Shown: positions 1 to 64,000 of the stretch, in pieces
Layout: each line of letters opens with the position of its first letter
Position numbering within the stretch: the stretch's first letter is position 1
From: an uncultured Bdellovibrionales bacterium
Lineage (GTDB): Bacteria > Patescibacteriota > Minisyncoccia > Moranbacterales > UBA2206
Reading direction: 5' to 3'
DNA length: 64,000 nt
Assembly (NCBI GenBank): GCA_964387895.1
Contig: CAYLWX010000002.1
Location: forward strand, 15,779 to 79,778
Translations under genes and position numbers: made by a program
Notes under the pieces: model-generated
Databases searched by the model: none
Told to the model about the DNA's origin: nothing
Seen by the model: the letters and a program-made list of their open reading frames with translations, nothing else

Positions 1-154
1 TGTTCGATATTCCGCATTTCATATCTTTCAACATTACTGCTACCGCGACTACCGGCCCTGCCAGCGGACCGCGACCGGCCTCATCAATACCTATAATGTT
101 CCGATAGCCCTTTCTATAAAGTTCCTGCTCTAAAATAAACGTTGATTTCTGCAT
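1..154 (-). CDS. rnhB: ribonuclease HII, N-terminal fragment (gene runs off the window start)
   Basis: Minus-strand translation from the ATG at 154 gives [40 protein letters not shown]. That is the conserved RNase HII N-terminal catalytic motif ([15 protein letters not shown]). Not in the ORF track because of the window edge. Confidence 0.7.
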
Positions 155-313
155 AGTTTTATTATATAGTAAAAGTACCGCATCGGATAATTTTATCTCG
201 CAGCACCCATTGAGCGATCAGGGAAATGGAGATAAGTTAAAATATGAGAAAGTTTAGAGAAATAAATTTAGATTTGTTGTATGCAAAGCTTTTCCACAAG
301 TGGAAAGCTTTTT

Positions 314-396
314 AAATTTCCAATTCCCAATTTCCAATAAATGTCCAATGATTAAATTCCAAAATTTTGGACATTGGAAATTGGGAATTGGAAATT
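314..396. repeat. family-A dyad element: inverted arrays of 7-bp GGAAATT/GGGAATT units around a CCAAAATTTTGG centre
   Basis: Read directly. aaatttccaattcccaatttccaataaatgtccaa ... ttggacattggaaattgggaattggaaatt. Similar copies at 23836-23944 and 36496-36622. Sits between the divergent rnhB and dnaE starts. Confidence 0.75.
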
Positions 397-408
397 ACAG
401 CCATACCT

Positions 409-3400
409 ATGTCAAAATTTACTCATTTACACGTTCACTCTCATTATTCTTTATTGGATGGACTGGCAAAGATAGATGATCTTCTTGACCGCGCCAAAGA
501 ACTTGGCATGGATTCTTTAGCGCTTACTGATCACGGTGTGCTCTATGGCGCGATAGAATTTTTTATGAAAGCAAAGGAAAAAGGGATCAAGCCGGTTATT
601 GGATGCGAGATGTACGTAACGCCCAACGATCTTCACAGCAAAAACCCGACCAGTGAAGACCGCAAGCGGTATCATTTGATTCTTCTGGCAAAAAACGAGA
701 GGGGATACAAAAATCTCATGAAACTTATTTCCATCGCGCATCTGGAAGGATTTTATTACAAACCTCGCATTGACCGGAGTGCGCTCCGGGAATACGCGGA
801 AGGACTCATCGGCCTTTCCGCCTGCGCGGAAGGAGAAGTTCCGGCTAATGTCATTATGGGACAAACAGGCAAGGCAGAAGAGCTGGCGCTGGAATACCAG
901 GATATTTTTGGGAAAGGCAACTTCTATTTAGAAATTCAATGCCATCCCAATTTCACTCCCCAGCAAACCGCCAACGACGGATTGATTCAGATTTCAAAAA
1001 AACATACCATTCCGCTGGTCGCGACCAATGACATTCACTATGTAAAAAAAGAAGACGCGCCTATTCAGGATATTTTGCTCTGCATCCAGACCAACAAAAA
1101 AGTAGATGTGAAAGATCGGATGAATTTGATGGATTTTGAGTTACATCTCAAAAGTCCGGAAGAAATGGAAAATCATTTTAGAGACATTCCCGAGGCGATC
1201 AGTAACACCCAGGAAATAGTGGATAAATGCCAGATGGAGATTACTTTGGGCGAAACCCAACTCCCTATCTATGAGGTGCCGGAAGGATTTACGCCTGAAA
1301 GTTACCTTCGCGCACTTACCGAAGAAGGGCTGCAAAAAAGATTCAACCAACAAATCACTTCCCAGCGACAAGAGAGAATGGAATATGAGCTGGAAGTAAT
1401 CGAAAAAACCGGATTTGCTTCGTACTTTCTGATCGTGCAGGACTTTGTAAACTGGGCTAAAAACCAGGGAATTGTAGTCGGTCCCGGACGAGGCAGCGCC
1501 GCCGGAAGCTTTGTGTCCTACCTCATCGGAATTACTAATATTGATCCTATTAAATATGATTTGCTTTTTGAACGATTTTTGAATCCGGAAAGAATTTCCA
1601 TGCCTGATGTTGACATGGATTTCGCGGACGACAGGCGCGATGAAGTACTGGAGTATGTCCGAAAAAAATACGGCAATGACCACGTGGCGCAAATTATTAC
1701 TTTTGGAACTATGGCCGCCCGCGCCGCGATCCGCGACGCGGGAAGAGCGCTGGGACTGCCGTATGATTTTTGCGATAAAACCGCGAAGCTTATTCCCATG
1801 TTTTCTTCTATTGAAAAAGCGCTGGAAGAAGTGAAGGAATTTAAGGATTTATACGCGAGCGGAGAGGACGCCAAACGTCTCATAGACAGCGCGAAACGAT
1901 TGGAAGGAGTCGCCCGCCACGCCTCCATGCATGCTTGCGGAGTAGTGATCACCAAAGATCCGGTTACGGAATATACCCCGTTACAGAATATTACTAAAAA
2001 AGGGAAAGAAAAAAGCGAGGGAACGGTTACCCAGTATTCCGCTTCCACTAAAAGCAGCTTTGTGGAAAAGATCGGCCTGCTAAAGATGGATTTTTTAGGT
2101 CTGAAAAATCTCACCATCATCCAAAATACGTTGCGCATCGTCAGGAAAACAAGTGGAATAGATATTAATATTGATGACATCCCTTCCGATGATAAAGAAA
2201 CCTTCGCGCTTCTCCAGCGCGCGGAAACTACGGGAGTATTCCAATTGGAAAGTTCGGGTATGAAGCGGTATCTCAAACAGCTTTCCCCCACCGTTTTTGA
2301 AGACATTATCGCCATGGTCGCGCTCTACCGCCCGGGTCCGATGGATTGGATTCCGGATTTTATCGCCCGAAAACACGGCAAAAAGGAAATGACTTACCTT
2401 CATCCAAAATTAAAACCCATCCTGGAAAAAACCTACGGCGTGGCGGTATACCAGGAACAGGTCATGCAAATCGCGAGGGACCTGGCCGGATTTTCCCTGG
2501 GCGAAGCGGACGTGTTGCGAAAAGCCATGGGGAAAAAGATTTTCGCGTTGATTACTGAACAAAAATTGAAGTTTGTCGAAGGGTGCGCAAGCCAGGGAGT
2601 AGATAAAAAAATCGGCGAGAAAGTGTTTGAATTTATTGAACCGTTTGCCGGCTACGGATTTAACCGCTCCCACGCGGCCTGTTACGCGCTAATCGGCTAT
2701 CAAACGGCATATCTCAAAGCCCGCTTTCCCGCCGCGTTCATGGCCGCGCTACTCACGTCAGACCAAAATGATACCGACCGGGTAGCCATCGAAGTTTCTG
2801 AATGCCGCGATATGGGCATCGAAGTACTGCCGCCGCATGTGAATGAGAGCTTTGAAGAATTCGCAGTAATCGTAGATGAGGGAGAAAATAAAAAAGAACG
2901 GATCCGCTTTGGTCTCAACGCTATTAAAAACGTCGGCCACACCGTCGCGCGTGAAATTGTGGAAGAAAGAAAACGCGGCGGAAAATTTAAAAGCCTCACT
3001 GATTTTATCGAGCGAGTGCATACGAAAGATTTAAACAAAAAATCACTGGAAGCGCTGGCGAAAGTCGGCGCGCTGGAAGGATTTGGAGAACGCAATCAAA
3101 TCCTTTCTTCTATGGATACTATTCTCGCTCACGCGAAAAATTTTCAAAATCTAAAAAATTCCAGCCAGCGCAGCCTCTTCGGAGCTGACGCGATGAAGCT
3201 TCCGGAAATTTCTCTCGTCCCCACCCAACCATCCTCCAAAAAGCAATTGCTTTCCTGGGAAAAAGAACTGCTGGGACTCTATATAAGCGACCACCCCACC
3301 AAAGAATACAAAGAATATTTTCAACGCATGGCGGTACCCATCAAAGAAATCAACGCCCAGATGGTAGGGGAAAATATTCACGTGGGAGGAGTAGTTTCCA

Positions 3401-3921
3401 AGGTGCAAAAGATTTTTCTGAAAAGCCAGCAGACCATGTATTTTGTGACCATTGAAGACATGGAAGGAAAAATCGAAATTCTGGTGTTTCCCAAAATTCT
3501 TGAAACTACCCAACTCACGTGGGAAGAAGATAAAATTGTGCTAGTTCACGGAAAACTGTCTGATAAAGACGGAGTATTTAAACTTTTATGCGACGATGTA
3601 AAAGCAGTAAACGATCAGGAAATTAAAGAGTTTAAAAGAATTATGAATACTCAAAAATCAAACGGTGCTACCGCGTCTTCTTACATGGATCAATTTTCTC
3701 AAAAATCCCAGAAACTCATAATCACCCTTCCGCCCAATTGCGACCAGACTACTCTCCAAAAACTTTCCCAGTTTTTAAGCCATTGCAAGGAAGGAGCCAT
3801 GAGGGTATATCTGGTGGTAAACAGCGCGAAAGTGGAAACTTCCTATCAGATTAATAACCGGGAATATTTGCTGGATGATTTGAAAGTGATTGTGCCGGGG
3901 AGTAAGGTGGAAGTGACGTAA
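409..3921 (+). CDS. dnaE: DNA polymerase III alpha subunit
   Basis: ORF 367-3921. PHP domain HLHVHSHYSLLDG at the N-terminus, polymerase core, OB-fold C-terminus. The track start at 367 is TTG inside the family-A repeat. ATG at 409 (MSKFTHLHVHS) is the likely start. Confidence 0.9.
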   Translation: MSKFTHLHVHSHYSLLDGLAKIDDLLDRAKELGMDSLALTDHGVLYGAIEFFMKAKEKGIKPVIGCEMYVTPNDLHSKNPTSEDRKRYHLILLAKNERGYKNLMKLISIAHLEGFYYKPRIDRSALREYAEGLIGLSACAEGEVPANVIMGQTGKAEELALEYQDIFGKGNFYLEIQCHPNFTPQQTANDGLIQISKKHTIPLVATNDIHYVKKEDAPIQDILLCIQTNKKVDVKDRMNLMDFELHLKSPEEMENHFRDIPEAISNTQEIVDKCQMEITLGETQLPIYEVPEGFTPESYLRALTEEGLQKRFNQQITSQRQERMEYELEVIEKTGFASYFLIVQDFVNWAKNQGIVVGPGRGSAAGSFVSYLIGITNIDPIKYDLLFERFLNPERISMPDVDMDFADDRRDEVLEYVRKKYGNDHVAQIITFGTMAARAAIRDAGRALGLPYDFCDKTAKLIPMFSSIEKALEEVKEFKDLYASGEDAKRLIDSAKRLEGVARHASMHACGVVITKDPVTEYTPLQNITKKGKEKSEGTVTQYSASTKSSFVEKIGLLKMDFLGLKNLTIIQNTLRIVRKTSGIDINIDDIPSDDKETFALLQRAETTGVFQLESSGMKRYLKQLSPTVFEDIIAMVALYRPGPMDWIPDFIARKHGKKEMTYLHPKLKPILEKTYGVAVYQEQVMQIARDLAGFSLGEADVLRKAMGKKIFALITEQKLKFVEGCASQGVDKKIGEKVFEFIEPFAGYGFNRSHAACYALIGYQTAYLKARFPAAFMAALLTSDQNDTDRVAIEVSECRDMGIEVLPPHVNESFEEFAVIVDEGENKKERIRFGLNAIKNVGHTVAREIVEERKRGGKFKSLTDFIERVHTKDLNKKSLEALAKVGALEGFGERNQILSSMDTILAHAKNFQNLKNSSQRSLFGADAMKLPEISLVPTQPSSKKQLLSWEKELLGLYISDHPTKEYKEYFQRMAVPIKEINAQMVGENIHVGGVVSKVQKIFLKSQQTMYFVTIEDMEGKIEILVFPKILETTQLTWEEDKIVLVHGKLSDKDGVFKLLCDDVKAVNDQEIKEFKRIMNTQKSNGATASSYMDQFSQKSQKLIITLPPNCDQTTLQKLSQFLSHCKEGAMRVYLVVNSAKVETSYQINNREYLLDDLKVIVPGSKVEVT

Positions 3922-4025
3922 AAAATATTATTCCTGTTGGACTTTTTTATACTTTCATGATAAAAAAGCTTTAGCAGTTTTCGCTCCTCTTTTTAACACT
4001 ATTATAAAAAACAAGGAGGCTGGAG

Positions 4026-4310
4026 ATGCCTGGCATTCACATCACAAACGAGATGGATTACCCAGAAAAAAAGAAACGAGTTAGAACAAGAAGGAGGAGT
4101 AAATTCCAAAGGGAAAACATAAGAAAAGATAAGTCAACCGGAAAACGAACATGCGATTATCCAGGATGTATCACCATCCTGAGCACAACTAACCCCGGTC
4201 CTTTTTGTTGTTATCATACTGGAGAGCTGGCCAGAAAAAAAATGGATGAGGAAATTAAAAAGTATAACTATGACGGAATGCCCATAGGAAAGCATTCCTC
4301 AAAAAAGTGA
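4026..4310 (+). CDS. hypothetical small basic protein with Cys/His cluster (possible Zn-binding)
   Basis: 94-aa ORF preceded by AAGGAGG and followed by a rho-independent terminator. No recognisable family. Confidence 0.45.
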   Translation: MPGIHITNEMDYPEKKKRVRTRRRSKFQRENIRKDKSTGKRTCDYPGCITILSTTNPGPFCCYHTGELARKKMDEEIKKYNYDGMPIGKHSSKK

Positions 4311-4314
4311 CCGA

Positions 4315-4352
4315 GGGAGGCAAGGGATAGACCTTGCCTCCGTTTTATTTAT
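4315..4352 (+). terminator. rho-independent terminator
   Basis: ggaggcaagg-gataga-ccttgcctcc hairpin followed by a T-tract (gttttatttattt), immediately after the 4026-4310 ORF. Confidence 0.6.
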
Positions 4353-4362
4353 TTCATGACAA

Positions 4363-4392
4363 TTGACTACTCTCTTTCTTTTCCTCTATAAT
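4363..4392 (+). promoter_or_regulatory. sigma70-like promoter (TTGACT, 18-bp spacer, TATAAT) for thrS; TSS would fall at or near the ATG
   Basis: TTGACT at 4363-4368, TATAAT at 4387-4392, thrS ATG at 4400 with no SD. Possibly a leaderless mRNA. Confidence 0.4.
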
Positions 4393-4399
4393 AAGGCTT

Positions 4400-6172
4400 A
4401 TGAACAAGAAATATTCAGAAGACCAACATTCTAAATTGTCGATCCTTCGCCACTCCGCTGCCCATGTGCTTGCGACAGCAGTATTGGAGATGTTTCCGGA
4501 GACTAAGTTCGGCATGGGACCCGCGATTGAGAACGGATTTTATTATGACTTTGATCTGCCTCGCACGTTGATTCCCGAAGATCTGGAAATTTTGGAATCA
4601 AAGATGAGAGAGATTATTAAGCTCAATCATTCTTTTGAACGGGCGGAAGTTTCCACCAAAGAAGCCAGAGAAGATTTTGAAAAACTGGGGCAAACTTATA
4701 AAGTAGAAATTGTCAACGACCTAGAAAAAGAAAAGAACGAAAAAGTTTCCGTGTATAAATCCGGTCCTTTCGTGGATTTATGCGCCGGCCCGCACGTGGA
4801 TTCCACCGGAGAAATAAACCCCAACGCATTTAAGCTCACCAAAATATCCGGCGCGTATTGGAAAGGAAATGAAAAAAATAAACAGCTGCAAAGGATTTAC
4901 GGCGTGGTATTTGAAACGGAAAAAGAATTACAGGATTACCCGAACGCGTTGGAAGAGGCAGAGAAAAGAGATCACCGGAAAATAGGAAAAGAGTTGGATT
5001 TGTTTGTATTCTCTGACCTGGTGGGCAAGGGATTGCCGCTTCTTACCCCTAAGGGGTCGATTATCCGGCAGGAATTGGAACGATTCATTGTTGATGAAGA
5101 AACTAAAAGAGGATATTCCAGGACTTATACCCCTGAACTGGCTAAAGTAGAGCTGTACAAAAAATCCGGCCATTGGGATCATTATCAGGACAGCATGTAT
5201 CCTGCCATAGAAGTAGACGGGGAACAATATGTGTTGCGGCCCATGACTTGCCCGCACCAGTTTATGATCTATAATTCCCGCCCGAGAAGTTACAGGGAAC
5301 TTCCTATCCGCTACGCCGAAATAGCCAAACTCTATCGCAAGGAACAATCAGGAGAATTATCCGGATTAATCCGTGTGATGAGTTTTTCTTTGGTGGATGC
5401 CCATATCATTTGCCGCCCCGATCAAGTGGAAGAAGAATTTATGAAGGTGGTGGATTTAGTTCAATATGGCATGAAAGTGCTTGGCATAACTGATTTTTGG
5501 TACCGCTTTTCCAAGTGGGATCCCGACAATAAAGAAAAGTATATTAATAATCCAGGAGCCTGGGAAACTACGCAAGCGTCCATGAAAAAAATACTGGATC
5601 ACCTGCGTCTTGAATATGTCGAAGCCGAAAACGAGGCCGCTTTTTACGGTCCGAAGCTGGACGTGCAAATGAGAAACGTAAATGGAAAAGAAGATACGGC
5701 TTTTACCATTCAAATTGATTTTGCCATGCCGGAACGTTTCGATATGAGTTACATTGACGAAAATGGCAAGCACCAGCGGCCCATGGTTATTCACCGGTCT
5801 TCCATCGGATGCATTGAAAGAACCATGGCCTTCCTCATCGAACACTACGCCGGCGCGTTTCCCGTCTGGCTCTCCCCTGTCCAGGTTGCCATTATCCCTG
5901 TTTCAGAAAAATTCAACGAATATGCTTCTACTGTGGAACAAAAATTAAAAGAAGCCAATATTCGAGTAGAATTCCACGACGCAAACGAGCCGCTTGGCAA
6001 GCGCATCCGCGAAGCCGAAATGCAAAAAATCCCTTACATGCTCGTAGTCGGAGAAAAAGAATCCGCATCGGGAAACGTCACCGTGCGAGAGAGAGGAAAA
6101 AAAGAACAGGAGACGATTTTGCTGGAAGAGTTTGCGGAGAAGATTAAAACAAAGATTGGGGAGAGAAAATAG
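4400..6172 (+). CDS. thrS: threonine--tRNA ligase (lacks the N-terminal TGS domain)
   Basis: Editing-domain motif HSAAHVL...GPAIENGFYYDF, class II core and anticodon-binding domain. 590 aa, starting at the equivalent of E. coli residue ~65. Confidence 0.9.
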   Translation: MNKKYSEDQHSKLSILRHSAAHVLATAVLEMFPETKFGMGPAIENGFYYDFDLPRTLIPEDLEILESKMREIIKLNHSFERAEVSTKEAREDFEKLGQTYKVEIVNDLEKEKNEKVSVYKSGPFVDLCAGPHVDSTGEINPNAFKLTKISGAYWKGNEKNKQLQRIYGVVFETEKELQDYPNALEEAEKRDHRKIGKELDLFVFSDLVGKGLPLLTPKGSIIRQELERFIVDEETKRGYSRTYTPELAKVELYKKSGHWDHYQDSMYPAIEVDGEQYVLRPMTCPHQFMIYNSRPRSYRELPIRYAEIAKLYRKEQSGELSGLIRVMSFSLVDAHIICRPDQVEEEFMKVVDLVQYGMKVLGITDFWYRFSKWDPDNKEKYINNPGAWETTQASMKKILDHLRLEYVEAENEAAFYGPKLDVQMRNVNGKEDTAFTIQIDFAMPERFDMSYIDENGKHQRPMVIHRSSIGCIERTMAFLIEHYAGAFPVWLSPVQVAIIPVSEKFNEYASTVEQKLKEANIRVEFHDANEPLGKRIREAEMQKIPYMLVVGEKESASGNVTVRERGKKEQETILLEEFAEKIKTKIGERK

Positions 6173-6224
6173 AAAATCCGTACAATAAAAAGCAAGAAGA
6201 GCAGTCCTAAAGGACCAGCTTTTT

Positions 6225-6335
6225 TTGTCTGAACCACTGATTCGCACATGATTACCCTGATTCCACTGATTATTTTATTTATACCAATTAATCAGTGCAA
6301 TCATGAAAATCAGTGATAATCAGTGGTTCAGACAA
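6225..6335. repeat. family-D palindromic element (TTGTCTGAACCACTGATT ... AATCAGTGGTTCAGACAA), empty form
   Basis: ~110-bp near-perfect dyad with internal CACTGATT/AATCAGTG sub-repeats. Lies between the thrS stop and the miaB start. Copies at 14178-14487 (carrying a nested element), 55819-55927 and a degenerate one at 7598-8004. Confidence 0.75.
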
Positions 6336-6340
6336 TTATT

Positions 6341-7612
6341 ATGAAGTATTACATCAAAACTTTCGGCTGCCAGATGAATCACTCCGACTCCGAAAGGATT
6401 GCCCGATACTTTGAAGAGAATAATATCGAATCGGCTTCAGATGTACATGAAGCTGATTTAGTTATGTTCAATACCTGCGGCGTGCGACAGATGGCGGAAG
6501 ATCGGATCTACGGACAGATCCATAATTTACGCAAGGCAAACCCAGATATAAAGATTGTGCTCACTGGCTGCCTTGCCAACCGCCAGGATGTGCGGAAAAA
6601 AATTTCGAGTAAAGTAGATTTATTTGTCGAGATAAAAAACATCGGCAGCGCGCTTGCCCAACTGGGTCTCGACCAAAAAGAATACACCCGCGATTACTTA
6701 TCTCTCCTGCCGAAACATACCAACAATTTCCAGGCATACATCCCCATCATGACCGGCTGCGATAATTTCTGCGCCTATTGCGTCGTGCCCTACGCGCGGG
6801 GAAGAGAAACTTCGCTTCTGGCAAAGGAAATTCTGGAAGAAATAAAAAATTTAGCGGCGCGAGGATGCAAAGAAATTATTCTCTTAGGACAAAATGTGAA
6901 CAGCTACCGCGATGGAACTGTAAATTTTCCCCGACTTTTACGAAAAGCAAACGCTATCCCCGGAAAATTTTGGATTCAGTTTATTTCTTCTCATCCCAAA
7001 GACGCGACTGATGAATTTATTAAAACTATAACCAAATTAAAGAAAGTTTGCGAGTATATTCACCTTCCTGTTCAATCCGGAGATGATGAAATATTGCAAC
7101 GCATGAATCGAAAGTACACCGCTAAACATTACTTACAACTGGTGAGAAAAATAAAACAGTCGTTTAAAAAATATAAACCAGACATGCTTTATTCTCTCAC
7201 TTCAGACATTATCGTCGGTTTCCCGGGAGAAACTCGCGCGCGATTCATGGAGTCAGCCAAAATCATGGAAAAAGCTAATTACGACATGGTTTATTTCGGC
7301 CAATATTCCCCCCGCCCCAACACCGCCGCATGGAAAATGAAAGATAATGTTTCCAAAAAAGAAAAAGTCCGTCGGGAGAAATATTTAAATAATATTCTCA
7401 AAAAAACTTCTTCGAATAATAACAAAAAATATTTGAAAAAAATAATTGAAGTGCTGGTAGAAAAAGAAGAAGGCGGTTATTATTTTGGCAGAACAAGAAC
7501 CAGCAAGCATGTGAAGTTTCCTGTAAGTAAAGAAAATCTTGTGGGAAAATTTACAAAAGTGAAAATAGTTAAGGCGAATGTGTGGAACCTTGAAGGATTG
7601 TCTGAACCATGA
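6341..7612 (+). CDS. miaB: tRNA-i6A37 methylthiotransferase (MiaB family radical SAM, MTTase + TRAM)
   Basis: MKYYIKTFGCQMNHSDSE N-terminal MTTase domain, radical-SAM CxxxCxxC (CDNFCAYC), C-terminal TRAM. The ORF-track start at 6323 is GTG inside the repeat. ATG at 6341 preferred. Confidence 0.8.
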   Translation: MKYYIKTFGCQMNHSDSERIARYFEENNIESASDVHEADLVMFNTCGVRQMAEDRIYGQIHNLRKANPDIKIVLTGCLANRQDVRKKISSKVDLFVEIKNIGSALAQLGLDQKEYTRDYLSLLPKHTNNFQAYIPIMTGCDNFCAYCVVPYARGRETSLLAKEILEEIKNLAARGCKEIILLGQNVNSYRDGTVNFPRLLRKANAIPGKFWIQFISSHPKDATDEFIKTITKLKKVCEYIHLPVQSGDDEILQRMNRKYTAKHYLQLVRKIKQSFKKYKPDMLYSLTSDIIVGFPGETRARFMESAKIMEKANYDMVYFGQYSPRPNTAAWKMKDNVSKKEKVRREKYLNNILKKTSSNNNKKYLKKIIEVLVEKEEGGYYFGRTRTSKHVKFPVSKENLVGKFTKVKIVKANVWNLEGLSEP

Positions 7613-8004
7613 TTTGCTTGATTTAATGATTTCATGATTACACCTCCAAGCAGGTTCAAGCGTCTCACTTGAACCTTGGATTTCTGACAGGCTATAGTCC
7701 GCAAGAAACTAAAAGTTCAGGCGTCTCGCCTGAACTTGTAAGAAGTAAAAAATGATTTTATATTTTTAGGGCTTACGCATTTGACTGTCTTTTGTCATTC
7801 CCGTGTAGACGGGAATCCAGGAGAATACGACATATTTATCCTATAATAATCCAGTTATAGAGCAAAAAGAAACTAAATCAGCTTTGTTATGTATATCGTT
7901 TTCCTCGATGAATCCTGGATCCCCGCCTACGCGGGGATGACAAATGCGTAAGTCCTAATTTTGATTTGTCATTTTGATTTTTGATTTTTACATTTTTCAT
8001 TTTT
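7598..8004. repeat. composite repeat region: truncated family-D arms enclosing two small GCGTCTC-loop hairpins and a reverse-oriented family-E MITE-like element
   Basis: Left D arm ttgtctgaaccatgatttgcttgattt overlaps the last miaB codons. Hairpins at 7648-7678 and 7715-7735. E copy at 7771-7953. A partial D right arm (gtcattttgatttttgattttt) runs into the miaA start. Confidence 0.6.
7771..7953 (-). mobile_element. family-E MITE-like element (GC-rich hairpin terminal inverted repeats), copy 1, reverse orientation
   Basis: TIRs gtcattcccgtgtagacgggaatccagga / tcctggatccccgcctacgcggggatgac. Outer cttacgcatttg / caaatgcgtaag. The internal ~95 bp is ~80% identical (as reverse complement) to copies at 14231-14413 and 21145-21313. 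Confidence 0.5.
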
Positions 8005-8018
8005 ATTATAAAAAAAAT

Positions 8019-8912
8019 ATGAAAAAAATTATCGTCATCCTTGGTCCTACTTCTTCCGGAAAGTCCGATATTGCCATCAAACTTGCCCGGAAATTTAACG
8101 GCGAGATAATTTCGGCTGATTCCCGGCAGGTGTATCGCGGTATGGATTTGGGAACAGGAAAAGTTTCCAAAAAAGAACAGCAACTGGCGCCGCATCATAT
8201 GTTGGATATCGTCAGCCCCAAAACGGACTACAACGCGGCTAAATTCAAAAAGCAAGTGGAAAAAGTTATTGTTGATATTTTGAAAAGAAAAAAATTGCCT
8301 ATCCTCTGTGGCGGAACCGGATTTTGGATTAAAGCTTTGGTGGATGACATAACTTTTCCTAAAGTAAAACCGGATTGGAAACTAAGGAAGAAACTGGAAG
8401 CATATTCTGCTGATAAGTTATTCAGCATGATTAAAAAACTGGACAAATCCAGAGCTGAAACCATTGATCGGCATAATAAAGTGAGATTAACCAGGGCTAT
8501 TGAAATATGCAAATCTATCGGGAAAGTACCACGAGAGAAGAAAGAAGCAAGCAGTAAGCAGTATGCGTTTTTGCAAATCGGCGTTAGTGTTCCAAAAGAA
8601 GAATTGCATGAAAGAATTAAGGCCCGTTTGGAAAAAAGGTTTACGCAAGGGATGATCCGTGAAGTAGAAAAGTTGCACGGACAAAATAACGTAAGCTGGA
8701 AGAGAATGGAATCGTTTGGATTGGAATACTATTGGATCGCGTTATATTTGCAGAAAAAAATTTCCAGGAAAGATTTGAAAGAAAAACTTTTTCAAGACAG
8801 TAAAAATTACGCCAAACGGCAGATGACGTGGTTTCGGAAAGGTGAGAGGATTGTGTGGCTGGGAAATTATGAGGAGATTGAAAAATACGTGAAGATGTTT
8901 TTGGAGAAATAA
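8019..8912 (+). CDS. miaA: tRNA dimethylallyltransferase
   Basis: MKKIIVILGPTSSGKSDIAIKLA P-loop, DSRQVYRGMDLGTGK motif. Typical MiaA. Start moved to the ATG at 8019 (the track ORF starts upstream within the repeat). Confidence 0.85.
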   Translation: MKKIIVILGPTSSGKSDIAIKLARKFNGEIISADSRQVYRGMDLGTGKVSKKEQQLAPHHMLDIVSPKTDYNAAKFKKQVEKVIVDILKRKKLPILCGGTGFWIKALVDDITFPKVKPDWKLRKKLEAYSADKLFSMIKKLDKSRAETIDRHNKVRLTRAIEICKSIGKVPREKKEASSKQYAFLQIGVSVPKEELHERIKARLEKRFTQGMIREVEKLHGQNNVSWKRMESFGLEYYWIALYLQKKISRKDLKEKLFQDSKNYAKRQMTWFRKGERIVWLGNYEEIEKYVKMFLEK

Positions 8913-8931
8913 AAATATTGAGAGCCGGCGC

Positions 8932-8955
8932 TAAATTGCGCCGGCTCTATTTTTA
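8932..8955. terminator. bidirectional rho-independent terminator between convergent miaA and the amidohydrolase gene
   Basis: gagccggcgc-taaatt-gcgccggctc perfect 10-bp stem, flanked by A-run and T-run. Confidence 0.6.
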
Positions 8956-10080
8956 GATTTTAGGAAAATCTCCATTTATACCCTGAAAAACCTTAGTGTC
9001 CCGGTAGAGAGCTCTGGAAACCTGCTCCCTGTCCATATCATTTGGAGTTTCCCCGCAACCGATTTTTGCCCAGAGATCCAGGACATAAAATCGGAGGGAA
9101 TCCGCAAGATACACCAATTCTTCCAATATATTCGCGTCTCCGGTGGGAATAAAAATGTCAGCAATGTTATCCGTCCCTATCCGAATAGGAATTTCCCATT
9201 TAATCATTTCCAGAATTCGCGCGACACTATTATGTATCGGCGCGGAGAGAGATCGTAATTGACGCATGGAAAGAGCGGCTCTGGGGCAGCAAATCACGCC
9301 TATGTGGTATGTTTTCAGCCCTTCCAGAAGTTTCTTGAATCTGTATTCATCGTAGCAGGAAGGGGAAAGCGCGTGGACTGCCCATACCGTTGGATAAAAG
9401 TGACGCTCTATCTCAGGAGAGCCAATCCATCGCACTGCTTCAATGAGGGTTTCTGTTCCATTTTCCCGAGGATCATTCCCCTGGTCAACATGCACGTGAA
9501 CTTCTTTCTTTAGCGCTATGCCTAACTCCAGTACTCTCTTCAAATGAGCATCGTAGCCAATTCTGTCCGGCGCGTCATCTTTTTCCGGCAACGCACCAAT
9601 AAAATCGCACATTCTTGATGCTTCTACAAACACTTCCCACCGGTCTGGATTTACTTCTGGTTTTTTAAATCCAAAGATGGGCTGGGTTCCCACCTGAAAA
9701 TTAATCCTGCCCTTAAATTCTTCCTTGAGTTCCAGTGCTGGAATAATTGCTTTTAGTCCTATATCCGGAGTCGCGTCAATGAGTGAAGCCACTCTCTTTG
9801 TTCCAAAGTGAATCATTCTTTCCAGCTGGCACGCTACTCTGTCTTTAAATTCTTTATATTTATACGCGTCACTTTTGTGAAGCTCTCCGGTAAGATTTTG
9901 CTTTACTCTTAATGGAAGCGTGGCTGCCTCCAATGGGTCAATGCTGGCACGTTCCCAAAACTTTGGATCAAGCGTATTCGCCCGATCCAGATGGGCATGC
10001 GCATTCACCCAACCGCCATACTCTTCCGCCCTGTCCAAAAGTTTTCTCTTGAATGGAGAAAGCGCTTCCTTCCAGTCCAT
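8953..10080 (-). CDS. metal-dependent amidohydrolase, cytosine-deaminase-like
   Basis: WVNAHAHLD metal-binding HxH motif near the N-terminus, HVHVDQ and GTDN motifs. Overall resemblance to CodA/amidohydrolase_3. Substrate not assignable. Confidence 0.55.
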   Translation of the reverse strand: MDWKEALSPFKRKLLDRAEEYGGWVNAHAHLDRANTLDPKFWERASIDPLEAATLPLRVKQNLTGELHKSDAYKYKEFKDRVACQLERMIHFGTKRVASLIDATPDIGLKAIIPALELKEEFKGRINFQVGTQPIFGFKKPEVNPDRWEVFVEASRMCDFIGALPEKDDAPDRIGYDAHLKRVLELGIALKKEVHVHVDQGNDPRENGTETLIEAVRWIGSPEIERHFYPTVWAVHALSPSCYDEYRFKKLLEGLKTYHIGVICCPRAALSMRQLRSLSAPIHNSVARILEMIKWEIPIRIGTDNIADIFIPTGDANILEELVYLADSLRFYVLDLWAKIGCGETPNDMDREQVSRALYRDTKVFQGINGDFPKI

Positions 10081-10326
10081 ATCCTGCCCTTTCTATTCTA
10101 TTGTTAAAAAACAAAAAAGACGTCCCTTTAGACGTCCCTCCCTTGGAAATAGTGATTTCGTTTTCCGCATACTTTCAGAAGTATAGCGAAAATGGTTCGG
10201 GATTGTCAAATCAACTTCCTCTTAATAGTTGAAATCTTTATTTTTCAGAAGCTTATATTTTATACAGTTAGTAGAGATGTTTTTGAAATAAAATTACACT
10301 ATAAAATATTTTCCTGAAACACACTG

Positions 10327-10800
10327 TTATACGTATTTTTTCTTTAGTTTTTCCTCATCTTCTTCAGTATATCTAGGTTTTATAGTTTTAATATATAAAT
10401 CATCAACCAGCTCATCGGGGTCATAAGCTAAATTTTCTCTTTGTATTCTGAAAAACTCTCTTACTTCTTTAACCGTTCCAGTTAGTATTGGTGGCATTCC
10501 GGACAATGGATCGTAAACTTTTAAAAATTGTGAATAAGATGGATCTGCAATCAACTTTTCTTCATCTCTACGATCAATGTCGTCAGTAAGAGAAATATGT
10601 CCGCTACCCTGTTGTTCCGCCATGACTATTCCTTCTCGCTCCAGAGCCACTCTTAATTGCCTGGTGTAATCAATGCAACCTGCTCTTCCATCGCTTGACC
10701 ACGAGCTTAAAACAGGTGGCGCTTTTTGTTTAGCTCTTTCAAGCGCGGCAATTAAAATGGTTCGCGTTAATTTTTCTCTTCCAACTTCAAATGAACTCAT
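10327..10800 (-). CDS. hypothetical protein
   Basis: 157-aa ORF, no recognisable motif. Confidence 0.4.
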   Translation of the reverse strand: MSSFEVGREKLTRTILIAALERAKQKAPPVLSSWSSDGRAGCIDYTRQLRVALEREGIVMAEQQGSGHISLTDDIDRRDEEKLIADPSYSQFLKVYDPLSGMPPILTGTVKEVREFFRIQRENLAYDPDELVDDLYIKTIKPRYTEEDEEKLKKKYV

Positions 10801-10901
10801 TTTTATTTTCCAGAAACTTATATTTTTACAGTCAGTAAACTTAAAATAACTAGTTATAAACTCATTCCTGACATAGTAGTGTTTGCAAGATTTTTAAAAC
10901 T

Positions 10902-11831
10902 TTATTTAGCACTGTCAGCTTGTTCCCAACCCGATGTTTTGTTATATTCCACAGCCTTTTTCTTCGCCCATTCAACAAGATCATCAGAAACATCTTCTGA
11001 TTTTTGATCAACGACATCATACCTAGATTCGTTAATACTACTAATGTATTTATCGGCATCTTTATTTGGATATTTCTCTTTATAGGCAACTTTCAATTGA
11101 TCCAGAAATTTTGGATCACCCATGAGCTGTCTAGATGCCCATTGTCCAGTGTTTGCAGGGTTTATCTTAAATGCCTCCAACATGAACTTAGCGTTATTCC
11201 GAAGCGCAGGATACATACCCTTAATTGTTCCGTCTTTATCATACAAAGTCGCTACTTTAAGCCGTTCATAAACAATATTTTCTTGATTTTCCGCTTGCTC
11301 TTCCTGATCTTTTCCCGCTACATCTTCACTGCCAGCTCCCTTTATCCTCTCCAAAATATCTGCCGCTTTTTTGGCGTCTTCTTCCGCCTGGAGCCTGTCT
11401 TGTTCCGCAAGTTCGGCTTTTCTTTTTGCTTCTTCTTCCGCGGCTTTAGCGGCTTTGGCTTCATCAAAAGCCTTATTTTCTTTGAGAGCTTCCCCATGAG
11501 CTTTATCCATTTTCTCTTTATCACGCGTTACATTTTCTTCCAAGGCTTCGCCATGGGCGCTTTCAATCATTTCACTTTTTTGCGCTTCCATTTTTCCCTT
11601 CTGCGTCTCTTCTTGCCTTATGCCTCCTTCCTCCGCTTGTAACGCTTCCCCTTGCTGTTGCAGTTTTTTGCCCAAAGCAATTAATTCTTCCGGTGATTCA
11701 GCCTTCATCACTTCTTGAGACATTTCGCTTTTGGTTCCTTCAAATTTTTTCTTGAAATTTTCCCACTTATTTTTCACCGATTCTTTGGCTCCTTCATAGG
11801 CTTTCGCCACTTTTTCAAATGCGGCTCTCAT
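10902..11831 (-). CDS. hypothetical Glu/Lys-rich coiled-coil protein with internal repeats
   Basis: 309-aa ORF. Repeated HGEALEEN / AHGEALKENKAF segments. Predicted long coiled coil. Confidence 0.45.
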   Translation of the reverse strand: MRAAFEKVAKAYEGAKESVKNKWENFKKKFEGTKSEMSQEVMKAESPEELIALGKKLQQQGEALQAEEGGIRQEETQKGKMEAQKSEMIESAHGEALEENVTRDKEKMDKAHGEALKENKAFDEAKAAKAAEEEAKRKAELAEQDRLQAEEDAKKAADILERIKGAGSEDVAGKDQEEQAENQENIVYERLKVATLYDKDGTIKGMYPALRNNAKFMLEAFKINPANTGQWASRQLMGDPKFLDQLKVAYKEKYPNKDADKYISSINESRYDVVDQKSEDVSDDLVEWAKKKAVEYNKTSGWEQADSAK

Positions 11832-11866
11832 GTTTTTTATGTTAAAGATTATTATAAATACCTATT

Positions 11867-12181
11867 TTACGCCACCCTGATTCCAGTCTTTTTTATCTCC
11901 CTAACCATCGGATCAACCTCGCTTTCAAAATCTTCTGGAACAAATCCAATTGGTTCGATTCTTAAATCTACGTCCACGCCAATTTTCCATAATAGCTCCT
12001 CATTCTTATTCCAGTCTTTTTTTAATTTATCAGATAAGACCGCGATATCAATATCACTTCCTGCGTGATATTTTCCAACTGCGTATGAACCAAATAGATA
12101 AATCGCGGAAAAGGGATAGTTTTCTGCTTTCAATTTTTCTCCAAACTTTATGGCTATTTTTTTAGCGTCAGCTTTTGACAT
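11867..12181 (-). CDS. nucleotidyltransferase-domain protein (MNT/antitoxin-like)
   Basis: GSYAVGKYHAGSDIDIAVL is the minimal nucleotidyltransferase G[SG]...D.D motif. No HEPN partner seen nearby. Confidence 0.55.
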   Translation of the reverse strand: MSKADAKKIAIKFGEKLKAENYPFSAIYLFGSYAVGKYHAGSDIDIAVLSDKLKKDWNKNEELLWKIGVDVDLRIEPIGFVPEDFESEVDPMVREIKKTGIRVA

Positions 12182-12207
12182 AAATTCTGGTACAATTTCT
12201 TATCTCA

Positions 12208-12702
12208 TTACGCTTTTTTCAGTTTTAGCACCGCTCTGAATTGTTTCACTTCTTTTTCCAAGTTTCTCACTCTTTCCATGAGAGAGATGCGATTTCCTTC
12301 ATCCATGTTTCCTTCTTCCAGATGCTCCAGTCGTTTTTTTATATCTTTTATTTCCTCGTCAAGATTAGAAAAATATTCAAAAACTGTTTTGAAGTTGCTT
12401 TTGGTTTCATCTCTAAATTCAAAAAGTTTCTTAAAATTAATCGCAGTTTCATCTTTGAATTCAAAGAGTTTCTTAAAATTAATCGCAGTTTCATCTTTGA
12501 ATTCTCGCAATTCTTCCTGCAGTATGGTTTGCCCTTCCGCCACGGCGTCAAATTTTCCTTCCAAATGTTCAATAAGCGCGCCTACTTCGCTCGCTCGAAA
12601 CATCCGTTCTATTTTTTTATCCATTTTTTTAAACTTTTTTTTCTTCATAGTAGTGAATAAATTCGCCCTAAAAGTATAGCATAAATGGAACGGCCTTATC
12701 AC
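12208..12702 (-). CDS. hypothetical coiled-coil protein containing a perfect 14-aa tandem repeat
   Basis: FKDETAINFKKLFE x2 then a diverged third copy. Start overlaps gatB stop by 4 bp (ATGA); alternative start at 12648 (MKKKKF). Confidence 0.4.
   Translation of the reverse strand: MIRPFHLCYTFRANLFTTMKKKKFKKMDKKIERMFRASEVGALIEHLEGKFDAVAEGQTILQEELREFKDETAINFKKLFEFKDETAINFKKLFEFRDETKSNFKTVFEYFSNLDEEIKDIKKRLEHLEEGNMDEGNRISLMERVRNLEKEVKQFRAVLKLKKA
12418..12501. repeat. 2 x 42-bp perfect tandem repeat inside a CDS
   Basis: ttcaaa(a/g)agtttcttaaaattaatcgcagtttcatctttgaa twice, in-frame within ORF 12208-12702. Confidence 0.8.
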
Positions 12703-14168
12703 CCCAACCTTCCCCTTAATATCTCCATCACCACCTTCGGATTCGCCTTTCCTTTCGTCGTAGCCATAACCTGCCCCATTAAAAACTGCAACGCGTTTTG
12801 CTTTCCGCTTTTGTAGTCTTCCACTGATTTCGTATTGCGCGCGAGTACTTCGTCTACCGCTTTTTCCAGCTCAATCGTATCACTTACCTGGGAAAGTCCC
12901 CTAGATTCAATGATCTGGGAAGGATCGCCTCCAGTTCGATACATTTCCTCCAGCACCGCCTGCGCCGCGCTCGAGTTTATTTTCTCACCCGCTACAAAGC
13001 CGATCAGTTCAGCATAATTTTCCGCGGTAATTTTTATGTCCTTTACCGTCTGGTTATTTTTTATTAAATGCTTTTGCAATTCGCTTACAATATAGTTAGC
13101 CGCCAGCTTAATAAACTTTTCCTCGAGTGCTGATACTTCGCCGGAATCCTTCATGGCTTTCAGCTCTGAAATCACTTCTTCAAAATACTGAGCCAAATCT
13201 TTGTCGCTCACCAGCACTTCCGCGTTTTCCCTGGAGACGCCATACTCTGCCATGAGTCTTTGCCTCCTGGCCTCCGGAAGTTCCGGGAGTTTACGCCGTA
13301 AGTTTTCGATATATTCATCCGTAAATACCATTGGCGGGATGTCCGGTTCTGGGAAATAGCGGTAGTCATGCGCCGCTTCCTTTTTACGCTGTGATACAGT
13401 TATACTTTTACCGCTGTCAAATCCTCTCGTTTCCTGTACTACTTTTTCTCCCTTATCCAAAATTTCCGTCTGCCGTTTAATCTCATACTCCACCGCTTTT
13501 TCCACAAATCGAAATGAGTTAATGTTCTTCACCTCTACTTTAGTACCGCTTAATTTGCCTTCTCCCTCTTTGTGCAAAGAAATATTTACCTCGCAGCGCA
13601 TGTGCCCTTTTTCCATATCCGCGTCAGAAATTTCCAGATAGCGGAAAATCTGCTGCAATTTCTGGCAAAACATCCGCGCTTCGAACGCCGATTCAATATC
13701 CGGTTCCGTAACCAGCTCCATAAGAGGCACGCCGGCACGATTGAAATCTACTAAAGAATACTTCGCGCCAGCAGGATGCACTAATTTCCCGGTATCTTCT
13801 TCCAGATGAATCCGGGTAATGCCGACTTTTTTATCATTTATTTCCAAATACCCCCGCTCGCAAAGCGGCTGGTCATATTGAGAAATCTGATACCCCTTGG
13901 GAAGATCGGGATAAAAATAATTTTTCCGGTCAAATTTAGATTCTTTTCTTAACTCGCAATTCAAAGCCAATCCGGCCATCTGAACAAATTCAATCGCCTG
14001 CCGATTCGGCACTGGTAACGTCCCGGGCTGGCCGGTGCACACAGGGCAAATATTCACATTCGGTTCTGTTTCCCCGCCCATGCCGTTTTTGCTTGCGCAA
14101 AACATCTTGGACTTTGTTTTAAGTTCAACATGGATTTCGAGACCGATAGTGGAAAGATAAGTTGGCAT
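12699..14168 (-). CDS. gatB: Asp-tRNA(Asn)/Glu-tRNA(Gln) amidotransferase subunit B
   Basis: MPTYLSTIGLEIHVEL..., C-terminal YqeY-like tail. No gatA/gatC adjacent. Confidence 0.9.
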   Translation of the reverse strand: MPTYLSTIGLEIHVELKTKSKMFCASKNGMGGETEPNVNICPVCTGQPGTLPVPNRQAIEFVQMAGLALNCELRKESKFDRKNYFYPDLPKGYQISQYDQPLCERGYLEINDKKVGITRIHLEEDTGKLVHPAGAKYSLVDFNRAGVPLMELVTEPDIESAFEARMFCQKLQQIFRYLEISDADMEKGHMRCEVNISLHKEGEGKLSGTKVEVKNINSFRFVEKAVEYEIKRQTEILDKGEKVVQETRGFDSGKSITVSQRKKEAAHDYRYFPEPDIPPMVFTDEYIENLRRKLPELPEARRQRLMAEYGVSRENAEVLVSDKDLAQYFEEVISELKAMKDSGEVSALEEKFIKLAANYIVSELQKHLIKNNQTVKDIKITAENYAELIGFVAGEKINSSAAQAVLEEMYRTGGDPSQIIESRGLSQVSDTIELEKAVDEVLARNTKSVEDYKSGKQNALQFLMGQVMATTKGKANPKVVMEILRGRLG

Positions 14169-14177
14169 AAAGTTTAT

Positions 14178-14487
14178 TTGTCTGAACCACTGATTATCAC
14201 GTGATTACACATGATTTCACTGATTCATGACTTACGCATTTGTCATCCCCGCGAAGGCGGGGATCCAGGATTCAATGGGCGAGGTGAAATATAAAAATAT
14301 ACTAATTTCGATTCTTTTTACTCTATATCTGGATTATTATTAGATAGCCGTATGGTATACTCCTGGATTCCCGCCTACGCGGGAATGACATAAAAGAAAG
14401 CCAAACGCGTAAGTCATGTGATTTTTATTTTTCACTAAGCCAATCTGTGTAATCAGGAAAATCAGTGCGAATCAGTGGTTCAGACAA
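14178..14487. repeat. family-D palindromic element with a nested family-E element inserted at its centre
   Basis: Left arm 14178-14230 and right arm 14414-14487 together match the 110-bp element at 6225-6335. Between divergent gatB and ndk. Confidence 0.7.
14231..14413 (+). mobile_element. family-E MITE-like element, copy 2
   Basis: cttacgcatttgtcatccccgcgaaggcggggatccagga ... tcctggattcccgcctacgcgggaatgacataaaagaaagccaaacgcgtaag. TIRs are themselves hairpins (ccccgc-gaag-gcgggg). Confidence 0.5.
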
Positions 14488-14626
14488 TTACGCTACCAGT
14501 CTAGCATAAAAATAACAAATGTAAAAGGCTTTGTTGAGCTATAAAATAATAAGAACCCTTGCTAAAATTTGTATTTTCGTGTAGGAATTATATAGCTTTC
14601 TTTGACAATAGAATGTTTTCCGGAAA

Positions 14627-14652
14627 AAAATGTGTTCGTCACATTTTTTAAC
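14627..14652. promoter_or_regulatory. 10-bp-arm inverted repeat AAAAAATGTG-ttcgt-CACATTTTTT upstream of ndk (candidate operator)
   Basis: Perfect dyad ~35 bp upstream of the ndk ATG, followed by AAGGAG SD. Confidence 0.3.
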
Positions 14653-14684
14653 TATCAACAAACAAGTGCACCAGTAAAGGAGAC

Positions 14685-15131
14685 TTGGCAATGGCAGTAG
14701 AGAAAACTGTTGTAGTGGTTAAACCTCATGTCCGCAGACACTTTCCAGATTATGGAAGAGTTCTGGAGGATATACTAGACGTTTACACAATGGGTCTGAA
14801 ATTAAAAATACTAGCTGTTAGAAACGTACTCTTTACCCAAAGACAAGCTGAAGCTTTCTATTCAGAACACTTTGGAAAAACATTTTACGAGAAACTTATC
14901 CAAGCTCAATTGGAAGGACCATGCACAGTGATAATATTAGAAGGAGAGGATGCGATCAAAGCGGTTCGCTACATCCACGGTCCCACTAATCCAGATGACT
15001 GGAGAGAGGGACACCTGAGAAAAAGATACGGAAAACCCGAAGAAGGAGGACCATACAACGCTCTTCACGCGACAGACAGCCCTGAAAAATATGAGAGAGA
15101 GTACCTGATCACACTAATGACGGTCGTTTAG
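14685..15131 (+). CDS. ndk: nucleoside diphosphate kinase, divergent
   Basis: VVVKPHV, GPTNPDDW and NALHATDSPE correspond to the NDK motifs (KPDG, GATNP, NxxHGSDS) including the catalytic His. Good SD. Confidence 0.55.
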   Translation: MAMAVEKTVVVVKPHVRRHFPDYGRVLEDILDVYTMGLKLKILAVRNVLFTQRQAEAFYSEHFGKTFYEKLIQAQLEGPCTVIILEGEDAIKAVRYIHGPTNPDDWREGHLRKRYGKPEEGGPYNALHATDSPEKYEREYLITLMTVV

Positions 15132-15175
15132 ACCACAAAAGAGGCGGTTCCAGTGAAACCGCCTCTGATTATTTT

Positions 15176-15937
15176 TTATTTCAGTATTTCCGCTACCGCG
15201 CTGCCATATCCGCCAATATTCCCTACAAAACTTTTTAAATCTTTTCCATCCACGCACACAAGTGATTTCATTTCCTGGTCATTATACTGTGAAAATAATT
15301 GCAATAATTCTCCGCAAGATATATTTAATGTTACAAAAAATAACGCGCCAACTGTGTAGCCGTCAGTAAGCACCAATCCTCTTATGTAACAATCTTTTAT
15401 TAATGTCGTACGTATTCCTGTCTCTTCTTCCAACTCTTTATAAAGTACGCTAAATAAATCCTTACTCCCAGCAATTACTAATTCATCGTGCGAAGCTACT
15501 CCTCCAATAAAATCAACCTTCTTATGATTCATGGTATTGCCGGATAATTCTCCGAAAATATACTTTTCATCAGAAGTTTTAATAATACTGGCTACAAAAA
15601 GTCCTTTGCTGTAGTATTCCTCATCCATTTCCGCCACCTCAGGAACAAAACGCATAGTGTTTCTCACACTAAAATCAATGGTTGAAAGTTCCAGGGATAA
15701 TTTCTTTTTAGAAAACGCATACGCGTTCAGACGATAGGTTGAAGAATCCCATACCTTTACGCCTTTATCCTTTGCTTCCCGCACCCGTTGATCCCAGAGA
15801 TTTATAATCTTACTTTCCAGTTCCGGATCTATTTTTCGATGAGAAGCTTCATTTACCGTGATAGAAATATCGTCAGGGTAGTAGATTCCTTGTAGTAATA
15901 CGCGTGGTAGATTTGTAGCCATTCTTTTTATTTTCAA
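15176..15937 (-). CDS. hypothetical protein, divergent Nudix-like (KELEEETGI resembles the REUxEExGU Nudix box)
   Basis: 253-aa ORF in the nucleotide module. Only a partial Nudix box is recognisable, so low confidence. Confidence 0.3.
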   Translation of the reverse strand: MKIKRMATNLPRVLLQGIYYPDDISITVNEASHRKIDPELESKIINLWDQRVREAKDKGVKVWDSSTYRLNAYAFSKKKLSLELSTIDFSVRNTMRFVPEVAEMDEEYYSKGLFVASIIKTSDEKYIFGELSGNTMNHKKVDFIGGVASHDELVIAGSKDLFSVLYKELEEETGIRTTLIKDCYIRGLVLTDGYTVGALFFVTLNISCGELLQLFSQYNDQEMKSLVCVDGKDLKSFVGNIGGYGSAVAEILK

Positions 15938-15956
15938 TCCTCTTTCCTTTTAATTT

Positions 15957-16496
15957 TCACACCTGCACCTCTTTCCCTTCCGTGCTCACTCTTCCTCCCT
16001 GCCACTGGCCTCGGTATTGGTTTCCCTCGCCGTCCACTTGATGAAAAGTAATGTGTACCACTCGCGCGCCGAAAGAAACTTTTATAGCGCTTTTTCCAAG
16101 ATTGCAAATGCCAAAGGTAAGTTCGCCGGAGTATCCTGGTTGGACCACTCCGTTAAAAAGTCCCAGTCCGGAACGGAACAGTGTGGTACGGGGGAAAATA
16201 ATTCCGGAAATATCTACCGGCAAATTCACCTTTTCCATGGTTTTTATCAAATAATACTTTCCCGGCTCAAACACAAAATGAGTTTCCTTTTCCGGATCAA
16301 AACCAGCAACCAGTTTTGCTTCAGGAGTATTTCTTTCTTCCACTCCTAAAAATCCATCGCCTTCTAATTCGTATATTTCCCCCATCCGCAAATCAAATCC
16401 CGCTCCTTCGGGATTATTCATCTCCCGTTCGCAAAGATTCTCCACTAACTTTATTTCATCAACAAGCTGATGAAGTTTTTTAATTCCCAAGATCAT
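15957..16496 (-). CDS. dcd: dCTP deaminase / dUTPase-superfamily enzyme
   Basis: GFDLRMG ... IFPRTTLFRSGL ... VQPGYSGELTFGICNLG are typical dcd/dut trimeric-fold motifs. Confidence 0.75.
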   Translation of the reverse strand: MILGIKKLHQLVDEIKLVENLCEREMNNPEGAGFDLRMGEIYELEGDGFLGVEERNTPEAKLVAGFDPEKETHFVFEPGKYYLIKTMEKVNLPVDISGIIFPRTTLFRSGLGLFNGVVQPGYSGELTFGICNLGKSAIKVSFGARVVHITFHQVDGEGNQYRGQWQGGRVSTEGKEVQV

Positions 16497-16505
16497 AAAA
16501 TAATG

Positions 16506-17006
16506 TTAACGAGTTAATTCTAAAAAAGTAAATTTATGCTCTCCGTTATCACGCGCCTCTTCACTTATTATATTTTTAAACTCTGAATAATCCGGAAAGT
16601 ATGTATCCGCTTCATATTCTCCTTCAACCACAGTAAGGTAAAGTTTATCCGCGAAACTCATCGCCTGCTGGTATACCTGCCCGCCGCCGATAACAAATAT
16701 TTCTTCTCTTTCTACTTCTCCTGCTTTTTCAAGCGCCTCTTCCATTGAATGGCATACAACACATCCTTCCAGTATTAAATCAGCTTTTCTCGTAAGCACA
16801 ATATTCACTCTCCTTGGTAACGGCCTGCCTATAGAGTAGAAAGTATTTTCTCCCATAATTACAGGGTGTCCCGCGGTGATAGATCTGAAATGCTGAAGGT
16901 CTTCCGGAATATTCCACAAAAGCCGGTTATCCTTGCCAATTGCCCGATCTCTGGCAATGGCGCAGATGATGCTAATGATTGGTTTTTTATTAACTTTTTC
17001 TGGCAT
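16506..17006 (-). CDS. folA: dihydrofolate reductase
   Basis: ISIICAIARDRAIGKDNRLLWNIPEDLQHFRSIT ... VIMGENTFYSIG. Classic DHFR. Confidence 0.85.
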   Translation of the reverse strand: MPEKVNKKPIISIICAIARDRAIGKDNRLLWNIPEDLQHFRSITAGHPVIMGENTFYSIGRPLPRRVNIVLTRKADLILEGCVVCHSMEEALEKAGEVEREEIFVIGGGQVYQQAMSFADKLYLTVVEGEYEADTYFPDYSEFKNIISEEARDNGEHKFTFLELTR

Positions 17007-18606
17007 AGTTTTTGGTAGTTTCCCTGAATCCTCCGATATTGGCTATAGGCGCCCTAAGAACGCCATGCGGATCGTAATTTTCGAGAATAATATCTTCTAG
17101 TTTGAATTCATCAATATTTTTTATTTCAGGATTCAGTTTTAACGTTGGAAACGGACGGGGAGTTCTTTCAAGCTGTTCTTTTACTTGATCAAAGTGATTA
17201 GAATATATATGAACATCTCCAAAAAAATGCACAAAATCTCCTACTGGAAGTCCGGTTGCCTGTGCCACCATCATGAGCAGCAACGCGTAGCTGGCAATAT
17301 TAAAGGGAACTCCCAGAAATGAATCCGCGCTTCTCTGGTAAAGTCCGCAATTTAATTTTCCATCTACCACCGCGAATTGGAAGGTCGTGTGGCAAAAAGG
17401 CGGCACCTCATTTTTATTTTTCTCGGACGCCATCGCGTAAATAAAATCCGGATTCCAGGCTGAGATTACATACGACTTGCGGTATGGATCATTTTTCAGC
17501 CCGTCAATTATCCACGAAAGCTGATCAATTTCCCTCCCGTCACTGGCTGGCCATCTCCGCCACATTCGTCCGTAAATCGTAATGAGATCTCCCCAGGTTT
17601 TCACAAACTCGCTGTCTTTATCCTCTGATTTAAGTTTGGCAATAAATTCTTCCTGGGATATATCCTGCTCCGCCAGATTATTCTGCGAGCAGTGTTTATG
17701 ATATCGCTTATACGCCCATTCATCCCAAATATGGACGTCCCTGTCCACCAGATACTTAATATTCGAATCTCCGCTTAAAAACCAAAGCAATTCAACAAAA
17801 ATTCCGCGGGAGAATACTTTTTTGGTTGTGAGAAGCGGAAAGCCCTTGCTTAATTCAAACCGCATGCTCCGTCCGAATACCGATCGAATGAAAGGAGGTT
17901 CTTCCCCCTTATCTTTGTATTGTTGCAATACTTCAGGAGTAAAGAATAATTGTTTGTCTGATCCGTTATCCAAAATATCTTGTAAGAGATTGAGATATTG
18001 ATACTCCGGATAAGTATCCTTAGTTTCCGCGACACAACTGCCACATGCGCCTGTGAAAATAATTTCTTCTTTTCCTTCAAAAGTATTTTTAAAATTCTCT
18101 AAATTTCCGGAAAATTTCTCCAATATTATTCCACGCTTGTTTGCCAATTCTTTTACTTCGTTTTCTTTTTCCGTTCCAGTGTTTCCTGCCTTAACTCTTT
18201 CATATTCTTCAAAATATACAATTCGTTTTACGCCTAAATTATTAAGCGCTTTCATGCAGTCGTAGCAGGGAGAAGAAGTAACGTATAACGTGGAATTTTT
18301 AAGTCGTGTGGGATTACCGGCATTCATGATGGCGTTAATCTCGCTGTGCGCGCCCCGACAACGTTTCAGTTCTTTGGTAACAGGATCGCCATCTACCTTG
18401 GCACATCCCACCTCAAGACAATGACTGTCTCCACGGCTCGGTCCATTATATCCTGTCGCGACAATTCGATGATCCTCATCCACAAACACCGACGCGATTT
18501 CATGGTACCGGCATGCCGCGCGCTTAGCTAAAATTTTAGCCAGCATCATAAATGTTTCATCCCAGTCAGGGCGGGTGTGCTTGATCACTTTTTTAGGTGA
18601 GGACAT
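16990..18606 (-). CDS. thyA: bifunctional dCMP deaminase (N-terminal) - thymidylate synthase ThyA (C-terminal) fusion protein
   Basis: N-terminal ~160 aa carry HCLEVGCAKV...CAHSEINAI...SSPCYDCMKAL (CDA-fold dCMP deaminase, HxE and PCxxC). The C-terminal ~340 aa are ThyA: PPFCHTTFQFAVVDGKLNCGLYQRSADSFLGVPFNIASYALLLMMVAQ has the catalytic Cys and the dUMP-specific Asn. Confidence 0.8.
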   Translation of the reverse strand: MSSPKKVIKHTRPDWDETFMMLAKILAKRAACRYHEIASVFVDEDHRIVATGYNGPSRGDSHCLEVGCAKVDGDPVTKELKRCRGAHSEINAIMNAGNPTRLKNSTLYVTSSPCYDCMKALNNLGVKRIVYFEEYERVKAGNTGTEKENEVKELANKRGIILEKFSGNLENFKNTFEGKEEIIFTGACGSCVAETKDTYPEYQYLNLLQDILDNGSDKQLFFTPEVLQQYKDKGEEPPFIRSVFGRSMRFELSKGFPLLTTKKVFSRGIFVELLWFLSGDSNIKYLVDRDVHIWDEWAYKRYHKHCSQNNLAEQDISQEEFIAKLKSEDKDSEFVKTWGDLITIYGRMWRRWPASDGREIDQLSWIIDGLKNDPYRKSYVISAWNPDFIYAMASEKNKNEVPPFCHTTFQFAVVDGKLNCGLYQRSADSFLGVPFNIASYALLLMMVAQATGLPVGDFVHFFGDVHIYSNHFDQVKEQLERTPRPFPTLKLNPEIKNIDEFKLEDIILENYDPHGVLRAPIANIGGFRETTKNYARKS

Positions 18607-18622
18607 AGGGTTAAATCAAAAA

Positions 18623-19180
18623 TTAACTTTTTATTCTTTTAATAATGCTATCCGCCTGACGGCATAATTCATCCACCGTTTTCTCATTAATTACCACGTA
18701 GTCCGCCATAGCAATAGGACCGGCCTGGTGCAGATTTTCTATTTGAGCGTAATCCCTGCTCTCTGACTCTTCAGGGGAAAGCGGCCGCACTGGTCTTTGG
18801 CTCAATCTTCCATACCTCACTTTTGGACAAGCATGCACTGCGATAGTTTCAAACTGGCTTCCAAAAAATTTTTTAAAATACAAATACTCCTCCCAGCTAT
18901 ATAAACTCTCTACTAAAATAATTTTTTCTTCTTTTAAAGATTTAATCTTCTTCACTACTTCTTCCGCGAGGCAAAGTAACCCTCTCTTTTCCCGCAAATC
19001 TTCGCGCGCCAACCGCTCGTTTTTTTCAGTGACCTCCAGACCTCTTCTTTTCATCTCATCAAAAACAACATCCCCGAAATATACCTTTTTAAGCGTGTAG
19101 TTTTCTACTAAATATTTTACTGTCTCTGTTTTCCCTGAACCAGGTAATCCTAACACTGCGATAATTTTTTGATTATCCAT
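18623..19180 (-). CDS. P-loop nucleoside/nucleotide monophosphate kinase-like protein (adenylate-kinase fold)
   Basis: VLGLPGSGKTETVKYL Walker A, 185 aa. The family is not resolvable (dephospho-CoA-kinase-like or NMP-kinase-like). Confidence 0.5.
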   Translation of the reverse strand: MDNQKIIAVLGLPGSGKTETVKYLVENYTLKKVYFGDVVFDEMKRRGLEVTEKNERLAREDLREKRGLLCLAEEVVKKIKSLKEEKIILVESLYSWEEYLYFKKFFGSQFETIAVHACPKVRYGRLSQRPVRPLSPEESESRDYAQIENLHQAGPIAMADYVVINEKTVDELCRQADSIIKRIKS

Positions 19181-19189
19181 TGGGTTATA

Positions 19190-20452
19190 TTACTTCAAAT
19201 TTTTATACAACGGAAACTTCTTACACAACCCTTTCACTTCCTTTCTCACCCGACTCAACACTTTCTTATCCGTATGATTTTCCACCACTTCATAAATCCA
19301 CTTCGCGATCATTTTTATTTCCTTCTCCTTCATTCCGCGCGTGGTGACTGCCGGCACGCCGATGCGTATGCCGCTTGGATCCATGGGGCTTCTCGGGTCA
19401 TCCGGAATCATGTTTTTGTTCAGCGTGATGCCGACTTCATCCAGCGCGACTTCGGCTTCTTTTCCTGTCACGCCCTTACTGCCGAATACATCCGCCAGCA
19501 CCATATGGTTATCCGTCCCGCCAAACATAATTTTAAAGCCGTATTGTACCAGTTCTTTTTCCAATACCTTCGCGTTTTTGATCACTTGTTTCGCGTAGCG
19601 GCGGAAATCCGGTCTCAAGGCTTCTCCAAACGCGACCGCTTTGGCCGCGATATTGTTCATATGCGGTCCGCCCTGAAATCCCGGGAAGGCCGCTTTATCG
19701 ATCGCTTTGGCAAATTCTGCTTTGCACAAAATCATTCCCCCTCTCGGACCGCGTAATGTTTTGTGCGTAGTGGTGGTTACAATGTCAAAATAAGGCACGG
19801 GATTCGGTAGCGCGCGTCCCGCGATGAGCCCCGCAATGTGCGCGATGTCAATCATGGACACGGCCCCGACTTTTTTGGCAATCGCCTGAAATTTCGCGTA
19901 ATCCAATTGGCGAGTGTACGCGGAAAATCCGGCTAAAATAAGTTGGGGGTTTTCTTTGATCGCCATTTCTTCCAGCGCTCTGTAATCAATAAGCCCTGAC
20001 GCGTCTGTTTTATATCGAATAAAATTATACACTTTTGCCGCAAGCGTTACCGGATGGCCATGTGTCAAATGTCCGCCATGGGAAAGATCCATGCCCAATA
20101 CTTTGTCGCCCGGTTTCAACACCGCGCTATAGGCAATCATATTGGCCGGCGCTCCGGAGAGCGGCTGGACATTGACATGTTCGGATCCAAAAAGTTTTTT
20201 CGCCCGCGCTATCGCCAATTCTTCCACTGCATCAGTATACTTCTGCCCGCCATAATATCTTCTCCCGGGATATCCTTCGGAATATTTATTAGTAAAGACT
20301 GACCCCAATGCTTCCAGCACCGCAGAAGAAACATAATTTTCCGAAGCAATAAGCTCCATTCCTTCCTGCTGGCGTTTAATCTCGCCCAGCGTGGCGCGAT
20401 ACACTTCTTTGTCCTGGAATTTGAGATGTTTCATAATTCCCAACCTTACCAT
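19190..20452 (-). CDS. glyA: serine hydroxymethyltransferase
   Basis: PLP-binding [14 protein letters not shown] motif, full-length SHMT. ATG at 20434 ([10 protein letters not shown]) is an alternative start. Confidence 0.9.
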
Positions 20453-20542
20453 TTATGCAATAATTGCAATTTTAGTATACCTGTTTATGCAAAACATGTC
20501 ATGCAAAAACAGTTGAAAGAAACAAAAAGCCCTCTCCGGGCT

Positions 20543-21103
20543 TTATTTATTCAATACTTTTTTCATTATTTCATCCACTGAAGTATACAGATAATCCAGA
20601 TCTTTTTCATTTACTATTTTAAAATCCGCCGTGGCGCCGATTTCCGGAATAAGTACTTCCGTGGCGCCCCGTTCGATTTCCTGGAATTTTTCAAAACTCA
20701 TATTGTCGTCTGATTTTTCCCCTCTTTTTATGGAGCGTTCCCAGCGCAGCTTTCGATCCGCGGTCGTGTAGATAACGTGACTCTCTGGAAAATTCTTTAC
20801 CATCTCATAATCTTCCCAATACCGTATACCATTCACCACCACTAATCCCTCTTCTTTATCAATTCTTCTTTTCAATCCCTTGCAAAGAATATTCGCGCCG
20901 AATCTTTTTTTAAATTCAATTGCCAGCCATTGCTGGTCTTCTTTGGAAATTTGATCAAAATAGATATGCAGCGCGTCTTTTAAAGGATCAATAAATCTCA
21001 TTACTTTTGCGCCGTAATGTCGCGTAAGATATTCCGCGACAGTATCCTTTCCTGATCCGCTTTCGCCGACGAGACCAATTAAAATTCTTTTTTTATATTC
21101 CAT
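20543..21103 (-). CDS. deoxynucleoside monophosphate kinase, phage T4 gp1-like
   Basis: LVGESGSGKDTVAEYL ... DPLKDAL matches the T4 Dnk signature (SGKDT ... PIKDAL). 186 aa. Confidence 0.6.
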   Translation of the reverse strand: MEYKKRILIGLVGESGSGKDTVAEYLTRHYGAKVMRFIDPLKDALHIYFDQISKEDQQWLAIEFKKRFGANILCKGLKRRIDKEEGLVVVNGIRYWEDYEMVKNFPESHVIYTTADRKLRWERSIKRGEKSDDNMSFEKFQEIERGATEVLIPEIGATADFKIVNEKDLDYLYTSVDEIMKKVLNK

Positions 21104-21144
21104 GAGGTCAAATCTATTAAGTTAAAGTTTTGTATATGTCAATT

Positions 21145-21313
21145 CTGCGTTTGGCTTTCTTTCTTGTCATCCCCGCGAAGGCGGGGATCCAGAATTTGAT
21201 AGGTAAGGCGAACTATATAAGGAAACTAATTTTGATTCTCTTTGCTTTATAACTGGATTATTATTGGATAGGTATGTTGTATACTCCTAGATTCCCGCCT
21301 ATGCGGGAATGAC
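21145..21313 (+). mobile_element. family-E MITE-like element, copy 3 (solo, without family-D arms)
   Basis: ctgcgtttggctttctttcttgtcatccccgcgaaggcggggatccagaa ... tcctagattcccgcctatgcgggaatgac. Between the dNMP kinase start and the rplA stop. Confidence 0.5.
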
Positions 21314-21341
21314 ATGGAAAACTTTCTTATTTTTGATAATT

Positions 21342-22028
21342 TTACCTTTGAATTTTCACCACAGGACCCATCGTAGAGCAAATACTTACACCAACGATAA
21401 GTTTTCCTTTAAACGCTGATGGTTTTGATTTTTCAATATATTCAATAAAAGTTCGGATATTTTCCACTAGTTGCTCCGCTTCAAAAGAAACTTTTCCCGC
21501 CACTTGATGCACGTTCCCTGAATCATCATTTTTGAACGCGATTTTCCCCTTTTTGAGCGCCGCGACTGTTTCTTTCACTTTGGCGGTCACTGTTTCAGAT
21601 TTAGGATTAGGCATAAGTCCTTTGGGCCCCAAAATCTTCGCGACAGCCGCCAGTTTCATCATGATTTCCGGAGTAGCTACCAGCACATCAAACTGCACAT
21701 TAGGAATAATTTTTCCGTTTTTTATTCCTTCAATCAATTCTTCTCCGCCCACCAGGTCAGCGCCAGCCTCCTTTGCCTCTGTTTCACCCAGAGAGGTGAT
21801 TACTGCTACTTTTTTCTCTTTTCCTGTGCCGTGCGGAAGCACTAAAGTTCCCCGCACTTGCTGGTCGCCTTTTTTAGGATCAATGTTAGTTCTTATATGC
21901 ACTTCCACTGATTCGTCAAACTTTGCAGTTTTATTCTCTTTTATAAACCGCACCGCTTCTTCAATAGTGTACACTTTATTTTTTTCTAATTTCTCAGCCG
22001 CGGCTCTATATTTTTTACCTCGTTTCAT
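21342..22028 (-). CDS. rplA: 50S ribosomal protein L1
   Basis: MKRGKKYRAAAEKL..., full-length L1. Confidence 0.9.
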   Translation of the reverse strand: MKRGKKYRAAAEKLEKNKVYTIEEAVRFIKENKTAKFDESVEVHIRTNIDPKKGDQQVRGTLVLPHGTGKEKKVAVITSLGETEAKEAGADLVGGEELIEGIKNGKIIPNVQFDVLVATPEIMMKLAAVAKILGPKGLMPNPKSETVTAKVKETVAALKKGKIAFKNDDSGNVHQVAGKVSFEAEQLVENIRTFIEYIEKSKPSAFKGKLIVGVSICSTMGPVVKIQR

Positions 22029-22085
22029 AATATTATCGCGGTTATAACGACTTGGTTATCTGGCCAGGTCTCCCGCAATTAAAAA

Positions 22086-22508
22086 TTATTCAACCTTGAT
22101 TCCCATCGATCTCGCGGTACCCGCGATAATTTTCATGGCTGCTTCCACGTCATTCGCATTGAGATCCGGCAATTTCTTTTCCGCAATTTCTCGAAGTTTA
22201 TCCTGGCTGATTTTACCCACTTTGTCTTTAAGAGGATTACCCGCTCCTTTTTCCACGCCTGCCGCTTTTTGAAGCAAATCCGACGCGGGAGGAGTTTTTA
22301 GCACAAATTCAAACGTTCGGTCATCATAGACCGTAATTTCCGCCGGAATAATATCTCCGATTTTATCTTTGGTCGCCTCGTTAAATTTGGTGCAAAATTC
22401 CTGAATATTTAATCCATGTTGTCCCAACGCCGGACCGACAGGAGGAGCCGGATTAGCTTTTCCAGCCGAAATCTGAAGCTTGATAATAGTCTTAATTTTC
22501 TTAGCCAT
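22086..22508 (-). CDS. rplK: 50S ribosomal protein L11
   Basis: [29 protein letters not shown]. Confidence 0.95.
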
Positions 22509-22516
22509 AAATTTAT

Positions 22517-22655
22517 TAAATCCTAAGCACGATCCCGAGTACTCGGGACTAAATCCTAAACAATATCTAAATTAAAATTACCCAAATTAAAAATGTTTTA
22601 GATTTTGGTAATTTGAATTTGTTTAGGATTTAGATATTAAAATTTAGAATTTAAA
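22517..22655. repeat. family-B dyad element (AAATCCT 7-mer inverted arrays around AAAATGTTTT) with embedded TCCCGAGTACTCGGGA palindrome
   Basis: Between the nusG stop and the rplK start. Shares a cgtgcttaggattt segment abutting the start codon with the copy at 51365-51497. Confidence 0.7.
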
Positions 22656-22661
22656 TATCGA

Positions 22662-23207
22662 TTATATTTTATTAATTTGCAAAAAGTCCAGTTCTACCGG
22701 AGTTTCTCTTCCGAATATTGACACCAGCACTTTTATTTTTCCTTTTCCTTCATCGACCGTATCCACTTTACCGTCAAAATCTTTAAACGGTCCGTCAACA
22801 ATTTTTACCGCATCCCCCTGCTTCACGTCGATCTTGTATTTAGGTTCGGTCATTCCCATTCTTTTCTTGAGCATTTCTATTTCCGCGGGATCAACTGGAG
22901 TAGGAGTGGTTCCCAGCCCTATGAATCCGGTCACATTGGGAGTGTTTCTCACTACATACCACGAGGCATCAGTCACAATCATTTCCACCAATACATACCC
23001 TGGATAAATCTTCTCTTCAATCACCGTTCTTTTTCCGCCCTTAATTTTAATCTTTTTTTCCATGGGAACCATTACGTCAAAGATCAAGTCCTGCATATCC
23101 ATGGATTCAATTCTTTGCCGTAAATTCCGGGCGACATTGTCTTCATACCCGCTGTAGGTATGGATTACATACCACGCCCGCCCATGATGTTGTGTTTGCT
23201 TCGCCAT
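22662..23207 (-). CDS. nusG: transcription termination/antitermination factor NusG
   Basis: WYVIHTYSGYEDNV NGN domain and C-terminal KOW. Start set at MAKQTQ (23207). The ORF-track N-terminus reads through the family-C repeat. Confidence 0.85.
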   Translation of the reverse strand: MAKQTQHHGRAWYVIHTYSGYEDNVARNLRQRIESMDMQDLIFDVMVPMEKKIKIKGGKRTVIEEKIYPGYVLVEMIVTDASWYVVRNTPNVTGFIGLGTTPTPVDPAEIEMLKKRMGMTEPKYKIDVKQGDAVKIVDGPFKDFDGKVDTVDEGKGKIKVLVSIFGRETPVELDFLQINKI

Positions 23208-23211
23208 AGAT

Positions 23212-23297
23212 TTCATGAAACATGGAACACATAACACGGAACAAAAAATCCAAGATGATTTGTTTCATGCTCTATGTTCCATGTTCTATGTTAGAGT
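23212..23297. repeat. family-C dyad element (CATGGAA/ACATGGA 7-mer inverted arrays)
   Basis: catgaaacatggaacacataacacggaac ... gtttcatgctctatgttccatgttctatg. Between secE and nusG. Confidence 0.65.
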
Positions 23298-23473
23298 ACA
23301 AATGTCTTTAATAAATACGCGAACAAATAATCCAGCCCTCCCAAAAATATTGCCAGCACTACGCTGATACCGATTACTATCAAAGTATACCGTACTACTT
23401 CCTGCTTTGAAGGCCAGTTTACTTTTAACAGCTCCGTTTTGGCTTCTTTGAAAAATATGACCAGCTTACTCAT
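23291..23473 (-). CDS. secE: preprotein translocase subunit SecE
   Basis: 60 aa with a single C-terminal TM helix and KVNWPSKQEV motif. Canonical position upstream of nusG. Confidence 0.8.
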   Translation of the reverse strand: MSKLVIFFKEAKTELLKVNWPSKQEVVRYTLIVIGISVVLAIFLGGLDYLFAYLLKTFVL

Positions 23474-23595
23474 CCTGAGTTTTTTAAAAAATATTCACCC
23501 GCTCCAATTTTACCCCAAAAAAGGACTTTTAAAAAGCCCTTCGGGCTTTTATTGATTCTAAACTAAATATACACCAGGATTAATTTCTTGTCAAA

Positions 23596-23672
23596 TGGTG
23601 GGCGTATCTGGATTCGAACCAGAGACCTCGTCATTATCAGTGACGCGCTCTAACCAACTGAGCTATACGCCC
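23596..23672 (-). tRNA. tRNA-Ile (anticodon GAT), CCA encoded
   Basis: Reverse complement GGGCGTATAGCTCAGTTGGTTAGAGCGCGTCACTGATAATGACGAGGTCTCTGGTTCGAATCCAGATACGCCCACCA folds as a cloverleaf with anticodon loop CTGATAA. Confidence 0.9.
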
Positions 23673-23675
23673 TTG

Positions 23676-23748
23676 TGGACCGTGCCGGACTCGAACCGGC
23701 CACCTCCTCGGTGCAAACGAGGCACTCTACCAGATGAGCTAACGGCCC
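23676..23748 (-). tRNA. tRNA-Ala (anticodon TGC)
   Basis: Reverse complement GGGCCGTTAGCTCATCTGGTAGAGTGCCTCGTTTGCACCGAGGAGGTGGCCGGTTCGAGTCCGGCACGGTCCA. Acceptor G3:U70 Ala identity pair present. Anticodon loop TTTGCAC. Confidence 0.9.
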
Positions 23749-23835
23749 TGTAGACTGACCGTTATTCTAACAAAAAATAATAATACTGTCCATACCAACC
23801 AGATTATTGTAAAATAAATAGATTTCAAAAATCCT

Positions 23836-23944
23836 AATATCCAAATCCCAATGCCAAATAAAATCCCAAATCCCAATTTCAAAACTTTTGGACATTCTGA
23901 TTTTGGGTTTTATTGGATATTGGGATTTGGGAATTGTAAATTTA
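23836..23944. repeat. family-A dyad element, diverged copy (CCCAAAT/GGGATTT arms, CAAAACTTTTGG centre)
   Basis: Upstream (5') of the minus-strand tRNA-Ala/Ile-secE-nusG block, downstream of murD. Confidence 0.65.
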
Positions 23945-23992
23945 GATCATAGTAAATATCTTCCAGCCACATACATTCACTTTTCTTTATTA

Positions 23993-25399
23993 TTATTTCA
24001 ATTCCATCACCGCTTTGTTGAACTTGTCTCCTCGGTCGAATTCATTTACAAAAAGTCCGAAACTGGCAGCTCCGGGAGAAAGAAGCACTACGTCTCCTTC
24101 TTCCGCCATACTGTTCGCGCGTGTAACCGCCTCTTCCATCGAATCAACTACAGGAAACTCTTCCAAATCTGAGATAGAATTTTTCCAACCCAGCTTTCGC
24201 AATTCCCCTATAAGCTTATCGGCCGCTTCCCCCTTTAAAAATACTGCTTTTTTTACTCTTTCTTTTATCGCGCGAGCTAAAATTGACATATCCAGATTTT
24301 TGCTCGACCCTCCGCACACAAGCACCAATGGATCCTTAAAAGAATGAATTCCGGCTGCCGCGCTTTCAGGGTTGGTAGCCGCGGTGTCATTGTAAAATTT
24401 TACTCCCCCGAACTCCCGGACAAGCTCAAGCCGGTATGGAATACCTGAAAAATTCATAATGGATTTGCGTATGTCTTTCAAAGAAATTTTCTCCATCCAT
24501 GCTACTCCTGTAGCTATCAGCACATTTTCAAGGTTATGCGATCCCGCAAGAGTAATTTCTGACACTTCCATAACTTTTTTTTCCTCTGTTCCGTCACTCA
24601 CATACACGCTTCCTTCACGAGTATACACTTCTTTCCCGGAACCTGTTTTTTCCGTGGAACATCTTACGATTTGAGAAGGAATTTCTCCCTCCATATTTCG
24701 CGCTCTCTCGCTATTCCAATTCACTACGCAATATTCTTCCGGTTTTTGATAAAGAAAAATATGTTTTTTGTCTTTCACATACGCCTCCACGGAAGAATAA
24801 TGATTCAGATGATCAGGAAAAATATTCGTAATGGCCGCGCCCTCTGGACTAAGAGAATACTTTCCCAACGCGCTTAGCCTCCAACTTGAAAGCTCAAAGA
24901 CCACTATATTATCTTTTTTCAGATCACCAAGCTTATCTAACACTGACACCTGCCCTACGCCTACTTTCAGCGGGTTTTTACCGGCAGTTTTTAAAATGCC
25001 ATACACCAAAGACGATACTGTTGTCTTTCCCTTGGTTCCTGTTATTCCTATAATACGGCTCCCGCATAATTTAAAGAAAAGACTGGAGTCCATTTCTACC
25101 GGAATTTTTCTCTCTAGCGCGAGCGCGATATACTTATTGTTCCATGGCACCGCGGGGTTTTTGACCACAAGTTCCGTCTTAGTAAAGTCCTCCGGACGAT
25201 GTTGTCCCAGAACATACTCAATATTTTTCAATCCCTTCAACTTCTCGAGCGAAGGAGCAAGATACGAGGCAGAATTTATATCAGTCACAACAATTTTTGC
25301 TCCCAGTGAATGCAAAAATCGAACCGCACCGACGGCGCCTCCATGAAGGCCCAGACCCATCACGGTTATTTTTTTACACTTAAAGTCCTGCAGAGTCAT
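23993..25399 (-). CDS. murD: UDP-N-acetylmuramoylalanine--D-glutamate ligase
   Basis: ITVMGLGLHGGAVGAVRFL N-terminal Rossmann and GTKGKTT P-loop. Mur ligase domains. Confidence 0.85.
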   Translation of the reverse strand: MTLQDFKCKKITVMGLGLHGGAVGAVRFLHSLGAKIVVTDINSASYLAPSLEKLKGLKNIEYVLGQHRPEDFTKTELVVKNPAVPWNNKYIALALERKIPVEMDSSLFFKLCGSRIIGITGTKGKTTVSSLVYGILKTAGKNPLKVGVGQVSVLDKLGDLKKDNIVVFELSSWRLSALGKYSLSPEGAAITNIFPDHLNHYSSVEAYVKDKKHIFLYQKPEEYCVVNWNSERARNMEGEIPSQIVRCSTEKTGSGKEVYTREGSVYVSDGTEEKKVMEVSEITLAGSHNLENVLIATGVAWMEKISLKDIRKSIMNFSGIPYRLELVREFGGVKFYNDTAATNPESAAAGIHSFKDPLVLVCGGSSKNLDMSILARAIKERVKKAVFLKGEAADKLIGELRKLGWKNSISDLEEFPVVDSMEEAVTRANSMAEEGDVVLLSPGAASFGLFVNEFDRGDKFNKAVMELK

Positions 25400-25417
25400 A
25401 TGCTTACTCCCTATTTT

Positions 25418-26989
25418 TTACTTCCTTATCACCTTCCCCTCCCGCATTCCTGTATACTTTCCTTCGCTTACCGCGAGTTTTCCATTTACCAGCAAAAAAT
25501 CAACTCCCTTGCTGTATTGATACGGATTATCTACTGATGCTAAATCCTCTATTTTGTCCCGATCAATAACCGCAATATCCGCGAAATATTTTTCTTCTAT
25601 TTTTCCTCTTTGCGCGATATTAAACTTTTCCGCCGGAAAGGAAGTCATTTTTTTCACCGCTTCTTCCCATCCCATAATTCTCTTGCCCAGCACGTACCGG
25701 GAAAATATTTTTGGAAACGTACCAAAACTCCTCGGATGCACAAGCTCTCCTGATTTTGCGTGTTCCAGATTATATCCCGACCCATTGGTCGCTACAATAC
25801 CCAGAGGATGGACGAGAGCTTTTTCCATATTCTCTTTATTGAGTACCTCCATAGAGGTGATTACCCTGCCTTCGGAAGCCAGCAATACATCAATCACGGC
25901 ATCCTCCACCGATTTCCCCTGCGACTCCGCGATATCCAAGATCTTTTTACGGGTTAATGTTTTATTTAAAAGTGATATGGCAATCACTATCTTGGAATAA
26001 TCGAATCCTGATTCTCTCATTTCTTCCACCACTCTAGCTCGAATAGACGGATCTTTCAGCCGGCCCAGCATTATTTTTTTTCCTCCATCCGATACCCACT
26101 GAGGCAAAAGCGCGTAGAGCACAGACCCCGTATTCGTGTAGGGATACACATCAAAAGTAATATCAATTCCGCTTTCTCTGGCCTGGTTAATCTGGAAAAA
26201 GGCATCATCCATCAACTTCCAGTTCTTTTCTCCCATTACTTTCAAATGAGAAATATGCAGTTTTACTTTTGATTGTTTCGCGATATTAATCGCTTCTGAT
26301 ACTGCTTCAGTAAAATTTTCCACTTCGTCACGCACGTGTGTCACGTAGACGCCATTATACTCGCGGATAATTTTCGCAAGCCGCACCAATTCTTCAGCAG
26401 AAGCAGATCGCGCGTGCGTATATACCAACCCGGATGACATTCCCAGCGCGCCTTCCTCCATAGACCGGATCAGCATCTTTTCCACGTATGCCATCTCTTT
26501 TGCTTCCAGTGGCCGCATCTGATCCTTCAACACCCCTCTCCGCAATGTCCCATGTCCGGCAAGCGTGGCAAAATTAACTGACAGTTTCCTTTTCGCGACC
26601 ACTTCAAGGAATTCCTCCATACGCAGCCAGTTCACATTAATCTGTTTTATATTAGCCCATTTTTGAATCGACTGAATGGCATTAGGCACCGCCAGAGGCG
26701 CGAGAGAAGACCCGCAATTACCCCCTACTACAGTGGTAATGCCCTGATATATTAAACTTTCCAGGGCAGGATTGAGAAAAATCTGCCAATAGGTATCGCT
26801 GTGATTATTTACATCAATAAATCCAGGACATACAAAACGGTCCGCGGCATCAATCTCGACTTCCCATTTCTCATTATGCAATTCCCCTATTTTCGCGATT
26901 TTATCTTCCTTAATTCCTATATCCGCTTTATACATAGGGCGGCCGGTCCCGTCAAGTATCAGGCCATTTTTTATAATGATGTCGTACAT
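25418..26989 (-). CDS. N-acyl-D-amino-acid deacylase family amidohydrolase (D-aminoacylase-like)
   Basis: MYDIIIKNGLILDGTG...PGFIDVNNHSD, ~520-aa D-aminoacylase architecture. Confidence 0.65.
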   Translation of the reverse strand: MYDIIIKNGLILDGTGRPMYKADIGIKEDKIAKIGELHNEKWEVEIDAADRFVCPGFIDVNNHSDTYWQIFLNPALESLIYQGITTVVGGNCGSSLAPLAVPNAIQSIQKWANIKQINVNWLRMEEFLEVVAKRKLSVNFATLAGHGTLRRGVLKDQMRPLEAKEMAYVEKMLIRSMEEGALGMSSGLVYTHARSASAEELVRLAKIIREYNGVYVTHVRDEVENFTEAVSEAINIAKQSKVKLHISHLKVMGEKNWKLMDDAFFQINQARESGIDITFDVYPYTNTGSVLYALLPQWVSDGGKKIMLGRLKDPSIRARVVEEMRESGFDYSKIVIAISLLNKTLTRKKILDIAESQGKSVEDAVIDVLLASEGRVITSMEVLNKENMEKALVHPLGIVATNGSGYNLEHAKSGELVHPRSFGTFPKIFSRYVLGKRIMGWEEAVKKMTSFPAEKFNIAQRGKIEEKYFADIAVIDRDKIEDLASVDNPYQYSKGVDFLLVNGKLAVSEGKYTGMREGKVIRK

Positions 26990-27025
26990 GTTTTTGTGTT
27001 GGTATAATTATTAATATCTATGCCG

Positions 27026-27721
27026 TTAAAGCGCGATGCTCATAAAAAAGTTAAGTACTACATTAAGAAAAAAACCGAGAGGACCGGAAAAAAGAAGAAT
27101 GAACATAAGAAGCAGCACAAATCCGAATTGTTCCAGAAGTGCCAGTGTTTCGATTTTAAGAGGAAACAGCGCGAAAAGCAATTTTGATCCATCCAGGGGA
27201 GGAATAGGGATAAGATTAAAAAAAGCCAATAGTACATTCCAAAATATCACCATTACAGAAAGTTCGAAAAAAATTGATCCCAACGAACCGGAAATAACAG
27301 AAGGAATCTGGCTCCAATTGGAAAAATTAGTAATGATGTCTACTTTTACTGCCAGAGGTATATCAATAAACTTCGCGAGAATCGCAAATATCACGGCAAG
27401 GGCGATATTGATACCCGGACCCGCAAAGGCAACTGCCGCCGGTCCCCACTTCTGGCTTTTTAGATTATACGGATTATAGGGAACCGGCTTTGCTCCGCCA
27501 AACGCGAAACGCCCCCCCGTCATAATAAGCATCAAAACTGGCACCGCGATCGTCATCCATGGATCAATGTGGCTAACCGGATTTAGCGTAAGGCGCCCCG
27601 CGTACTTAGCCGTTTTATCGCCCAGCCATAATGCCGCCAAACCGTGAAATACCTCATGCAGTATGACTGAATAGGCAAAGATGATAAAATAGAACATTAT
27701 GAGCACTATCCCGCTTAACAT
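27026..27721 (-). CDS. site-2 protease family (M50) membrane metalloprotease
   Basis: HEVFHGLAA HExxH in a TM helix, NLIPIPPLDGSKLL LDG motif, multiple TM segments. Confidence 0.75.
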   Translation of the reverse strand: MLSGIVLIMFYFIIFAYSVILHEVFHGLAALWLGDKTAKYAGRLTLNPVSHIDPWMTIAVPVLMLIMTGGRFAFGGAKPVPYNPYNLKSQKWGPAAVAFAGPGINIALAVIFAILAKFIDIPLAVKVDIITNFSNWSQIPSVISGSLGSIFFELSVMVIFWNVLLAFFNLIPIPPLDGSKLLFALFPLKIETLALLEQFGFVLLLMFILLFSGPLGFFLNVVLNFFMSIAL

Positions 27722-27850
27722 AATAAGAAAACATCTATGTATTTACTTGCCAAATCTCAATCCTTATGATAAGGTAAATCTTGTAATAAATCAAATAAGA
27801 ATTCAGAATTATAACTGGTTATATAAAGTTATAATTTTTATTTTACCGGT

Positions 27851-28021
27851 ATGAGCAAAGTATGTGAACTCTGCGGTCGCGGCACGCAATTTGGAAACAA
27901 AAGAAGCCATTCTAATATCGCGACGAAAAGAAAATTTGGCATCAATCTTCAAGTAAAAACAATTGACGGAATACGAAAAAAGGTCTGCACCCGATGCTTA
28001 AAATCACGCGCGAAGAATTAA
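27851..28021 (+). CDS. rpmB: 50S ribosomal protein L28
   Basis: Not in the ORF track (56 aa). MSKVCELCGRGTQFGNKRSHSNIATKRKFGINLQVKTIDGIRKKVCTRCLKSRAKN matches L28. Confidence 0.85.
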   Translation: MSKVCELCGRGTQFGNKRSHSNIATKRKFGINLQVKTIDGIRKKVCTRCLKSRAKN

Positions 28022-28731
28022 AGATTGACTCTTCGATATTCTTCCGCGTAGCGCACGCCATACTTTTTTCCTGCTTCTTTGGCGAGACGAGTAAACATTT
28101 TTCGAAAAAAGACAAGAGAATCACACACAGGACCTAATTGGCTCTCATGAAAAGCGAGGGCTTTTATTTTTTTATTAAAACTTTTGGAAATGTCAACCGC
28201 GAAATTCGGTTCTTTAGCTACCGCGAGATACAATTCCCGCACTTCATGCGGTTCTGTATCTTCGCTTATGTAATCTTTATAGAAATGCCAATTACCGGCA
28301 GGTATGAGGCTGTTCAGCACAATCCACCCTACGGTCCTGTGGTCAACATGGTTTACATAATTTTCCATAAACACATTCGTAGGATCCGGAGCAATCACCG
28401 TGTCCGGTTTCCACTGGCGCACCAGTTTCACTATTTGCGCTCTGGCGGCATGATTGTCTTCAATCTCTCCATCCCGATGATCCAGAAAGACTACTTCTTT
28501 AATTCCCATGAAATGAGCGGATGCCAGCGTTTCTTTTTTTCTCGTTTGCACTAACTTTTTCAGGTTTTCATTCTTGCTTTGCGATCCTTTTTCCCCGTCA
28601 GTCATAACCGCAAGCACCACCCGATTTCCTCGGGAGGCAAATTCAATCATCGCCCCTCCGCACATAATTTCGGCGTCGTCAGGATGAGCGGTAACCACAA
28701 GGACTGTTTTGTATTTTGATTCTTTAAACAT
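28018..28731 (-). CDS. PIG-L/LmbE family deacetylase
   Basis: VLVVTAHPDDAEIMCGGAMI, the diagnostic AHPDDE metal-binding motif. Confidence 0.75.
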   Translation of the reverse strand: MFKESKYKTVLVVTAHPDDAEIMCGGAMIEFASRGNRVVLAVMTDGEKGSQSKNENLKKLVQTRKKETLASAHFMGIKEVVFLDHRDGEIEDNHAARAQIVKLVRQWKPDTVIAPDPTNVFMENYVNHVDHRTVGWIVLNSLIPAGNWHFYKDYISEDTEPHEVRELYLAVAKEPNFAVDISKSFNKKIKALAFHESQLGPVCDSLVFFRKMFTRLAKEAGKKYGVRYAEEYRRVNL

Positions 28732-28776
28732 ACGCGGTTTACTGTTCCATTATTTTCATCATTTCCTCTCCTATTT

Positions 28777-29877
28777 TTAATTTTTACCAAAAGAAGTCCT
28801 CAATTTCTGTTCTTTCTCAAATCTTTCCATTGCCAGCATAATAAGCCGGTCAATCAGCTCCGAATAAGAAACGCCGCCAGCCTTCCAAAGCTGGGGATAC
28901 ATACTGATAGAAGTGAATCCCGGAATGGTATTAATTTCATTTACCAGTACGGCGCCGTTCTTTTTCACGAAAAAATCCACTCTTCCCATTCCTTCGCATC
29001 CAAGCACTTTAAATGTTTCGACTGCCAGTTTCTTCACCCGCTCGGTTATTTTTCCGGGAAGTTTCGCCGGAATTTCGAGTGCCGCGCCGTTTTCATCAAT
29101 ATATTTGGCTTCATAGGAATAAAATTCGTGCTTTACCACTACTTCACCCGGCACCGAGGCGACTGGATGTTCATTTCCCAACACTGAACATTCAATTTCT
29201 CTTCCTGAAATGTGTTCTTCGATAATTATCTTAGTATCATATCGGAACGCGTCTTTCAGCGCCTGTTGAAATTCTTTTTCATTATGCACCTTATGTACTC
29301 CTACTGAAGAACCCAGGTTGGCAGGTTTCAGAAAAAAGGGCAGTCCTAATTTTTTTACCATATATGCATAGTCGGTTTTTTCCGAATCTCGAAAGACCAG
29401 AAAATTGGCTATCGGAATTCCCGCGTCCCGCAACAATCGTTTCATGACGTCTTTGTCCATCCCTACCGCCGAACCCAGCACTCCTGCTCCCACGAACGGA
29501 ATATTGGCCAGCTTCAAAAGTCCCTGCACTGTGCCGTCTTCACCGAAGGGACCGTGCAATACGGGAAACACTACATCTATGGATTCCTGCGTCTCGGGAT
29601 GAGACAAGCGGGATACTTTCCCCTCGCTCTCCGGCACCAGTGCCACACGTTCACTGACTATGTCTTCCCTTGAACGCTCAATCGCCTTCGCGCCCAAAAG
29701 CGCGCGCGATTTCCCTCCCCATATCCACTTCCCGCCCTTGTCAATCCCGATAAGCACGGGGTTATATTTTTTCTTATCCATTGCCTCCACAATATTCTTC
29801 GCCGACCGCAACGACACTTCATGTTCGGCGGACTTTCCTCCAAAAAGGATCACCACGTTGATTTTTTTCCTGGGCAT
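28777..29877 (-). CDS. ddl: D-alanine--D-alanine ligase
   Basis: INVVILFGGKSAEHEVSLRSAKNI N-terminus, ATP-grasp core. Confidence 0.85.
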   Translation of the reverse strand: MPRKKINVVILFGGKSAEHEVSLRSAKNIVEAMDKKKYNPVLIGIDKGGKWIWGGKSRALLGAKAIERSREDIVSERVALVPESEGKVSRLSHPETQESIDVVFPVLHGPFGEDGTVQGLLKLANIPFVGAGVLGSAVGMDKDVMKRLLRDAGIPIANFLVFRDSEKTDYAYMVKKLGLPFFLKPANLGSSVGVHKVHNEKEFQQALKDAFRYDTKIIIEEHISGREIECSVLGNEHPVASVPGEVVVKHEFYSYEAKYIDENGAALEIPAKLPGKITERVKKLAVETFKVLGCEGMGRVDFFVKKNGAVLVNEINTIPGFTSISMYPQLWKAGGVSYSELIDRLIMLAMERFEKEQKLRTSFGKN

Positions 29878-30043
29878 AAGTATTGAATTAGTTTTTTTCT
29901 TAATTATCGTACCCCAAATTGCCGGCTCAGCATCCTATGACCTGAACCGTATGGTTCTTTTTTACAGTACCTCAACTGCATAAAAAATGGAAGAGGCCCG
30001 CAAGACAGATGCTCGCGAGCCTCAAAATATGTCAGGAGAAAAA

Positions 30044-30223
30044 CTATGTTTTACCAATATATCTAAAAATAATCTTATACGCCAAGAAACACATTGCTAT
30101 GCCTCCCAAAGCAAACACCATGCTTGCGTAAACATATTTCAAAAGAAGACATCCAGCTCCTGCTAACATTAATACCATGGACATAGCAAACGCTCTTATT
30201 GTAACTTTCTTCTTATCCTGCAT
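30044..30223 (-). CDS. small hypothetical membrane protein
   Basis: MQDKKKVTIRAFAMSMVLMLAGAGCLLL... with two TM helices. Start chosen to abut the purD stop. Confidence 0.35.
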   Translation of the reverse strand: MQDKKKVTIRAFAMSMVLMLAGAGCLLLKYVYASMVFALGGIAMCFLAYKIIFRYIGKT

Positions 30224-30224
30224 G

Positions 30225-31538
30225 TTACTCCCCTCCCTCCATAGCCTTCTTTCCAATATCGGTGCGATAATGCATGCCTTCAAACTTTATGCAACGCACT
30301 CCCAAATACGCAAGATCAATCGCTTCTTTCAGCATATCCCCAACCGCCGTTACTCCTACTACGCGTCCTCCGGAAGTAACCATCTGGCCACCGACATATC
30401 TGGTCCCGGCATGAAACACTGTCACGCCGGGAATTTTTTCTGCCTCATCAATACCGTAAATAGGAAATCCCGTTTCATATTTACCGGGGTATCCTCCAGA
30501 AGCCATGACCACACACACGGCAAAACCTTGCCGCCATTTAAGACTGATTTCCGAAAGCTTTCCTTCCACGCAGGCTTTTAAGACATCGAACAAGTCATTC
30601 TTTAGTAAGGGCATATATACCTGGGTTTCCGGATCCCCAAAGCGTCCATTAACCTCAAGCACCTGGGGTCCCGCAGGTGTCATTTTGAATCCCGGGTACA
30701 AGCAACCCGTGAATGGAAACCTGTATTTCTCCATAGCAACAAGAATATTTCGCACGATTTCATTGAACGCTGCCATGTCCGCATTATTGATTTGGGACAA
30801 TGGAGAAACAGCGCCCATTCCGCCGGTATTTTCTCCCCGGTCTCCATCTCCTACAGATTTATGGTCCTGCGAGGGAGGAAATAATTGAAAGTCATTTCCA
30901 TCACAAAGCGCGTGAATGGAAACTTCCGGACCGGGAATAAAATCCTCAATCACTACTTCGTTGCACGCGGTTCCGTATACGCGATCAAGCATCATTTCCC
31001 TAAGCGCCTGCTCCTCCTCTTCCAGAATATTGCATACGCGCACACCTTTTCCAGCTGCCAGTCCGCTGGCTTTTATAACACTCAAGCAACCGTGCCCGCG
31101 AATATAGGCTAAAGCGGCTTCGTAACCTTCCTGGTCGCCAGAAAATATCTCAAACGGAGCGGTGGGAATCCCGGCTAAGCTCATAAGCCTTTTGGCAAAT
31201 GCCTTAGACGCCTCTATTGTCATTGAGAATTTTGTGGGACCGAAAATAGGAAGTTCTCGCGATTGAAATAAATCAACTATTCCCAACGCAAGGGCATCTT
31301 CTCCTCCCACAATGGTAAGGCCTACTTGATGCTTCTCCGCAAAGTCGGCCAGCTCCACAACATCTCTTCCGTGAAGCGGGATATTTCCTAACATCTCCCA
31401 GGTTCCCCCGTTGCCCGGCGCGACATAGATAGTTTCCACTTTTGGCGATTGCTTTAACTTCCATGCCAACGCGTGCTCTCTTCCTCCGTAACCAATAACT
31501 AAAACGTTCTCACCCATCTCCACTTTCTCCTTTTTCAA
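30225..31538 (-). CDS. purD: phosphoribosylamine--glycine ligase
   Basis: VLVIGYGGREHALAWKL, ATP-grasp. Full-length PurD. No other pur genes adjacent. Confidence 0.85.
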   Translation of the reverse strand: MKKEKVEMGENVLVIGYGGREHALAWKLKQSPKVETIYVAPGNGGTWEMLGNIPLHGRDVVELADFAEKHQVGLTIVGGEDALALGIVDLFQSRELPIFGPTKFSMTIEASKAFAKRLMSLAGIPTAPFEIFSGDQEGYEAALAYIRGHGCLSVIKASGLAAGKGVRVCNILEEEEQALREMMLDRVYGTACNEVVIEDFIPGPEVSIHALCDGNDFQLFPPSQDHKSVGDGDRGENTGGMGAVSPLSQINNADMAAFNEIVRNILVAMEKYRFPFTGCLYPGFKMTPAGPQVLEVNGRFGDPETQVYMPLLKNDLFDVLKACVEGKLSEISLKWRQGFAVCVVMASGGYPGKYETGFPIYGIDEAEKIPGVTVFHAGTRYVGGQMVTSGGRVVGVTAVGDMLKEAIDLAYLGVRCIKFEGMHYRTDIGKKAMEGGE

Positions 31539-31758
31539 GGTACTGCGTTAAAAATTGAATCGCCCTCCTTCTTACAATGCTTCCATTAAAGCGTATCCTG
31601 GAAAAAAAGAAAAGAGCAGACTGGAATTTTTCCTCCTGGAATCTCTCATTGCACCTTATTTAGCGTACTCCTGAATTATACCTCTTAAAAACCAAATAGT
31701 TCCAAAAGACAATAAGTGCCCGCAAAGCTGATGCTCTGCGGGCACTCGGAAAAACCAG

Positions 31759-31846
31759 CGGAGAGGGTGGGATTCGAACCCACGGTCCGCTTAGGGCGGA
31801 CAACGGTTTTCAAGACCGCCGCATTCGACCGCTCTGCCACCTCTCC
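31759..31846 (-). tRNA. tRNA-Ser (anticodon TGA), long variable arm, no encoded CCA
   Basis: Reverse complement GGAGAGGTGGCAGAGCGGTCGAATGCGGCGGTCTTGAAAACCGTTGTCCGCCCTAAGCGGACCGTGGGTTCGAATCCCACCCTCTCCG. Confidence 0.85.
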
Positions 31847-31923
31847 GTAATAAAGAAATCATACCAATTGGAAATGAGATTGTAAATATGCTACCATAAA
31901 GCAAGAATAAAAAAATATGTTCT

Positions 31924-32487
31924 ATGTACGTAGAAGAATTTAGAAATAATAAAGAACCTTCAGACAACAAGCTTATTCCCACCGAGAGAAGATTGCCCCC
32001 CGGCACGGTACTCAAGAAACTGCCCAGCGGAGTAGTCATGCATTGGCAAGCTCCGGAATATGAAACATTTGAAAAAGACAGAACATGGTACGCGATTATA
32101 TCTTTACTGCTTGTTAGTGTTATCGGATACGCCATATATACTGACAGCCCGATCATGGCTATCACTTTTATCCTTATAGGCGTAGTAGGTTATATATTTT
32201 TAAACCGCGATCCGCGACTAATGGACTTTGCTATCACCCATCAGGGCATCATTGCGGGAAGAGAAATATATGAGTTCGAAAATATCCAGTCTTTCTGGAT
32301 TTTTTACGAACCGCATGACATAAAAGTGATAAGCCTGCATACAAAAAACAGGCTGCTTCCCTTTGTGCATATTCCGATTCACCAGGAAAATCCCCTTGAA
32401 GTTCGTAATTTTCTCTTGGAATATATTCCTGAAATAAAACAGGAGCCAAGCCTTGTAGACACTTTCGAGAGAATATTAAAAATATAG
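31924..32487 (+). CDS. hypothetical membrane protein
   Basis: 187 aa with two central TM helices. Confidence 0.4.
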   Translation: MYVEEFRNNKEPSDNKLIPTERRLPPGTVLKKLPSGVVMHWQAPEYETFEKDRTWYAIISLLLVSVIGYAIYTDSPIMAITFILIGVVGYIFLNRDPRLMDFAITHQGIIAGREIYEFENIQSFWIFYEPHDIKVISLHTKNRLLPFVHIPIHQENPLEVRNFLLEYIPEIKQEPSLVDTFERILKI

Positions 32488-32566
32488 ATGATTATTTCTT
32501 AAGGAACGGTAATTAAAAAAATAATCCCGATTGCTCGGGATTATTTTTTATATCGTACAAACTCAA

Positions 32567-32812
32567 TTAGAATCTGTCTCTCCTTCCTCCTCCGAATCCT
32601 CCTCCGTTTCCAAAGGGTCTTCGAGGCCTGTTTTGGATTCTTTTCTTGTTACATTCGTAACAATAGAGTTTTCCATAAGTATCATCTTCTTTCTTGGTCG
32701 GTTCAAATGGAAGCTTTTCGATAGCTGTTCCACATTCCGCGCAAGTGATACCTAACGAAGACACATCCACCATTTCTCTTTGTGGACGAGTCGCATTATC
32801 TTGATAAGCCAT
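32567..32812 (-). CDS. hypothetical zinc-ribbon protein with C-terminal RGG/Gly-rich tail
   Basis: CAECG...CYECNKKR (CxxC-x19-CxxC) followed by RPRRPFGNGGGFGGGRRDRF. Confidence 0.4.
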   Translation of the reverse strand: MAYQDNATRPQREMVDVSSLGITCAECGTAIEKLPFEPTKKEDDTYGKLYCYECNKKRIQNRPRRPFGNGGGFGGGRRDRF

Positions 32813-32991
32813 TAAAATATAGTCACCTCGCTTTCTAAAATTCTTCCCCTGGGGGAAATTAATTTCGGTGACTTACTCTAATAGCCCATCTAAATAGAAA
32901 CTAGATAACTAATTGAAATATTCACCTTGCTAAGAGTGTAGCACAAGATTAAAACAAAGTCAAGCAAGCCTTCTTTCCATATATTGGCGGA

Positions 32992-33984
32992 TTATCTTGA
33001 TATATGCTCCGCCATCTCGACTAAACGGTGCGAATACCCCCATTCATTGTCATACCAGCCTACCACTTTAGCCATAGGTCCGTTTACCATAGTAAGCGGC
33101 AAATCCACCACGGCTGAATGCGTGTCACCTTTAAAATCCATGGAAACCAAAGGTTCTTCCGTAACACTTAGAATACCTTTTAATCCATTTTGAGACGATT
33201 CTTTGAACGCCTGGTTAATTTCTTCCGCGCTGGCTTCGCGTTTCAAGGTGCAAATAAAATCAACGATGGACACCACGGGAGTCGGTACGCGAAGCGCGAT
33301 GCCGTCCAGCTTTCCTTCCAGATTTTTCAACGCTTTGCCCACCGTCCTGGCAGCGCCAGTCGTAGTGGGAATAATATTCAACGCGGCCGCTCTGGCTCGG
33401 CGTAAATCTTTGTGGGGAAGATCCTGAATTCGCTGATCATTAGTGTAAGAATGCGTGGTAGTCATAAATCCCCTTTCCACGCCAAAATTTTCATCCAAAA
33501 CTTTGATCATCGGCGCGAGACAATTAGTCGTGCAGGAGCCATTGGAAATAATTTCTTCTCCTTCATACTCCTCCGCGTTTACTCCCAGAAGATATACGGG
33601 AATGTCATCCTTGGGAGGGGCGGACAAAATTACTTTTTTTGCTCCCGCCGCGAGATGTTTTCCCGCCGCTTCTTTGGTATCAAATACTCCCGTACATTCA
33701 AGCACAATATCCACGCCCAATTCTCTCCAGGGAAGCTCTCCGGGATCTTTACTGCGGAAGTACTTGATTCTTGTCCCGTCTATAATCAACTCGGATTTTT
33801 CCTCATCTACCGTAACCTCACGCCCGTATCGTCCGTAAGAAGAATCAAATTTCAGCAAATGTGTCGCAGTCGCGAGATCACACAAATCATTTACCGCCAC
33901 GACTTCCAATTCATCTTTCTCGAAGGCGATTTTGCACGCCAACCGGCCGATCCGGCCAAACCCGTTAATAGCGATTTTTATCAT
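32992..33984 (-). CDS. gap: glyceraldehyde-3-phosphate dehydrogenase
   Basis: MIKIAINGFGRIGR...SCTTNCLAP catalytic Cys motif. Confidence 0.9.
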   Translation of the reverse strand: MIKIAINGFGRIGRLACKIAFEKDELEVVAVNDLCDLATATHLLKFDSSYGRYGREVTVDEEKSELIIDGTRIKYFRSKDPGELPWRELGVDIVLECTGVFDTKEAAGKHLAAGAKKVILSAPPKDDIPVYLLGVNAEEYEGEEIISNGSCTTNCLAPMIKVLDENFGVERGFMTTTHSYTNDQRIQDLPHKDLRRARAAALNIIPTTTGAARTVGKALKNLEGKLDGIALRVPTPVVSIVDFICTLKREASAEEINQAFKESSQNGLKGILSVTEEPLVSMDFKGDTHSAVVDLPLTMVNGPMAKVVGWYDNEWGYSHRLVEMAEHISR

Positions 33985-34011
33985 ACTATTATTTTAAAAT
34001 TATTATCAGAT

Positions 34012-34287
34012 TTATTCAGCTTCTATACTTTCTATTCTCCATACATCTCCCCCTGCTCTCTTTATTTCAAATCTCGCCCCTTCCAACACGGTATTCTTCG
34101 CCAGACTTTCTAATCCAAACTGTAAATTTTCCATGTTTATCTCTTCCGCGTGATCAGGCATCCCGTCATGCGAGAACGCGATGCTTCCTATCTCTAAACG
34201 CACCGCGGAAATTTTTTTTAATTTCTTCTCTTGCGCCACTTCCATAACTTTTCCAATTATTTCTTTGGCCAGAAAAAAATCATGCAT
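34012..34287 (-). CDS. HypA-like nickel-insertion protein, truncated (N-terminal MHD/MHE Ni-binding start but no C-terminal CxxC...CxxC zinc finger)
   Basis: Start set at MHDFFLAKEII (HypA begins MHE). 91 aa. No Cys pairs in the C-terminal part. Confidence 0.45.
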   Translation of the reverse strand: MHDFFLAKEIIGKVMEVAQEKKLKKISAVRLEIGSIAFSHDGMPDHAEEINMENLQFGLESLAKNTVLEGARFEIKRAGGDVWRIESIEAE

Positions 34288-34293
34288 ACTGTT

Positions 34294-34373
34294 TATGGAA
34301 CATAAAACATGGAACATGGAAAAAAATTTAAAATAATTTGTTCCATGTTATGTGTTCCATGTTTCATGTTTTT
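34294..34373. repeat. family-C dyad element (ACATGGA 7-mer inverted arrays around an A/T centre)
   Basis: ggaacataaaacatggaacatggaaaaaaatttaaaataatttgttccatgttatgtgttccatgtttcatg. Between the hydrogenase large-subunit stop and the HypA-like start. Confidence 0.65.
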
Positions 34374-35632
34374 TAGTGTACCGCGCAACTTATACACGGA
34401 TCATATGCTCTGATAAACGCTCTTAATTTCTTTTCTCTTTCTTTCTCAGGTAAGTCCACCACTTCAGGGATATAGGCTTTTATGTCATCCTCAAGATTGG
34501 ATAAAAATTGAGCGGTAGGAGTAATAATATTCACATTCTTTACGTATCCCTTCGCGTCTACCTCTGTATGATAATAGAGCGTGCCTCTGGGCGCTTCCAC
34601 CGCTGCCACACCAACCCCTTCCCGCGGGATATACTCTTTAGTTACCACTTGATTCAAATCGGCATTTAACAAAAGCCGCAACATTCTTCCTGATTCCTCC
34701 ACCGCGTGAATTACTTCTACCATTTGCGCCAGCACATTATGGAAAGGATTATAGTCCGGAAACTTCCACTGCAAAGAAGACAAATATTTTTCCGCCGCGG
34801 GAGAAAGCGCCATATGGTTTATATTCACTCTCGCGATTGCTCCTGTCATATAACTCTTTCCGTTGTGTTCCACTCTTTTTACTACCTCATGTTGTTTTTG
34901 CAGTTCGGAAAAATTGGATTCGAATTTGTCCACCGGTATATGCAACCCGTCGGAAGACACAATGTCCCCGTCATATACCGCGTACTCGTTTTTTTTCTGG
35001 AGACATACATATTCCGTATTCCGGGAAAAATACGGCAAGGTGATCTTCTTGAAAAATTCTCCCAGCTCCAACGCGTGCCGCAGTGTTTCTTCGCTATGCT
35101 CTATAATCTTTTTCACTGCCTCCGCGTCCGGCACTTTTTTGAATCCTCCTACCTCATTAGTGAGGGGATGCACGACTCGTCCTCCGATCACCCGCACGAT
35201 ATCCATGCCATATTCCCTGATCTTGATCGCTTTTTTGGCTTCTTCAGGATGTTCTTTGACCAATTGCAAATCGTTGCTGATATCCAGAAAATCAGCCAGC
35301 GATAAAAAGAAAAGATGCAGCCCGTGAGAGTGAATAATTTGTCCCAGCTCCAGAACCGCGCGAAGTTGCTCCGTCTCGCGGGTTACCATTACCCCCATTG
35401 CGTTTTCAAGGGATTTTATGGAAGTTAGATTGTGCACTACAGGACAAATCCCGCAAATCCGTTGCGCGATAACCGGCACATCTTTGTAGTGGCGTCCGAC
35501 TAAAATTCCTTCAATCAGGCGAATTCCCTCCTGCACTTCAATTTTTGCTTTGCGCACGTCACCTTTCAACACGCTGGCCATAAACCCCGCGTGCCCTTCC
35601 ATTTTTGCTACATGTTGTATGAGAATATCCAT
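34373..35632 (-). CDS. [NiFe]-hydrogenase large (catalytic) subunit, group-3-like, ending exactly at the DPCxxCxxH motif (no C-terminal extension)
   Basis: N-terminal RICGICPVVH (RxCGxCxxxH) and C-terminal DPCISCAVH-stop. Start set at MDILIQHVAKMEGHAGF (the ORF track extends to 35698, overlapping the small subunit). Confidence 0.8.
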   Translation of the reverse strand: MDILIQHVAKMEGHAGFMASVLKGDVRKAKIEVQEGIRLIEGILVGRHYKDVPVIAQRICGICPVVHNLTSIKSLENAMGVMVTRETEQLRAVLELGQIIHSHGLHLFFLSLADFLDISNDLQLVKEHPEEAKKAIKIREYGMDIVRVIGGRVVHPLTNEVGGFKKVPDAEAVKKIIEHSEETLRHALELGEFFKKITLPYFSRNTEYVCLQKKNEYAVYDGDIVSSDGLHIPVDKFESNFSELQKQHEVVKRVEHNGKSYMTGAIARVNINHMALSPAAEKYLSSLQWKFPDYNPFHNVLAQMVEVIHAVEESGRMLRLLLNADLNQVVTKEYIPREGVGVAAVEAPRGTLYYHTEVDAKGYVKNVNIITPTAQFLSNLEDDIKAYIPEVVDLPEKEREKKLRAFIRAYDPCISCAVH

Positions 35633-35636
35633 AATA

Positions 35637-36452
35637 TTATTCCTGGGTTCTTTCCTCAATAGCATCCCGTAATCCATAAATCTCCGTCGTATTTTCAAAC
35701 TCTTCGTCCGTCATCATATTTTTAAGCGTCGCGCGCATAGCTTTTACATTGCCTTTTGGACGAAGACCGCGGCAGCCCTGGCACATCATTTTGGAACTTG
35801 GACAGACTGCCTGGCAACCTCCCTGGATCATGGGACCAAAACAAGGTTTTTTATCCAGAAGAAGACAGCGATTGCCCAACTTTCTACATTCCACACACAC
35901 TGGCTGATCAGGAATTTCAGGAATCTTTCCTTCGATAATATCCGTCATATAGCGCAAAAATTCTTCACCGTCTATAGGACATCCCGGAAGCGTAAAGTCC
36001 ACTTTCACAAAATTATCCACTTCTTTAATTTCCGGATTAGAAACTCCCTGAATATATTTATAGACATGCTTGATCGTATTCTGCCCTTCCTGGTAATTTT
36101 TGATTTCCGGTATTCCTCCCATCGCCGCGCAATTTCCCAGTACTACCAGCAATTTACTTCGCTGTCTAAGTTGGAGAAGAGTTTTTATATTCTCTTCCGT
36201 CACCGGATTGCCTTCTATAATCCCCACATCGATATTTTCACCTTTATCTTCATCATCTTCCAGTAAACGAAAATCCACTAGTTCCACCTGCTGCAAAAAT
36301 TGTAAAAACCGCTCTCCTAAATCCAGAATGGCAAACTGGCATCCCTCACAGGAAGTAAGACTCACAATCGCAATTTTCGGTTTTGATCGATCTTTGGTTT
36401 TTATTTGTACCGCCAGATTCGAAATCTCCCGCGGATGAATAGATCCGGGCAT
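35637..36452 (-). CDS. [NiFe]-hydrogenase small/delta subunit with C-terminal poly-Cys Fe-S domain
   Basis: IAIVSLTSCEGCQ, GNCAAMGG, LPGCPIDG (complex I 20-kDa/NiFe small-subunit proximal-cluster motifs). C-terminal CVECRK...CFGPMIQGGCQAVCPSSKMMCQGCRG. Start set at 36452 (MPGSIHP). The track's N-terminus runs through the family-A repeat. Confidence 0.75.
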   Translation of the reverse strand: MPGSIHPREISNLAVQIKTKDRSKPKIAIVSLTSCEGCQFAILDLGERFLQFLQQVELVDFRLLEDDEDKGENIDVGIIEGNPVTEENIKTLLQLRQRSKLLVVLGNCAAMGGIPEIKNYQEGQNTIKHVYKYIQGVSNPEIKEVDNFVKVDFTLPGCPIDGEEFLRYMTDIIEGKIPEIPDQPVCVECRKLGNRCLLLDKKPCFGPMIQGGCQAVCPSSKMMCQGCRGLRPKGNVKAMRATLKNMMTDEEFENTTEIYGLRDAIEERTQE

Positions 36453-36495
36453 AATAGAGTTATCGATTATTGAAGCGAGGGTAGACACAATACTT

Positions 36496-36622
36496 AAATT
36501 TCCAATTCCCAAATCCCAATTTCCAATAAATGTCCAATGACCAAATTCCAAAAATTTTGCACATTGGGATTTGGGGTCCCGAGTACCCGGAATTGGAAAT
36601 TAGATATTGGGAATTGGAAATT
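36496..36622. repeat. family-A dyad element, copy with embedded GTCCCGAGTACCCGG palindrome
   Basis: aaatttccaattcccaaatcccaatttccaataaatgtccaatga ... ttgcacattgggatttggggtcccgagtacccggaattggaaattagatattgggaattggaaatt. Between hydG and the hydrogenase small subunit. Confidence 0.7.
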
Positions 36623-36687
36623 ACAGGAAATAAATTAAAAAAATTATAATCCAAACAGGCGGATCAACATATAAATTATATCACACT

Positions 36688-38082
36688 TTAGAAATACAAA
36701 TCTCTCTCTCCCTTCTCAATTCTCCCCAGTCTCTTTTCTGTCTCTTTTCTTACTTTCTTACTCGGTATTTCCCGCAGGTATTTTTTCATAATGTGTTCGC
36801 CTGATTCGCGCTCTTTGGGAGTGGCGTAATCTTCAAGATATTCTTTAAACGTGAGAATCGCGTTGGGGCGGCAGAAATTGTGAATGTTTCCAGGTTTGGC
36901 CAGATCCATAAAAGTCTCTCCGGTTCTTCCGGTTCGATAACAGGCGGTGCAAAAACTGGGAAGCAATTTTTGTTTTAAGATGCCCTGAATAAATTCCGCC
37001 ACGCTTCGATGATCGCTGGTATGAAACTGTTCTAATCTTTGTTCCTTTCCATATCCTCCCGGAGAAGTACGGGAGGCCGCGCTGGTTTGGGAAATGCCGA
37101 TCTTGAAAGCCCGCGAGCGAATTTGCGGCCGCTCGCGAGTGGAAATAATCATGCCGGTATAAGGTACGGCGAGGCGAAGTATCGCAATGATACGAAGCAA
37201 GTCCTGCTCGCTTACATGATACTTCGATTTGAAGGTTACCGTATCGGCCGGTTGCAATCGCGGTACGGAAATGGTATGCGGACCCACGCCGAATTTTTTC
37301 TCGAGATATTTCGCGTGGGAAAGCAGCCCTAATACTTCAAAACGATAATCGTATAATCCAAATAATACTCCCAATCCCACATCATCAATGTCAGCCCGAA
37401 AAGCGTTATCATGGGCAAAAAGCTGCCGCCGAAAATCAGCCTTGGGCCCATAGTGAAGCTTCTCGTAAGTTTCCAGGTGATACGTCTCCTGAAATAACTG
37501 ATACGTTCCGATGCCGGCCTTTTTGAGTTTGCGGTAATTTTCCACCGAAGTCGCGGCAATATTCACGTTCACTCTTCTGATAGCGCCGTTTTTTGATTTA
37601 GTTCCATAAATAGTTCTGATCACTTTCACTACATAATCAATAGTATTTTCTCCGGGATGCTCTCCAAATTCGAGCAGTAACCGCTTATGTCCCATATCCT
37701 CCAGTATTTTTACCTGTTCTTGTATCTCTTTTAAGGTAAGTTTTTTTCTCAGCGCCTTGTTACGCGCGTGAAACCCGCAATATTCGCAATCGTTCACGCA
37801 AAAACTGGAAATGTATAACGGGGCAAACAGCACCAGCCGTTCGCCGTATATTTCATCCTTGATCCTGCCCGCGACCTGGAATATTTCTTTCCAAAGCGCC
37901 TTGTCTTCGACCTGCAATAAATATCCGGCTTCCCTAAGATTCAGCCCCTTCTTTTTTTTAGCCTTTTCAAGCACAGAGCGCACCACTTCCTGTGAAGGGT
38001 TTTGCGTAGCACGTAATATAGCAACTATTTTTTTCTCGTTGATTATTGTTTTAATGTCAGACATAAAAAAATAATACCTCAT
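36688..38082 (-). CDS. hydG: [FeFe]-hydrogenase maturase HydG-like radical SAM tyrosine lyase
   Basis: Radical SAM CVNDCEYCGF (Cx3Cx2C) and a C-terminal CTAC-x22-C (Cx2Cx22C) auxiliary-cluster motif that distinguishes HydG from ThiH. ~460 aa. Confidence 0.7.
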   Translation of the reverse strand: MRYYFFMSDIKTIINEKKIVAILRATQNPSQEVVRSVLEKAKKKKGLNLREAGYLLQVEDKALWKEIFQVAGRIKDEIYGERLVLFAPLYISSFCVNDCEYCGFHARNKALRKKLTLKEIQEQVKILEDMGHKRLLLEFGEHPGENTIDYVVKVIRTIYGTKSKNGAIRRVNVNIAATSVENYRKLKKAGIGTYQLFQETYHLETYEKLHYGPKADFRRQLFAHDNAFRADIDDVGLGVLFGLYDYRFEVLGLLSHAKYLEKKFGVGPHTISVPRLQPADTVTFKSKYHVSEQDLLRIIAILRLAVPYTGMIISTRERPQIRSRAFKIGISQTSAASRTSPGGYGKEQRLEQFHTSDHRSVAEFIQGILKQKLLPSFCTACYRTGRTGETFMDLAKPGNIHNFCRPNAILTFKEYLEDYATPKERESGEHIMKKYLREIPSKKVRKETEKRLGRIEKGERDLYF

Positions 38083-38130
38083 ACTTTACGAAGGGGCGAG
38101 GGAGGACAAGGACATAACTAAAATATGGCA

Positions 38131-38160
38131 GGAGCGGGTTTGCAAACCCGCTCCTCTATT
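38131..38160. terminator. hairpin ggagcgggtttgcaaacccgctcc with flanking T-rich run, downstream of doxX and upstream of hydG
   Basis: Perfect 10-bp stem with a 4-nt loop. Confidence 0.4.
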
Positions 38161-38190
38161 TTACTTGCTTTATTGACTTTGTAAATATAA

Positions 38191-38628
38191 CTATTTCGTC
38201 TCTTCTGTTTTATTAGAGTATTCGCATACCCCCAATACTCTTGCCAAAGAATATTTCCCCACTCCTAAAAGCGTGATGCTCAGCGCGGCAAGAAGCAATA
38301 CTAAATCATATTCATATCCTCCTACAAAACCCTTGCTAAACTTGACCAGGAAGATCGCTCCCACCATTACTGCCGCGATTCCTATTCCTGCCATCCGCAC
38401 GCACAATCCTAAAATCATAGCGGCCCCTCCTAATGTTTCAATTGCTATCACAAGATAGGCAAGAAAAGCAGGAACTCCCAAAACGCCAAAAAATCCTACC
38501 GTACTGTCGAGCGTGGTAAGTTTTTGGATTCCATGAACTAAAAACACCACTCCCACTCCTAACCGGATAAGCAATATGCCCACATTAGGACGGCGTATCC
38601 ATTGGCGCTTGTTTCCACACATACACAT
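38191..38628 (-). CDS. DoxX family membrane protein
   Basis: LIRLGVGVVFLVHGIQKL, four TM helices. Confidence 0.7.
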   Translation of the reverse strand: MCMCGNKRQWIRRPNVGILLIRLGVGVVFLVHGIQKLTTLDSTVGFFGVLGVPAFLAYLVIAIETLGGAAMILGLCVRMAGIGIAAVMVGAIFLVKFSKGFVGGYEYDLVLLLAALSITLLGVGKYSLARVLGVCEYSNKTEETK

Positions 38629-38702
38629 AGTTTTATTTTAAATATTAAGAATACACTTTTTCTATTGTAGCATTTTTTGCGTATCTGTAAAATTCGCTCA
38701 TC

Positions 38703-38779
38703 TGGTGCACGCATCCGGACTCGAACCAGAGACCTCTTCAGTGTGAATGAAGCGCTCTAACCAACTGAGCTATGCGTGC
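38703..38779 (-). tRNA. tRNA-Val (anticodon CAC), CCA encoded
   Basis: Reverse complement GCACGCATAGCTCAGTTGGTTAGAGCGCTTCATTCACACTGAAGAGGTCTCTGGTTCGAGTCCGGATGCGTGCACCA. Confidence 0.9.
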
Positions 38780-38784
38780 GGAAA

Positions 38785-39462
38785 TTATATATCAATAGTA
38801 AAAAGTATCCTATCCCCGCTTCCTTCGAACGCTTCCTTTTCCAGTGGATTTTTCAAAATTTCCCGAAGAACAAGATTATCCGGAGTATTTTGCAAAGCTC
38901 CTTCATCCATAAAAAACGCTTTTGCCAGGGCGGGAGCATTATTCACACTGGAGTAATATTTCAGCGTTCCAATACTTTGAAATCCCAGCGAATCATAAAA
39001 TCCTTCATGTTTAGGATTAATGGCAATACACAGTGTGTCAATATCGTGAAAATGCGCGTAGTAAAAAACCACACGAAACAGCGAAAGCAATACTAATGAC
39101 TGCGCTTTTATTTTATTTTTCCCTATACCCTCCATATGCTCCCTATTGATCGCCAGTTGGGAAATTTCCGCGATTTTTCTGTTTTTATTTCTTAGCGCGT
39201 TTACCTCTTCTTTATAAATAGCTTCCATGGGCATGCCACGCGCTCCGTCTGTTACAATAGAAATAGTCGCAAGTAAAGTTTCCCCTATCCCAGCCTGAAA
39301 TGTAACAGATACCGGGAGAAGATTACCATGGGATACTGGATTTTTTTTTGAGCGCTCCGCTTTATCAATATACCCTTCTTTCAGGTATTCTTTACGCACT
39401 AATTGGGAAGATTTTTCAAACTTGTCTTTGGAGACGATAAGAGAAAAGACAATTTCAGACAT
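38785..39462 (-). CDS. putative acyl-ACP-dependent N-acyltransferase (OlsB / N-acyl amino acid synthase-like GNAT-fold)
   Basis: 225 aa. Weak resemblance to the Acetyltransf_5/OlsB family. Last gene of a nine-gene operon that also encodes an ACP, a PPTase and a PlsC acyltransferase. Assignment is tentative. Confidence 0.35.
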   Translation of the reverse strand: MSEIVFSLIVSKDKFEKSSQLVRKEYLKEGYIDKAERSKKNPVSHGNLLPVSVTFQAGIGETLLATISIVTDGARGMPMEAIYKEEVNALRNKNRKIAEISQLAINREHMEGIGKNKIKAQSLVLLSLFRVVFYYAHFHDIDTLCIAINPKHEGFYDSLGFQSIGTLKYYSSVNNAPALAKAFFMDEGALQNTPDNLVLREILKNPLEKEAFEGSGDRILFTIDI

Positions 39463-39469
39463 ATCCTTT

Positions 39470-41050
39470 TTAATATTGAGGCATTAAAATTACTTCCCTT
39501 TCATGCACTCCGCTCAGTATCTCGGTGAAGTTATCATCAGAAATTCCTGTTTCTATTTCCGCTTTTATATTTTTTCCATTTCTTACCATGTTCACAAAGC
39601 TTTTTCCTCCCGCTTTTTCTATATAACGGCCAGGCACTCTTATCGCGGTATCTTTTCTTCCAAATTCAATCCTGGCATCCGCCGTCATCCCTTCCCTGGC
39701 GCCAAAAACGAATCCCTCCAAAGATATGTTAGCTCTATAATATACATCTCCATTTTTATTCATCGGCTGGGGATCGATGGAAGTCACTTTTCCGGTTACT
39801 TTTTCGTCAGGGAAAGCCTTCAACTTCACATTCACATTATTCCCTATACTCACGTTCACGATATCCTCTTCCGGAACATCCGCGTGCAACTTTTGGTTAA
39901 AGGCGGAAAAAATCACCGCCGTTTGTCCTCCGGGAAACGCGGGAATAACTTCAGACTCTTTGAATAAAGTTTTCATTACCATTCCGTCCATTGGCGCTTT
40001 CAGAGTTGATTTATCAAGTTTATTATTCAAAATATCTATATTACTATGTATAAAATCAACTTCACTTTGAGCCATTCGCACGTCCTCGCTTCTCACCTTC
40101 GCGTCCGCGAACACAAGATTTTTCTGGGCTACATCACGATCGCCCTTCGCCTCACCCAAATCTATTACTGACTCTCTCACCGCGACCTTCGCCGCGTCCA
40201 TATTAGTTCTGGCCAAAGAAACGGAAGATTTCCATGAATCTATAGTAGCCTGGGACACGCCGTTATCCGTAGTAAGCTGGTTCACCGCCTGGGCAATTTT
40301 GTCCAGATAAGACTGGATGCTATCCATCCGGCTGTACCCTTTATCTAATGCATCGTCCAAATCATCTGAATACTCCAGCGCGTCCACTGAATCTTCCCAG
40401 TCATCAAGCTTTTCTTCCAATGAGCTTCTTTTAGATTCGATGTCACTCTCAAGACTGGAATCTCCAATGGTAAAGTTTAACCGGGGATTAGCGCTATCAG
40501 GATTAGAAAACATCTGGTTGGTTTTTCCGCGAACCGAGTCTTCTCCCGCCGTGTAAGCGCTCCTGACTACATCTACCAGGGCCTTCTTCGCGTCCTTAAT
40601 GGAACTGTTATAGGCTTTTACTTTTTCCTTATAGACTTGGATGCTTTCTTCGGTAGCTCCTGCCAGTATTTTGTCCAGATTCGCCTGGGATTTAATTAAA
40701 GACGCGTTAAGTCCCTTCATTTCCAGATCCAGATCATTGGTCTCAAGTTTCATAAGCGGATCCCCCTTCTTCACCGTAGCGCCCGCGGGAGCAAAAATTT
40801 TCTCGACTTTTCCGGAAAAAGAATAGGCCAGATTAAGATTTTCTTCCGAAACAACCACCGCGTCATCTATATCCACGTATTTTACCACTATGCCCCTTTC
40901 CGCCTGTACTGATTCTCCTGACTGCCCTTTATTATTGCTTGATTTATTATCATCTTTTTCAGCGGCCAAAATGCTCGCGCCCAAGAATACAAGCATAACC
41001 GAATTAGCGATGAAAAATAATATGATTAATATTTTTTTTATTTTTACCAT
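39470..41050 (-). CDS. HlyD/MacA-family periplasmic adaptor (membrane fusion) protein
   Basis: N-terminal TM anchor, ~200-aa coiled-coil hairpin, biotinyl/lipoyl-like and beta-barrel segments. Confidence 0.7.
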   Translation of the reverse strand: MVKIKKILIILFFIANSVMLVFLGASILAAEKDDNKSSNNKGQSGESVQAERGIVVKYVDIDDAVVVSEENLNLAYSFSGKVEKIFAPAGATVKKGDPLMKLETNDLDLEMKGLNASLIKSQANLDKILAGATEESIQVYKEKVKAYNSSIKDAKKALVDVVRSAYTAGEDSVRGKTNQMFSNPDSANPRLNFTIGDSSLESDIESKRSSLEEKLDDWEDSVDALEYSDDLDDALDKGYSRMDSIQSYLDKIAQAVNQLTTDNGVSQATIDSWKSSVSLARTNMDAAKVAVRESVIDLGEAKGDRDVAQKNLVFADAKVRSEDVRMAQSEVDFIHSNIDILNNKLDKSTLKAPMDGMVMKTLFKESEVIPAFPGGQTAVIFSAFNQKLHADVPEEDIVNVSIGNNVNVKLKAFPDEKVTGKVTSIDPQPMNKNGDVYYRANISLEGFVFGAREGMTADARIEFGRKDTAIRVPGRYIEKAGGKSFVNMVRNGKNIKAEIETGISDDNFTEILSGVHEREVILMPQY

Positions 41051-41061
41051 AGCGTTAAAAT

Positions 41062-41790
41062 CTATACATGTTGGGCACGGGAGTAAAAACGATTTTTTTC
41101 ATTTCCAACAAGCTTTCCATCCCGGAGAGTGATAATCCTGTCAGCCGATTGGGCTTCTTCTCTTTCATGAGTCACCAATATCATGGTTCTATGAAACACC
41201 TTATTTGCTTTTTTCAAAAAATCAATAACCATCCGTCCATTTTCTAAATCAAGATGAGCAGTAGGTTCATCTACGAGGATAATGAGAGAATCTTTCGCCA
41301 ACGCCCTGCCAATAGCCACTCTCTGCTGTTCTCCCCCTGAAAGCTCCCGCGGAAAGAAAGAAGCTCTGTCCTTAAGACCCAGAAAATCAATAATGCGCTG
41401 CGCCCTGCTTTTAGCCTCACTGCCGCTTAATCGCTGCAACTTTAACTGAAAAATAATATTTTCAACCGCCGTGTAATTTTCTATCAGGTTAAAAAACTGA
41501 AAAATAAATCCTACGGATTGCAACCGAAATTTATTTTTTTCCTTTTCAGAAAGCTTTTGAGTATCATTGCCATTTATAATTATTTTTCCGCCGGTAGGAT
41601 CGTCCAGAAGGCCGAGAAGGTTAAGCAAGGTTGTCTTGCCCGATCCGGATGAACCGTTAATAGCCAGAAATTCACCCCGCGAGACTTCAAAACTTACTCC
41701 GTTAAGAGCCGGCACTGTAACATATTTGCTCACTTTATATTCTTTATAAAGGTCCTGGACGCTTATTAACGTATCCGCAGTTTCATCCAT
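41062..41790 (-). CDS. ABC transporter ATP-binding protein, MacB/LolD/FtsE-type
   Basis: GSSGSGKTT Walker A, LSGGEQQRVAIGRAL signature, ILVDEPT Walker B. Confidence 0.85.
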   Translation of the reverse strand: MDETADTLISVQDLYKEYKVSKYVTVPALNGVSFEVSRGEFLAINGSSGSGKTTLLNLLGLLDDPTGGKIIINGNDTQKLSEKEKNKFRLQSVGFIFQFFNLIENYTAVENIIFQLKLQRLSGSEAKSRAQRIIDFLGLKDRASFFPRELSGGEQQRVAIGRALAKDSLIILVDEPTAHLDLENGRMVIDFLKKANKVFHRTMILVTHEREEAQSADRIITLRDGKLVGNEKNRFYSRAQHV

Positions 41791-42981
41791 TTAGATAGCA
41801 TTACGAATTACGTCTGCGATTCTTGTTTTAGCGGCAATGTAGGAAGGAATAATGCTTCCCGCAAGTGAAGCTCCCACTAGAATAAAAAATAATTTTATTG
41901 CTTCTCTTTCCACAAAGACAGTGTGAAAATCTCCAATCAAAAGATTTATAGGATGGTTAGTCGAGTAAATATTCAGCAGCATAAACAACAGAAAACCGAT
42001 AAAATAGGACAAGCTGGCATACACAAAGGTCTCGAAAATATAAATTGCGACCACAAATCTGTTGCTCGCTCCCATTGACTTAAGAATTCCAATCTGTCTT
42101 CGGCGCTGAAATACGTTAATAAATATTATCACACTCATTATAACAAACGTAGTTTCAATTAACAAATTAGTAATACTTCCCGTGATAAACACTACCGCCG
42201 CGATAATGTCCTTAATGTATCCTGCTTCGTCTTCCCACGTAAACACCGCTATCCCCTGCAATTGATTCTGAATTAACCTGCGGACATCCTCCATCCTGGA
42301 GGAGTCTTTCAGTCTCACGACTATCTCACTATCCTTTCCTCGTCCATCTATGCGTTCTGTTTCTTTTTTAGGCAAGACAGCCCACCAGTTGGAAAGAAAG
42401 TTTTTAGCGTCAAAAATTCCTACCACCGTATAGTTTTCCCATTCCCCTTCAACCGATCTGATTTTTACTTGTTCTCCTACGCGAATCATCTTTCCATCAT
42501 ACGCCAATCCTTCCAACGCGTCGGCAAACGTAATTCCCAGAGCAACGCTTTTAGTGTCATGCGGGTCAATAAACCTGCCGTGAATAATTCGCTCGGAAAC
42601 CTTCGAAGTTCTAATCTCGTTGAATACATCGACTCCCAGAATCGCATAGGGACGACTTATCCGGTTATCGTATTCGAAATCTGCCTGCCCATGGTTTCTT
42701 ATGCTGTAAGATTCCACTTCTTTTATCCGGGAAAGGTACTCCGCTACTTCGGATACATTTTCTATCTTCTTCTTTTTTTTCTCCGGCTTTACACGCAGAT
42801 GAGCATTAGTATCAACTTCCCCGTTTATTAAAGTTGCCTTAAACCCTTCCAGCACGCCAGAAGAAATAAACACCGCGGTAAACGCCGAACTTAGGCTTAT
42901 AATCGTAAGCACTAACACGGTCCTGCTTTTGGAAACATCTCTTAAGGCAAACGATATGAGGATGAGTATTCTGTTTAGCAT
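41791..42981 (-). CDS. ABC transporter permease, FtsX/MacB-type with large extracytoplasmic domain
   Basis: TM1, a ~220-aa periplasmic domain, three C-terminal TM helices. Abuts the ATPase gene. Confidence 0.75.
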   Translation of the reverse strand: MLNRILILISFALRDVSKSRTVLVLTIISLSSAFTAVFISSGVLEGFKATLINGEVDTNAHLRVKPEKKKKKIENVSEVAEYLSRIKEVESYSIRNHGQADFEYDNRISRPYAILGVDVFNEIRTSKVSERIIHGRFIDPHDTKSVALGITFADALEGLAYDGKMIRVGEQVKIRSVEGEWENYTVVGIFDAKNFLSNWWAVLPKKETERIDGRGKDSEIVVRLKDSSRMEDVRRLIQNQLQGIAVFTWEDEAGYIKDIIAAVVFITGSITNLLIETTFVIMSVIIFINVFQRRRQIGILKSMGASNRFVVAIYIFETFVYASLSYFIGFLLFMLLNIYSTNHPINLLIGDFHTVFVEREAIKLFFILVGASLAGSIIPSYIAAKTRIADVIRNAI

Positions 42982-42998
42982 GGGATATATTGTATGAA

Positions 42999-43892
42999 TC
43001 AGGTTCTACGCGACTTCAATAAAAATTTTTTCGCGTACCAGATTTTTAGTCTTTGCGTGATATTTTTATTACCGCCATAAATATACTTTTTTTTGTATTT
43101 TTTCACAAAGGGATCAAACTGAGACACAAAGGGAACCGTGTCTACTTTTTTACCAAGAATAATTTTAACAATCTCAGAACCAACCAGGACGGCGCACATT
43201 AGTGGTCCAATTCCAAGCGAAGGCGCTTTTTGGTCGTGAAAATCAATCGATTGCGGACGGAAATAAGAAGAGTGAATAAGAAAAGGACTTACCCCGAGAG
43301 AAAACCGTACCATCATTTCAGAATAATCCATGGCATCATCTATATTAAAATACTCTTCAAATGTCATACCTGATGGATCAAACACCAAAAGGGAAGCACC
43401 AAATCCTATCGGTCCGGAAGTTATCACAGGGATCCCTTTTCTTCTGGCTTCTCGAAAAAGCATCAAGCGATCCTTTATACAGAAAAAATCCAACCCGTCT
43501 ACTGCCACATTTGCCCCTTCTAAAAATATATCTACATTGTCTTTATGTATTCCATCCTCAAAAGCAGTTATATGTAAGAACGGATTTATGGCTTTAGCCA
43601 TTTTTCTCATTACCTCGCATTTTTTTTCTCCTAACGTGTTCGTATTGGCGCCCGCCTGGCGATTAATGTTAGCAACTTCGAAGGAATCAAAATCAGCAAT
43701 TGAAAAGTTTCCAATGCCGACCCTGGAAAGACTTAAGAGATAATTCCCGCCTACTCCGCCCATTCCCGCGATAGCAACTTTGGCCATCTTTAACTTATTC
43801 TGTTCTGAGAGTGATAAAACGCCAATATTTCTAGCATAAGCTTCCTGGTAAAAATCACTTTTCTTTTTCTCAAAATGTGTGTCATTAACCAT
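42999..43892 (-). CDS. ThiF/MoeB/HesA-family E1-like adenylyltransferase
   Basis: IAGMGGVGGNYLLSLSRVGIGNFSIADFDSFEVANINRQ is the E1 Rossmann nucleotide-binding motif. Confidence 0.7.
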   Translation of the reverse strand: MVNDTHFEKKKSDFYQEAYARNIGVLSLSEQNKLKMAKVAIAGMGGVGGNYLLSLSRVGIGNFSIADFDSFEVANINRQAGANTNTLGEKKCEVMRKMAKAINPFLHITAFEDGIHKDNVDIFLEGANVAVDGLDFFCIKDRLMLFREARRKGIPVITSGPIGFGASLLVFDPSGMTFEEYFNIDDAMDYSEMMVRFSLGVSPFLIHSSYFRPQSIDFHDQKAPSLGIGPLMCAVLVGSEIVKIILGKKVDTVPFVSQFDPFVKKYKKKYIYGGNKNITQRLKIWYAKKFLLKSRRT

Positions 43893-43906
43893 GTGGTAAG
43901 AGGCCG

Positions 43907-44668
43907 TTATTTTTTGTTAATAAAATTCAATGCCTCATTAAGGATATCCGGATTCACGTTTATAAAAGAATGCCCGCACGTAAGTTCTTTGAAATTTCCC
44001 TTCCGGGAAATTTGGTATTTCAGGGGAACGAGAATGTCTTTCCTGCAGGAAATATACAAATGCTTTTCGACTGAATTTTTATCCTGTATATATTCTAATA
44101 CTCCATTCCACGGTTCTGGATTAAAGGAAAAATTCTTATTATACTTATACGCTAATTCTGTGCTGGGAATAGGGATTGCGGGAGATATGATGGTAACCAG
44201 CTTGTCTACTTTTTCAGATCCATGCAACTTTTCTACGTAGTATCTTGCCGTGACTCCCCCCAGACAAATACCGATAATATTTAATTTTTTAGTCTTAGTT
44301 TCTTTAAGCACCTCGTCCACGTATTGACTAAGTTTCTTCGCTGACATATCCGGAGAGTCTTTATAATCATATTCAAATGAAACTACGCGCAATCCATTCT
44401 CCTTGAACCAGAGTGCCGTTCCGTATACATCCTTGTAGTACTCAGCCCCCGCTCCATGCACAAGAATAGTTAGCGAAGTTTGATTTTTTTTCGCATTCTC
44501 TATGCTTTCCTCATTGAATGTGTCCATTTTTTCCCTGGTTCCCGAGAGAGAAATCAGACTATAATACAGCTTGCTGCTGAAATTATTAAAATAATTAGAT
44601 GAGTTCAACCACGCAATAACCAAAAGCACTGTCAATACTACTACGATGATACCCGCTATTTTAAACAT
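43907..44668 (-). CDS. alpha/beta-hydrolase (lipase/esterase-like) with N-terminal TM anchor; nucleophile elbow is G-I-C-L-G (Cys in place of Ser)
   Basis: LVHGAGAEYY oxyanion region and IIGICLGG elbow. Confidence 0.55.
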   Translation of the reverse strand: MFKIAGIIVVVLTVLLVIAWLNSSNYFNNFSSKLYYSLISLSGTREKMDTFNEESIENAKKNQTSLTILVHGAGAEYYKDVYGTALWFKENGLRVVSFEYDYKDSPDMSAKKLSQYVDEVLKETKTKKLNIIGICLGGVTARYYVEKLHGSEKVDKLVTIISPAIPIPSTELAYKYNKNFSFNPEPWNGVLEYIQDKNSVEKHLYISCRKDILVPLKYQISRKGNFKELTCGHSFINVNPDILNEALNFINKK

Positions 44669-44694
44669 TGGATTATGATAATAATTTTTAGAAT

Positions 44695-44940
44695 TTACGT
44701 ATGCAACACTTCGGTGGCATATTTTACAATGTCCCCGACCGTTTCTATTCTTATCAATTCATCGTACTGAAGTCTTCGATTAAATTTTTTCTCAAATGCC
44801 ATAATAAGAGAAAATACCTGTATAGAGTCTTTGCATAAGTCCTCAATTTTTGAATCCATGGTTATCTCTGCTCGGTTTATTTTTAATTGTTCGCGGAGTA
44901 TATCATACACCGCATTGGTTATTTTTTCCTGACTTTCCAT
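44695..44940 (-). CDS. acyl carrier protein-like
   Basis: 81 aa. LCKDSIQVFSLIMAFEKKF fits the ACP helix-II DSL phosphopantetheine-attachment motif. Confidence 0.6.
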   Translation of the reverse strand: MESQEKITNAVYDILREQLKINRAEITMDSKIEDLCKDSIQVFSLIMAFEKKFNRRLQYDELIRIETVGDIVKYATEVLHT

Positions 44941-44944
44941 ACTG

Positions 44945-45661
44945 TTATGTTATAAAAACCTGGGAAACTACATAGTTATTATTGAATATCAACCATTGTA
45001 TTTTTGACGCCATGTAAGTACCTTCTTGTTTTAAAGCAAATTTTCCCTTGTTATCCTTACTTATAACTAACGATCCCGGGTGAATGAGGAGCCCCTGTCC
45101 ACAAGCCTTAAGATATGATTCCTTGATGCTCCAAAAAAGAGTAGCCATAATATTTTTTTCATCTTTCGAATTATCAGACAAGTACCCCAATTCTTCATTC
45201 GTAAGAAAATCTTCCAATAATTTTTGGGTAAACGTCTGTATCTTCTCAATATCCACGCCCACGTATCCGCTTCTTTCTTTCCACGACACCGACGCGATTC
45301 CTATTCCGTCTGTATGAGCTATACTAAGATCAATTTTCCTGTTTATAGAATTAATCCTTTTACTAAGTCTTCTTCTTGTGCGGTATGAAGGTTTTCGAAA
45401 TTTTCCACTCTCAATTTCAATCTCATGAAGAGGGATGAAGACAAAACAACTGTTGTAAAAAAAATTACTGAGTGCGATCTTGGCTGCAACTCTTCCCGCT
45501 ATCCAATCATCTCTTTTCACCCGGTGCTTCCCCTGGTATTCTTCCCACTCTCTATCAGTAAGATACTCTCTTAGCGGCAGGCTTTGTAGCATTTTTTGGT
45601 CTGCAATCGCGATCATCTTAATTAGAATAACTGTTTTCCAAAGCCAGATTATCAATGGCAT
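44945..45661 (-). CDS. 4'-phosphopantetheinyl transferase (Sfp-type)
   Basis: GVDIEKIQ and FWSIKESYLKACGQG match the PPTase (V/I)G(I/V)D and (F/W)(S/C/T)xKE(S/A)xxK motifs. Confidence 0.7.
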   Translation of the reverse strand: MPLIIWLWKTVILIKMIAIADQKMLQSLPLREYLTDREWEEYQGKHRVKRDDWIAGRVAAKIALSNFFYNSCFVFIPLHEIEIESGKFRKPSYRTRRRLSKRINSINRKIDLSIAHTDGIGIASVSWKERSGYVGVDIEKIQTFTQKLLEDFLTNEELGYLSDNSKDEKNIMATLFWSIKESYLKACGQGLLIHPGSLVISKDNKGKFALKQEGTYMASKIQWLIFNNNYVVSQVFIT

Positions 45662-46265
45662 TTTTTACAACATCGATATTTTTAAATTCTTCACTATATT
45701 CATATACCGGACTGAAAATCAACTGGCGCTGAGGATTCCAGACAGCCAGCCAATTACTTCTTTGAAATCCGACCATTTTAACAAACACGATATTCTCTGC
45801 CACGTCAACAAAAAAGGTTACCCCCAGATGAAAATCAGACAAATCGTTACTAGCGCATATTTTCCCTTCCGGAAACAGCATAATAGTTTTTCTGTCTATT
45901 AAATATTGGCGAGTCCGAAAAAGATTAGCCATTTTATCCTTTTTAGTATTTCCAATATCATAACAGCCTAGAATCGAAAAAAATCTTAACTTAGTATAAT
46001 ATTCATGTGAAGTGGGGAATCGCACAGGCAGTACTTTTATGAAGGTGCAAAAAGGAAGACGAGCAAGAATTAAAAATGGGTCCAACACTGATTGATGATT
46101 GGAGATAATCAGAGATCCTTTTTTCAATTGTCCGATATTATCAGAAATGCTGTTAACTGATCTGAAAAAATAACGCAGGAAACGAGAAAACACAACATAC
46201 GCCATGATCTGAGTAAGGGTTATAGCGTAGTCAACTGCTTTTCGCGAAAATATGTTGCTTTGCAT
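45618..46265 (-). CDS. PlsC-family lysophospholipid acyltransferase-like protein
   Basis: IISNHQSVLDPF (HxxxxD acyltransferase motif) and FPEG motif. Start set at MQSNIF. The track ORF extends to 46337. Confidence 0.65.
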   Translation of the reverse strand: MQSNIFSRKAVDYAITLTQIMAYVVFSRFLRYFFRSVNSISDNIGQLKKGSLIISNHQSVLDPFLILARLPFCTFIKVLPVRFPTSHEYYTKLRFFSILGCYDIGNTKKDKMANLFRTRQYLIDRKTIMLFPEGKICASNDLSDFHLGVTFFVDVAENIVFVKMVGFQRSNWLAVWNPQRQLIFSPVYEYSEEFKNIDVVKNAIDNLALENSYSN

Positions 46266-46477
46266 GATTTTTAGATAACCCCCATGAGATACATAATCGA
46301 AAATCAACCAGCAACCAGCTTTTTGCTCATTTCTCAACTCGCCTAATAGTAAATAATGGTGTTTGAAGCAATCATACCAAACTCGTAATGATAATGCAAA
46401 ATGCCGGAGTCAATTTTCTGGATTGCTCGCGCGCGGTATCGGTGCTATAATCCCAAAAAGCTGCAGCATCCTTATTT

Positions 46478-47536
46478 ATGGAAACCATTAGAGATTATAT
46501 CGTAGAAATACTCCAGGACGGACATCTGGCCCCTTCAGCGGATAATGCCCAGCCGTGGTTTTTTAATATTGAAGGCGACTCTATAGTGGTTACCCATGAC
46601 GTTGAAGCCACTCACGCCAACCATCTCTACAATCTTGATTATTTCGCGGATTACATAAGCTTAGGATGTGTAGTGGAAAATATTTTTATTAGCGCAAAAC
46701 GATACGGATATACCGCCGGCATTGTATCAACCGATCATAGCAACGGCCGATTTTCTATTCGAATTAAACTAGATAAAACACACGCTCCGTCAACTCTCCC
46801 TTTGTATGAAGCTATCAAAGAAAGAAAGACTGATCGCAACGCCTATCTCCAGAAGAAAATTCCCGGGCGTATTAGCAGGGAGTTATGTGCTATCACCTCA
46901 ACGCGGGGAGCTACTCTTCATTGGATAGAAAACGATTCCTTGCTTTCCTCGTTCGCTGACACAATAGCTCTGCATGACGCCATTTTATGGGAAGACGAAG
47001 CGGTAAGAATAAATCTTCTCCGAATGATCCGATTGGATAATAAGAAGTGCGAAGATGGATTGCCTATAAAAAGCCTCGGCTTGGGAATAAAGAGACATCT
47101 TTTTTATCCTTCCATAAAAATAGCCGGACATCTCCCTCTTTTTTGGAAAGTGCTGAAGTACAGCTCAATAGACCACACCAGAAAAAATACAAAAAAATCC
47201 GCCGCCCTGGGTATTCTTACTATGCCTAAAGAACATAGCCCACTTACCTACCTGGAAGGCGGAAGAATAATGCAATCTCTCTGGATTAATCTGACAATGA
47301 ATAAAATATCCTTCCAGCCTCTTTTCGGATCAGTAGCGTTAATACTGAACAGTAAACTTGGCACGGAAGGATTGTCAGAAAAACACAAGAAAATAAGAGA
47401 TACTATTTCAAATTTTTTCTATAGCCAAATTCCAGAACTTCAAACCGCTACTCCCATCGCGATTTTCCGCGTGGGATATGCCAGCAAACCTGCAGTAAGA
47501 TCGGGGAGAAAAAAATTAGACGCGGTAGTGCGGTAA
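46478..47536 (+). CDS. two-domain nitroreductase-family protein
   Basis: PSADNAQPWFF N-terminal nitroreductase motif. ~350 aa, consistent with tandem nitroreductase folds (SagB/Acg-like architecture). Confidence 0.5.
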   Translation: METIRDYIVEILQDGHLAPSADNAQPWFFNIEGDSIVVTHDVEATHANHLYNLDYFADYISLGCVVENIFISAKRYGYTAGIVSTDHSNGRFSIRIKLDKTHAPSTLPLYEAIKERKTDRNAYLQKKIPGRISRELCAITSTRGATLHWIENDSLLSSFADTIALHDAILWEDEAVRINLLRMIRLDNKKCEDGLPIKSLGLGIKRHLFYPSIKIAGHLPLFWKVLKYSSIDHTRKNTKKSAALGILTMPKEHSPLTYLEGGRIMQSLWINLTMNKISFQPLFGSVALILNSKLGTEGLSEKHKKIRDTISNFFYSQIPELQTATPIAIFRVGYASKPAVRSGRKKLDAVVR

Positions 47537-47559
47537 GCTTTAAAATTACTTTTCAGATT

Positions 47560-48828
47560 TCATCTTTCAATTTCCTCCCTCATTCTCTCCTCCAGCATCT
47601 GATAACTTTCTTCGGCTTTAAATAAGCCGTATTTTTCCCAAATATTTCCTTCTTCGTGAAATTTATTAGCATATATTTTATACAGCGGACGATATTTCGG
47701 CGGGGTGAGATTAAACATCAAAGAATTCGCGCCGGCCGTAAGCGCTTGTTTTCTAATGTCTTTTCCTGCTAATGTTTCCAACGCCGTTACCACCGGAATG
47801 CGGCCGGTTTTCATCATGAGACGCAACACCGCGATCATATTGAGAATTAATTGTACGTCTCCGACCGGCTGACCTTCCATAGGAGTATTATTCCCCGGCA
47901 CAAACGGACCAAAGCTGGCCATATGGGCCAGTTTTTTAATCAGCAGTACATCATCGGCAATATCTTCGATCGTCTGTCCGGGAAATCCTACAATGGATCC
48001 GGTCGCAATAAAGTAGCCGATACTTTTTAAATATCCCAAAGTTTCCAACCGGTTTTTCAAATTTTTTCCATGCGTATGAAATTTTTTGAAAAGTTCCAGG
48101 TTGGAAGTTTCAAAACGAAACAGTACTCCCGACGCGCCCGCTTCTTTCATTTTTTTGTACGCCTCTTTGCTTCGCTCTCCGACACTCATAAAAATAAACG
48201 CTTTGGCGCGATTTTTGATGCCTGTGATAATTTGAAGCAACATCTCGTCAGTATAAAACAAGTCTTCCCCCGACTGGAGCACGAAAAGCTTATATCCTTT
48301 TTCATCTACTGCCTGTACGGCCGTCTCTATAATTTCCGCAACACTCATACGGTAACGTTCTATGGCAGCATTTTGCGCCCGCAGTCCGCAATAAGCACAA
48401 TCATTTTTGCAATAATTGGAAAACTCTATAATGCCGTGAATACAAATAAAATCTTTAAGATAGGTTTTACGCAAAACATCCGCCTCGGCAAAAAGCGCTT
48501 CTCTTTCATCCCCTTCCGCCCTGAGAAGATATATAATTTCTTCTTTGGTTAAATCTCTTTCTTTTGACGCGGTGATTATATCTTTAAATTCTTGCGATAG
48601 CTTTTCCTTGTCCGCCAAAGGATGAAAATTCTCCAACAAACTGATAATTTCCTTCGCGTCAATTTCTGAAATTTTCCGGACCGCGGTATTGGAAGTATAC
48701 AGCAACCAGTCCCCGACTTTAAGATCGGGAATATAAGAAGCCAGAACTTTTCGACTTGAATTCGAGTCGTTAATAATGGCAAAATTGCCTTCCAGTTTAG
48801 TTACTTTGGCGGGGATGGTGAGACACAT
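47560..48828 (-). CDS. hydE: HypC-domain / HydE radical-SAM fusion protein
   Basis: N-terminal MCLTIPAKVTKLEGNFAIIN...VGDWLLY aligns to HypC/HybG (MC(I/L)xxP...GN.A.V...VGxWVL). The rest matches HydE: IIEFSNYCKNDCAYCGLRAQNAAIERYRM, FVLQSGED, GSIVGFPGQTIEDIADD. Confidence 0.7.
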   Translation of the reverse strand: MCLTIPAKVTKLEGNFAIINDSNSSRKVLASYIPDLKVGDWLLYTSNTAVRKISEIDAKEIISLLENFHPLADKEKLSQEFKDIITASKERDLTKEEIIYLLRAEGDEREALFAEADVLRKTYLKDFICIHGIIEFSNYCKNDCAYCGLRAQNAAIERYRMSVAEIIETAVQAVDEKGYKLFVLQSGEDLFYTDEMLLQIITGIKNRAKAFIFMSVGERSKEAYKKMKEAGASGVLFRFETSNLELFKKFHTHGKNLKNRLETLGYLKSIGYFIATGSIVGFPGQTIEDIADDVLLIKKLAHMASFGPFVPGNNTPMEGQPVGDVQLILNMIAVLRLMMKTGRIPVVTALETLAGKDIRKQALTAGANSLMFNLTPPKYRPLYKIYANKFHEEGNIWEKYGLFKAEESYQMLEERMREEIER

Positions 48829-49019
48829 GATAAAAACTTTAACTCGATAATAACAGATGAATGATCGCTAAATTTGTTTTTCTAGGTTCATGCAAATAAT
48901 ACAATGTTGTCAAAAGCAAAGCAATGGTCACTTTTTAGTATAGAGCCTAATAAATTTGACATAAAAAACGAGTGAGATAAAATTAGATTTAGTTATCAAG
49001 ACTATATTTGTAATAAAAA

Positions 49020-49316
49020 ATGAAATCATTCCAACTCCATAGTTATCAAATAACAAGAGAAGAAAAAGTCATAAAATATTTTGGACTATTCACAAGTCTC
49101 CTGCTTCTCACTCCATTTGGAGGATTTGCTATCATGATCTTTCCGTTAAGCTTTATTTTTCTTATTCCTGCTTTTTCCATTCCTCTCAGTAAATTCGTTA
49201 TAAAAAATAAATCCACAAGGAACATAATTATAGCAATAGACATTGCTATAATAGCAATCGCTTTATACGTTGACATTTACTTCATCGCAACTGGAGGAAA
49301 TATAATTGGATTGTAA
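49020..49316 (+). CDS. hypothetical small membrane protein
   Basis: 98 aa, 3 TM helices, followed by a strong terminator. Confidence 0.4.
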   Translation: MKSFQLHSYQITREEKVIKYFGLFTSLLLLTPFGGFAIMIFPLSFIFLIPAFSIPLSKFVIKNKSTRNIIIAIDIAIIAIALYVDIYFIATGGNIIGL

Positions 49317-49357
49317 TATTTCGATCGGTATATGCAGTTTATTCATAAAATAAATTA

Positions 49358-49388
49358 GCAGGGCTTTTTAATAGCCCTGCTTTTTTCC
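49358..49388 (+). terminator. rho-independent terminator
   Basis: gcagggc-tttttaata-gccctgc followed by TTTTTT. Confidence 0.7.
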
Positions 49389-49689
49389 GATGATGCAACA
49401 TTTTTAACAAATCCAAACACTAGCAACGAGCTAATAAACAAGGTTACCAGCTTCAAAAAAACATTTTTCATCTTCACTTCTCCTTCTGAATTGAAGTTTG
49501 TGGTACACGCAAAAATTAACAACCACATGTCTTCCCACCACCATTGTCATGCGTATTTATTTTCCCTCCTCTCTAAATGTTTTATTGTTAAACAGCTATA
49601 ACGCGAGCATCCGCACACAAAGATTAGCATGCTGTCTAATTGCTGTCAAAATTTCATGCGGAATTATATTTGTAAAAAGCCGTTATTTT

Positions 49690-50553
49690 TTACGCTTTTC
49701 CCTCGCTCCCGAACGCTCTTATCTTTTCTTTCACCACTTCCTTCACCGCCTCGCGGGAAGAACCTAAGAGTTTACGAAGATCGAATGTTATATCTCTTTT
49801 TTCCCGCACGGAACGGATAAGATTATTCAAAAAAGCGAGACGGATCGCCGTGTCAATATTGAAGCATGATATTCCGCGTTTTACTACTTCAGCAACTCTG
49901 CCTTCTTCCCAATCGGAAGCCCCGTGAAGAATAAGGGGGATATTCAAGGCCTCCCTGATTTTTTCCAGACGCTCATAATCCGGTGTTTTTCTTTCCTGAA
50001 AAAATCCGTGCGCGTTGCCAATAGCAACCGCCAGCGTATCTACATTGGTTTCACTTATAAATCGCTTCGCTTGCACAGGATCAGTCATAAAATCATCCCA
50101 CTTAAACTGACTCATGTCTCCTTCTCCCAGATACGGCACTCTTCCCAATTCCGCCTGCACATCTACTCCTCTCTCATGGCAAAAATCAGCTACTTTTTTT
50201 GTTACCAAAAGATTATCCGGAAATTCCTTGTCAGAACCGTCATACATAATCGAAGTAAAGCCAATATCTACCGCCCGCTGAATGATTTCAAAACTATGTC
50301 CGTGGTCGAGATGAATACCGACCGGAATATCCGGCGCGTAAAATTCCGCGTCGTTTTTTACAAGATGAAACATACCTCTTCCGCCGCCGTATTCCATTGT
50401 TTTTTCCGTGATTTGCACAATTACCGGAGAATGCATTTCACAGGCGCCCTCAATGATGGCGCGGGTCATCTCCAGATTCATCGTATTGAAAGCTCCGACA
50501 GCATAACCGCCTTCTTTGGCTTTGGTAAGAATTTCTTTGACACTGGTTATCAT
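49690..50553 (-). CDS. fba: class II fructose-bisphosphate aldolase
   Basis: GGYAVGAFNTMNLE, HLDHG and HGASD motifs. Confidence 0.85.
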   Translation of the reverse strand: MITSVKEILTKAKEGGYAVGAFNTMNLEMTRAIIEGACEMHSPVIVQITEKTMEYGGGRGMFHLVKNDAEFYAPDIPVGIHLDHGHSFEIIQRAVDIGFTSIMYDGSDKEFPDNLLVTKKVADFCHERGVDVQAELGRVPYLGEGDMSQFKWDDFMTDPVQAKRFISETNVDTLAVAIGNAHGFFQERKTPDYERLEKIREALNIPLILHGASDWEEGRVAEVVKRGISCFNIDTAIRLAFLNNLIRSVREKRDITFDLRKLLGSSREAVKEVVKEKIRAFGSEGKA

Positions 50554-50578
50554 AGTTATAAATTTAAGTAAATTTTCT

Positions 50579-51340
50579 CTACTCTAATAACTCTGCCATT
50601 TTTATAAACTCTCCGGGGTTTAATGATTCCCTTCCCACCAACACTCCGCTCATTCCAGGATCAATACAGACTTGCGGCAGGGTTTTTGCGTTGACGGATC
50701 CGCCGTAGATAATGGGAGAAACATCCGCGTATTGATTGCCGAATAATCCGACGAGAATTTTTTTAATTAAAAGCTTTGCGCCCAGCACCTCATCTGAAGA
50801 AGGAATCGCATCTGTTCCCACAGCCCATACCGGTTCATAGGCAATGATGAAATCTTTGGCTTTCACGCGCGAGACGTTTTCCAGTGCTCCCCGCACCTGG
50901 CGAGTAATTATTTGCAACGTCCCATGAGCGTTTTTTTCTTCTTTTGTTTCTCCGACGCAAATGACTGGTTTCAGACCGTTGCGAAGCGCGGAAAGCACTT
51001 TCAAATTTATTTCATGATCGCTTTCGGAAAAATACCTTCTCCTCTCGCTGTGTCCCACAATCACGTATTCACATCCAAGATTCTTAAGCATCAAAGGAGA
51101 AATTTCTCCTGTGTACGGACCGTGTATTTCCGGAAACATATCCTGCGCTCCCAGCATTATTCTTTTTCCTGCCGATTTTCGAAATGTTTCCAAATGCACG
51201 AATGGAGGACAAAGCACCAACGTCACGTTTCCAAACCTCTTTGTTTTCAACTCCTTTTTCAGCCCAGCCAAATAGCGCTCTCGCTCAAGGAGAGAGACGA
51301 GGTTCATTTTGAGATTGCCTATGAGTAGTTTGAGAGACAT
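50579..51340 (-). CDS. tpiA: triosephosphate isomerase
   Basis: LIGNLKMN (GNWKMN), AYEPVWAIGTG and GGSV motifs. Confidence 0.85.
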   Translation of the reverse strand: MSLKLLIGNLKMNLVSLLERERYLAGLKKELKTKRFGNVTLVLCPPFVHLETFRKSAGKRIMLGAQDMFPEIHGPYTGEISPLMLKNLGCEYVIVGHSERRRYFSESDHEINLKVLSALRNGLKPVICVGETKEEKNAHGTLQIITRQVRGALENVSRVKAKDFIIAYEPVWAVGTDAIPSSDEVLGAKLLIKKILVGLFGNQYADVSPIIYGGSVNAKTLPQVCIDPGMSGVLVGRESLNPGEFIKMAELLE

Positions 51341-51364
51341 ACTTTTGTAGTTTCTATTTTAGTA

Positions 51365-51497
51365 AAATCCTAAGCACGAAATCCTAAATCCTAAACAAAT
51401 TCAAATCACCAAAATACAGAAACTCAAAACGTTTTGAATTTAAACTATTTGTATTTTGAATTTGTTTAGTATTTAGATATTCGGATTTAGGATTTTA
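51365..51497. repeat. family-B dyad element (AAATCCT inverted arrays, AAAACGTTTT centre)
   Basis: aaatcctaagcacgaaatcctaaatcctaaacaaattcaaat ... atttgaatttgtttagtatttagatattcggatttaggattt. Immediately 5' of tpiA. Confidence 0.7.
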
Positions 51498-51504
51498 AAG
51501 AAAA

Positions 51505-51993
51505 TCAGGTCTTGGAAAACCATATAGTAATAATCAGCACTATCGCCCCTGAAGCCATCGTCCCCGACAACAATAACGGCACCGATCGTTTCAACGGAAC
51601 TCCAAATACAAACGCGGCGAGAGCTCCGGTCATGCCTCCTACCAACGGAATAGGAGTAGCCGCGAGTATGAAAATGGCCCACTGGCCGTATTTTTCCATT
51701 TTTTTATCCGCTCTTTTTCTGGTGTGCTCAAATATCCATTGGAAAAGTTTTTCAAAGAGAGTAATGTATCGGGACAAAAATTTTACAACCGGATCAAGCA
51801 CGATAACAATCAGCAGCATGGCAAAAAATGTTCCCGACACCGACCATAGCCACGCCGAAAAAGCTGAAAGTCCGTACACTTTATACGCCAACGGCAACGC
51901 TGCCCGAAGTTCAGTGACGGGAATAAGGGCAATGAGAAAAGTCGCGAGTTCTTTAGGAAAACTGGAAAACCAGTTGATTATAATTTCAGACAT
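51505..51993 (-). CDS. small integral membrane protein (putative small multidrug-export family)
   Basis: 162 aa, 4 TM helices, IPVTELRAALPLAY motif. Confidence 0.45.
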   Translation of the reverse strand: MSEIIINWFSSFPKELATFLIALIPVTELRAALPLAYKVYGLSAFSAWLWSVSGTFFAMLLIVIVLDPVVKFLSRYITLFEKLFQWIFEHTRKRADKKMEKYGQWAIFILAATPIPLVGGMTGALAAFVFGVPLKRSVPLLLSGTMASGAIVLIITIWFSKT

Positions 51994-52021
51994 AACTAAA
52001 TGAAACTAAAACAAAGAAGGA

Positions 52022-53098
52022 TTATTTTTGTTCCCTTAAATATTCCGCCGCCTTTTCCGGCTGTATTGTCGAAATTTCTATTCCGGTAGAAAGTTCGAAT
52101 CCGGCCCAGACGGAAGTGCGGGGAAGAATTTCTATGTGGTAGTGAAAATGAGGGTAATCCCTGCCGTCGCAAGGAGAAGTGTGGAGATAAAAATTGTAAG
52201 ACGGATCATTCAACGAGGTATATACTTTATTGAGCGCGACGCGGAGCGCTTCGCCTAATGCTAGTTTTTCTTCATTGGAAATACGTTCGAAGTAAGGTTT
52301 ATGTTTTTTGGGCAGGATCCATATTTCAAATGAAGCACGCGAGGAATAAGGGCAGAACGCAAAAAAGGAATCATTTTCAAACACCATTCTTCTTTTATGC
52401 TCGCTTTCCCAATCGATTATCGCGCAGTAAACACACTGTTTGTTTGCTTTATAGTAAAGTTCCGCGCCGTTAAGTTCTGACTTAATATAAGGAGAGATTA
52501 CCGGTACCGCCATCAATTGGGAATGAGGATGCGCGATGGACGCGCCGGCTTCCTTTCCATGATTATGAAAAATTTCAATATAATTAACGCTCTTTTTATT
52601 CATAAGATCAATATAGCGGCTCTGGTACGCGTCAATTATTTCCGCCGCTGCCAGGGGATCCATTAAAGCTATATGTTTTTCATGGTCGCGCGACACTACC
52701 AGTTCATGGTATCCCGTCCCGTCCATGCCGAAATAAGGTCCCTCTTCGAAATGCCGCATCGCCTTTCCTCTCGTGAATGCCGGATATTTATTAGGAAACA
52801 CTCTCAAACTCCATTCTCCTTCCGAAGTTTTATAGAGCAACACGTCTTTTTCCTGTCCGGTTTCTTCCGGAGAACAAAAAAAGCAAAGCTTGCCACTTTC
52901 CTCCTTGATGGTTTCCCTTCGCAAGGACGCAAACTCCTCGGGCCTTTTTGCTCGTCCCGTGGCAATTACGACCCAGTCTCCCGTTACCAGGTCCTGGCGT
53001 AATTCGGATAATTTTTTTTGTTCACTATGGGAATATTCCCCATCAGGAGGCGTCAAAGAATGATGCTGCCCCGCGCGAATTTTGGGTGTAGGCGACAT
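52022..53098 (-). CDS. galT: galactose-1-phosphate uridylyltransferase family (HIT-like) enzyme
   Basis: CFFCSPEE (CxxC Zn site) and HPHSQLMAV (HxHxQ active site). Confidence 0.7.
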   Translation of the reverse strand: MSPTPKIRAGQHHSLTPPDGEYSHSEQKKLSELRQDLVTGDWVVIATGRAKRPEEFASLRRETIKEESGKLCFFCSPEETGQEKDVLLYKTSEGEWSLRVFPNKYPAFTRGKAMRHFEEGPYFGMDGTGYHELVVSRDHEKHIALMDPLAAAEIIDAYQSRYIDLMNKKSVNYIEIFHNHGKEAGASIAHPHSQLMAVPVISPYIKSELNGAELYYKANKQCVYCAIIDWESEHKRRMVFENDSFFAFCPYSSRASFEIWILPKKHKPYFERISNEEKLALGEALRVALNKVYTSLNDPSYNFYLHTSPCDGRDYPHFHYHIEILPRTSVWAGFELSTGIEISTIQPEKAAEYLREQK

Positions 53099-53109
53099 TG
53101 AACGCTGCG

Positions 53110-53868
53110 TTATTTTTGTATTAGTTTAAGTTGGTATTTACCCGCCCAAAGCCGTAATCTGGTTTTAAAGAGATCTATAATCACCTGAATAAATCCATTG
53201 GGTCCGGTAAGGGTCACCGTGGAACCTTCTTCGTTCATCCATCGTACCGGCATTTGTTTGATTTTAAATCCGGCTTTTTTGGCAAGAATAATGAGCTCAA
53301 AATCAAATCCGAATCTGTCCACTACCATCCGGCTGGCCACATCCTCTGCCGCTTTAGCGGTAAGCATCTTAAATCCGCATTGCGTATCGGGATACGTCCA
53401 CAGACCCAGAACGATACGAATAAGCCAATTCCCCATATCGCCCATCACTTCTCTATAACGCGGCTGATGTACCTGGATATAGGCGCCTTTCACGTCGCGG
53501 GAACCGATTACCACGTCGTACCCTTTTTCGAACTCTGGAAGAAACGAGTCCAGATGAGTGATAGATGTCGATCCGTCCGCGTCAAGAAACACCCGCAACT
53601 CTCCCTTGGCCTCCAGAAGCCCCTGACGAACGACATATCCTTTCCCGTGATTTTCAGGATTGGCAATCACTCGCAAGTTCTTCATCCTGCTGGCATGCGC
53701 TTTCGCCACTTCGGCAGTATCATCAGGAGAACCGTCAGTAATAACAATCACCTCGTAAGAATAATTTTTGGAATTCAAGTATTGCTCAATTTCCGAAAGA
53801 TTGTTCTTTATTCGCTTACTTTCTTTGTACGCGGGAATAATCACCGACAAATAGGGACTCTTTTCCAT
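53110..53868 (-). CDS. family 2 glycosyltransferase (polyprenol-phosphate sugar synthase-like)
   Basis: LSVIIPAYKESKRI...VIVITDGSPDDT...DADG. GT2 DxD architecture. Confidence 0.75.
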   Translation of the reverse strand: MEKSPYLSVIIPAYKESKRIKNNLSEIEQYLNSKNYSYEVIVITDGSPDDTAEVAKAHASRMKNLRVIANPENHGKGYVVRQGLLEAKGELRVFLDADGSTSITHLDSFLPEFEKGYDVVIGSRDVKGAYIQVHQPRYREVMGDMGNWLIRIVLGLWTYPDTQCGFKMLTAKAAEDVASRMVVDRFGFDFELIILAKKAGFKIKQMPVRWMNEEGSTVTLTGPNGFIQVIIDLFKTRLRLWAGKYQLKLIQK

Positions 53869-53936
53869 AGGAGTATTAATACATTATTTTAAGTTAATTT
53901 ATTTTTATTCTAACATAAAATAAACGTTGCACCAAA

Positions 53937-54362
53937 TCAACCGCGCGCCAGTTCCGCGTCAAGCCAATCCTGCAAGATGATTCTGGCCGCTTCCTGGTTG
54001 TCCCAATGTTTGATATGTTTCGCTCCTTTCTCTTTCAGCCGCTCCTGCGCCATTTTGGTGGTGAACATTTCAGTGATATATTCCACTGTGACCTGAAATC
54101 TTTCTTTAATCTCCTCTCCTATCTTGTTCGCGTCAAAAGATTTGTTATAGGCACCCTTCACCTCGGCTTCCCCGATTACCACTATTTTTATGTCTTCCAA
54201 CTTAATAATCTCCCCCAGCTGCCGCATAAAATTTCGATCATTATTTAACGTATTATACGTAAAGGCGATTTTAGATTGTGAATCAGCGATGGCTAAACCG
54301 ATTTGGGATGTGCCATAGTCGATAGAGAGAATATGAATTGGATTGTCTGAATTTTTACTCAT
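53937..54362 (-). CDS. ruvX: Holliday junction resolvase-like protein RuvX/YqgF
   Basis: ILSIDYGTSQIGLAIAD. RNase H-fold. Confidence 0.8.
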   Translation of the reverse strand: MSKNSDNPIHILSIDYGTSQIGLAIADSQSKIAFTYNTLNNDRNFMRQLGEIIKLEDIKIVVIGEAEVKGAYNKSFDANKIGEEIKERFQVTVEYITEMFTTKMAQERLKEKGAKHIKHWDNQEAARIILQDWLDAELARG

Positions 54363-54377
54363 GTTTTATAATTAACA

Positions 54378-55166
54378 CTATTCCCAAACCGTCAAAACCT
54401 CAACTCCGTTTTCTGCTATAACCACTGTGTTTTCATAATGGGCACTCAAGCTCCTGTCTCGGGTAATAAACGTCCAGCCGTCCTTTGCCAAAACAGTATC
54501 TTTTCCTCCCATGTTTACCATTGGTTCCAACGCGAACGTCATGCCTGGTTTCAGAATCACATCGGAAAACTTTTTGTCGTAATAATTAAGCACATTGGGT
54601 TCTTCATGGAGCGTTCTGCCGATTCCGTGGCCGACAAGATTGCGTACTACTGAAAATCCATGGTGCTCCACATATTCTTGCACGGCTTTTGAGTACGCAC
54701 TAAGATAATCTTCCGGTTTCATCCGGCGGATGCCTTCCCAAAAAGATTGTTCCGTCACGTCAATAAGTTTACGCGCGCCAGAACTTATTTTTCCAATGAA
54801 AAAGGTTCGAGCCATGTCAGTATACATTCCCTGGTAGCGCATGCCAATATCAATTTTCAAAATATCTCCTTCCTGAAGCACTTTGTTCCTGGCGGGAATG
54901 CCATGCACCACTTCGAAATTCAAAGAAGCGCATATGGTAGCCGGAAAAGGCTTTGTACCCTTTTCTCCCTGATATCCCTTAAACGCGGGAACGCCCCCGC
55001 GAGAAAAAACAAGCTCTTCCGCGAGCTTGTCTAATTCGTAGGTAGTTTTTCCTGGAGCAACTCTTGAGGCTATTTCTTTCATAATGCCGGCGAGAATGTT
55101 TCCGCCTTCGCGCATCGTTTCCAGTTCTTTATCACTTTTTATTAGTATCGTTTTTTTACGTATCAT
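54378..55166 (-). CDS. map: type I methionine aminopeptidase
   Basis: pita-bread fold metal ligands (D...D...H...E...E), 262 aa. Confidence 0.85.
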   Translation of the reverse strand: MIRKKTILIKSDKELETMREGGNILAGIMKEIASRVAPGKTTYELDKLAEELVFSRGGVPAFKGYQGEKGTKPFPATICASLNFEVVHGIPARNKVLQEGDILKIDIGMRYQGMYTDMARTFFIGKISSGARKLIDVTEQSFWEGIRRMKPEDYLSAYSKAVQEYVEHHGFSVVRNLVGHGIGRTLHEEPNVLNYYDKKFSDVILKPGMTFALEPMVNMGGKDTVLAKDGWTFITRDRSLSAHYENTVVIAENGVEVLTVWE

Positions 55167-55815
55167 ATGGATCTTTAAGATGACTGAGAATATCCTGAAA
55201 CACCTTTTCTTTCGGCTGTTCTCCGTTAATTTCTGCCGCTAATCCCTGTTTTTGAAAATCCCGCACTACAGGAAGCGTTTCCCGGGCAAATACCTCGAGT
55301 CTTTTTTTAATTCCTTCCTCCGTGTCATCGACTCGTTGCGTGATATTTCCGCCGCACTTAGGGCAAGGATCTGCTGAATTCTCAATGTCCCTTCCCATAA
55401 TAAGAGGTTCCCCGCATGCGCCGCAACTCCATCGCCTGGATACTCTTCTTACAGACTCCTCCGGAGAAATATTTACAAAAAAAACTTTATTAATTTTTCT
55501 TCCATATTCCTGTACTACGGAAACCACACATTCAATTTGATCGATTGTTCTCGGTAATCCGTCCAGAATTAATCCTTGTTCCCGCGGAATGGATCCCAAT
55601 TTCAAACGCAACGCTTTCTGCAAAATTATGTTCGGCACCAGAGTATGCGTTACATTTTGAATAGCATATATCTCTTTCCCCAACTGGGTGTCCTGTTTCG
55701 CGATTCCCCGCAAGGCTTTCCCCATATCAACATGCTCCCATTGAAATTTACGCACCAGCATCTCAGCCTGCGTCCCTTTCCCCGACCCCTGAGGACCCAG
55801 TATTACTATATTCAT
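55156..55815 (-). CDS. adk: adenylate kinase (zinc-LID type)
   Basis: MNIVILGPQGSGKGTQ. LID CGACGEP...CPKCGG. Start set at MNIV (the track ORF extends to 55842). Confidence 0.9.
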   Translation of the reverse strand: MNIVILGPQGSGKGTQAEMLVRKFQWEHVDMGKALRGIAKQDTQLGKEIYAIQNVTHTLVPNIILQKALRLKLGSIPREQGLILDGLPRTIDQIECVVSVVQEYGRKINKVFFVNISPEESVRRVSRRWSCGACGEPLIMGRDIENSADPCPKCGGNITQRVDDTEEGIKKRLEVFARETLPVVRDFQKQGLAAEINGEQPKEKVFQDILSHLKDPYDT

Positions 55816-55818
55816 TTT

Positions 55819-55927
55819 TGTGTCAGAACCACTGATTCGCACGTGATTATCCTGATTTCACTGATTTTATTTTTCATCAGACTAATCTGTGTAATCAGGA
55901 AAATCAGTGATAATCAGTGGTTCTGAT
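55819..55927. repeat. family-D palindromic element, empty form
   Basis: gtcagaaccactgattcgcacgtgattatcctgatttcactgatt ... aatcaggaaaatcagtgataatcagtggttctgat. Fills the secY-adk intergenic space. Confidence 0.7.
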
Positions 55928-55928
55928 T

Positions 55929-57200
55929 TTAAAACCCTTCATAATCCCTCATCATTAACTGGCTTTGGATTTGTTTTACTATTTCAATTACTACGGAAAC
56001 GGCGATAAGGAGTCCGGTTCCGCCAATGCTTACCGATTTAAGATTAAACGCTCCCTGCACGATAAAAGGAAGTATGGCAATCACTCCCAGGAAGATCGCG
56101 CCGGATAAAGTAATCCTGTTAATAATCTTGTATAAATAATCCGCGGTAGTCTTTCCCGGCCGAATACCTGGAATGTATCCTCCGTTCTTCTGGAGACTTT
56201 CGGATATTTTATTAGGATCAAATATCACTGCCGTATAGAAATACGTGAACGCTACTACGAGAATAAAGTAAACGCTTCCATAGAGCCATTGATTTTGCAG
56301 AAAACCTCCTACCGCTTTGGCCGCGTTCGCTACCGCCTGATTAGAAACAGTCGATAAGAAGTTAGCAATCATACCGGGAAAAAGCATAATAGACATCGCG
56401 AAAATGATAGGAATAACCCCAGCCTGGTTCACCCGCAGAGGAAGATGGGTTGAAGCGCCTCCATACATCCTGTTTCCCCTGATTCTCTTCGCGTACGATA
56501 CGGGAATATTCCTTTGTCCTTCAGTTACCGCGACTACTCCGGCTATCGCGATTACTACCAACACCAATAAAAAAATATAGGTGAAAAACTGAGACGAATC
56601 CCACGTGGCAAAAACTCTCGAAAAACTGGATGGCAATCCCGCGACTATTCCCGCGAAGATGATCAGGGATACTCCGTTTCCAATGTTCTTTTCCGTAATT
56701 AATTCTCCCAGCCACATAAGAAACACTGTTCCCGCCACTGCCACCACTATTACTGACACGGTAGAGAACGCGTTCATTTCACCCAGAATATTCTGCGAGC
56801 GCAGCAGGGAAATCATTCCGAATGTCTGCAGCGCCGCCAAAGGAACTGTGAGAAACCGCGTCCATTGATTAAATTTTTGCCTGCCTGTTTCTCCTTCTTC
56901 CTTATAGATCTGCTCCAATCGTGGAACAATCATAGTCAGAAGCTGCATAATAATCGATGCGGTGATATAGGGGCCCACTCCCAGCATGACTATGGATATA
57001 CTGCTCAAGCCTCCTCCTGAGAATAAATTCAGAAGTCCGAACAATTCATTACTTTGGAAAAAATTCCGCAATTGTTCCTGATTCACGCCCGGTATAGGTA
57101 TATTAGCCACAAGACGAAATACTATTAAAAGAGCCAAAATAAAAAGTATCTTGTTTCGTAATTCTTTTACTTTGAATATTTGTACAATTTTTTCCTTCAT
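55929..57200 (-). CDS. secY: preprotein translocase subunit SecY
   Basis: 10-TM SecY. Confidence 0.95.
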   Translation of the reverse strand: MKEKIVQIFKVKELRNKILFILALLIVFRLVANIPIPGVNQEQLRNFFQSNELFGLLNLFSGGGLSSISIVMLGVGPYITASIIMQLLTMIVPRLEQIYKEEGETGRQKFNQWTRFLTVPLAALQTFGMISLLRSQNILGEMNAFSTVSVIVVAVAGTVFLMWLGELITEKNIGNGVSLIIFAGIVAGLPSSFSRVFATWDSSQFFTYIFLLVLVVIAIAGVVAVTEGQRNIPVSYAKRIRGNRMYGGASTHLPLRVNQAGVIPIIFAMSIMLFPGMIANFLSTVSNQAVANAAKAVGGFLQNQWLYGSVYFILVVAFTYFYTAVIFDPNKISESLQKNGGYIPGIRPGKTTADYLYKIINRITLSGAIFLGVIAILPFIVQGAFNLKSVSIGGTGLLIAVSVVIEIVKQIQSQLMMRDYEGF

Positions 57201-57203
57201 CTT

Positions 57204-57659
57204 TTATTTTTTCTTCTCACGGGCAAGAAATTTCCCGCCAGCGTTTTCTATAGCGCTTCTTGAAGAACCACTTACCAGAATACCTTCTTCAATGGTAAGC
57301 TTTTTCTTTATCCCTCCTGACCCCAGGATCTTTATTCTATAACTGGAATCTTTTCTACTAATAATCCCTTTTTCCACCAAAGCTTCCTTATTCACTACCG
57401 TGTCATTGTCAAACTTCTTTTCCAATACCGCAAGACTTACCGTTATCGCTTTGGTTTTTTGAGAAATAAATCCCTTCTTCTTTTTCATATGGTCAATCAA
57501 AGTGGATTTTCCTCCTTCAAAAAGAGGATCCACTGAAGCGCCGCTTCTTGCTTTTTGTCCTTTCATTCCTCTTCCGGAATAACTTCCTTTTCGACCTCCG
57601 CGTCCCACATCTTTCTTTTTCTTTCTTGGATTTTTCAATTGTAACGTATGTATCTGCAT
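57204..57659 (-). CDS. rplO: 50S ribosomal protein L15
   Basis: Gly/Arg-rich N-terminus GRGGRKGSYSGRG. Confidence 0.9.
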   Translation of the reverse strand: MQIHTLQLKNPRKKKKDVGRGGRKGSYSGRGMKGQKARSGASVDPLFEGGKSTLIDHMKKKKGFISQKTKAITVSLAVLEKKFDNDTVVNKEALVEKGIISRKDSSYRIKILGSGGIKKKLTIEEGILVSGSSRSAIENAGGKFLAREKKK

Positions 57660-57673
57660 CCCTATAGAACAAA

Positions 57674-58183
57674 TTAAGAGTTAACTTCCCGTACTCTCTC
57701 TTTTCTCGTTTTAATATGGCTTAGCGACGCAAATGCCGCAACCGTCGCGCGAGCCACGTTAAGCTTATTAGAGCTTCCCAATGACTTAGAAACAATATCC
57801 TTGACACCGGCGAAATCCACCACCGCCCGGATTGCTCCTCCCGCGATGATTCCCTTTCCTGGAGTGGCAGGCTTTAATAGCACTTTCGCGCTCCCAAGCT
57901 TATGATATACCTCATGAGGAATGGTATCTTTTCGCATCGGAACTATAATCATATTTTTCTTCGCATCATCAAACGCCTTTCGAATAGCCTCGGATACATC
58001 CGGACCCTTGCCTACTCCCACGCCCACTCTTCCTTTTCTATTCCCTATAACCAGCGTAGCTCTAAATCGAAAACGTCTCCCTCCTTTTACTACGCGGGTT
58101 ACTCTTGCTAAATCCAAAAGTTTCTGATCAAATTCAGGCTTCTCTTTTTTTACTCTGGAATTAGAACGCTTTTCTCTAGACAT
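57674..58183 (-). CDS. rpsE: 30S ribosomal protein S5
   Basis: VTRVVKGGRRFRFRATLVIGN. Directly followed by rplO with no rpmD (L30) between. Confidence 0.9.
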   Translation of the reverse strand: MSREKRSNSRVKKEKPEFDQKLLDLARVTRVVKGGRRFRFRATLVIGNRKGRVGVGVGKGPDVSEAIRKAFDDAKKNMIIVPMRKDTIPHEVYHKLGSAKVLLKPATPGKGIIAGGAIRAVVDFAGVKDIVSKSLGSSNKLNVARATVAAFASLSHIKTRKERVREVNS

Positions 58184-58222
58184 AATCTCACACCGTCAAA
58201 TAGTTAATATAAAAATGCTTTA

Positions 58223-58573
58223 TTAGAACTTTAATCCTCCTTCTCTTGCTCCTTCGGCAAGCGCTTTTACTTTTCCGTGATACTTGTACCCCCCTCTATC
58301 AAACACTACCTGGGTAATATTCTTTTCCAGACATTTCCTGGCGATATACTTGCCCGCTTCTCTTGCTCCCTCCACCGTATTCCCGGATTTCACTTCTTTT
58401 TGAGAGGAAAAAACCAGGGTAACTCCCTTCTCATCATTAATAACCTGGGAATATATATTTTTTAAACTCCTGAACACGACTAACCTGGGCCTTTTTTCAG
58501 TGCCGCGAATTCTTGCCTGAATTCTCCTTTTTCTTTGCAATCTTGCCTTATTCCGGCTTATTATTTTCTTCAT
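58223..58573 (-). CDS. rplR: 50S ribosomal protein L18
   Basis: Ribosomal L18 motifs. Confidence 0.9.
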   Translation of the reverse strand: MKKIISRNKARLQRKRRIQARIRGTEKRPRLVVFRSLKNIYSQVINDEKGVTLVFSSQKEVKSGNTVEGAREAGKYIARKCLEKNITQVVFDRGGYKYHGKVKALAEGAREGGLKF

Positions 58574-58591
58574 ACTACTTATGATGAAATA

Positions 58592-59140
58592 TTACTTTCC
58601 CGCAGCTGATTTCTTACCCGCTTTTCTCCTGACTCGTTCTCCTGCGTATCGAAATCCCTTGCCTTTATACGGTTCTACTTCTTTCAATGACCGCACTTCG
58701 GCGGCAAACTGACCCACGCGTTGTTTATCGATTCCGGAAATAGCCAGCACATTGCCTTCTTCTATCTTCACTTCCAGTCCTTCTGGAATATCAACCACTA
58801 CCGGATGGGAGAATCCCAGCGCCATATTCAGTTTATCCCCCTGGACAGACATTCTGTATCCCACGCCCTGAAGTTCCAACTTTTTTGCATACCCCTGGGT
58901 AACTCCCGTTATCATATTATTTATCAATGATCGGGTTAATCCCCAGATGGCGGAAGACTTTTTTGAATTACTGATTTTTTTTACCTGTATTTCCTTATCT
59001 GCCATTTCCAATGCCACATCCCTGATTTCAATATCCAACGCGAGGGTTCCCTTGGGACCTTTTATTTCAAGACGGCGACCCTGGAGATTCACTTCTACTC
59101 CATCTTTTACCGCCACTGGTTTTTTTCCTATCCTGCTCAT
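58592..59140 (-). CDS. rplF: 50S ribosomal protein L6
   Basis: MSRIGKKPV. Confidence 0.9.
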   Translation of the reverse strand: MSRIGKKPVAVKDGVEVNLQGRRLEIKGPKGTLALDIEIRDVALEMADKEIQVKKISNSKKSSAIWGLTRSLINNMITGVTQGYAKKLELQGVGYRMSVQGDKLNMALGFSHPVVVDIPEGLEVKIEEGNVLAISGIDKQRVGQFAAEVRSLKEVEPYKGKGFRYAGERVRRKAGKKSAAGK

Positions 59141-59177
59141 TATAATATCGATTCAAAAATTAAGTGTGTCTCTGTCA

Positions 59178-59582
59178 TTACCATACTTCACAAATATATT
59201 CTCCACCCAATCCAAGCTTTGTTGCTTCTTCTCCGGTCATAATTCCCCTGGAAGTGGAAATAATAGAGATTCCAAAATTGTTTTTTACCCTCCTGATAGC
59301 GTTATGCTTCACATAAATCCTTTGCCCTTCGCGACTCACACGCCTGATTTGCCTGATGGCGGGAATTTTTTGGGTAAGGCTTAGAGGATAATACTTCAAA
59401 TTGATTTTAATTTTTTCAAAACTTTCATCTTTTTCTCTCGCTACAGATTCCACGAATCCTTCTTTTTCCAAAACCTTCGCGATAGACAGTTTCAACTTAG
59501 ACGCCTCGACCAGCACCTCTCGTTTGCCCGCTCCCTGGGCATTTCTTATTCGTGTTAACATTTCCGCAATTGGATCTAGCAT
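59178..59582 (-). CDS. rpsH: 30S ribosomal protein S8
   Basis: MLDPIAEMLTRIRNA. Confidence 0.95.
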   Translation of the reverse strand: MLDPIAEMLTRIRNAQGAGKREVLVEASKLKLSIAKVLEKEGFVESVAREKDESFEKIKINLKYYPLSLTQKIPAIRQIRRVSREGQRIYVKHNAIRRVKNNFGISIISTSRGIMTGEEATKLGLGGEYICEVW

Positions 59583-59656
59583 ATTCTTAAAACTTAAAAC
59601 TTAAAACACGGATTAAAAGGAGTTATGAGTCGCGCGTTTCAAGTTACAAGGTTTAT

Positions 59657-59842
59657 TTACCAGCTTGATTTCTTTACTCCGGGGATCTGGCCTGTACTGG
59701 CAAGCTCCCTAAAACAAATTCGGCACATATTAAACTGACGCATATAGCCGTGCTTTCTCCCGCATTTCCAACACCGCTTTACTTCACGCGTGGAAAATTT
59801 AGGTTTCTTTCTTGCTCTTGCTTCTACTGATTTTTTTGCCAT
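59657..59842 (-). CDS. rpsN: 30S ribosomal protein S14 type Z (zinc-binding, 61 aa)
   Basis: [23 protein letters not shown]. CxxC...CxxC. Confidence 0.9.
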
Positions 59843-59845
59843 ATA

Positions 59846-60388
59846 TTATTCTTTATGTGATATGGGGAATTTTAATGCCTTAAACAAGGCCAATCCTCTT
59901 TCTCTTTCTCCCGCGGTAGTTGTGACGGTCACCTGCAGGCTCGTGATATTCTTTACGCTCTCAGGCACTATTTCCGGAAACACGACATGCTCTTTCAATC
60001 CTACATTCAAATTGCCATTCGCGTCTACTGCCGATTCCTTGATGCCCTGGAAGTCACGAATTCTGGGAATAGTAGCTCCTACCAATTTTTCTAAAAAATC
60101 CCACTTTCTTTTCCCCCTCAAAGTGACTTTCATTCCTACTTCCTGTCCTTCTCTCACTTTAAATCCAGCGATAGATTTTTTGGATTTAGTCATAAGAGGC
60201 TTCTGTCCAGTTATAAGCGCGAGTGAATGCGCGATATCCTGAACTATTCCGGAATCTTTGAGATATTTTCCCACGCCTATGTTCACTACTACTTTCTCAA
60301 TTCTGGGAACTTCTAAATCATTCTTCAATCCAAATTGACGCTTTATCTCCTTCATCGCTTCCTTATGATATTGTTCTTTCATATTCAT
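59846..60388 (-). CDS. rplE: 50S ribosomal protein L5
   Basis: Ribosomal L5 motifs. Confidence 0.9.
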   Translation of the reverse strand: MNMKEQYHKEAMKEIKRQFGLKNDLEVPRIEKVVVNIGVGKYLKDSGIVQDIAHSLALITGQKPLMTKSKKSIAGFKVREGQEVGMKVTLRGKRKWDFLEKLVGATIPRIRDFQGIKESAVDANGNLNVGLKEHVVFPEIVPESVKNITSLQVTVTTTAGERERGLALFKALKFPISHKE

Positions 60389-60397
60389 ATAATTCTT

Positions 60398-60724
60398 CTA
60401 AATTTCCGCCTGGCATTTCTTGCATATTCGCAACTTACTGCCGCCTTCAGCCTGTTTATAGTATACTCTGGCTGGTTTTCCGCACTTAGGACATATCAAC
60501 ACGGCATTGGAAACATCTAACTTTGCCGGAATTTTCACTCGTTGTCCTTTCTCTCCTTCTCTCCTGGGGCGTATATGCTTGGTTACCAAATGCAGTCCTT
60601 CCACGGTCATCTTTTTCTCGCCCTGAAAAGTTCGCAGGACTTTTCCCGCTTTGCCCTTGTCTTTTCCCGCTATTATTCTTACTTGATCGCCTTTTTTAAT
60701 CTTCATAACAATGTGTTCCGCCAT
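60398..60724 (-). CDS. rplX: 50S ribosomal protein L24 with C-terminal CxxC...CxxC zinc-ribbon extension
   Basis: KOW motif IAGKDKGKAGKV plus C-terminal CPKCGKPARVYYKQAEGGSKLRICKKCQ. Confidence 0.85.
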   Translation of the reverse strand: MAEHIVMKIKKGDQVRIIAGKDKGKAGKVLRTFQGEKKMTVEGLHLVTKHIRPRREGEKGQRVKIPAKLDVSNAVLICPKCGKPARVYYKQAEGGSKLRICKKCQAEI

Positions 60725-60732
60725 TTACCAAG

Positions 60733-61098
60733 TTAGAGCACCTCCGGAGCGAGGGATACAATTTTATTAAAACCCCTGTCTCTTAGTTCTCTCGCGACAG
60801 GTCCAAAAATTCTTGTTCCCTTCGGATCCTTGCCATCCACAATAACCGCGGCATTTTCATCAAAACGAATATAAGAACCGTCTCTTCTCTTCAGTTCTTT
60901 TTTTTGCCGCACAATTACCGCCTTCACTTTATCTCCTTTTTTTACCAATCCGCGCGGTTCCGCCGATTTGACGGAAGCCACGACAATATCACCGATCTTC
61001 GCGTATCGCTTTCTGGTACCGCCTAATACTTTGAAGCATTCTATTATTTTAGCTCCAGTATTATCCGCTACTTTCAATCTTGTCTCTGCTTGTATCAT
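60733..61098 (-). CDS. rplN: 50S ribosomal protein L14
   Basis: [17 protein letters not shown]. Confidence 0.95.
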
Positions 61099-61105
61099 AC
61101 TAGTA

Positions 61106-61354
61106 TTATACTACTTTAAATCTTTTTCCCTTGCTCATGGGACGGCATGGCACGATCTTCACCACGTCTCCGATTTTCCGCGTATTCTCCTCGTCGTGAG
61201 CCTTGTATCTCCTGGTTACTCTATACTTCTTCTTGTATTTCGAATGAGTCTTAAAACTATCCACCGCTACCACGACTGTCTTATGCATCGCATCGCTTAC
61301 CACTCTTCCTTTCCTGCTTGCGATTACCTTATTTTTTTCCGCTTGTTCTTTCAT
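61106..61354 (-). CDS. rpsQ: 30S ribosomal protein S17
   Basis: [14 protein letters not shown]. Confidence 0.9.
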
Positions 61355-61539
61355 TATTTTGATTCATTGATTAAGGTTAACATTCTTGCTATATCTCTCT
61401 TGTTATTCCTGATGTCCCTTACATTCTTAATCTGCCTGGAAGCAATATCAAACCTTAGCGTTCTCACCTGCTCTCTTTTTTCCCGCAAAAGCTTTTTCAG
61501 CTCTTCAACATTTTTTTCTCTTAATTCCTTAATCTTCAT
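61354..61539 (-). CDS. rpmC: 50S ribosomal protein L29
   Basis: [18 protein letters not shown]. Confidence 0.85.
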
Positions 61540-61955
61540 AATTGCAATTCTTTAGTTATGAATTTTGTCTTGACATTCAACTTATACGCGGCGAGCCGCA
61601 TTGCTTCCCTGGCTACCTTTTCTTTCACTCCGTCCATTTCAAATAAGACTCTTCCGGGCTTTACCACGCACACAAAATGATCTACGGTTCCTTTTCCCTT
61701 TCCCATGGGAGTTTCCGCTCCTTTTTGGGTCATAGGCTTGTCAGGAAAAATTCGTATCCAAATTTTTCCTCCTCTTTGGATATAACGCGTCATAGCCCTG
61801 CGCGCGGATTCAATTTGACGTGAAGAAACCAGATTCGCTTCTGTCGATTTTAATCCATAACTCCCGAAGCTCAGCAAAGTGCCTCGCGTGGCATTTCCGC
61901 GAATTGCTCCCCCGCGCTGCGTCTTCCTGTGTTTTACTTTTTTGGGCATCAACAT
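61536..61955 (-). CDS. rplP: 50S ribosomal protein L16
   Basis: [15 protein letters not shown]. Confidence 0.95.
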
Positions 61956-61964
61956 ATATTTCTT

Positions 61965-62609
61965 TTACGCGAATACTTCTCCTTTGTATAGCCATACTTT
62001 TACTCCTATTGTTCCAAAGGTAGTAAACGCGGTAGCCCTGGAAAAATCCACGTTGGCTCTAAGCGTATGCAGAGGCAGCCTTCCTCTTACTACCCATTCT
62101 CTGCGCGCCATTTCTGATCCATTCAATCTTCCGGCCACTTCTATTTTAACTCCCTTTACCATGTTGTTCTTTCCCACCTGGTCCAGCATTGATTTTATCG
62201 CCCTTCTGAAAGGAATTCTTTTTTCTAATTGTTCCGCGATATTTTGGGCAATAAGTGACGCGTTCTCTTCAAAATTTTTCACTTCCTGTGCTTCTACTCT
62301 TAGTTCCAGTCTTTTTCCCCGAAAAAAACAAGTTCTAATATATCGGGACATATCCTCAATTCCGCTTCCGCCTCTTCCGATTAATACTCCCGGTCTGGCT
62401 GTTTTTACTATCACCTTTACCATGGAAGAAGATCGCTCAATTTCCACTTCAGCAATAGCGGCGTTCTTCCATTTTTTCTTTACCGCGTCCCGCAATAAAA
62501 TATCCTCCTGAAGAATGCTCTTATATTCTTTTTTATCATTAAACCATTTGGACTTCCAGGTATTGGTAATACCGATTCTAAGTCCCACTGGATTGATTTT
62601 ATGTCCCAT
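61965..62609 (-). CDS. rpsC: 30S ribosomal protein S3
   Basis: MGHKINPVGLRIG, KH domain. Confidence 0.95.
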   Translation of the reverse strand: MGHKINPVGLRIGITNTWKSKWFNDKKEYKSILQEDILLRDAVKKKWKNAAIAEVEIERSSSMVKVIVKTARPGVLIGRGGSGIEDMSRYIRTCFFRGKRLELRVEAQEVKNFEENASLIAQNIAEQLEKRIPFRRAIKSMLDQVGKNNMVKGVKIEVAGRLNGSEMARREWVVRGRLPLHTLRANVDFSRATAFTTFGTIGVKVWLYKGEVFA

Positions 62610-62672
62610 ACTGGTTATTGGTTGTTTGGCGGTCTGGTAAATCAGAAACTGCGCAACCAGCCCGCTTAACCA

Positions 62673-63233
62673 CTACATTGATTTTCTTCGGAATATTTTG
62701 TTAACCCAATTTCCTTTTCCCAGCTCTCTTTTCGTTCTCGCCCCTCCATCCTCTTTTGATTTTTCCATTATTCCTGTTGGCGTTTTTTCCTTGTTCTTTT
62801 TCTCTTCTTCTTTTTGCGCCTTTCTTTTTTCTTCCAGCTTTTTCTGGCGCTCTTGTTCCAGTTGTTCCTTGCTTTTTCTATTTTTTCCTTCTATTTTTTC
62901 TTCCAGAATTAATTGTACCGTAGACGTTCTTTTGCGAATCTGCCCGGCCCTTCCATGCGCTTTCGGCATCCAGCGTTTTAATGTCGGTCCCGCTCCTACC
63001 AGCACAGTATGCACATAGAGATTGTTCTTATCCACTCCAAAATTATTTTCTCCGTTGCTTATCGCGCTCAGGAGAAGTTTTTTCATGGAGACATTTCCCC
63101 GTTTCACCTGTTGTTCAAGCTGGTGCAGCGCTTCATGCGCGTCCATTCCTTTAATAAGATTGGCAACCAGCCTTACTTTGCGGGGAGAAATTCTTATGTT
63201 GTGTATATGAGCGGATACTTTCATAGTATTCAA
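62673..63233 (-). CDS. rplV: 50S ribosomal protein L22 with ~70-aa Lys/Glu-rich C-terminal extension
   Basis: SPRKVRLVANLIKG core. 186 aa versus ~110 typical. Confidence 0.85.
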   Translation of the reverse strand: MNTMKVSAHIHNIRISPRKVRLVANLIKGMDAHEALHQLEQQVKRGNVSMKKLLLSAISNGENNFGVDKNNLYVHTVLVGAGPTLKRWMPKAHGRAGQIRKRTSTVQLILEEKIEGKNRKSKEQLEQERQKKLEEKRKAQKEEEKKNKEKTPTGIMEKSKEDGGARTKRELGKGNWVNKIFRRKSM

Positions 63234-63239
63234 ATCTTA

Positions 63240-63584
63240 TTATTTCTTCTTAGTGTCCGAAGAAGCCTTGGCTGATTTTGCCGCGTCCAGCTCTTTCTGC
63301 TTCGCGGCTGTCTCTATTTCTTTTTGCATTTTTCCTCCATGCCTCGTGAACTTTCTGGTTAGAGAAAACTCGCCTAACCGGTGCCCTACCATTTCTTCCG
63401 TTACGAACACGGAAATAAAATCTTTTCCATTATGCACGCCAAAGGTGAAACCGATCATTTCAGGAGAAATAACCGAGGCACGAGACCATGTCTTAATAAC
63501 CGATCGGTCTCCCGGTTTTTTGTCCACTATTTTCTTGAGTAATCTTTGATCCACGTAAGGACCTTTTTTCAGGCTTCGAGTCAT
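63240..63584 (-). CDS. rpsS: 30S ribosomal protein S19 (with short basic C-terminal tail)
   Basis: [12 protein letters not shown]. Confidence 0.9.
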
Positions 63585-63595
63585 ATAAAATACGG

Positions 63596-64000
63596 TTACT
63601 TCTTTCTTCTTTTTATTATAAACTTATTGCTATATTTCTTCTTTTTTCTCGTTCTATATCCCAACGCGGGTTTCCCCCAGGGAGTCTTAGGATGTTTAAG
63701 ACCGATTCCCTGCCGTCCTTCCCCTCCTCCATGAGGATGATCAACTGGATTCATGGCGGATCCGCGTACCGCGGGGCGTATACCCATCCATCTGCTTCTT
63801 CCCGCTTTCCCGATCATTATCGCGTTATGTTCAAAATTACTTACTTGTCCTATTGTAGCATAACATTCATTACTGACTAATCTCACTTCTCCGGAAGATA
63901 ATTTTATCTGGGCGTTCCGCTCGTCAATAGCCATGACTGCCGCGCCTGAACCGGCGCTTCTTACTGCCTGACCTCCCCGTCCAGGAAATAATTCCAGGTT
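63596..64000 (-). CDS. rplB: 50S ribosomal protein L2, C-terminal part (gene continues beyond window end)
   Basis: [34 protein letters not shown]...HPHGGGEGR. The reading frame is open to position 64000. The ORF-track M at 63934 is internal. Confidence 0.9.

What the first reader, a model, noticed from the sequence alone, without database searches (positions are those of the whole stretch)
38785..46337. Nine-gene operon pairing a dedicated ACP/PPTase with N- and O-acyltransferase-like enzymes, a Cys-elbow hydrolase, a ThiF-like E1 and a MacAB-type exporter
Seen: nine minus-strand genes with 0-26 bp gaps or overlaps. In transcription order they are a PlsC-like acyltransferase with the HxxxxD motif (NHQSVLD), an Sfp-type PPTase, an 81-aa ACP-like protein with a DS(I/L) motif, an alpha/beta hydrolase, a ThiF/E1-like protein, an FtsX/MacB permease, an ABC ATPase, a HlyD adaptor, and a 225-aa GNAT-fold protein resembling OlsB/N-acyl-amino-acid synthases. 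Established: OlsB (N-acyltransferase using acyl-ACP) plus OlsA (PlsC-family O-acyltransferase) make ornithine lipids. N-acyl amino acid synthases with their own ACP occur in exosortase loci. MacAB/YknXYZ-type pumps export lipidic or peptidic cargo. Inference: this is a self-contained system making an acylated small molecule, such as a lipoamino acid or aminolipid, on its own carrier protein and exporting it. That is unexpected in an organism whose ribosomal-protein signatures suggest a CPR-like reduced genome normally lacking fatty-acid and lipid biosynthesis. There is no acyl-ACP synthetase, FAS gene or YcaO in the window. How the ACP is loaded is therefore open. The hydrolase or the E1-like enzyme are candidates.
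Basis: partly seen in the sequence, partly recalled or inferred. Interest (0 to 1): 0.65.

Follow-up and report, generated by a model that had tools for sequence, protein, structure and literature searches.

The report
CPR lipoamino-acid/oxazolone gene cluster with own ACP
A tiny-genome (CPR, Moranbacteria-like) bacterium that should not make lipids carries a conserved ten-gene cluster that most likely builds a fatty-acylated amino acid on its own carrier protein, cyclises and desaturates it as in the recently described oxazolone pathways, and pumps it out.

Summary
All nine minus-strand genes are present, tightly packed, and every family call passes HMM tests.

It encodes an FDO-type nitroreductase. 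Together with the FeeM-type N-acyl amino acid synthase and the ThiF-like protein it forms the triad of the OxzAB/TyzABC/TrzAS acyl-oxazolone and stieleriacine-type N-acyl-dehydrotyrosine pathways. Each of the three window proteins also matches a consecutive domain of a single fusion family (NF011425).

The ThiF-like enzyme is therefore most likely the ATP-dependent cyclase, not the ACP loader. The synthase is FeeM-like, not OlsB-like.

What is new is the add-on module of PlsC-like acyltransferase, Sfp-type PPTase and ACP, usually with a MacB/HlyD pump. Among ThiF loci it occurs in the four named CPR MAGs, in the unclassified MAG SZUA-486 and in three unnamed metagenome contigs, and in none of about 70 other loci, mostly Proteobacteria, Desulfobacterota and Planctomycetota. 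Close PlsC-like relatives are always in such clusters.

The Cys hydrolase is a membrane-anchored lipase of the B. subtilis LipA type that probably faces outward. How the ACP is acylated remains open.

Verdict: a new variant of a known kind, of moderate to high interest.

The parts
46478..47536 (+). FDO-type (Acg/TyzC-like) nitroreductase-superfamily flavoenzyme. It is transcribed divergently from the operon and is the predicted C-alpha/C-beta desaturase.
   Evidence: full-length NCBIfam hits to the FDO domain of the NF005901 Rv1355c/TrzS family (positions 376-717 of 722, E 1.6e-38), to the NF011424 ThiF-FDO fusion (329-672 of 679, E 3.7e-38) and to the NF047509 Acg family (E 1.6e-34); profile A2 hits PDB 2YMV MsAcg at E 2.8e-19. 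The gene is linked to the cluster in L001, L003, L085, L091, L092 and L094.
46266..46477 (.). 212-bp divergent intergenic region, the probable promoter region for both transcription units.
   Evidence: TGcTATAAT (an extended -10) lies at 46453-46461 on the + strand, ahead of the FDO ATG at 46478; a TTTGCA-18-TATGAT match lies on the - strand at 46400-46371. The scan as a whole is no better than chance, so both sites are weak evidence.
45618..46265 (-). PlsC-superfamily acyltransferase, 215 aa from ATG 46265 (the ORF extends to TTG 46337). It is a dedicated partner of the ACP.
   Evidence: PF01553 at E 2.5e-7; best NCBIfam hits are the acyltransferase domains of Aas-type acyl-[ACP]--phospholipid O-acyltransferases (E 4.5e-9). 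NHQSxxD and FPEG are invariant; all 12 close relatives in metagenomes lie next to ThiF, PPTase, ACP, FeeM or FDO genes.
44945..45661 (-). Sfp-type 4'-phosphopantetheinyl transferase. The likely true start is Met16 at 45616.
   Evidence: PF01648 at E 1.4e-17; TIGR00556 in two stretches; HetI, EntD and AcpT hits.
44695..44940 (-). 81-aa acyl carrier protein. The predicted attachment site is Ser39 in the DSI motif.
   Evidence: PF00550 at E 3.6e-8; AcpP-type NCBIfam models at E 3e-16; the DS(I/L) motif is conserved in 8 homologues.
43907..44668 (-). Membrane-anchored alpha/beta hydrolase of the minimal-lipase (B. subtilis LipA) type with a Cys133-Asp211-His233 triad. The catalytic domain is predicted to be outside the cell.
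   Evidence: Cys is conserved in the nearest relatives and is Ser in remoter ones; only 33 representatives at E <= 1e-10 among 1.84 billion. AF2 pLDDT 94; nearest solved structures are LipA and Lip_vut1 (TM 0.85, rmsd 2.5 A). N-terminal TM helix preceded by Lys residues. The gene is present only in the window's closer relatives (L001, L003, L004).
42999..43892 (-). ThiF-family adenylating enzyme, predicted ATP-dependent cyclodehydratase (N-acyl amino acid to oxazolone).
   Evidence: NF006077 equivalog at 351 bits (cut-off 266); it also matches the ThiF domains of the fusion families NF011424 and NF011425; same equivalog as the ThiF of the Roseiconus 3xFeeM-ThiF-FDO cluster; the GxGGxGG, D67/D69, NxNRQ, K91 and D132/D135 positions are invariant. 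The sequence has no CxxC motif; pLDDT 93; structural neighbours are AclA, ThiF, PaaA, MoeB, MccB and TcdA.
41791..42981 (-). MacB-type (type VII) ABC permease.
   Evidence: MacB_PCD at E 4e-14 plus FtsX at E 1e-11.
41062..41790 (-). ABC ATPase of the MacB/LolD/DevA type.
   Evidence: ABC_tran at E 6e-33; LolD, DarD and MacB models at E 1e-51 to 1e-62.
39470..41050 (-). HlyD/MacA-like membrane-fusion adaptor, 526 aa.
   Evidence: HlyD_D23 and HlyD_3; TIGR01730 at 103 bits (cut-off 95).
38785..39462 (-). [quoted passage not shown]
   Evidence: PF21926 at E 1.1e-33. PDB 2G0B FeeM at E 1.2e-30; matches the N-terminal domain (36-198) of fusion family NF011425; the FeeM His/Phe residues implicated in ACP/Ppant binding are conserved (INPKHxxFY).

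Best explanation
This is a ten-gene biosynthetic and export cluster in a Moranbacteria-like CPR bacterium. It is a carrier-protein-dependent variant of the acyl-oxazolone / N-acyl-dehydroamino-acid pathway known from OxzAB, TyzABC, TrzAS and the stieleriacine-type clusters.

Proposed steps:
1. The Sfp-type PPTase converts the 81-aa ACP to its holo form at Ser39. This is inferred from family membership.
2. The ACP is charged with a fatty acyl group. This step is open. The conserved candidate is the PlsC-like acyltransferase acting as an acyl shuttle between acyl lipids (or acyl-CoA) and the ACP. An unlinked FakAB/PlsX or AasS route is the alternative.
3. The FeeM-like synthase transfers the acyl group from acyl-ACP to the alpha-amine of an amino acid, most likely an aromatic one. 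This rests on strong homology to ACP-dependent FeeM.
4. The ThiF-like enzyme adenylates the carboxylate and cyclodehydrates it to a 5(4H)-oxazolone. This rests on family membership, fusion families and biochemical precedent.
5. The divergently encoded FDO flavoenzyme desaturates C-alpha/C-beta, giving a 4-ylidene-oxazolone or, after ring opening, an N-acyl-dehydroamino acid.
6. The MacB-type ABC pump with its HlyD adaptor exports the product or places it in the envelope.
7. The outward-facing Cys lipase-like hydrolase is an accessory, present only in the closer relatives. It either frees acyl chains from external or host lipids, or opens or transfers the reactive azlactone outside the cell.

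The module of PlsC-like acyltransferase, PPTase and ACP is there because the lineage lacks a fatty-acid synthase to supply acyl-ACP.
For: - All ten family assignments are supported.
- Rosetta-stone evidence: the FeeM-like, ThiF-like and FDO proteins match consecutive domains of the single family NF011425 (FeeM 36-198, ThiF 310-594, FDO 625 onward). ThiF and FDO also match NF011424 and the Rv1355c/TrzS family NF005901.
- Biochemistry of the triad is published: OxzAB (bioRxiv 10.1101/2020.06.11.147165), TyzABC (PMC10404671), TrzAS (PMC12856293). [quoted passage not shown]
- The window ThiF is in the same NCBIfam equivalog as the ThiF of a Pirellulaceae 3xFeeM-ThiF-FDO cluster.
- Census from the ThiF side: 36 of 49 loci with at least 4 kb of flank on both sides have FeeM or FDO within 8 kb. 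Several of the rest are long ThiF ORFs that may be fusions; this was not checked.
- Content is conserved with shuffled order in L001, L003, L004, L008, L009, L010, L015, L085, L089-L099 and L113.
- The ACP module occurs in the four named CPR loci, in the unclassified MAG SZUA-486 and in three unnamed metagenome contigs. It is in none of about 70 other loci, mostly Proteobacteria, Desulfobacterota and Planctomycetota.
- Close PlsC-like relatives are always in such clusters, 12 of 12.
- L099 has the PlsC-like gene, PPTase, ACP and FeeM without any ThiF on the contig, so the ACP module serves FeeM.
- FeeM is ACP-dependent, and its ACP/Ppant contact residues His and Phe are conserved here.
- The ACP is AcpP-like.
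- CPR bacteria are reported to lack lipid biosynthesis (PMC11665869).
Against: - There is no biochemical data for any protein of this cluster type, and the product is unknown.
- No ACP-loading enzyme is identified. A reverse or transacylating role for a PlsC-family enzyme has no direct precedent that I could cite.
- The characterised OxzA, TyzA and TrzA use acyl-CoA, not acyl-ACP.
- The FDOs of Tyz and Trz need O2. This organism carries a NiFe hydrogenase and looks anaerobic.
- The Saccharibacteria and Paceibacterota versions show no FDO in the fetched loci.
- TyzB's own membership of NF006077 was not tested. No Mtb sequence was available, and the AFDB fold library was unavailable.
- The window genome beyond 64 kb could not be inspected for fab, acpP, plsX or fak genes.
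Confidence: 0.62

Rival explanations
1. First reader's model. This is an OlsB/OlsA-like aminolipid pathway. The GNAT-fold enzyme N-acylates an amino acid from acyl-ACP, and the PlsC-like enzyme then O-acylates the product to give a diacylated lipoamino acid. The ThiF/E1-like enzyme or the hydrolase loads the ACP.
For: An N-acyltransferase, a PlsC-family acyltransferase and an ACP are all present and strictly co-occur. The best NCBIfam hits of the PlsC-like protein are acyl-ACP-dependent O-acyltransferase domains. An alpha/beta hydrolase next to FeeM in L015 hits the OlsI O-acyltransferase model weakly, at E 3.6e-4.
Against: The synthase is FeeM-family, with no OlsB/Acetyltransf_5 hit. The ThiF is in the equivalog family that partners FeeM and FDO in organisms without this ACP, and L099 has the ACP module without ThiF. 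The hydrolase is LipA-like and predicted to face outward, and it is missing from most clusters. O-acylation of the OlsA type needs a 3-hydroxyacyl chain from FAS II, and no FAS genes are found in the window. The model gives the FDO no role.
Confidence: 0.1
2. E1-style relay. The ThiF-like enzyme adenylates the N-acyl amino acid. The Ppant thiol of the ACP captures it as a thioester. The PlsC-like acyltransferase then esterifies the N-acyl-aminoacyl group onto a hydroxyl acceptor such as a lysolipid, glycerol or a sugar, making a new ester-linked lipoamino-acid lipid. The synthase draws on acyl-CoA.
For: The model gives every conserved gene a role and solves ACP loading. ThiF usually sits next to the PlsC-like gene, PPTase and ACP. 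E1 enzymes classically pass adenylates to thiols. Known OxzA, TyzA and TrzA use acyl-CoA (PMC10404671, PMC12856293).
Against: L099 keeps the PlsC-like gene, PPTase, ACP and FeeM without ThiF. The ACP is AcpP-like, not PCP-like. The FeeM-like enzyme retains FeeM's ACP/Ppant contact residues. The ThiF is orthologous to those working without any ACP.
Confidence: 0.1
3. The cluster is primarily a lipid-salvage and membrane-remodelling system, not a secondary-metabolite cluster. An outward lipase, a MacB/LolCDE-like transporter and the PlsC-like acyltransferase with its ACP scavenge and re-esterify host acyl chains. The N-acyl amino acid is a structural membrane aminolipid.
For: CPR bacteria lack lipid synthesis, and no uptake route is known (PMC11665869). 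Lipase-type genes recur next to the cluster: LipA-like in the window, L001, L003 and L004; GDSL lipases in L085; another alpha/beta hydrolase in L015. The permease gives its best, though sub-threshold, hit to LolC/E.
Against: The ThiF and FDO partners are dedicated to oxazolone or dehydroamino-acid chemistry in all characterised systems. MacB/HlyD systems are known as exporters. The cluster is patchy among CPR genomes; only a minority of the fetched ThiF loci are from CPR bacteria. Patchiness suits an accessory trait more than core membrane biogenesis.
Confidence: 0.08
4. This is a RiPP-type system. The ThiF (MccB/PaaA-like) and the nitroreductase (azoline-dehydrogenase-like) modify a ribosomal peptide, which is lipidated by the GNAT-fold enzyme and exported by the ABC pump.
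For: PaaA and MccB are among the structural neighbours of the ThiF model. GNAT-mediated RiPP lipidation exists (mentioned in PMC11685415). An ABC pump with a HlyD adaptor is typical of bacteriocin loci.
Against: There is no room for a precursor gene: gaps are at most 26 nt inside the operon. No YcaO or peptidase is present. The ThiF and FDO families are those of the small-molecule oxazolone synthetases.
Confidence: 0.02

Closest known systems
TyzABC (M. tuberculosis), OxzAB (Pseudoalteromonas rubra) and TrzAS acyl-oxazolone pathways
   Same: [quoted passage not shown] As in TyzABC, the three are separate proteins. The window FDO and ThiF match the corresponding domains of the Rv1355c/TrzS family model.
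   Different: The synthase here is FeeM-family and presumably acyl-ACP-dependent, whereas OxzA, TyzA and TrzA use acyl-CoA. A dedicated ACP, PPTase, PlsC-like acyltransferase, MacB/HlyD pump and Cys lipase are added. The host is a probably anaerobic CPR bacterium, whereas the known desaturases use O2.
[quoted passage not shown]
   Same: FeeM-like NAS genes lie next to a stand-alone ThiF of the same NCBIfam equivalog (NF006077) and a stand-alone FDO. This was verified on the Roseiconus locus L059.
   Different: Those clusters have no ACP, PPTase or PlsC-like module and rely on housekeeping acyl donors. They often have several NAS copies and methyltransferases. Their products are ring-opened N-acyl-dehydrotyrosines.
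FeeM/FeeL N-acyl tyrosine synthase system from soil eDNA (PDB 2G0B)
   Same: It is the closest solved homologue of the 225-aa protein (E 1.2e-30). It has a cognate ACP encoded alongside, and its ACP/Ppant contact residues are conserved here.
   Different: From my own knowledge, not tested here, the fee cluster has no ThiF cyclase or FDO and comes from an organism with normal fatty-acid synthesis.
OlsB/OlsA (ornithine lipid) and GlsB/GlsA (glycine lipid) aminolipid pathways
   Same: Both pair an N-acyltransferase with a PlsC-superfamily acyltransferase that uses acyl-ACP.
   Different: The N-acyltransferase family differs (PF13444 against PF21926). Those pathways need 3-hydroxyacyl-ACP from FAS II and have no ThiF, FDO, dedicated ACP/PPTase or pump.
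MacAB / YknXYZ / DevBCA type VII ABC exporters
   Same: A MacB_PCD+FtsX permease, a separate ATPase and a HlyD-family adaptor are encoded together.
   Different: The cargo is unknown. There is no outer-membrane partner gene. The pump is embedded in a biosynthetic cluster of a CPR bacterium.

Membership tests
Acyl-oxazolone / N-acyl-dehydroamino-acid pathway (OxzAB, TyzABC, TrzAS, NasY clusters) | [quoted passage not shown] | tested here: met
   PF21926 FeeM at E 1.1e-33; PDB 2G0B at E 1.2e-30.
Acyl-oxazolone / N-acyl-dehydroamino-acid pathway (OxzAB, TyzABC, TrzAS, NasY clusters) | A ThiF-family adenylating cyclase of the clade that partners NAS and FDO. | tested here: met
   NF006077 at 351 bits (cut-off 266). 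The protein matches the ThiF domains of NF011424 and NF011425. The ThiF of the Roseiconus NAS-ThiF-FDO cluster is in the same equivalog. TyzB itself could not be compared.
Acyl-oxazolone / N-acyl-dehydroamino-acid pathway (OxzAB, TyzABC, TrzAS, NasY clusters) | An FDO-subgroup nitroreductase-superfamily flavoenzyme. | tested here: met
   The gene at 46478-47536 hits the FDO domain of NF005901 at E 1.6e-38 and the Acg family NF047509 at E 1.6e-34. The profile hits 2YMV at E 2.8e-19.
Acyl-oxazolone / N-acyl-dehydroamino-acid pathway (OxzAB, TyzABC, TrzAS, NasY clusters) | The three genes are linked across genomes or fused. | tested here: met
   fusion families NF011424 and NF011425.
Acyl-oxazolone / N-acyl-dehydroamino-acid pathway (OxzAB, TyzABC, TrzAS, NasY clusters) | ATP-dependent cyclisation and O2-dependent desaturation produce an oxazolone. 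| not testable with these tools
   This needs enzymology and LC-MS. The host's NiFe hydrogenase suggests anaerobiosis, which would require a different electron acceptor.
[quoted passage not shown] | FeeM fold or domain with the His/Phe residues implicated in ACP/Ppant binding. | tested here: met
   The INPKHEGFY motif aligns with FeeM NPKHDTFY. The residues are named in PMC11685415. They are conserved in all CPR homologues.
[quoted passage not shown] | A cognate ACP is encoded nearby. | tested here: met
   The ACP lies at 44695-44940. The ACP co-occurs with FeeM in all module-bearing loci.
OlsB/OlsA-type aminolipid synthesis | An OlsB-family (Acetyltransf_5, PF13444) N-acyltransferase. | tested here: not met
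   There is no such hit at E <= 0.1. Only FeeM and a weak Acetyltransf_4 hit were found.
OlsB/OlsA-type aminolipid synthesis | A PlsC-family O-acyltransferase. | tested here: inconclusive
   PF01553 is met at 31 bits (cut-off 23) with HX4D and FPEG present. TIGR00530 scores 29 bits against a cut-off of 103. The motif II Arg and motif III Thr-Arg, which bind phosphate in LPAATs (my own knowledge), are not conserved.
Canonical E1 / ThiF-MoeB sulfur-carrier activating enzymes | A ubiquitin-like, ThiS or MoaD substrate gene, plus CxxC zinc motifs or a catalytic Cys. | tested here: not met
   Scores are below the cut-offs for the ThiF, MoeB and TcdA equivalogs. The sequence has no CxxC motif. There is no room for a small carrier gene in the operon.
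MacB-type (type VII) ABC exporter with membrane-fusion adaptor | A MacB_PCD+FtsX permease, an ABC ATPase and a HlyD-family adaptor are adjacent. | tested here: met
PEP-CTERM/exosortase-associated N-acyl amino acid synthases | A match to that NCBIfam/TIGRFAM model, with an exosortase context. | tested here: not met
   The only NCBIfam hit of the 225-aa protein at E <= 0.1 is NF011425. No exosortase or PEP-CTERM gene was seen in the window ORFs scanned.

The most novel reading that the evidence does not exclude
The module of PlsC-like acyltransferase, PPTase and ACP is a fatty-acid-synthase-independent way of making acyl-ACP. In some lineages it is helped by an outward-facing Cys lipase or by GDSL lipases. 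The PlsC-like enzyme would run as a transacylase, taking acyl chains from scavenged or host (lyso)phospholipids onto a private carrier protein. That would be the first acyl-salvage mechanism described for CPR bacteria and would fit their reported lysolipid enrichment. The exported reactive acyl-oxazolone (an azlactone, an activated ester) would act as a host-directed effector or acylating agent.
Probability: 0.18. Interest if true: 0.85.

Novelty: new variant of a known kind. Interest (0 to 1): 0.55.

Why it matters
CPR/Patescibacteria are described as lacking lipid biosynthesis, and no lipid uptake or breakdown mechanism has been identified in them (PMC11665869). My literature searches found no paper linking them to N-acyl amino acid synthases.

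Here a lipid-like specialised-metabolite cluster is conserved, with shuffled gene order, across Moranbacteria-, Saccharibacteria- and Paceibacteria-type genomes. It brings its own carrier protein, PPTase and a dedicated PlsC-like acyltransferase.

If the module really supplies acyl-ACP without a fatty-acid synthase, it gives a concrete, testable entry point into how these epibionts handle host acyl chains. If the product is an exported acyl-oxazolone or N-acyl-dehydroamino acid, it is a candidate signal or effector in the episymbiont-host interaction. It would also extend a very recently discovered natural-product class to anaerobes and to carrier-protein-dependent chemistry.

The cluster also attaches a function to NCBIfam families still named 'hypothetical protein' (NF006077, NF011424, NF011425).

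Tried and rejected
- A single-sequence phmmer search of the 352-aa protein against the PDB found nothing significant. A profile of 17 homologues was needed to reach MsAcg.
- The search for homologous proteins returned only 5 relatives of the FDO, so its alignment was built from ORFs in the fetched loci.
- The look-up of encoding contigs could not retrieve the 98-kb NCBI contig that holds the window. The rest of the genome could therefore not be checked for fab, acpP, plsX, fak or aasS genes.
- The listing of cluster members gave no organism names. Taxonomy came from named SecY relatives instead.
- The window's own genome was not among the best 80 loci returned by the GTDB representative scan, where the closest ThiF is 57% identical.
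- The AFDB fold library was unavailable, so structural comparison with TyzB and TyzC (P95234, P95233) was not possible.
- The top structural neighbour of the ThiF model, AclA of Tenacibaculum discolor (9EGB), could not be traced in the literature library.
- The promoter and terminator scan was no better than shuffled controls.
- The eight-sequence PlsC-like alignment was too divergent to seed a collection scan. A five-sequence alignment worked.
- The pyrD-like gene inside the cluster in L001 and L004 was considered as an alternative desaturase. It scores as a bona fide class-2 DHODH and is absent from the window, so it is left as an observation.
- DoxX, tRNA-Val and the HypC-radical SAM gene that flank the cluster were considered as members. 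They were rejected because they are not conserved next to it outside the closest relative.

Full report
**Observation**

The gaps between them are 4, 26, 14, 17, 0, 11 and 7 nt. The PlsC-like and PPTase ORFs overlap by 44 nt.

Homologue lengths (215-222 aa) and the alignments indicate that the PlsC-like gene really starts at ATG 46265, giving 215 aa. The PPTase probably starts at Met16 (45616).

Every family call was confirmed by Pfam and NCBIfam:
- Acyltransferase PF01553, E 2.5e-7, with NHQSVLD and FPEG.
- ACPS PF01648, E 1.4e-17, in two halves, with HetI, EntD and AcpT hits, so Sfp-type.
- PP-binding, E 3.6e-8, and AcpP-type models at E 3e-16. The DS(I/L) serine is conserved in eight homologues.
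- An alpha/beta hydrolase with a G-I-C-L-G-G elbow.
- ThiF PF00899, E 2.4e-41.
- MacB_PCD plus FtsX, ABC_tran, and HlyD.
- FeeM PF21926, E 1.1e-33, for the 225-aa protein. That protein also hits the FeeM crystal structure 2G0B at E 1.2e-30.

It has no OlsB/Acetyltransf_5 hit.

**A tenth gene and the known triad**

A 352-aa gene lies at 46478-47536 on the plus strand, transcribed divergently across a 212-bp spacer. It gives only weak Pfam nitroreductase hits.

NCBIfam gives full-length matches to three families:
- the flavin-dependent-oxidase (FDO) domain of the Rv1355c/TrzS family (positions 376-717 of 722, E 1.6e-38);
- the 679-aa family NF011424 (329-672);
- the Acg family (E 1.6e-34).

A 17-sequence profile finds the MsAcg structure 2YMV at E 2.8e-19.

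The ThiF-like protein passes the curated cut-off of equivalog NF006077 (351 bits against 266). It also matches positions 18-303 of NF011424 and 310-594 of the 989-aa family NF011425. The FeeM-like protein matches positions 36-198 of NF011425, and the FDO matches from position 625 onward.

So the three separate window proteins correspond to consecutive domains of one fusion protein family. This is a classical Rosetta-stone argument that they work together.

The literature library shows what this triad does:
- OxzA/OxzB of Pseudoalteromonas rubra is an N-acyltransferase plus a ThiF-nitroreductase oxazolone synthetase (bioRxiv 10.1101/2020.06.11.147165).
- TrzA/TrzS is a further example (PMC12856293).
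- NAS-ThiF-nitroreductase clusters occur in producers of stieleriacines, thalassotalic acids and kyonggic acids (PMC12479983).

The ThiF of a Roseiconus (Pirellulaceae) locus with three FeeM genes, a ThiF and an FDO belongs to the same equivalog as the window protein. Its FDO hits the same families.

**The ThiF-like protein**

The nucleotide-binding and catalytic positions are invariant across 27 relatives: GxGGxGG, D67/D69, NxNRQ, K91 and D132/D135. The sequence has no CxxC zinc motif. It scores below the cut-offs of the ThiF, MoeB and TcdA equivalogs.

The AF2 model is confident (pLDDT 93). Its structural neighbours are AclA (9EGB, function not traced), ThiF, PaaA, MoeB, MccB and TcdA.

There is no room in the operon for a ThiS/MoaD-like carrier or a precursor peptide.

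**Synteny**

I used a 27-sequence ThiF alignment to fetch 80 loci from GTDB species representatives and several metagenome contigs. I scanned their ORFs with profiles built from the window proteins.

Of 49 non-redundant loci with at least 4 kb on both sides, 36 have a FeeM-like or FDO gene within 8 kb of the ThiF. Several of the rest are long ThiF ORFs that may be fusions; this was not checked.

The full extended gene set recurs, in different orders, in:
- L001/L005 (MAG 'bacterium SZUA-486', ThiF 57% identical);
- L003 (78%);
- L004 (54%);
- L085 (48%).

The core of PlsC-like gene, PPTase, ACP and ThiF recurs in Candidatus Moraniibacteriota (L008), Saccharibacteria (L009, L015) and Paceibacterota (L010). 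FeeM accompanies it in L009, L010 and L015, and pump genes in L008, L009 and L015.

The trio of PlsC-like gene, PPTase and ACP is found only in these eight ThiF loci: the four named CPR MAGs, the unclassified MAG SZUA-486 and three unnamed metagenome contigs. It is in none of about 70 other loci, mostly Proteobacteria, Desulfobacterota and Planctomycetota.

I then searched from the other side. A metagenome scan with the PlsC-like protein gave twelve close relatives. All twelve are flanked by ThiF, PPTase, ACP, FeeM or FDO genes wherever the contig allows. The 23 distant PlsC hits are not.

L099 carries a radical SAM gene, the PlsC-like gene, PPTase, ACP and FeeM, with no ThiF on an 11.9-kb contig.

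**Organism**

The best named relatives of the window's SecY are Candidatus Moranbacteria and 'Parcubacteria group' proteins at 78-82% identity.

Ribosomal protein S5 is followed directly by L15, with no room for L30. From my own knowledge, this is a CPR trait.

Of the window ORFs of at least 130 aa on plausible strands (plus the 81-aa ACP), 51 were scanned. None is a FAS enzyme, an AMP-dependent ligase or a YcaO; 7 further ORFs of that size were not scanned. The Pfam lists for L001, L003, L004 and L085 show none next to the cluster either.

**The hydrolase**

The Cys133-Asp211-His233 triad is conserved. Cys occupies the nucleophile position in the nearest roughly ten representative clusters and Ser in the remoter ones.

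The family is small: 33 representatives at E <= 1e-10 among 1.84 billion.

The profile and the confident AF2 model (pLDDT 94) are closest to minimal secreted lipases, namely B. subtilis LipA and Lip_vut1 (target-normalised TM-score 0.85, rmsd 2.5 A).

An N-terminal TM helix preceded by lysines in all four homologues predicts an outward-facing catalytic domain. This makes the hydrolase an unlikely loader of a cytoplasmic ACP.

It is an accessory gene, present in the window, L001, L003 and L004. Other lineages have different lipase-type neighbours: GDSL lipases in L085 and another alpha/beta hydrolase in L015.

**Mechanism**

The steps supported by homology and published biochemistry are:
- phosphopantetheinylation of the ACP;
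- N-acylation of an amino acid by a FeeM-type, carrier-protein-dependent synthase, whose FeeM His/Phe ACP/Ppant contact residues are conserved as INPKHxxFY;
- ATP-dependent cyclodehydration by the ThiF-like enzyme;
- C-alpha/C-beta desaturation by the FDO;
- export by the MacB/HlyD pump.

The inferred and still open step is how the ACP receives its acyl chain. The PlsC-like enzyme is the only conserved candidate in the cluster, and its distribution is tied to the ACP. Its best database matches are the acyl-ACP-dependent acyltransferase domains of Aas-type enzymes.

It could shuttle acyl groups between lipids and the ACP, or it could use acyl-ACP to O-acylate something.

The restriction of the module to CPR and unclassified loci fits the published view that these bacteria lack lipid synthesis (PMC11665869). 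This is the best argument that the module exists to supply acyl-ACP where no fatty-acid synthase does.

**Rival models**

It gives no role to the FDO and needs ThiF or the hydrolase as loader, which the evidence above disfavours.
- An E1-style relay (ThiF loads the N-acyl amino acid on the ACP, and the PlsC-like enzyme esterifies it to an acceptor) is attractive. It is weakened by L099, by the AcpP-like nature of the ACP and by the orthology of the ThiF with ACP-less systems.
- A pure lipid-salvage role does not explain the ThiF and FDO.
- A RiPP reading lacks a precursor gene, a YcaO and a peptidase.

**Caveats**

- Nothing here is biochemical.
- The amino-acid substrate and acyl chain are unknown.
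- Known FDOs of this pathway use O2, while this organism encodes a NiFe hydrogenase.
- No FDO was found in the fetched Saccharibacteria or Paceibacterota loci.
- TyzB and TyzC themselves could not be compared, because the AFDB library was unavailable.

**Novelty**

The core is a known kind, described between 2020 and 2025. Two things are new:
- The self-sufficient, carrier-protein-dependent, pump-coupled variant, with a dedicated PlsC-like subfamily and, in some members, a Cys lipase.
- Its occurrence across several CPR lineages. My literature searches found no description of this.

I rate it a new variant of a known kind, with interest 0.55.

Noticed in passing
window 47560-48828 (-), 36688-38082 (-), 34373-36551 (-): A radical SAM protein with an N-terminal HupF/HypC domain (HypC + Radical_SAM + BATS) and a second BATS-containing radical SAM protein (HydG/ThiH-like) flank the cluster, next to NiFe-hydrogenase large and small subunit genes. 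A HypC-radical SAM fusion beside a NiFe hydrogenase is unusual. The HypC fusion is also present in the closest relative, L003.
   Followed up: partly
L001 18267-19391; L004 19436-20572: A bona fide class-2 (quinone-dependent) dihydroorotate dehydrogenase gene sits inside the cluster between the HlyD and FeeM genes in two relatives (352 bits against cut-off 267). It is absent from the window. DHODH performs a C-alpha/C-beta desaturation of a cyclic N-acyl amino acid analogue, so it could be a co-opted or alternative desaturase, or merely a passenger.
   Followed up: partly
window 38703-38779 (-) and 38191-38628 (-), terminator 38130-38155: tRNA-Val(CAC) lies 5 nt downstream of the FeeM-like gene. 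A DoxX-family membrane protein gene follows. The only strong bidirectional terminator-like hairpin (11 bp, 7 GC) comes after DoxX. The operon may therefore read through the tRNA.
   Followed up: partly
window 16990-18606 (-), with 15957-17006 and 18623-21103: There is a 538-aa fusion of dCMP deaminase and thymidylate synthase. It sits in a nucleotide-salvage block with DHFR, a dCTP deaminase-like protein, SHMT and two small kinase-like AAA proteins.
   Followed up: no
window 8953-12702 (-), 15176-15937 (-), 31924-32487 (+): Six ORFs of 157-375 aa have no Pfam match at E <= 1e-4. Four of them lie in a row between miaA and gatB.
   Followed up: no
L008 4174-5820 (-): In the Moraniibacteriota locus a 549-aa FAD_binding_4 (GlcD-like) oxidase lies convergent to the ThiF gene, where other clusters have the FDO. 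It may be a non-orthologous replacement of the desaturase.
   Followed up: no
L004 12253-13470; L028, L033, L069, L072 about 12 kb: An EryCIII-like glycosyltransferase is inserted between the PPTase and ACP genes in L004. Related glycosyltransferases follow ThiF-FDO pairs in several Rhodocyclaceae and Aromatoleum loci. This suggests glycosylated derivatives, as noted for some oxzB clusters in the OxzAB paper.
   Followed up: no
L087 7061-9098 and 11978-16054: A metagenome locus has two FeeM genes, each preceded by a PilZ-domain gene. These are followed by ThiF, FDO, an ABC ATPase, a MacB-type permease, a LolA-like TP_0789 protein and DUF1302. This is a Gram-negative-style export version with a possible c-di-GMP link. 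The trz paper also notes c-di-GMP genes beside trzAS.
   Followed up: no
window 57204-58183 (-): Ribosomal protein S5 is followed after 14 nt by L15, so there is no L30 gene. L1 is present at 21342-22028.
   Followed up: yes

What the first reader, a model, noticed from the sequence alone, without database searches (positions are those of the whole stretch)
47560..48828. Single ORF fusing a HypC ([NiFe] Fe(CN)2CO carrier) domain to HydE ([FeFe] radical-SAM maturase)
Seen in sequence: the first ~70 residues, MCLTIPAKVTKLEGNFAIINDSNSSRKVLASYIPDLKVGDWLLY..., follow the HypC/HybG pattern. That includes the obligatory Met1-Cys2, the P at 6, GN.A.V, and the VGxW(V/L)L core. Residues ~75-422 align end-to-end with HydE: IIEFSN-C---C-YCGLR--N---RYRM, VLQSGED, and GS(I/M)VG-PGQTI(E/D)D--DD. 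Established: HypC scaffolds the Fe(CN)2(CO) unit for the [NiFe] large subunit. HydE processes the HydG-derived Fe(CO)2(CN)-Cys synthon for the [FeFe] H-cluster. Inference: a physical HypC-HydE fusion, encoded ~9 kb from a [NiFe] hydrogenase that has HydG as its immediate neighbour, suggests a chimeric route. Diatomic-ligand chemistry of the [FeFe] maturases would be channelled, via a HypC-like carrier, into a [NiFe] enzyme. No hypD/hypE/hypF/hypB and no hydA/hydF are present anywhere in these 64 kb. I am not aware of this fusion having been described.
Basis: partly seen in the sequence, partly recalled or inferred. Interest (0 to 1): 0.85.

Follow-up and report, generated by a model that had tools for sequence, protein, structure and literature searches.

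The report
HypC–HydE maturase for [NiFe] hydrogenase
One gene really does fuse the iron-carrier domain of [NiFe]-hydrogenase assembly (HypC) to a radical-SAM enzyme of [FeFe]-hydrogenase assembly (HydE), and in dozens of species this fusion and its partner HydG sit inside [NiFe]-hydrogenase operons, which points to an undescribed hybrid route for building the [NiFe] active site.

Summary
ORF 47560-48828 (-) encodes 422 aa. Residues 1-65 are a full-length HypC domain. Residues 88-393 pass NCBI's HydE equivalog cut-off.

The fusion is not an assembly artefact. 117 of the 120 best database clusters and all 58 species-representative genomes found carry it.

Across those 58 genomes the usual gene order is beta-gamma-[hypC-hydE]-hydG-small-large-hypA'. 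hydG lies under 400 bp downstream in 33 of 53 informative loci. [NiFe] subunits lie within 6.6 kb in 34 of 58. Two independent HypC-HydE-HydG triple fusions sit in the same operons, one of them in a non-CPR bacterium.

The window keeps this order, with a 9.4-kb block inserted between the fusion and hydG.

The fused HydE is a distinct subfamily. The radical-SAM cysteines and the Fe(I)-binding M224/M291 and K309 are kept. The cyanide-contacting R54/T134/R155 are replaced by H/F/G. A new invariant Cys-x-His appears. The HypC domain keeps Cys2 but has lost His51.

HydG is essentially canonical. No hypB/D/E/F, hydA or hydF was found in any locus.

Best reading: a radical-SAM module that makes and delivers the Fe-CO/CN unit to group-3b [NiFe] hydrogenases. 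Genome-wide absence of HypDEF, and the biochemistry, remain untested.

The parts
47560..48828 (-). hypC-hydE fusion gene (422 aa)
   Evidence: ORF; PF01455 + PF04055; TIGR03956 above cut-off; the same architecture in 117 of 120 best clusters and in 58 species loci
48634..48828 (-). HypC domain, residues 1-65. Met1-Cys2 and Pro6 are invariant. The position equivalent to His51 of E. coli HypC is Thr45 here.
   Evidence: PF01455 positions 1-65 of 65; translation; M1/C2/P6 in 156 of 156 fused sequences, and the His51 column is I/T/A/V in the four commonest residues listed (139 of 156), none His
48568..48633 (-). linker, about residues 66-87, between the HypC domain and the first HydE helix
   Evidence: The HydE profile starts at residue 88 and the TmHydE alignment at residue 81. 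The lowest N-terminal pLDDT block (75) is at residues 61-70.
47650..48567 (-). HydE radical-SAM domain, residues 88-393. No C-terminal auxiliary-cluster cysteines.
   Evidence: TIGR03956 276.5 bits; TmHydE E 3e-66; Foldseek TM-score normalised to the target 0.88
48388..48411 (-). CX3CX2C radical-SAM cluster motif (C140, C144, C147)
   Evidence: Translation CKNDCAYC; invariant in 156 fused and 120 canonical HydE
48436..48444 (-). Family-specific Cys129-x-His131 motif. It replaces (H/Y/F)52-x-Arg54 of canonical HydE.
   Evidence: Translation CIH. C and H in 156 of 156 fused sequences. In 120 canonical HydE the residues listed at position 52 are H/Y/F/Q, and position 54 is Arg in all 120. All 22 HypC-bearing representatives of 50% clusters have it.
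36688..38082 (-). hydG (464 aa), radical-SAM tyrosine lyase with both cluster motifs
   Evidence: TIGR03955 583.8 bits against 312; 553 bits to T. italicus HydG 4wcx; CX3CX2C and the C-terminal CX2CX22C motif present; His265 (in GVGPH) conserved
35637..36551 (-). [NiFe] hydrogenase small subunit. The true start is probably internal to this ORF.
   Evidence: PF01058; best NCBIfam matches are the sulfhydrogenase delta subunits
34373..35698 (-). [NiFe] hydrogenase large subunit, group-3b-like. It ends exactly at the His of DPCISCAVH. The true start is probably near Met23.
   Evidence: PF00374; best NCBIfam matches ShyA/HydA; best PDB matches are P. furiosus sulfhydrogenase I alpha and T. kodakarensis HyhL; RICGICPVVH and DPCISCAVH motifs with no tail
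34012..34317 (-). Truncated hypA-like gene: the Ni-binding N-terminal domain only. The likely start is Met11 (MHD...). No cysteines, so no zinc site.
   Evidence: PF01155 positions 1-69 of 112, 36.7 bits against 28.9; translation; a gene family found after the large subunit in 11 other loci
38191..47536 (.). 9.4-kb block that separates the fusion from hydG in this genome only: DoxX, tRNA-Val, FeeM-like N-acyl amino acid synthase, HlyD/ABC/FtsX exporter, ThiF, hydrolase, PPTase, acyltransferase, Acg-type nitroreductase
   Evidence: Pfam and NCBIfam; tRNA. In 33 of 53 informative loci hydG follows the fusion within 400 bp.

Best explanation
The gene encodes a dedicated maturation factor for a cytoplasmic group-3b-type [NiFe] hydrogenase, working together with HydG.

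Proposed mechanism:
[quoted passage not shown] This is established for HydG and inferred here from sequence.
(2) The HydE domain takes up this synthon and uses the 5'-deoxyadenosyl radical to strip its cysteine ligand, giving a reactive mononuclear Fe(I)-CO/CN species held by the conserved methionines. This is established for canonical HydE, and the residues are conserved here.
(3) In canonical HydE two such units dimerise in a cavity lined by R54/T134/R155. In this family the cavity is remodelled to H/F/G and has gained a Cys-x-His pair. The iron unit would therefore stay mononuclear and pass to the thiolate/amine of Cys2 of the covalently tethered HypC domain. This step is inference.
(4) The HypC domain docks on the apo large subunit and inserts the iron unit. 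This is the established role of HypC.
(5) A minimal HypA-like protein helps insert nickel. No endopeptidase is needed, because the large subunit has no C-terminal extension.

In this scheme the HypC domain plays the carrier role that HydF plays for [FeFe] enzymes. HydG plus HydE replace some or all of the ligand-building work of HypD/E/F.
For: Architecture is real and conserved.

Synteny:
- Across 58 species-representative loci the consensus order is beta gamma [hypC-hydE] hydG small large hypA'.
- hydG lies under 400 bp downstream on the same strand in 33 of 53 informative loci (most gaps 2-47 bp, the five largest 95-246 bp).
- The [NiFe] large subunit lies within 6.6 kb in 34 of 58 loci. hydG, the large subunit or both are present in 47 of 58.

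Rosetta-stone fusions:
- P0242 (881 aa) and P0246 (906 aa) are HypC-HydE-HydG triple fusions.
- Both sit in beta-gamma-small-large operons. P0246 is in a non-CPR genome that also encodes MtrB and multihaem cytochromes.
- A divergent MCYAIPG clade sits after beta-gamma-small-large-HycI.

The hydrogenase and its other helpers:
- All 34 large subunits have an RxCGxCxxxH motif; 33 also have DPCxxCxxH (the 34th is cut off by the contig end). 27 of the 34 end at that His.
- A truncated HypA follows the large subunit in 12 loci, including the window.
- No hydA motifs and no HypB/D/E/F were found in any locus.

HydE domain:
- Conserved in 156 fused sequences: C63/C67/C70, V105, L157, R159, M224, T269, M291, K309.
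- Changed: R54->H (156 of 156), T134->F/Y/L, R155->G (156 of 156). Canonical HydE has R/T/R in 120 of 120.
- Cys129-x-His131 is a new invariant motif.
- The signature tracks the HypC domain in all 22 HypC-bearing representatives of 50% clusters.
- QM/MM work assigns R54, T134, R155 and T269 to contacts with the CN ligands, and M224/M291 to Fe(I) binding (PMC11826987).

HypC domain: Cys2 is invariant and always N-terminal. His51, thought to coordinate Fe together with HypD Cys41 (PMC12134894), is not seen.

HydG: both cluster motifs in all 38 true hydG neighbours; His265 invariant; only 5 diagnostic columns against 137 shared conserved ones.
Against: - No biochemical data exist.
- HydG's characterised product is Fe(CO)2(CN)(Cys), whereas the [NiFe] site needs Fe(CN)2(CO). 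An extra ligand-exchange step, or a non-standard ligand set, has to be assumed.
- 9 of the 34 loci with a hydrogenase have no hydG within 10 kb.
- 11 of the 58 loci show neither hydG nor a hydrogenase nearby. One of these is a 2.6-kb contig. Eight form a clade with DJ-1/PfpI and response-regulator neighbours.
- Thermodesulfobacteriota loci carry an extra standalone HypC that keeps His51. Canonical Hyp machinery may therefore coexist there.
- Genome-wide absence of HypD/E/F, HydF and HydA was not testable.
- The inter-domain geometry (Cys2 against the HydE cavity) could not be measured, because model coordinates are not returned.
Confidence: 0.7

Rival explanations
1. Partial role. HydG and HypC-HydE supply only the CO ligand (or a pre-carbonylated iron) under anoxic conditions. 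The cyanides still come from a conventional HypE/HypF/HypD set encoded elsewhere in the genome.
For: The anaerobic source of CO for [NiFe] sites is an acknowledged open question (PMC12134894). Thermodesulfobacteriota loci keep a separate canonical HypC with His51 next to the fusion. hyp genes are often unlinked to structural genes, so their absence from +/-10 kb is not decisive.
Against: The fused HypC domain has lost His51, which is implicated in Fe coordination on the HypCD scaffold. HydG makes CN- and CO in equal amounts, so cyanide is available. No hypD/E/F lies in about 0.9 Mb of sequence around the 58 loci, although hypA-like and hycI-like genes do appear there. The reduced Legionellales symbiont genome was reported with only HybD, HypA, HypB and the fusion as its 'full maturation machinery'.
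Confidence: 0.17
2. Coincidence. HydE and HydG serve an [FeFe] hydrogenase encoded elsewhere. The HypC domain and the neighbouring [NiFe] genes only reflect co-regulation of hydrogen metabolism.
For: NCBI's HydE and HydG equivalog models both pass. Databases name these proteins '[FeFe] hydrogenase H-cluster radical SAM maturase HydE'. Some CPR lineages are reported to carry [FeFe] hydrogenases (own knowledge).
Against: No H-cluster motifs were found in any of the 58 loci or in the window. HydF was not probed directly, and no recurrent neighbour family that was annotated resembled it. The genes are inserted between subunit genes of [NiFe] operons. The covalent fusion is to a [NiFe]-specific chaperone whose essential Cys must be N-terminal. 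Triple fusions sit inside [NiFe] operons. The diagnostic R54H/T134F/R155G/Cys129 changes are absent from 120 canonical HydE.
Confidence: 0.04
3. A different chemistry. The HypC domain only targets the radical-SAM domain to the large subunit. There the radical-SAM domain carries out some other modification, for example sulfur or thiol chemistry on the protein or an Fe-S cluster, and does not process a diatomic-ligand iron synthon.
For: HydE is related to BioB and PylB. Its cavity is remodelled in this family. 9 hydrogenase loci lack a nearby hydG.
Against: The residues specific to synthon processing in HydE are all conserved: M224, M291, K309, R159, T269. hydG is the immediate downstream gene in 33 loci and is fused in-frame in two lineages.
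Confidence: 0.09

Closest known systems
HydE of the HydE/HydF/HydG [FeFe]-hydrogenase H-cluster maturation system (T. maritima HydE, PDB 3IIZ/7O1O)
   Same: The same fold (Foldseek TM-score normalised to the target 0.84-0.88, 36-38% identity). TIGR03956 is above its cut-off. The radical-SAM CX3CX2C motif, the Fe(I)-binding M224/M291, K309, R159 and T269 are conserved. It is partnered with a canonical HydG.
   Different: It is fused to HypC. R54/T134/R155 are replaced by H/F/G, and a new invariant Cys-x-His appears. It has no auxiliary-cluster cysteines. No hydF or hydA was seen nearby. It is embedded in [NiFe] operons. Mean identity to canonical HydE is 43%, against about 62% within each group.
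HypC/HybG/HupF chaperones of the HypCDEF [NiFe] cofactor pathway
   Same: A full-length PF01455 match, with Met1-Cys2 and Pro6 invariant. It matches T. kodakarensis HypC structures in the PDB sequence search. It is encoded next to [NiFe] large subunits.
   Different: It is not a free protein of about 80-90 aa. It is the N-terminal domain of a 422-aa enzyme. His51 is lost. No hypD partner lies in any locus.
HupF/HoxL (HypC paralogues with C-terminal extensions) and HydEF of Chlamydomonas (a HydE-HydF fusion)
   Same: These are precedents for extending a HypC at its C-terminus, and for fusing HydE to the protein that carries its product (own knowledge; HupF is covered in PMC12134894).
   Different: The HupF extension is short and non-enzymatic. 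HydEF joins two [FeFe] components. Here the carrier comes from the [NiFe] pathway and the enzyme from the [FeFe] pathway.
CPR-specific group-3b [NiFe] hydrogenase clades 'hyd1' and 'hyd2' (Jaffe et al. 2020, PMC7304191)
   Same: The same hydrogenases. hyd1 has beta/gamma subunits and a small subunit of about 250 aa. hyd2 has a truncated small subunit. Both share a neighbouring 'fam002' with hypC homology. This matches the two locus types seen here.
   Different: That study did not identify the neighbour as a HypC-HydE radical-SAM fusion with HydG, and did not propose a maturation role.

Membership tests
HypC/HupF family (PF01455, TIGR00074) | Profile match over the whole domain, above the curated threshold | tested here: met
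   PF01455 53.2 bits against 28.5, positions 1-65 of 65. TIGR00074 gives 44 bits, just below its cut-off of 48.
HypC/HupF family (PF01455, TIGR00074) | N-terminal Met-Cys, so that Cys becomes residue 1 after Met removal (the essential Fe ligand) | tested here: met
   M1 and C2 in 156 of 156 fused sequences, and the domain is always N-terminal. The essential role of C2 is stated in PMC12134894.
HypC/HupF family (PF01455, TIGR00074) | Conserved His51 (E. coli numbering) | tested here: not met
   In the fused family the four commonest residues in this column are I/T/A/V (139 of 156), none His. His is retained in the 5 standalone HypC neighbours.
HypC/HupF family (PF01455, TIGR00074) | Works with a HypD scaffold partner (and with HypE/HypF) | tested here: inconclusive
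   No HypD/E/F was found by tblastn (E<1) or by motif scans in the window or in 58 loci of +/-10 kb. Whole genomes could not be scanned.
HydE (TIGR03956, [FeFe] H-cluster radical-SAM maturase) | Equivalog profile score above the cut-off, and a HydE fold | tested here: met
   276.5 bits against 254.6. The best Foldseek hits are TmHydE structures.
HydE (TIGR03956, [FeFe] H-cluster radical-SAM maturase) | CX3CX2C cluster and the synthon-processing residues M224, M291, K309, R159 | tested here: met
   Conserved in 154-156 of 156 fused sequences; K309 is K or R.
HydE (TIGR03956, [FeFe] H-cluster radical-SAM maturase) | Cavity residues R54, T134 and R155, invariant in canonical HydE and contacting the CN ligands of the product | tested here: not met
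   Canonical HydE has R/T/R in 120 of 120. The fused family has H (156), F/Y/L, and G (156). Their roles are taken from PMC11826987.
HydE (TIGR03956, [FeFe] H-cluster radical-SAM maturase) | Functional association with HydF and an [FeFe] hydrogenase (HydA) | tested here: inconclusive
   No HydA H-cluster motifs were found in any locus, and no HydF-like family was among the recurrent neighbours that were annotated. HydF was not probed directly. Whole genomes were not testable.
HydG (TIGR03955) | Equivalog score, the N-terminal CX3CX2C motif, the C-terminal CX2CX22C motif and His265 | tested here: met
   583.8 bits against 312. Both motifs in all 38 true hydG neighbours. His265 in 37 of 37. 553 bits to PDB 4wcx.
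Group 3b [NiFe] hydrogenase (sulfhydrogenase type) | Large subunit with the four Cys ligands (RxCGxCxxxH and DPCxxCxxH), closest to characterised 3b enzymes | tested here: met
   Motifs present. The best NCBIfam matches are ShyA/HydA, though far below their equivalog cut-offs. The best PDB matches are P. furiosus sulfhydrogenase I alpha and T. kodakarensis HyhL.
Group 3b [NiFe] hydrogenase (sulfhydrogenase type) | Heterotetramer with beta (Fe-S) and gamma (FAD/NAD) diaphorase subunits | tested here: not met
   Beta and gamma genes accompany the fusion in 23 related loci. None is present in this 64-kb window (tblastn E<1e-3). They may lie elsewhere in the genome.

The most novel reading that the evidence does not exclude
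Patescibacteria, and some other anaerobes with this module, build the entire Fe-CO/CN half of the [NiFe] cofactor from tyrosine by radical-SAM chemistry (HydG, then a remodelled HydE, then the tethered HypC), with no HypD, HypE or HypF at all. That would be a second, independent biosynthetic route to the [NiFe] active site. It would also be a direct evolutionary bridge between the [FeFe] and [NiFe] maturation systems. The resulting site might even carry a non-standard ligand set, such as Fe(CO)2(CN).
Probability: 0.45. Interest if true: 0.92.

Novelty: new variant of a known kind. Interest (0 to 1): 0.82.

Why it matters
[NiFe]-cofactor synthesis is described as needing the six Hyp proteins A-F in all [NiFe] hydrogenases (PMC12134894). 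The anaerobic origin of the CO ligand is still unresolved. A HydG/HydE-based route would give that question a concrete and testable answer in at least one lineage.

It would also show that the two great hydrogenase maturation systems can exchange modules. It would give a minimal gene set for heterologous [NiFe] hydrogenase production: hypC-hydE, hydG, a truncated hypA, and no protease.

There is a practical annotation issue as well. Databases label these genes as [FeFe] H-cluster maturases. That label would wrongly suggest [FeFe] hydrogenase metabolism in CPR genomes.

The family-specific Cys129-x-His131 and R54H/T134F/R155G changes give immediate targets for mutagenesis.

Tried and rejected
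- **Exact look-up of the window protein:** it is not on record in the assembly index, so the source contig could not be identified or walked.
- **Whole-genome test for HypD/E/F, HydF and HydA:** not possible.
- **Literature:** nine searches found no functional description. Two more failed on a term that was too short. The 2021 JACS HydE/complex-B paper is not held. The supplement of the 2026 preprint is not held.
- **AFDB Foldseek library:** unavailable.
- **Inter-domain distances:** the AlphaFold model returns no coordinates, so the distance from Cys2 to the HydE cavity could not be measured.
- **Is the 9.4-kb block between the fusion and hydG a mobile island at tRNA-Val?** No att-like direct repeats were found.
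- **Promoter and terminator scan:** counts are no higher than in shuffled sequence. Only a strong hairpin at 38130-38155 stands out.
- **Assembly chimera or frameshift at the junction:** rejected because of conservation in more than 150 sequences.
- **HmdB, PylB or BioB identity for the radical-SAM domain:** rejected. Scores are 66, 162 and 96 bits, against 276 for HydE.
- **First guess at the E. coli hypF coordinates:** it missed the gene and was corrected.
Full report
**1. The observation**

A single ORF occupies 47560-48828 on the minus strand and encodes 422 aa beginning MCLTIPAK.

- Pfam places a complete HupF/HypC domain on residues 1-65 (profile positions 1-65 of 65; 53.2 bits against a gathering score of 28.5).
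- It places a Radical_SAM domain on residues 134-295.
- NCBIfam's HydE equivalog TIGR03956 scores 276.5 bits against a cut-off of 254.6 over residues 88-393. This is well ahead of PylB (162), BioB (96) and HmdB (66).
- The HypC subfamily model TIGR00074 scores 44, just under its cut-off of 48.
- A sequence search of the PDB finds T. maritima HydE (E 3e-66, residues 81-390) and T. kodakarensis HypC (E 8.5e-8, residues 1-63).
- An AlphaFold2 model built on 34 homologues is confident (pLDDT 89.7, pTM 0.89). Its best structural matches are TmHydE entries.

**2. Not an artefact**

- Of the 120 best 90%-identity clusters in the protein collection, 117 carry both PF01455 and PF04055. They have 54-90% identity and come from many independent assemblies.
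- A 34-sequence alignment is colinear through the junction. Met1, Cys2, Leu3 and Pro6 are invariant.
- A scan of one genome per species found 58 loci. All match the query from residue 1 (45 in one truncated locus) to about 420.
- Most are labelled Patescibacteria/CPR lineages: Moran-, Falkow-, Jorgensen-, Berkel-, Buchanan-, Peregrini- and Peribacteria.
- Seven are labelled Thermodesulfobacteriota or Deltaproteobacteria.
- Among representatives of 50%-identity clusters, 22 of the best 150 carry the HypC domain. They include a divergent clade that starts MCYAIPG.

**3. Context in the window**

All of the following genes lie on the minus strand, in this order:

| Gene | Coordinates | Evidence |
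|---|---|---|
| fusion | 48828->47560 | |
| hydG | 38082->36688 | TIGR03955, 583.8 bits against 312 |
| [NiFe] small subunit | 36551->35637 | |
| [NiFe] large subunit | 35698->34373 | |
| truncated hypA-like gene | 34317->34012 | PF01155 positions 1-69 of 112; starts MHD at Met11; no cysteines |

Between the fusion and hydG lie 9.4 kb of unrelated genes: DoxX, tRNA-Val, a FeeM-like N-acyl amino acid synthase, an HlyD/ABC/FtsX exporter, ThiF, a hydrolase, a PPTase, an acyltransferase and an Acg-type nitroreductase.

The rest of the window is housekeeping: DnaE, ThrRS, MiaB/MiaA, GatB, thymidylate metabolism, Mur ligases, glycolysis and the ribosomal protein operon.

Nothing else related to hydrogenase maturation was found. 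E. coli HypA/B/D/E/F and HycI probes found nothing credible. Motif scans for HypD, HypB, HypE, HypF and the HydA H-cluster were also negative. No beta or gamma diaphorase subunit genes are in the window.

**4. Context elsewhere: the decisive result**

Using the window's HydG and [NiFe] subunits as probes against the 58 loci gave the following.

- hydG is the next gene downstream, on the same strand, in 33 of 53 loci that hold at least 1.5 kb downstream. Most gaps are 2-47 bp; the five largest are 95-246 bp.
- A [NiFe] large subunit lies within 6.6 kb in 34 of 58 loci.
- 47 of 58 loci have hydG, the large subunit or both.

Clustering all neighbouring ORFs shows a consensus order: beta (Fer4_22), gamma (FAD/NAD/2Fe-2S), [hypC-hydE], hydG, small subunit, large subunit, truncated hypA. 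The maturase genes therefore sit between the diaphorase and catalytic subunit genes of a group-3b-type operon.

The window has the same order and orientation. Its 9.4-kb block is a lineage-specific interruption.

Two Rosetta-stone proteins reinforce the link.

- P0242 (881 aa) and P0246 (906 aa) are HypC-HydE-HydG triple fusions.
- P0242 sits in a CPR-type operon: beta, gamma..., fusion, small..., large..., 84-aa HypA. It was seen in two samples.
- P0246 follows beta-gamma-small-large-HycI in a genome that also encodes MtrB/PioB and multihaem cytochromes. That genome is therefore not CPR. It was seen in five contigs.
- Another MCYAIPG-clade fusion follows NicO ... beta-gamma-small-large-HycI.
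- An unfused HydE with the same signature sits directly upstream of a hydG.

**5. The hydrogenase is a bona fide [NiFe] enzyme with minimal maturation needs**

- All 34 neighbouring large subunits have an RxCGxCxxxH motif, and 33 also have DPCxxCxxH; the 34th is cut off by the end of its contig.
- 27 of the 34, including the window's, end exactly at that His. There is no C-terminal peptide for an endopeptidase to remove.
- The clade whose large subunit has a short FLKxxW tail has a weak HycI-like gene nearby (Pfam E 0.018).
- The window's large subunit is closest to P. furiosus sulfhydrogenase I alpha and T. kodakarensis HyhL. It lies far below the NCBIfam equivalog cut-offs for these.
- The two locus types match the CPR-specific 'hyd1' and 'hyd2' 3b clades of Jaffe et al. 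2020.

**6. The fused HydE is a distinct subfamily**

I aligned 156 distinct fused sequences with 120 canonical HydE from Thermotogae, Thermoanaerobacter, Carboxydothermus, Sporomusa, Caloramator and others. None of the canonical set has PF01455. Residues were mapped to T. maritima numbering.

*Conserved in both groups:*
- the radical-SAM cysteines
- V105, L157, R159 and T269
- M224 and M291, the two methionines that bind the Fe(I) intermediates
- K309, the radical-relay residue

*Systematically different:*

| Position (Tm numbering) | Canonical HydE | Fused family |
|---|---|---|
| 54 | R (120/120) | H (156/156) |
| 134 | T (120/120) | F/Y/L |
| 155 | R (120/120) | G (156/156) |
| 103 | T | L |
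| 132 | A | F |
| 226 | G | S |
| 264 | N | R |
| 267 | A | V |

A QM/MM study assigns R54, T134, R155 and T269 to contacts with the CN ligands of the Fe(I) species, next to the hydrophobic cavity between M291 and M224 where they dimerise (PMC11826987).

In addition, position 52 is Cys in 156 of 156 fused sequences; the residues listed for canonical HydE are H/Y/F/Q. This creates an invariant Cys129-x-His131 on the first barrel strand.

The signature (C52, H54, F/Y/I134, G/A155) is present in all 22 HypC-bearing representatives and in 5 unfused ones. 89 unfused representatives are R/T/R. An 803-aa HydE-HydG fusion without HypC (P0268) has the canonical signature.

**7. The HypC domain**

Met1, Cys2 and Pro6 are invariant (156 of 156), and the domain is always N-terminal. 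This is required if Cys2 is to become the free N-terminal residue.

The column equivalent to E. coli His51 is I/T/A/V in the four commonest residues listed (139 of 156), and none is His. The standalone HypC genes next to the fusion in Thermodesulfobacteriota keep the His. A 2025 review states that C2 is essential and that H51 may coordinate the iron together with HypD Cys41. Loss of His51 fits a HypC that no longer works on a HypD scaffold. That last step is inference.

**8. HydG is nearly unchanged**

- The window's HydG scores 553 bits against T. italicus HydG.
- All 38 true hydG neighbours have both cluster motifs.
- His265, in the GVGPH motif, is invariant. By my own knowledge this is the ligand of the dangler iron.
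- Against 119 canonical HydG there are 137 shared conserved columns and only 5 diagnostic ones: Y104F, A136L, H220Q, H259Y and K296L in window numbering.
- Mean identity between groups is 52% for HydG and 43% for the HydE domain.

The divergence of chemistry, if there is any, is concentrated in HydE.

**9. Mechanism proposed**

Established knowledge of the component families gives three steps.
- HydG makes CO and CN- from tyrosine and assembles Fe(Cys)(CO)2(CN).
- HydE adenosylates and then removes the cysteine, giving Fe(I)(CO)2(CN)S units on M224/M291 that dimerise.
- HypC carries Fe(CN)2CO on Cys2 and inserts it into the large subunit.

What follows for this family is inference. The cavity is remodelled so that the unit stays mononuclear, possibly held by Cys129/His131. 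It passes to Cys2 of the tethered HypC domain, which delivers it to the large subunit. The HypC domain thus takes the carrier role of HydF. Nickel then goes in with the help of the minimal HypA.

The open problem is stoichiometry. The [NiFe] site has two CN and one CO, whereas the HydG synthon has one CN and two CO. Two tyrosines supply enough CN-, so a CO-to-CN exchange is conceivable. Alternatively the site may be non-standard.

**10. What weakens the case**

- There is no biochemistry.
- Whole genomes could not be scanned for HypD/E/F, HydF or HydA.
- 9 of 34 hydrogenase loci lack hydG within 10 kb.
- 11 of 58 loci show neither partner. One of these is a 2.6-kb contig, and eight form a clade with DJ-1/PfpI, an unknown 369-aa protein and a response regulator downstream.
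- Some non-CPR loci also carry a canonical HypC.

**11. Literature**

Nine full-text searches found no functional description.

[quoted passage not shown] It does not mention HypD/E/F or HydG.
- Jaffe et al. 2020 noted a neighbouring family with hypC homology.
- A 2025 review of [NiFe] cofactor biosynthesis mentions neither HydG nor HydE.
- The 2024 paper on archaeal hydrogenases discusses HydEFG only for [FeFe] enzymes.

**12. Verdict**

The system is best described as a new variant built from known modules. Its interest is high because it challenges the stated universality of HypA-F and is directly testable.

Noticed in passing
window 34012-34317 (-): A truncated HypA-like gene lies directly downstream of the large subunit. 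It has only the N-terminal nickel-binding half (MHD start at Met11), no cysteines and therefore no zinc domain. The same 84-aa family follows the large subunit in 11 other loci.
   Followed up: partly
window 34373-35698 (-) and 26 related loci: The [NiFe] large subunit ends exactly at the His of DPCxxCxxH. There is no C-terminal extension, so presumably no maturation endopeptidase is needed. A sister clade has a short FLKxxW tail and a weak HycI-like gene.
   Followed up: partly
window 38191-47536: A 9.4-kb block interrupts the otherwise conserved fusion-hydG adjacency. It holds DoxX, tRNA-Val, a FeeM-like N-acyl amino acid synthase, an HlyD/ABC/FtsX exporter, ThiF, an alpha/beta hydrolase, a PPTase, an acyltransferase and an Acg-type nitroreductase. 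It looks like a small-molecule (N-acyl amino acid?) synthesis and export cluster. No flanking direct repeats were found.
   Followed up: partly
window 38130-38155: A perfect 11-bp-stem GC-rich hairpin with T-runs on both sides lies between DoxX and hydG, next to a promoter-like site (38185-38158, minus strand). hydG, the two subunit genes and hypA' may be transcribed separately from the fusion.
   Followed up: no
L067 10001-12646; L068 10001-12721: HypC-HydE-HydG triple fusions (881 and 906 aa) occur in two unrelated lineages. Both lie inside group-3b [NiFe] hydrogenase operons.
   Followed up: yes
L037, L039, L048, L050, L051, L053, L054, L060 (for example L037 8574-9104): A membrane-anchored protein of about 176 aa with weak methyltransferase-like Pfam hits recurs, often twice, flanking the fusion and the large subunit in Buchananbacteria-type operons. 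Its function is unknown.
   Followed up: no
L040-L043, L046, L047, L049, L052: A clade of fusion genes has no hydG or hydrogenase within 10 kb. They are followed instead by a DJ-1/PfpI protein, an unknown 369-aa protein and a response regulator. Whether the hydrogenase lies elsewhere or has been lost is unknown.
   Followed up: no
L020, L022, L026, L027, L059: Thermodesulfobacteriota loci carry a standalone canonical HypC (His51 retained) immediately upstream of the HypC-HydE fusion.
   Followed up: partly
window HydG residues 104, 136, 220, 259, 296 (gene 36688-38082): There are five diagnostic substitutions in [NiFe]-linked HydG against 119 canonical HydG: Y104F, A136L, H220Q, H259Y and K296L. 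Two of them replace conserved histidines. Their meaning is unknown.
   Followed up: partly
window 16990-18606 (-): A 538-aa ORF combines a dCMP deaminase domain (residues 14-132) with thymidylate synthase (203-522). It lies next to DHFR and a dCTP deaminase-like gene. This is an uncommon bifunctional arrangement.
   Followed up: no
window 8953-10080, 10902-11831, 12208-12702, 15176-15937 (all -): Four sizeable ORFs (164-375 aa) have no Pfam match at E<1e-5.
   Followed up: no
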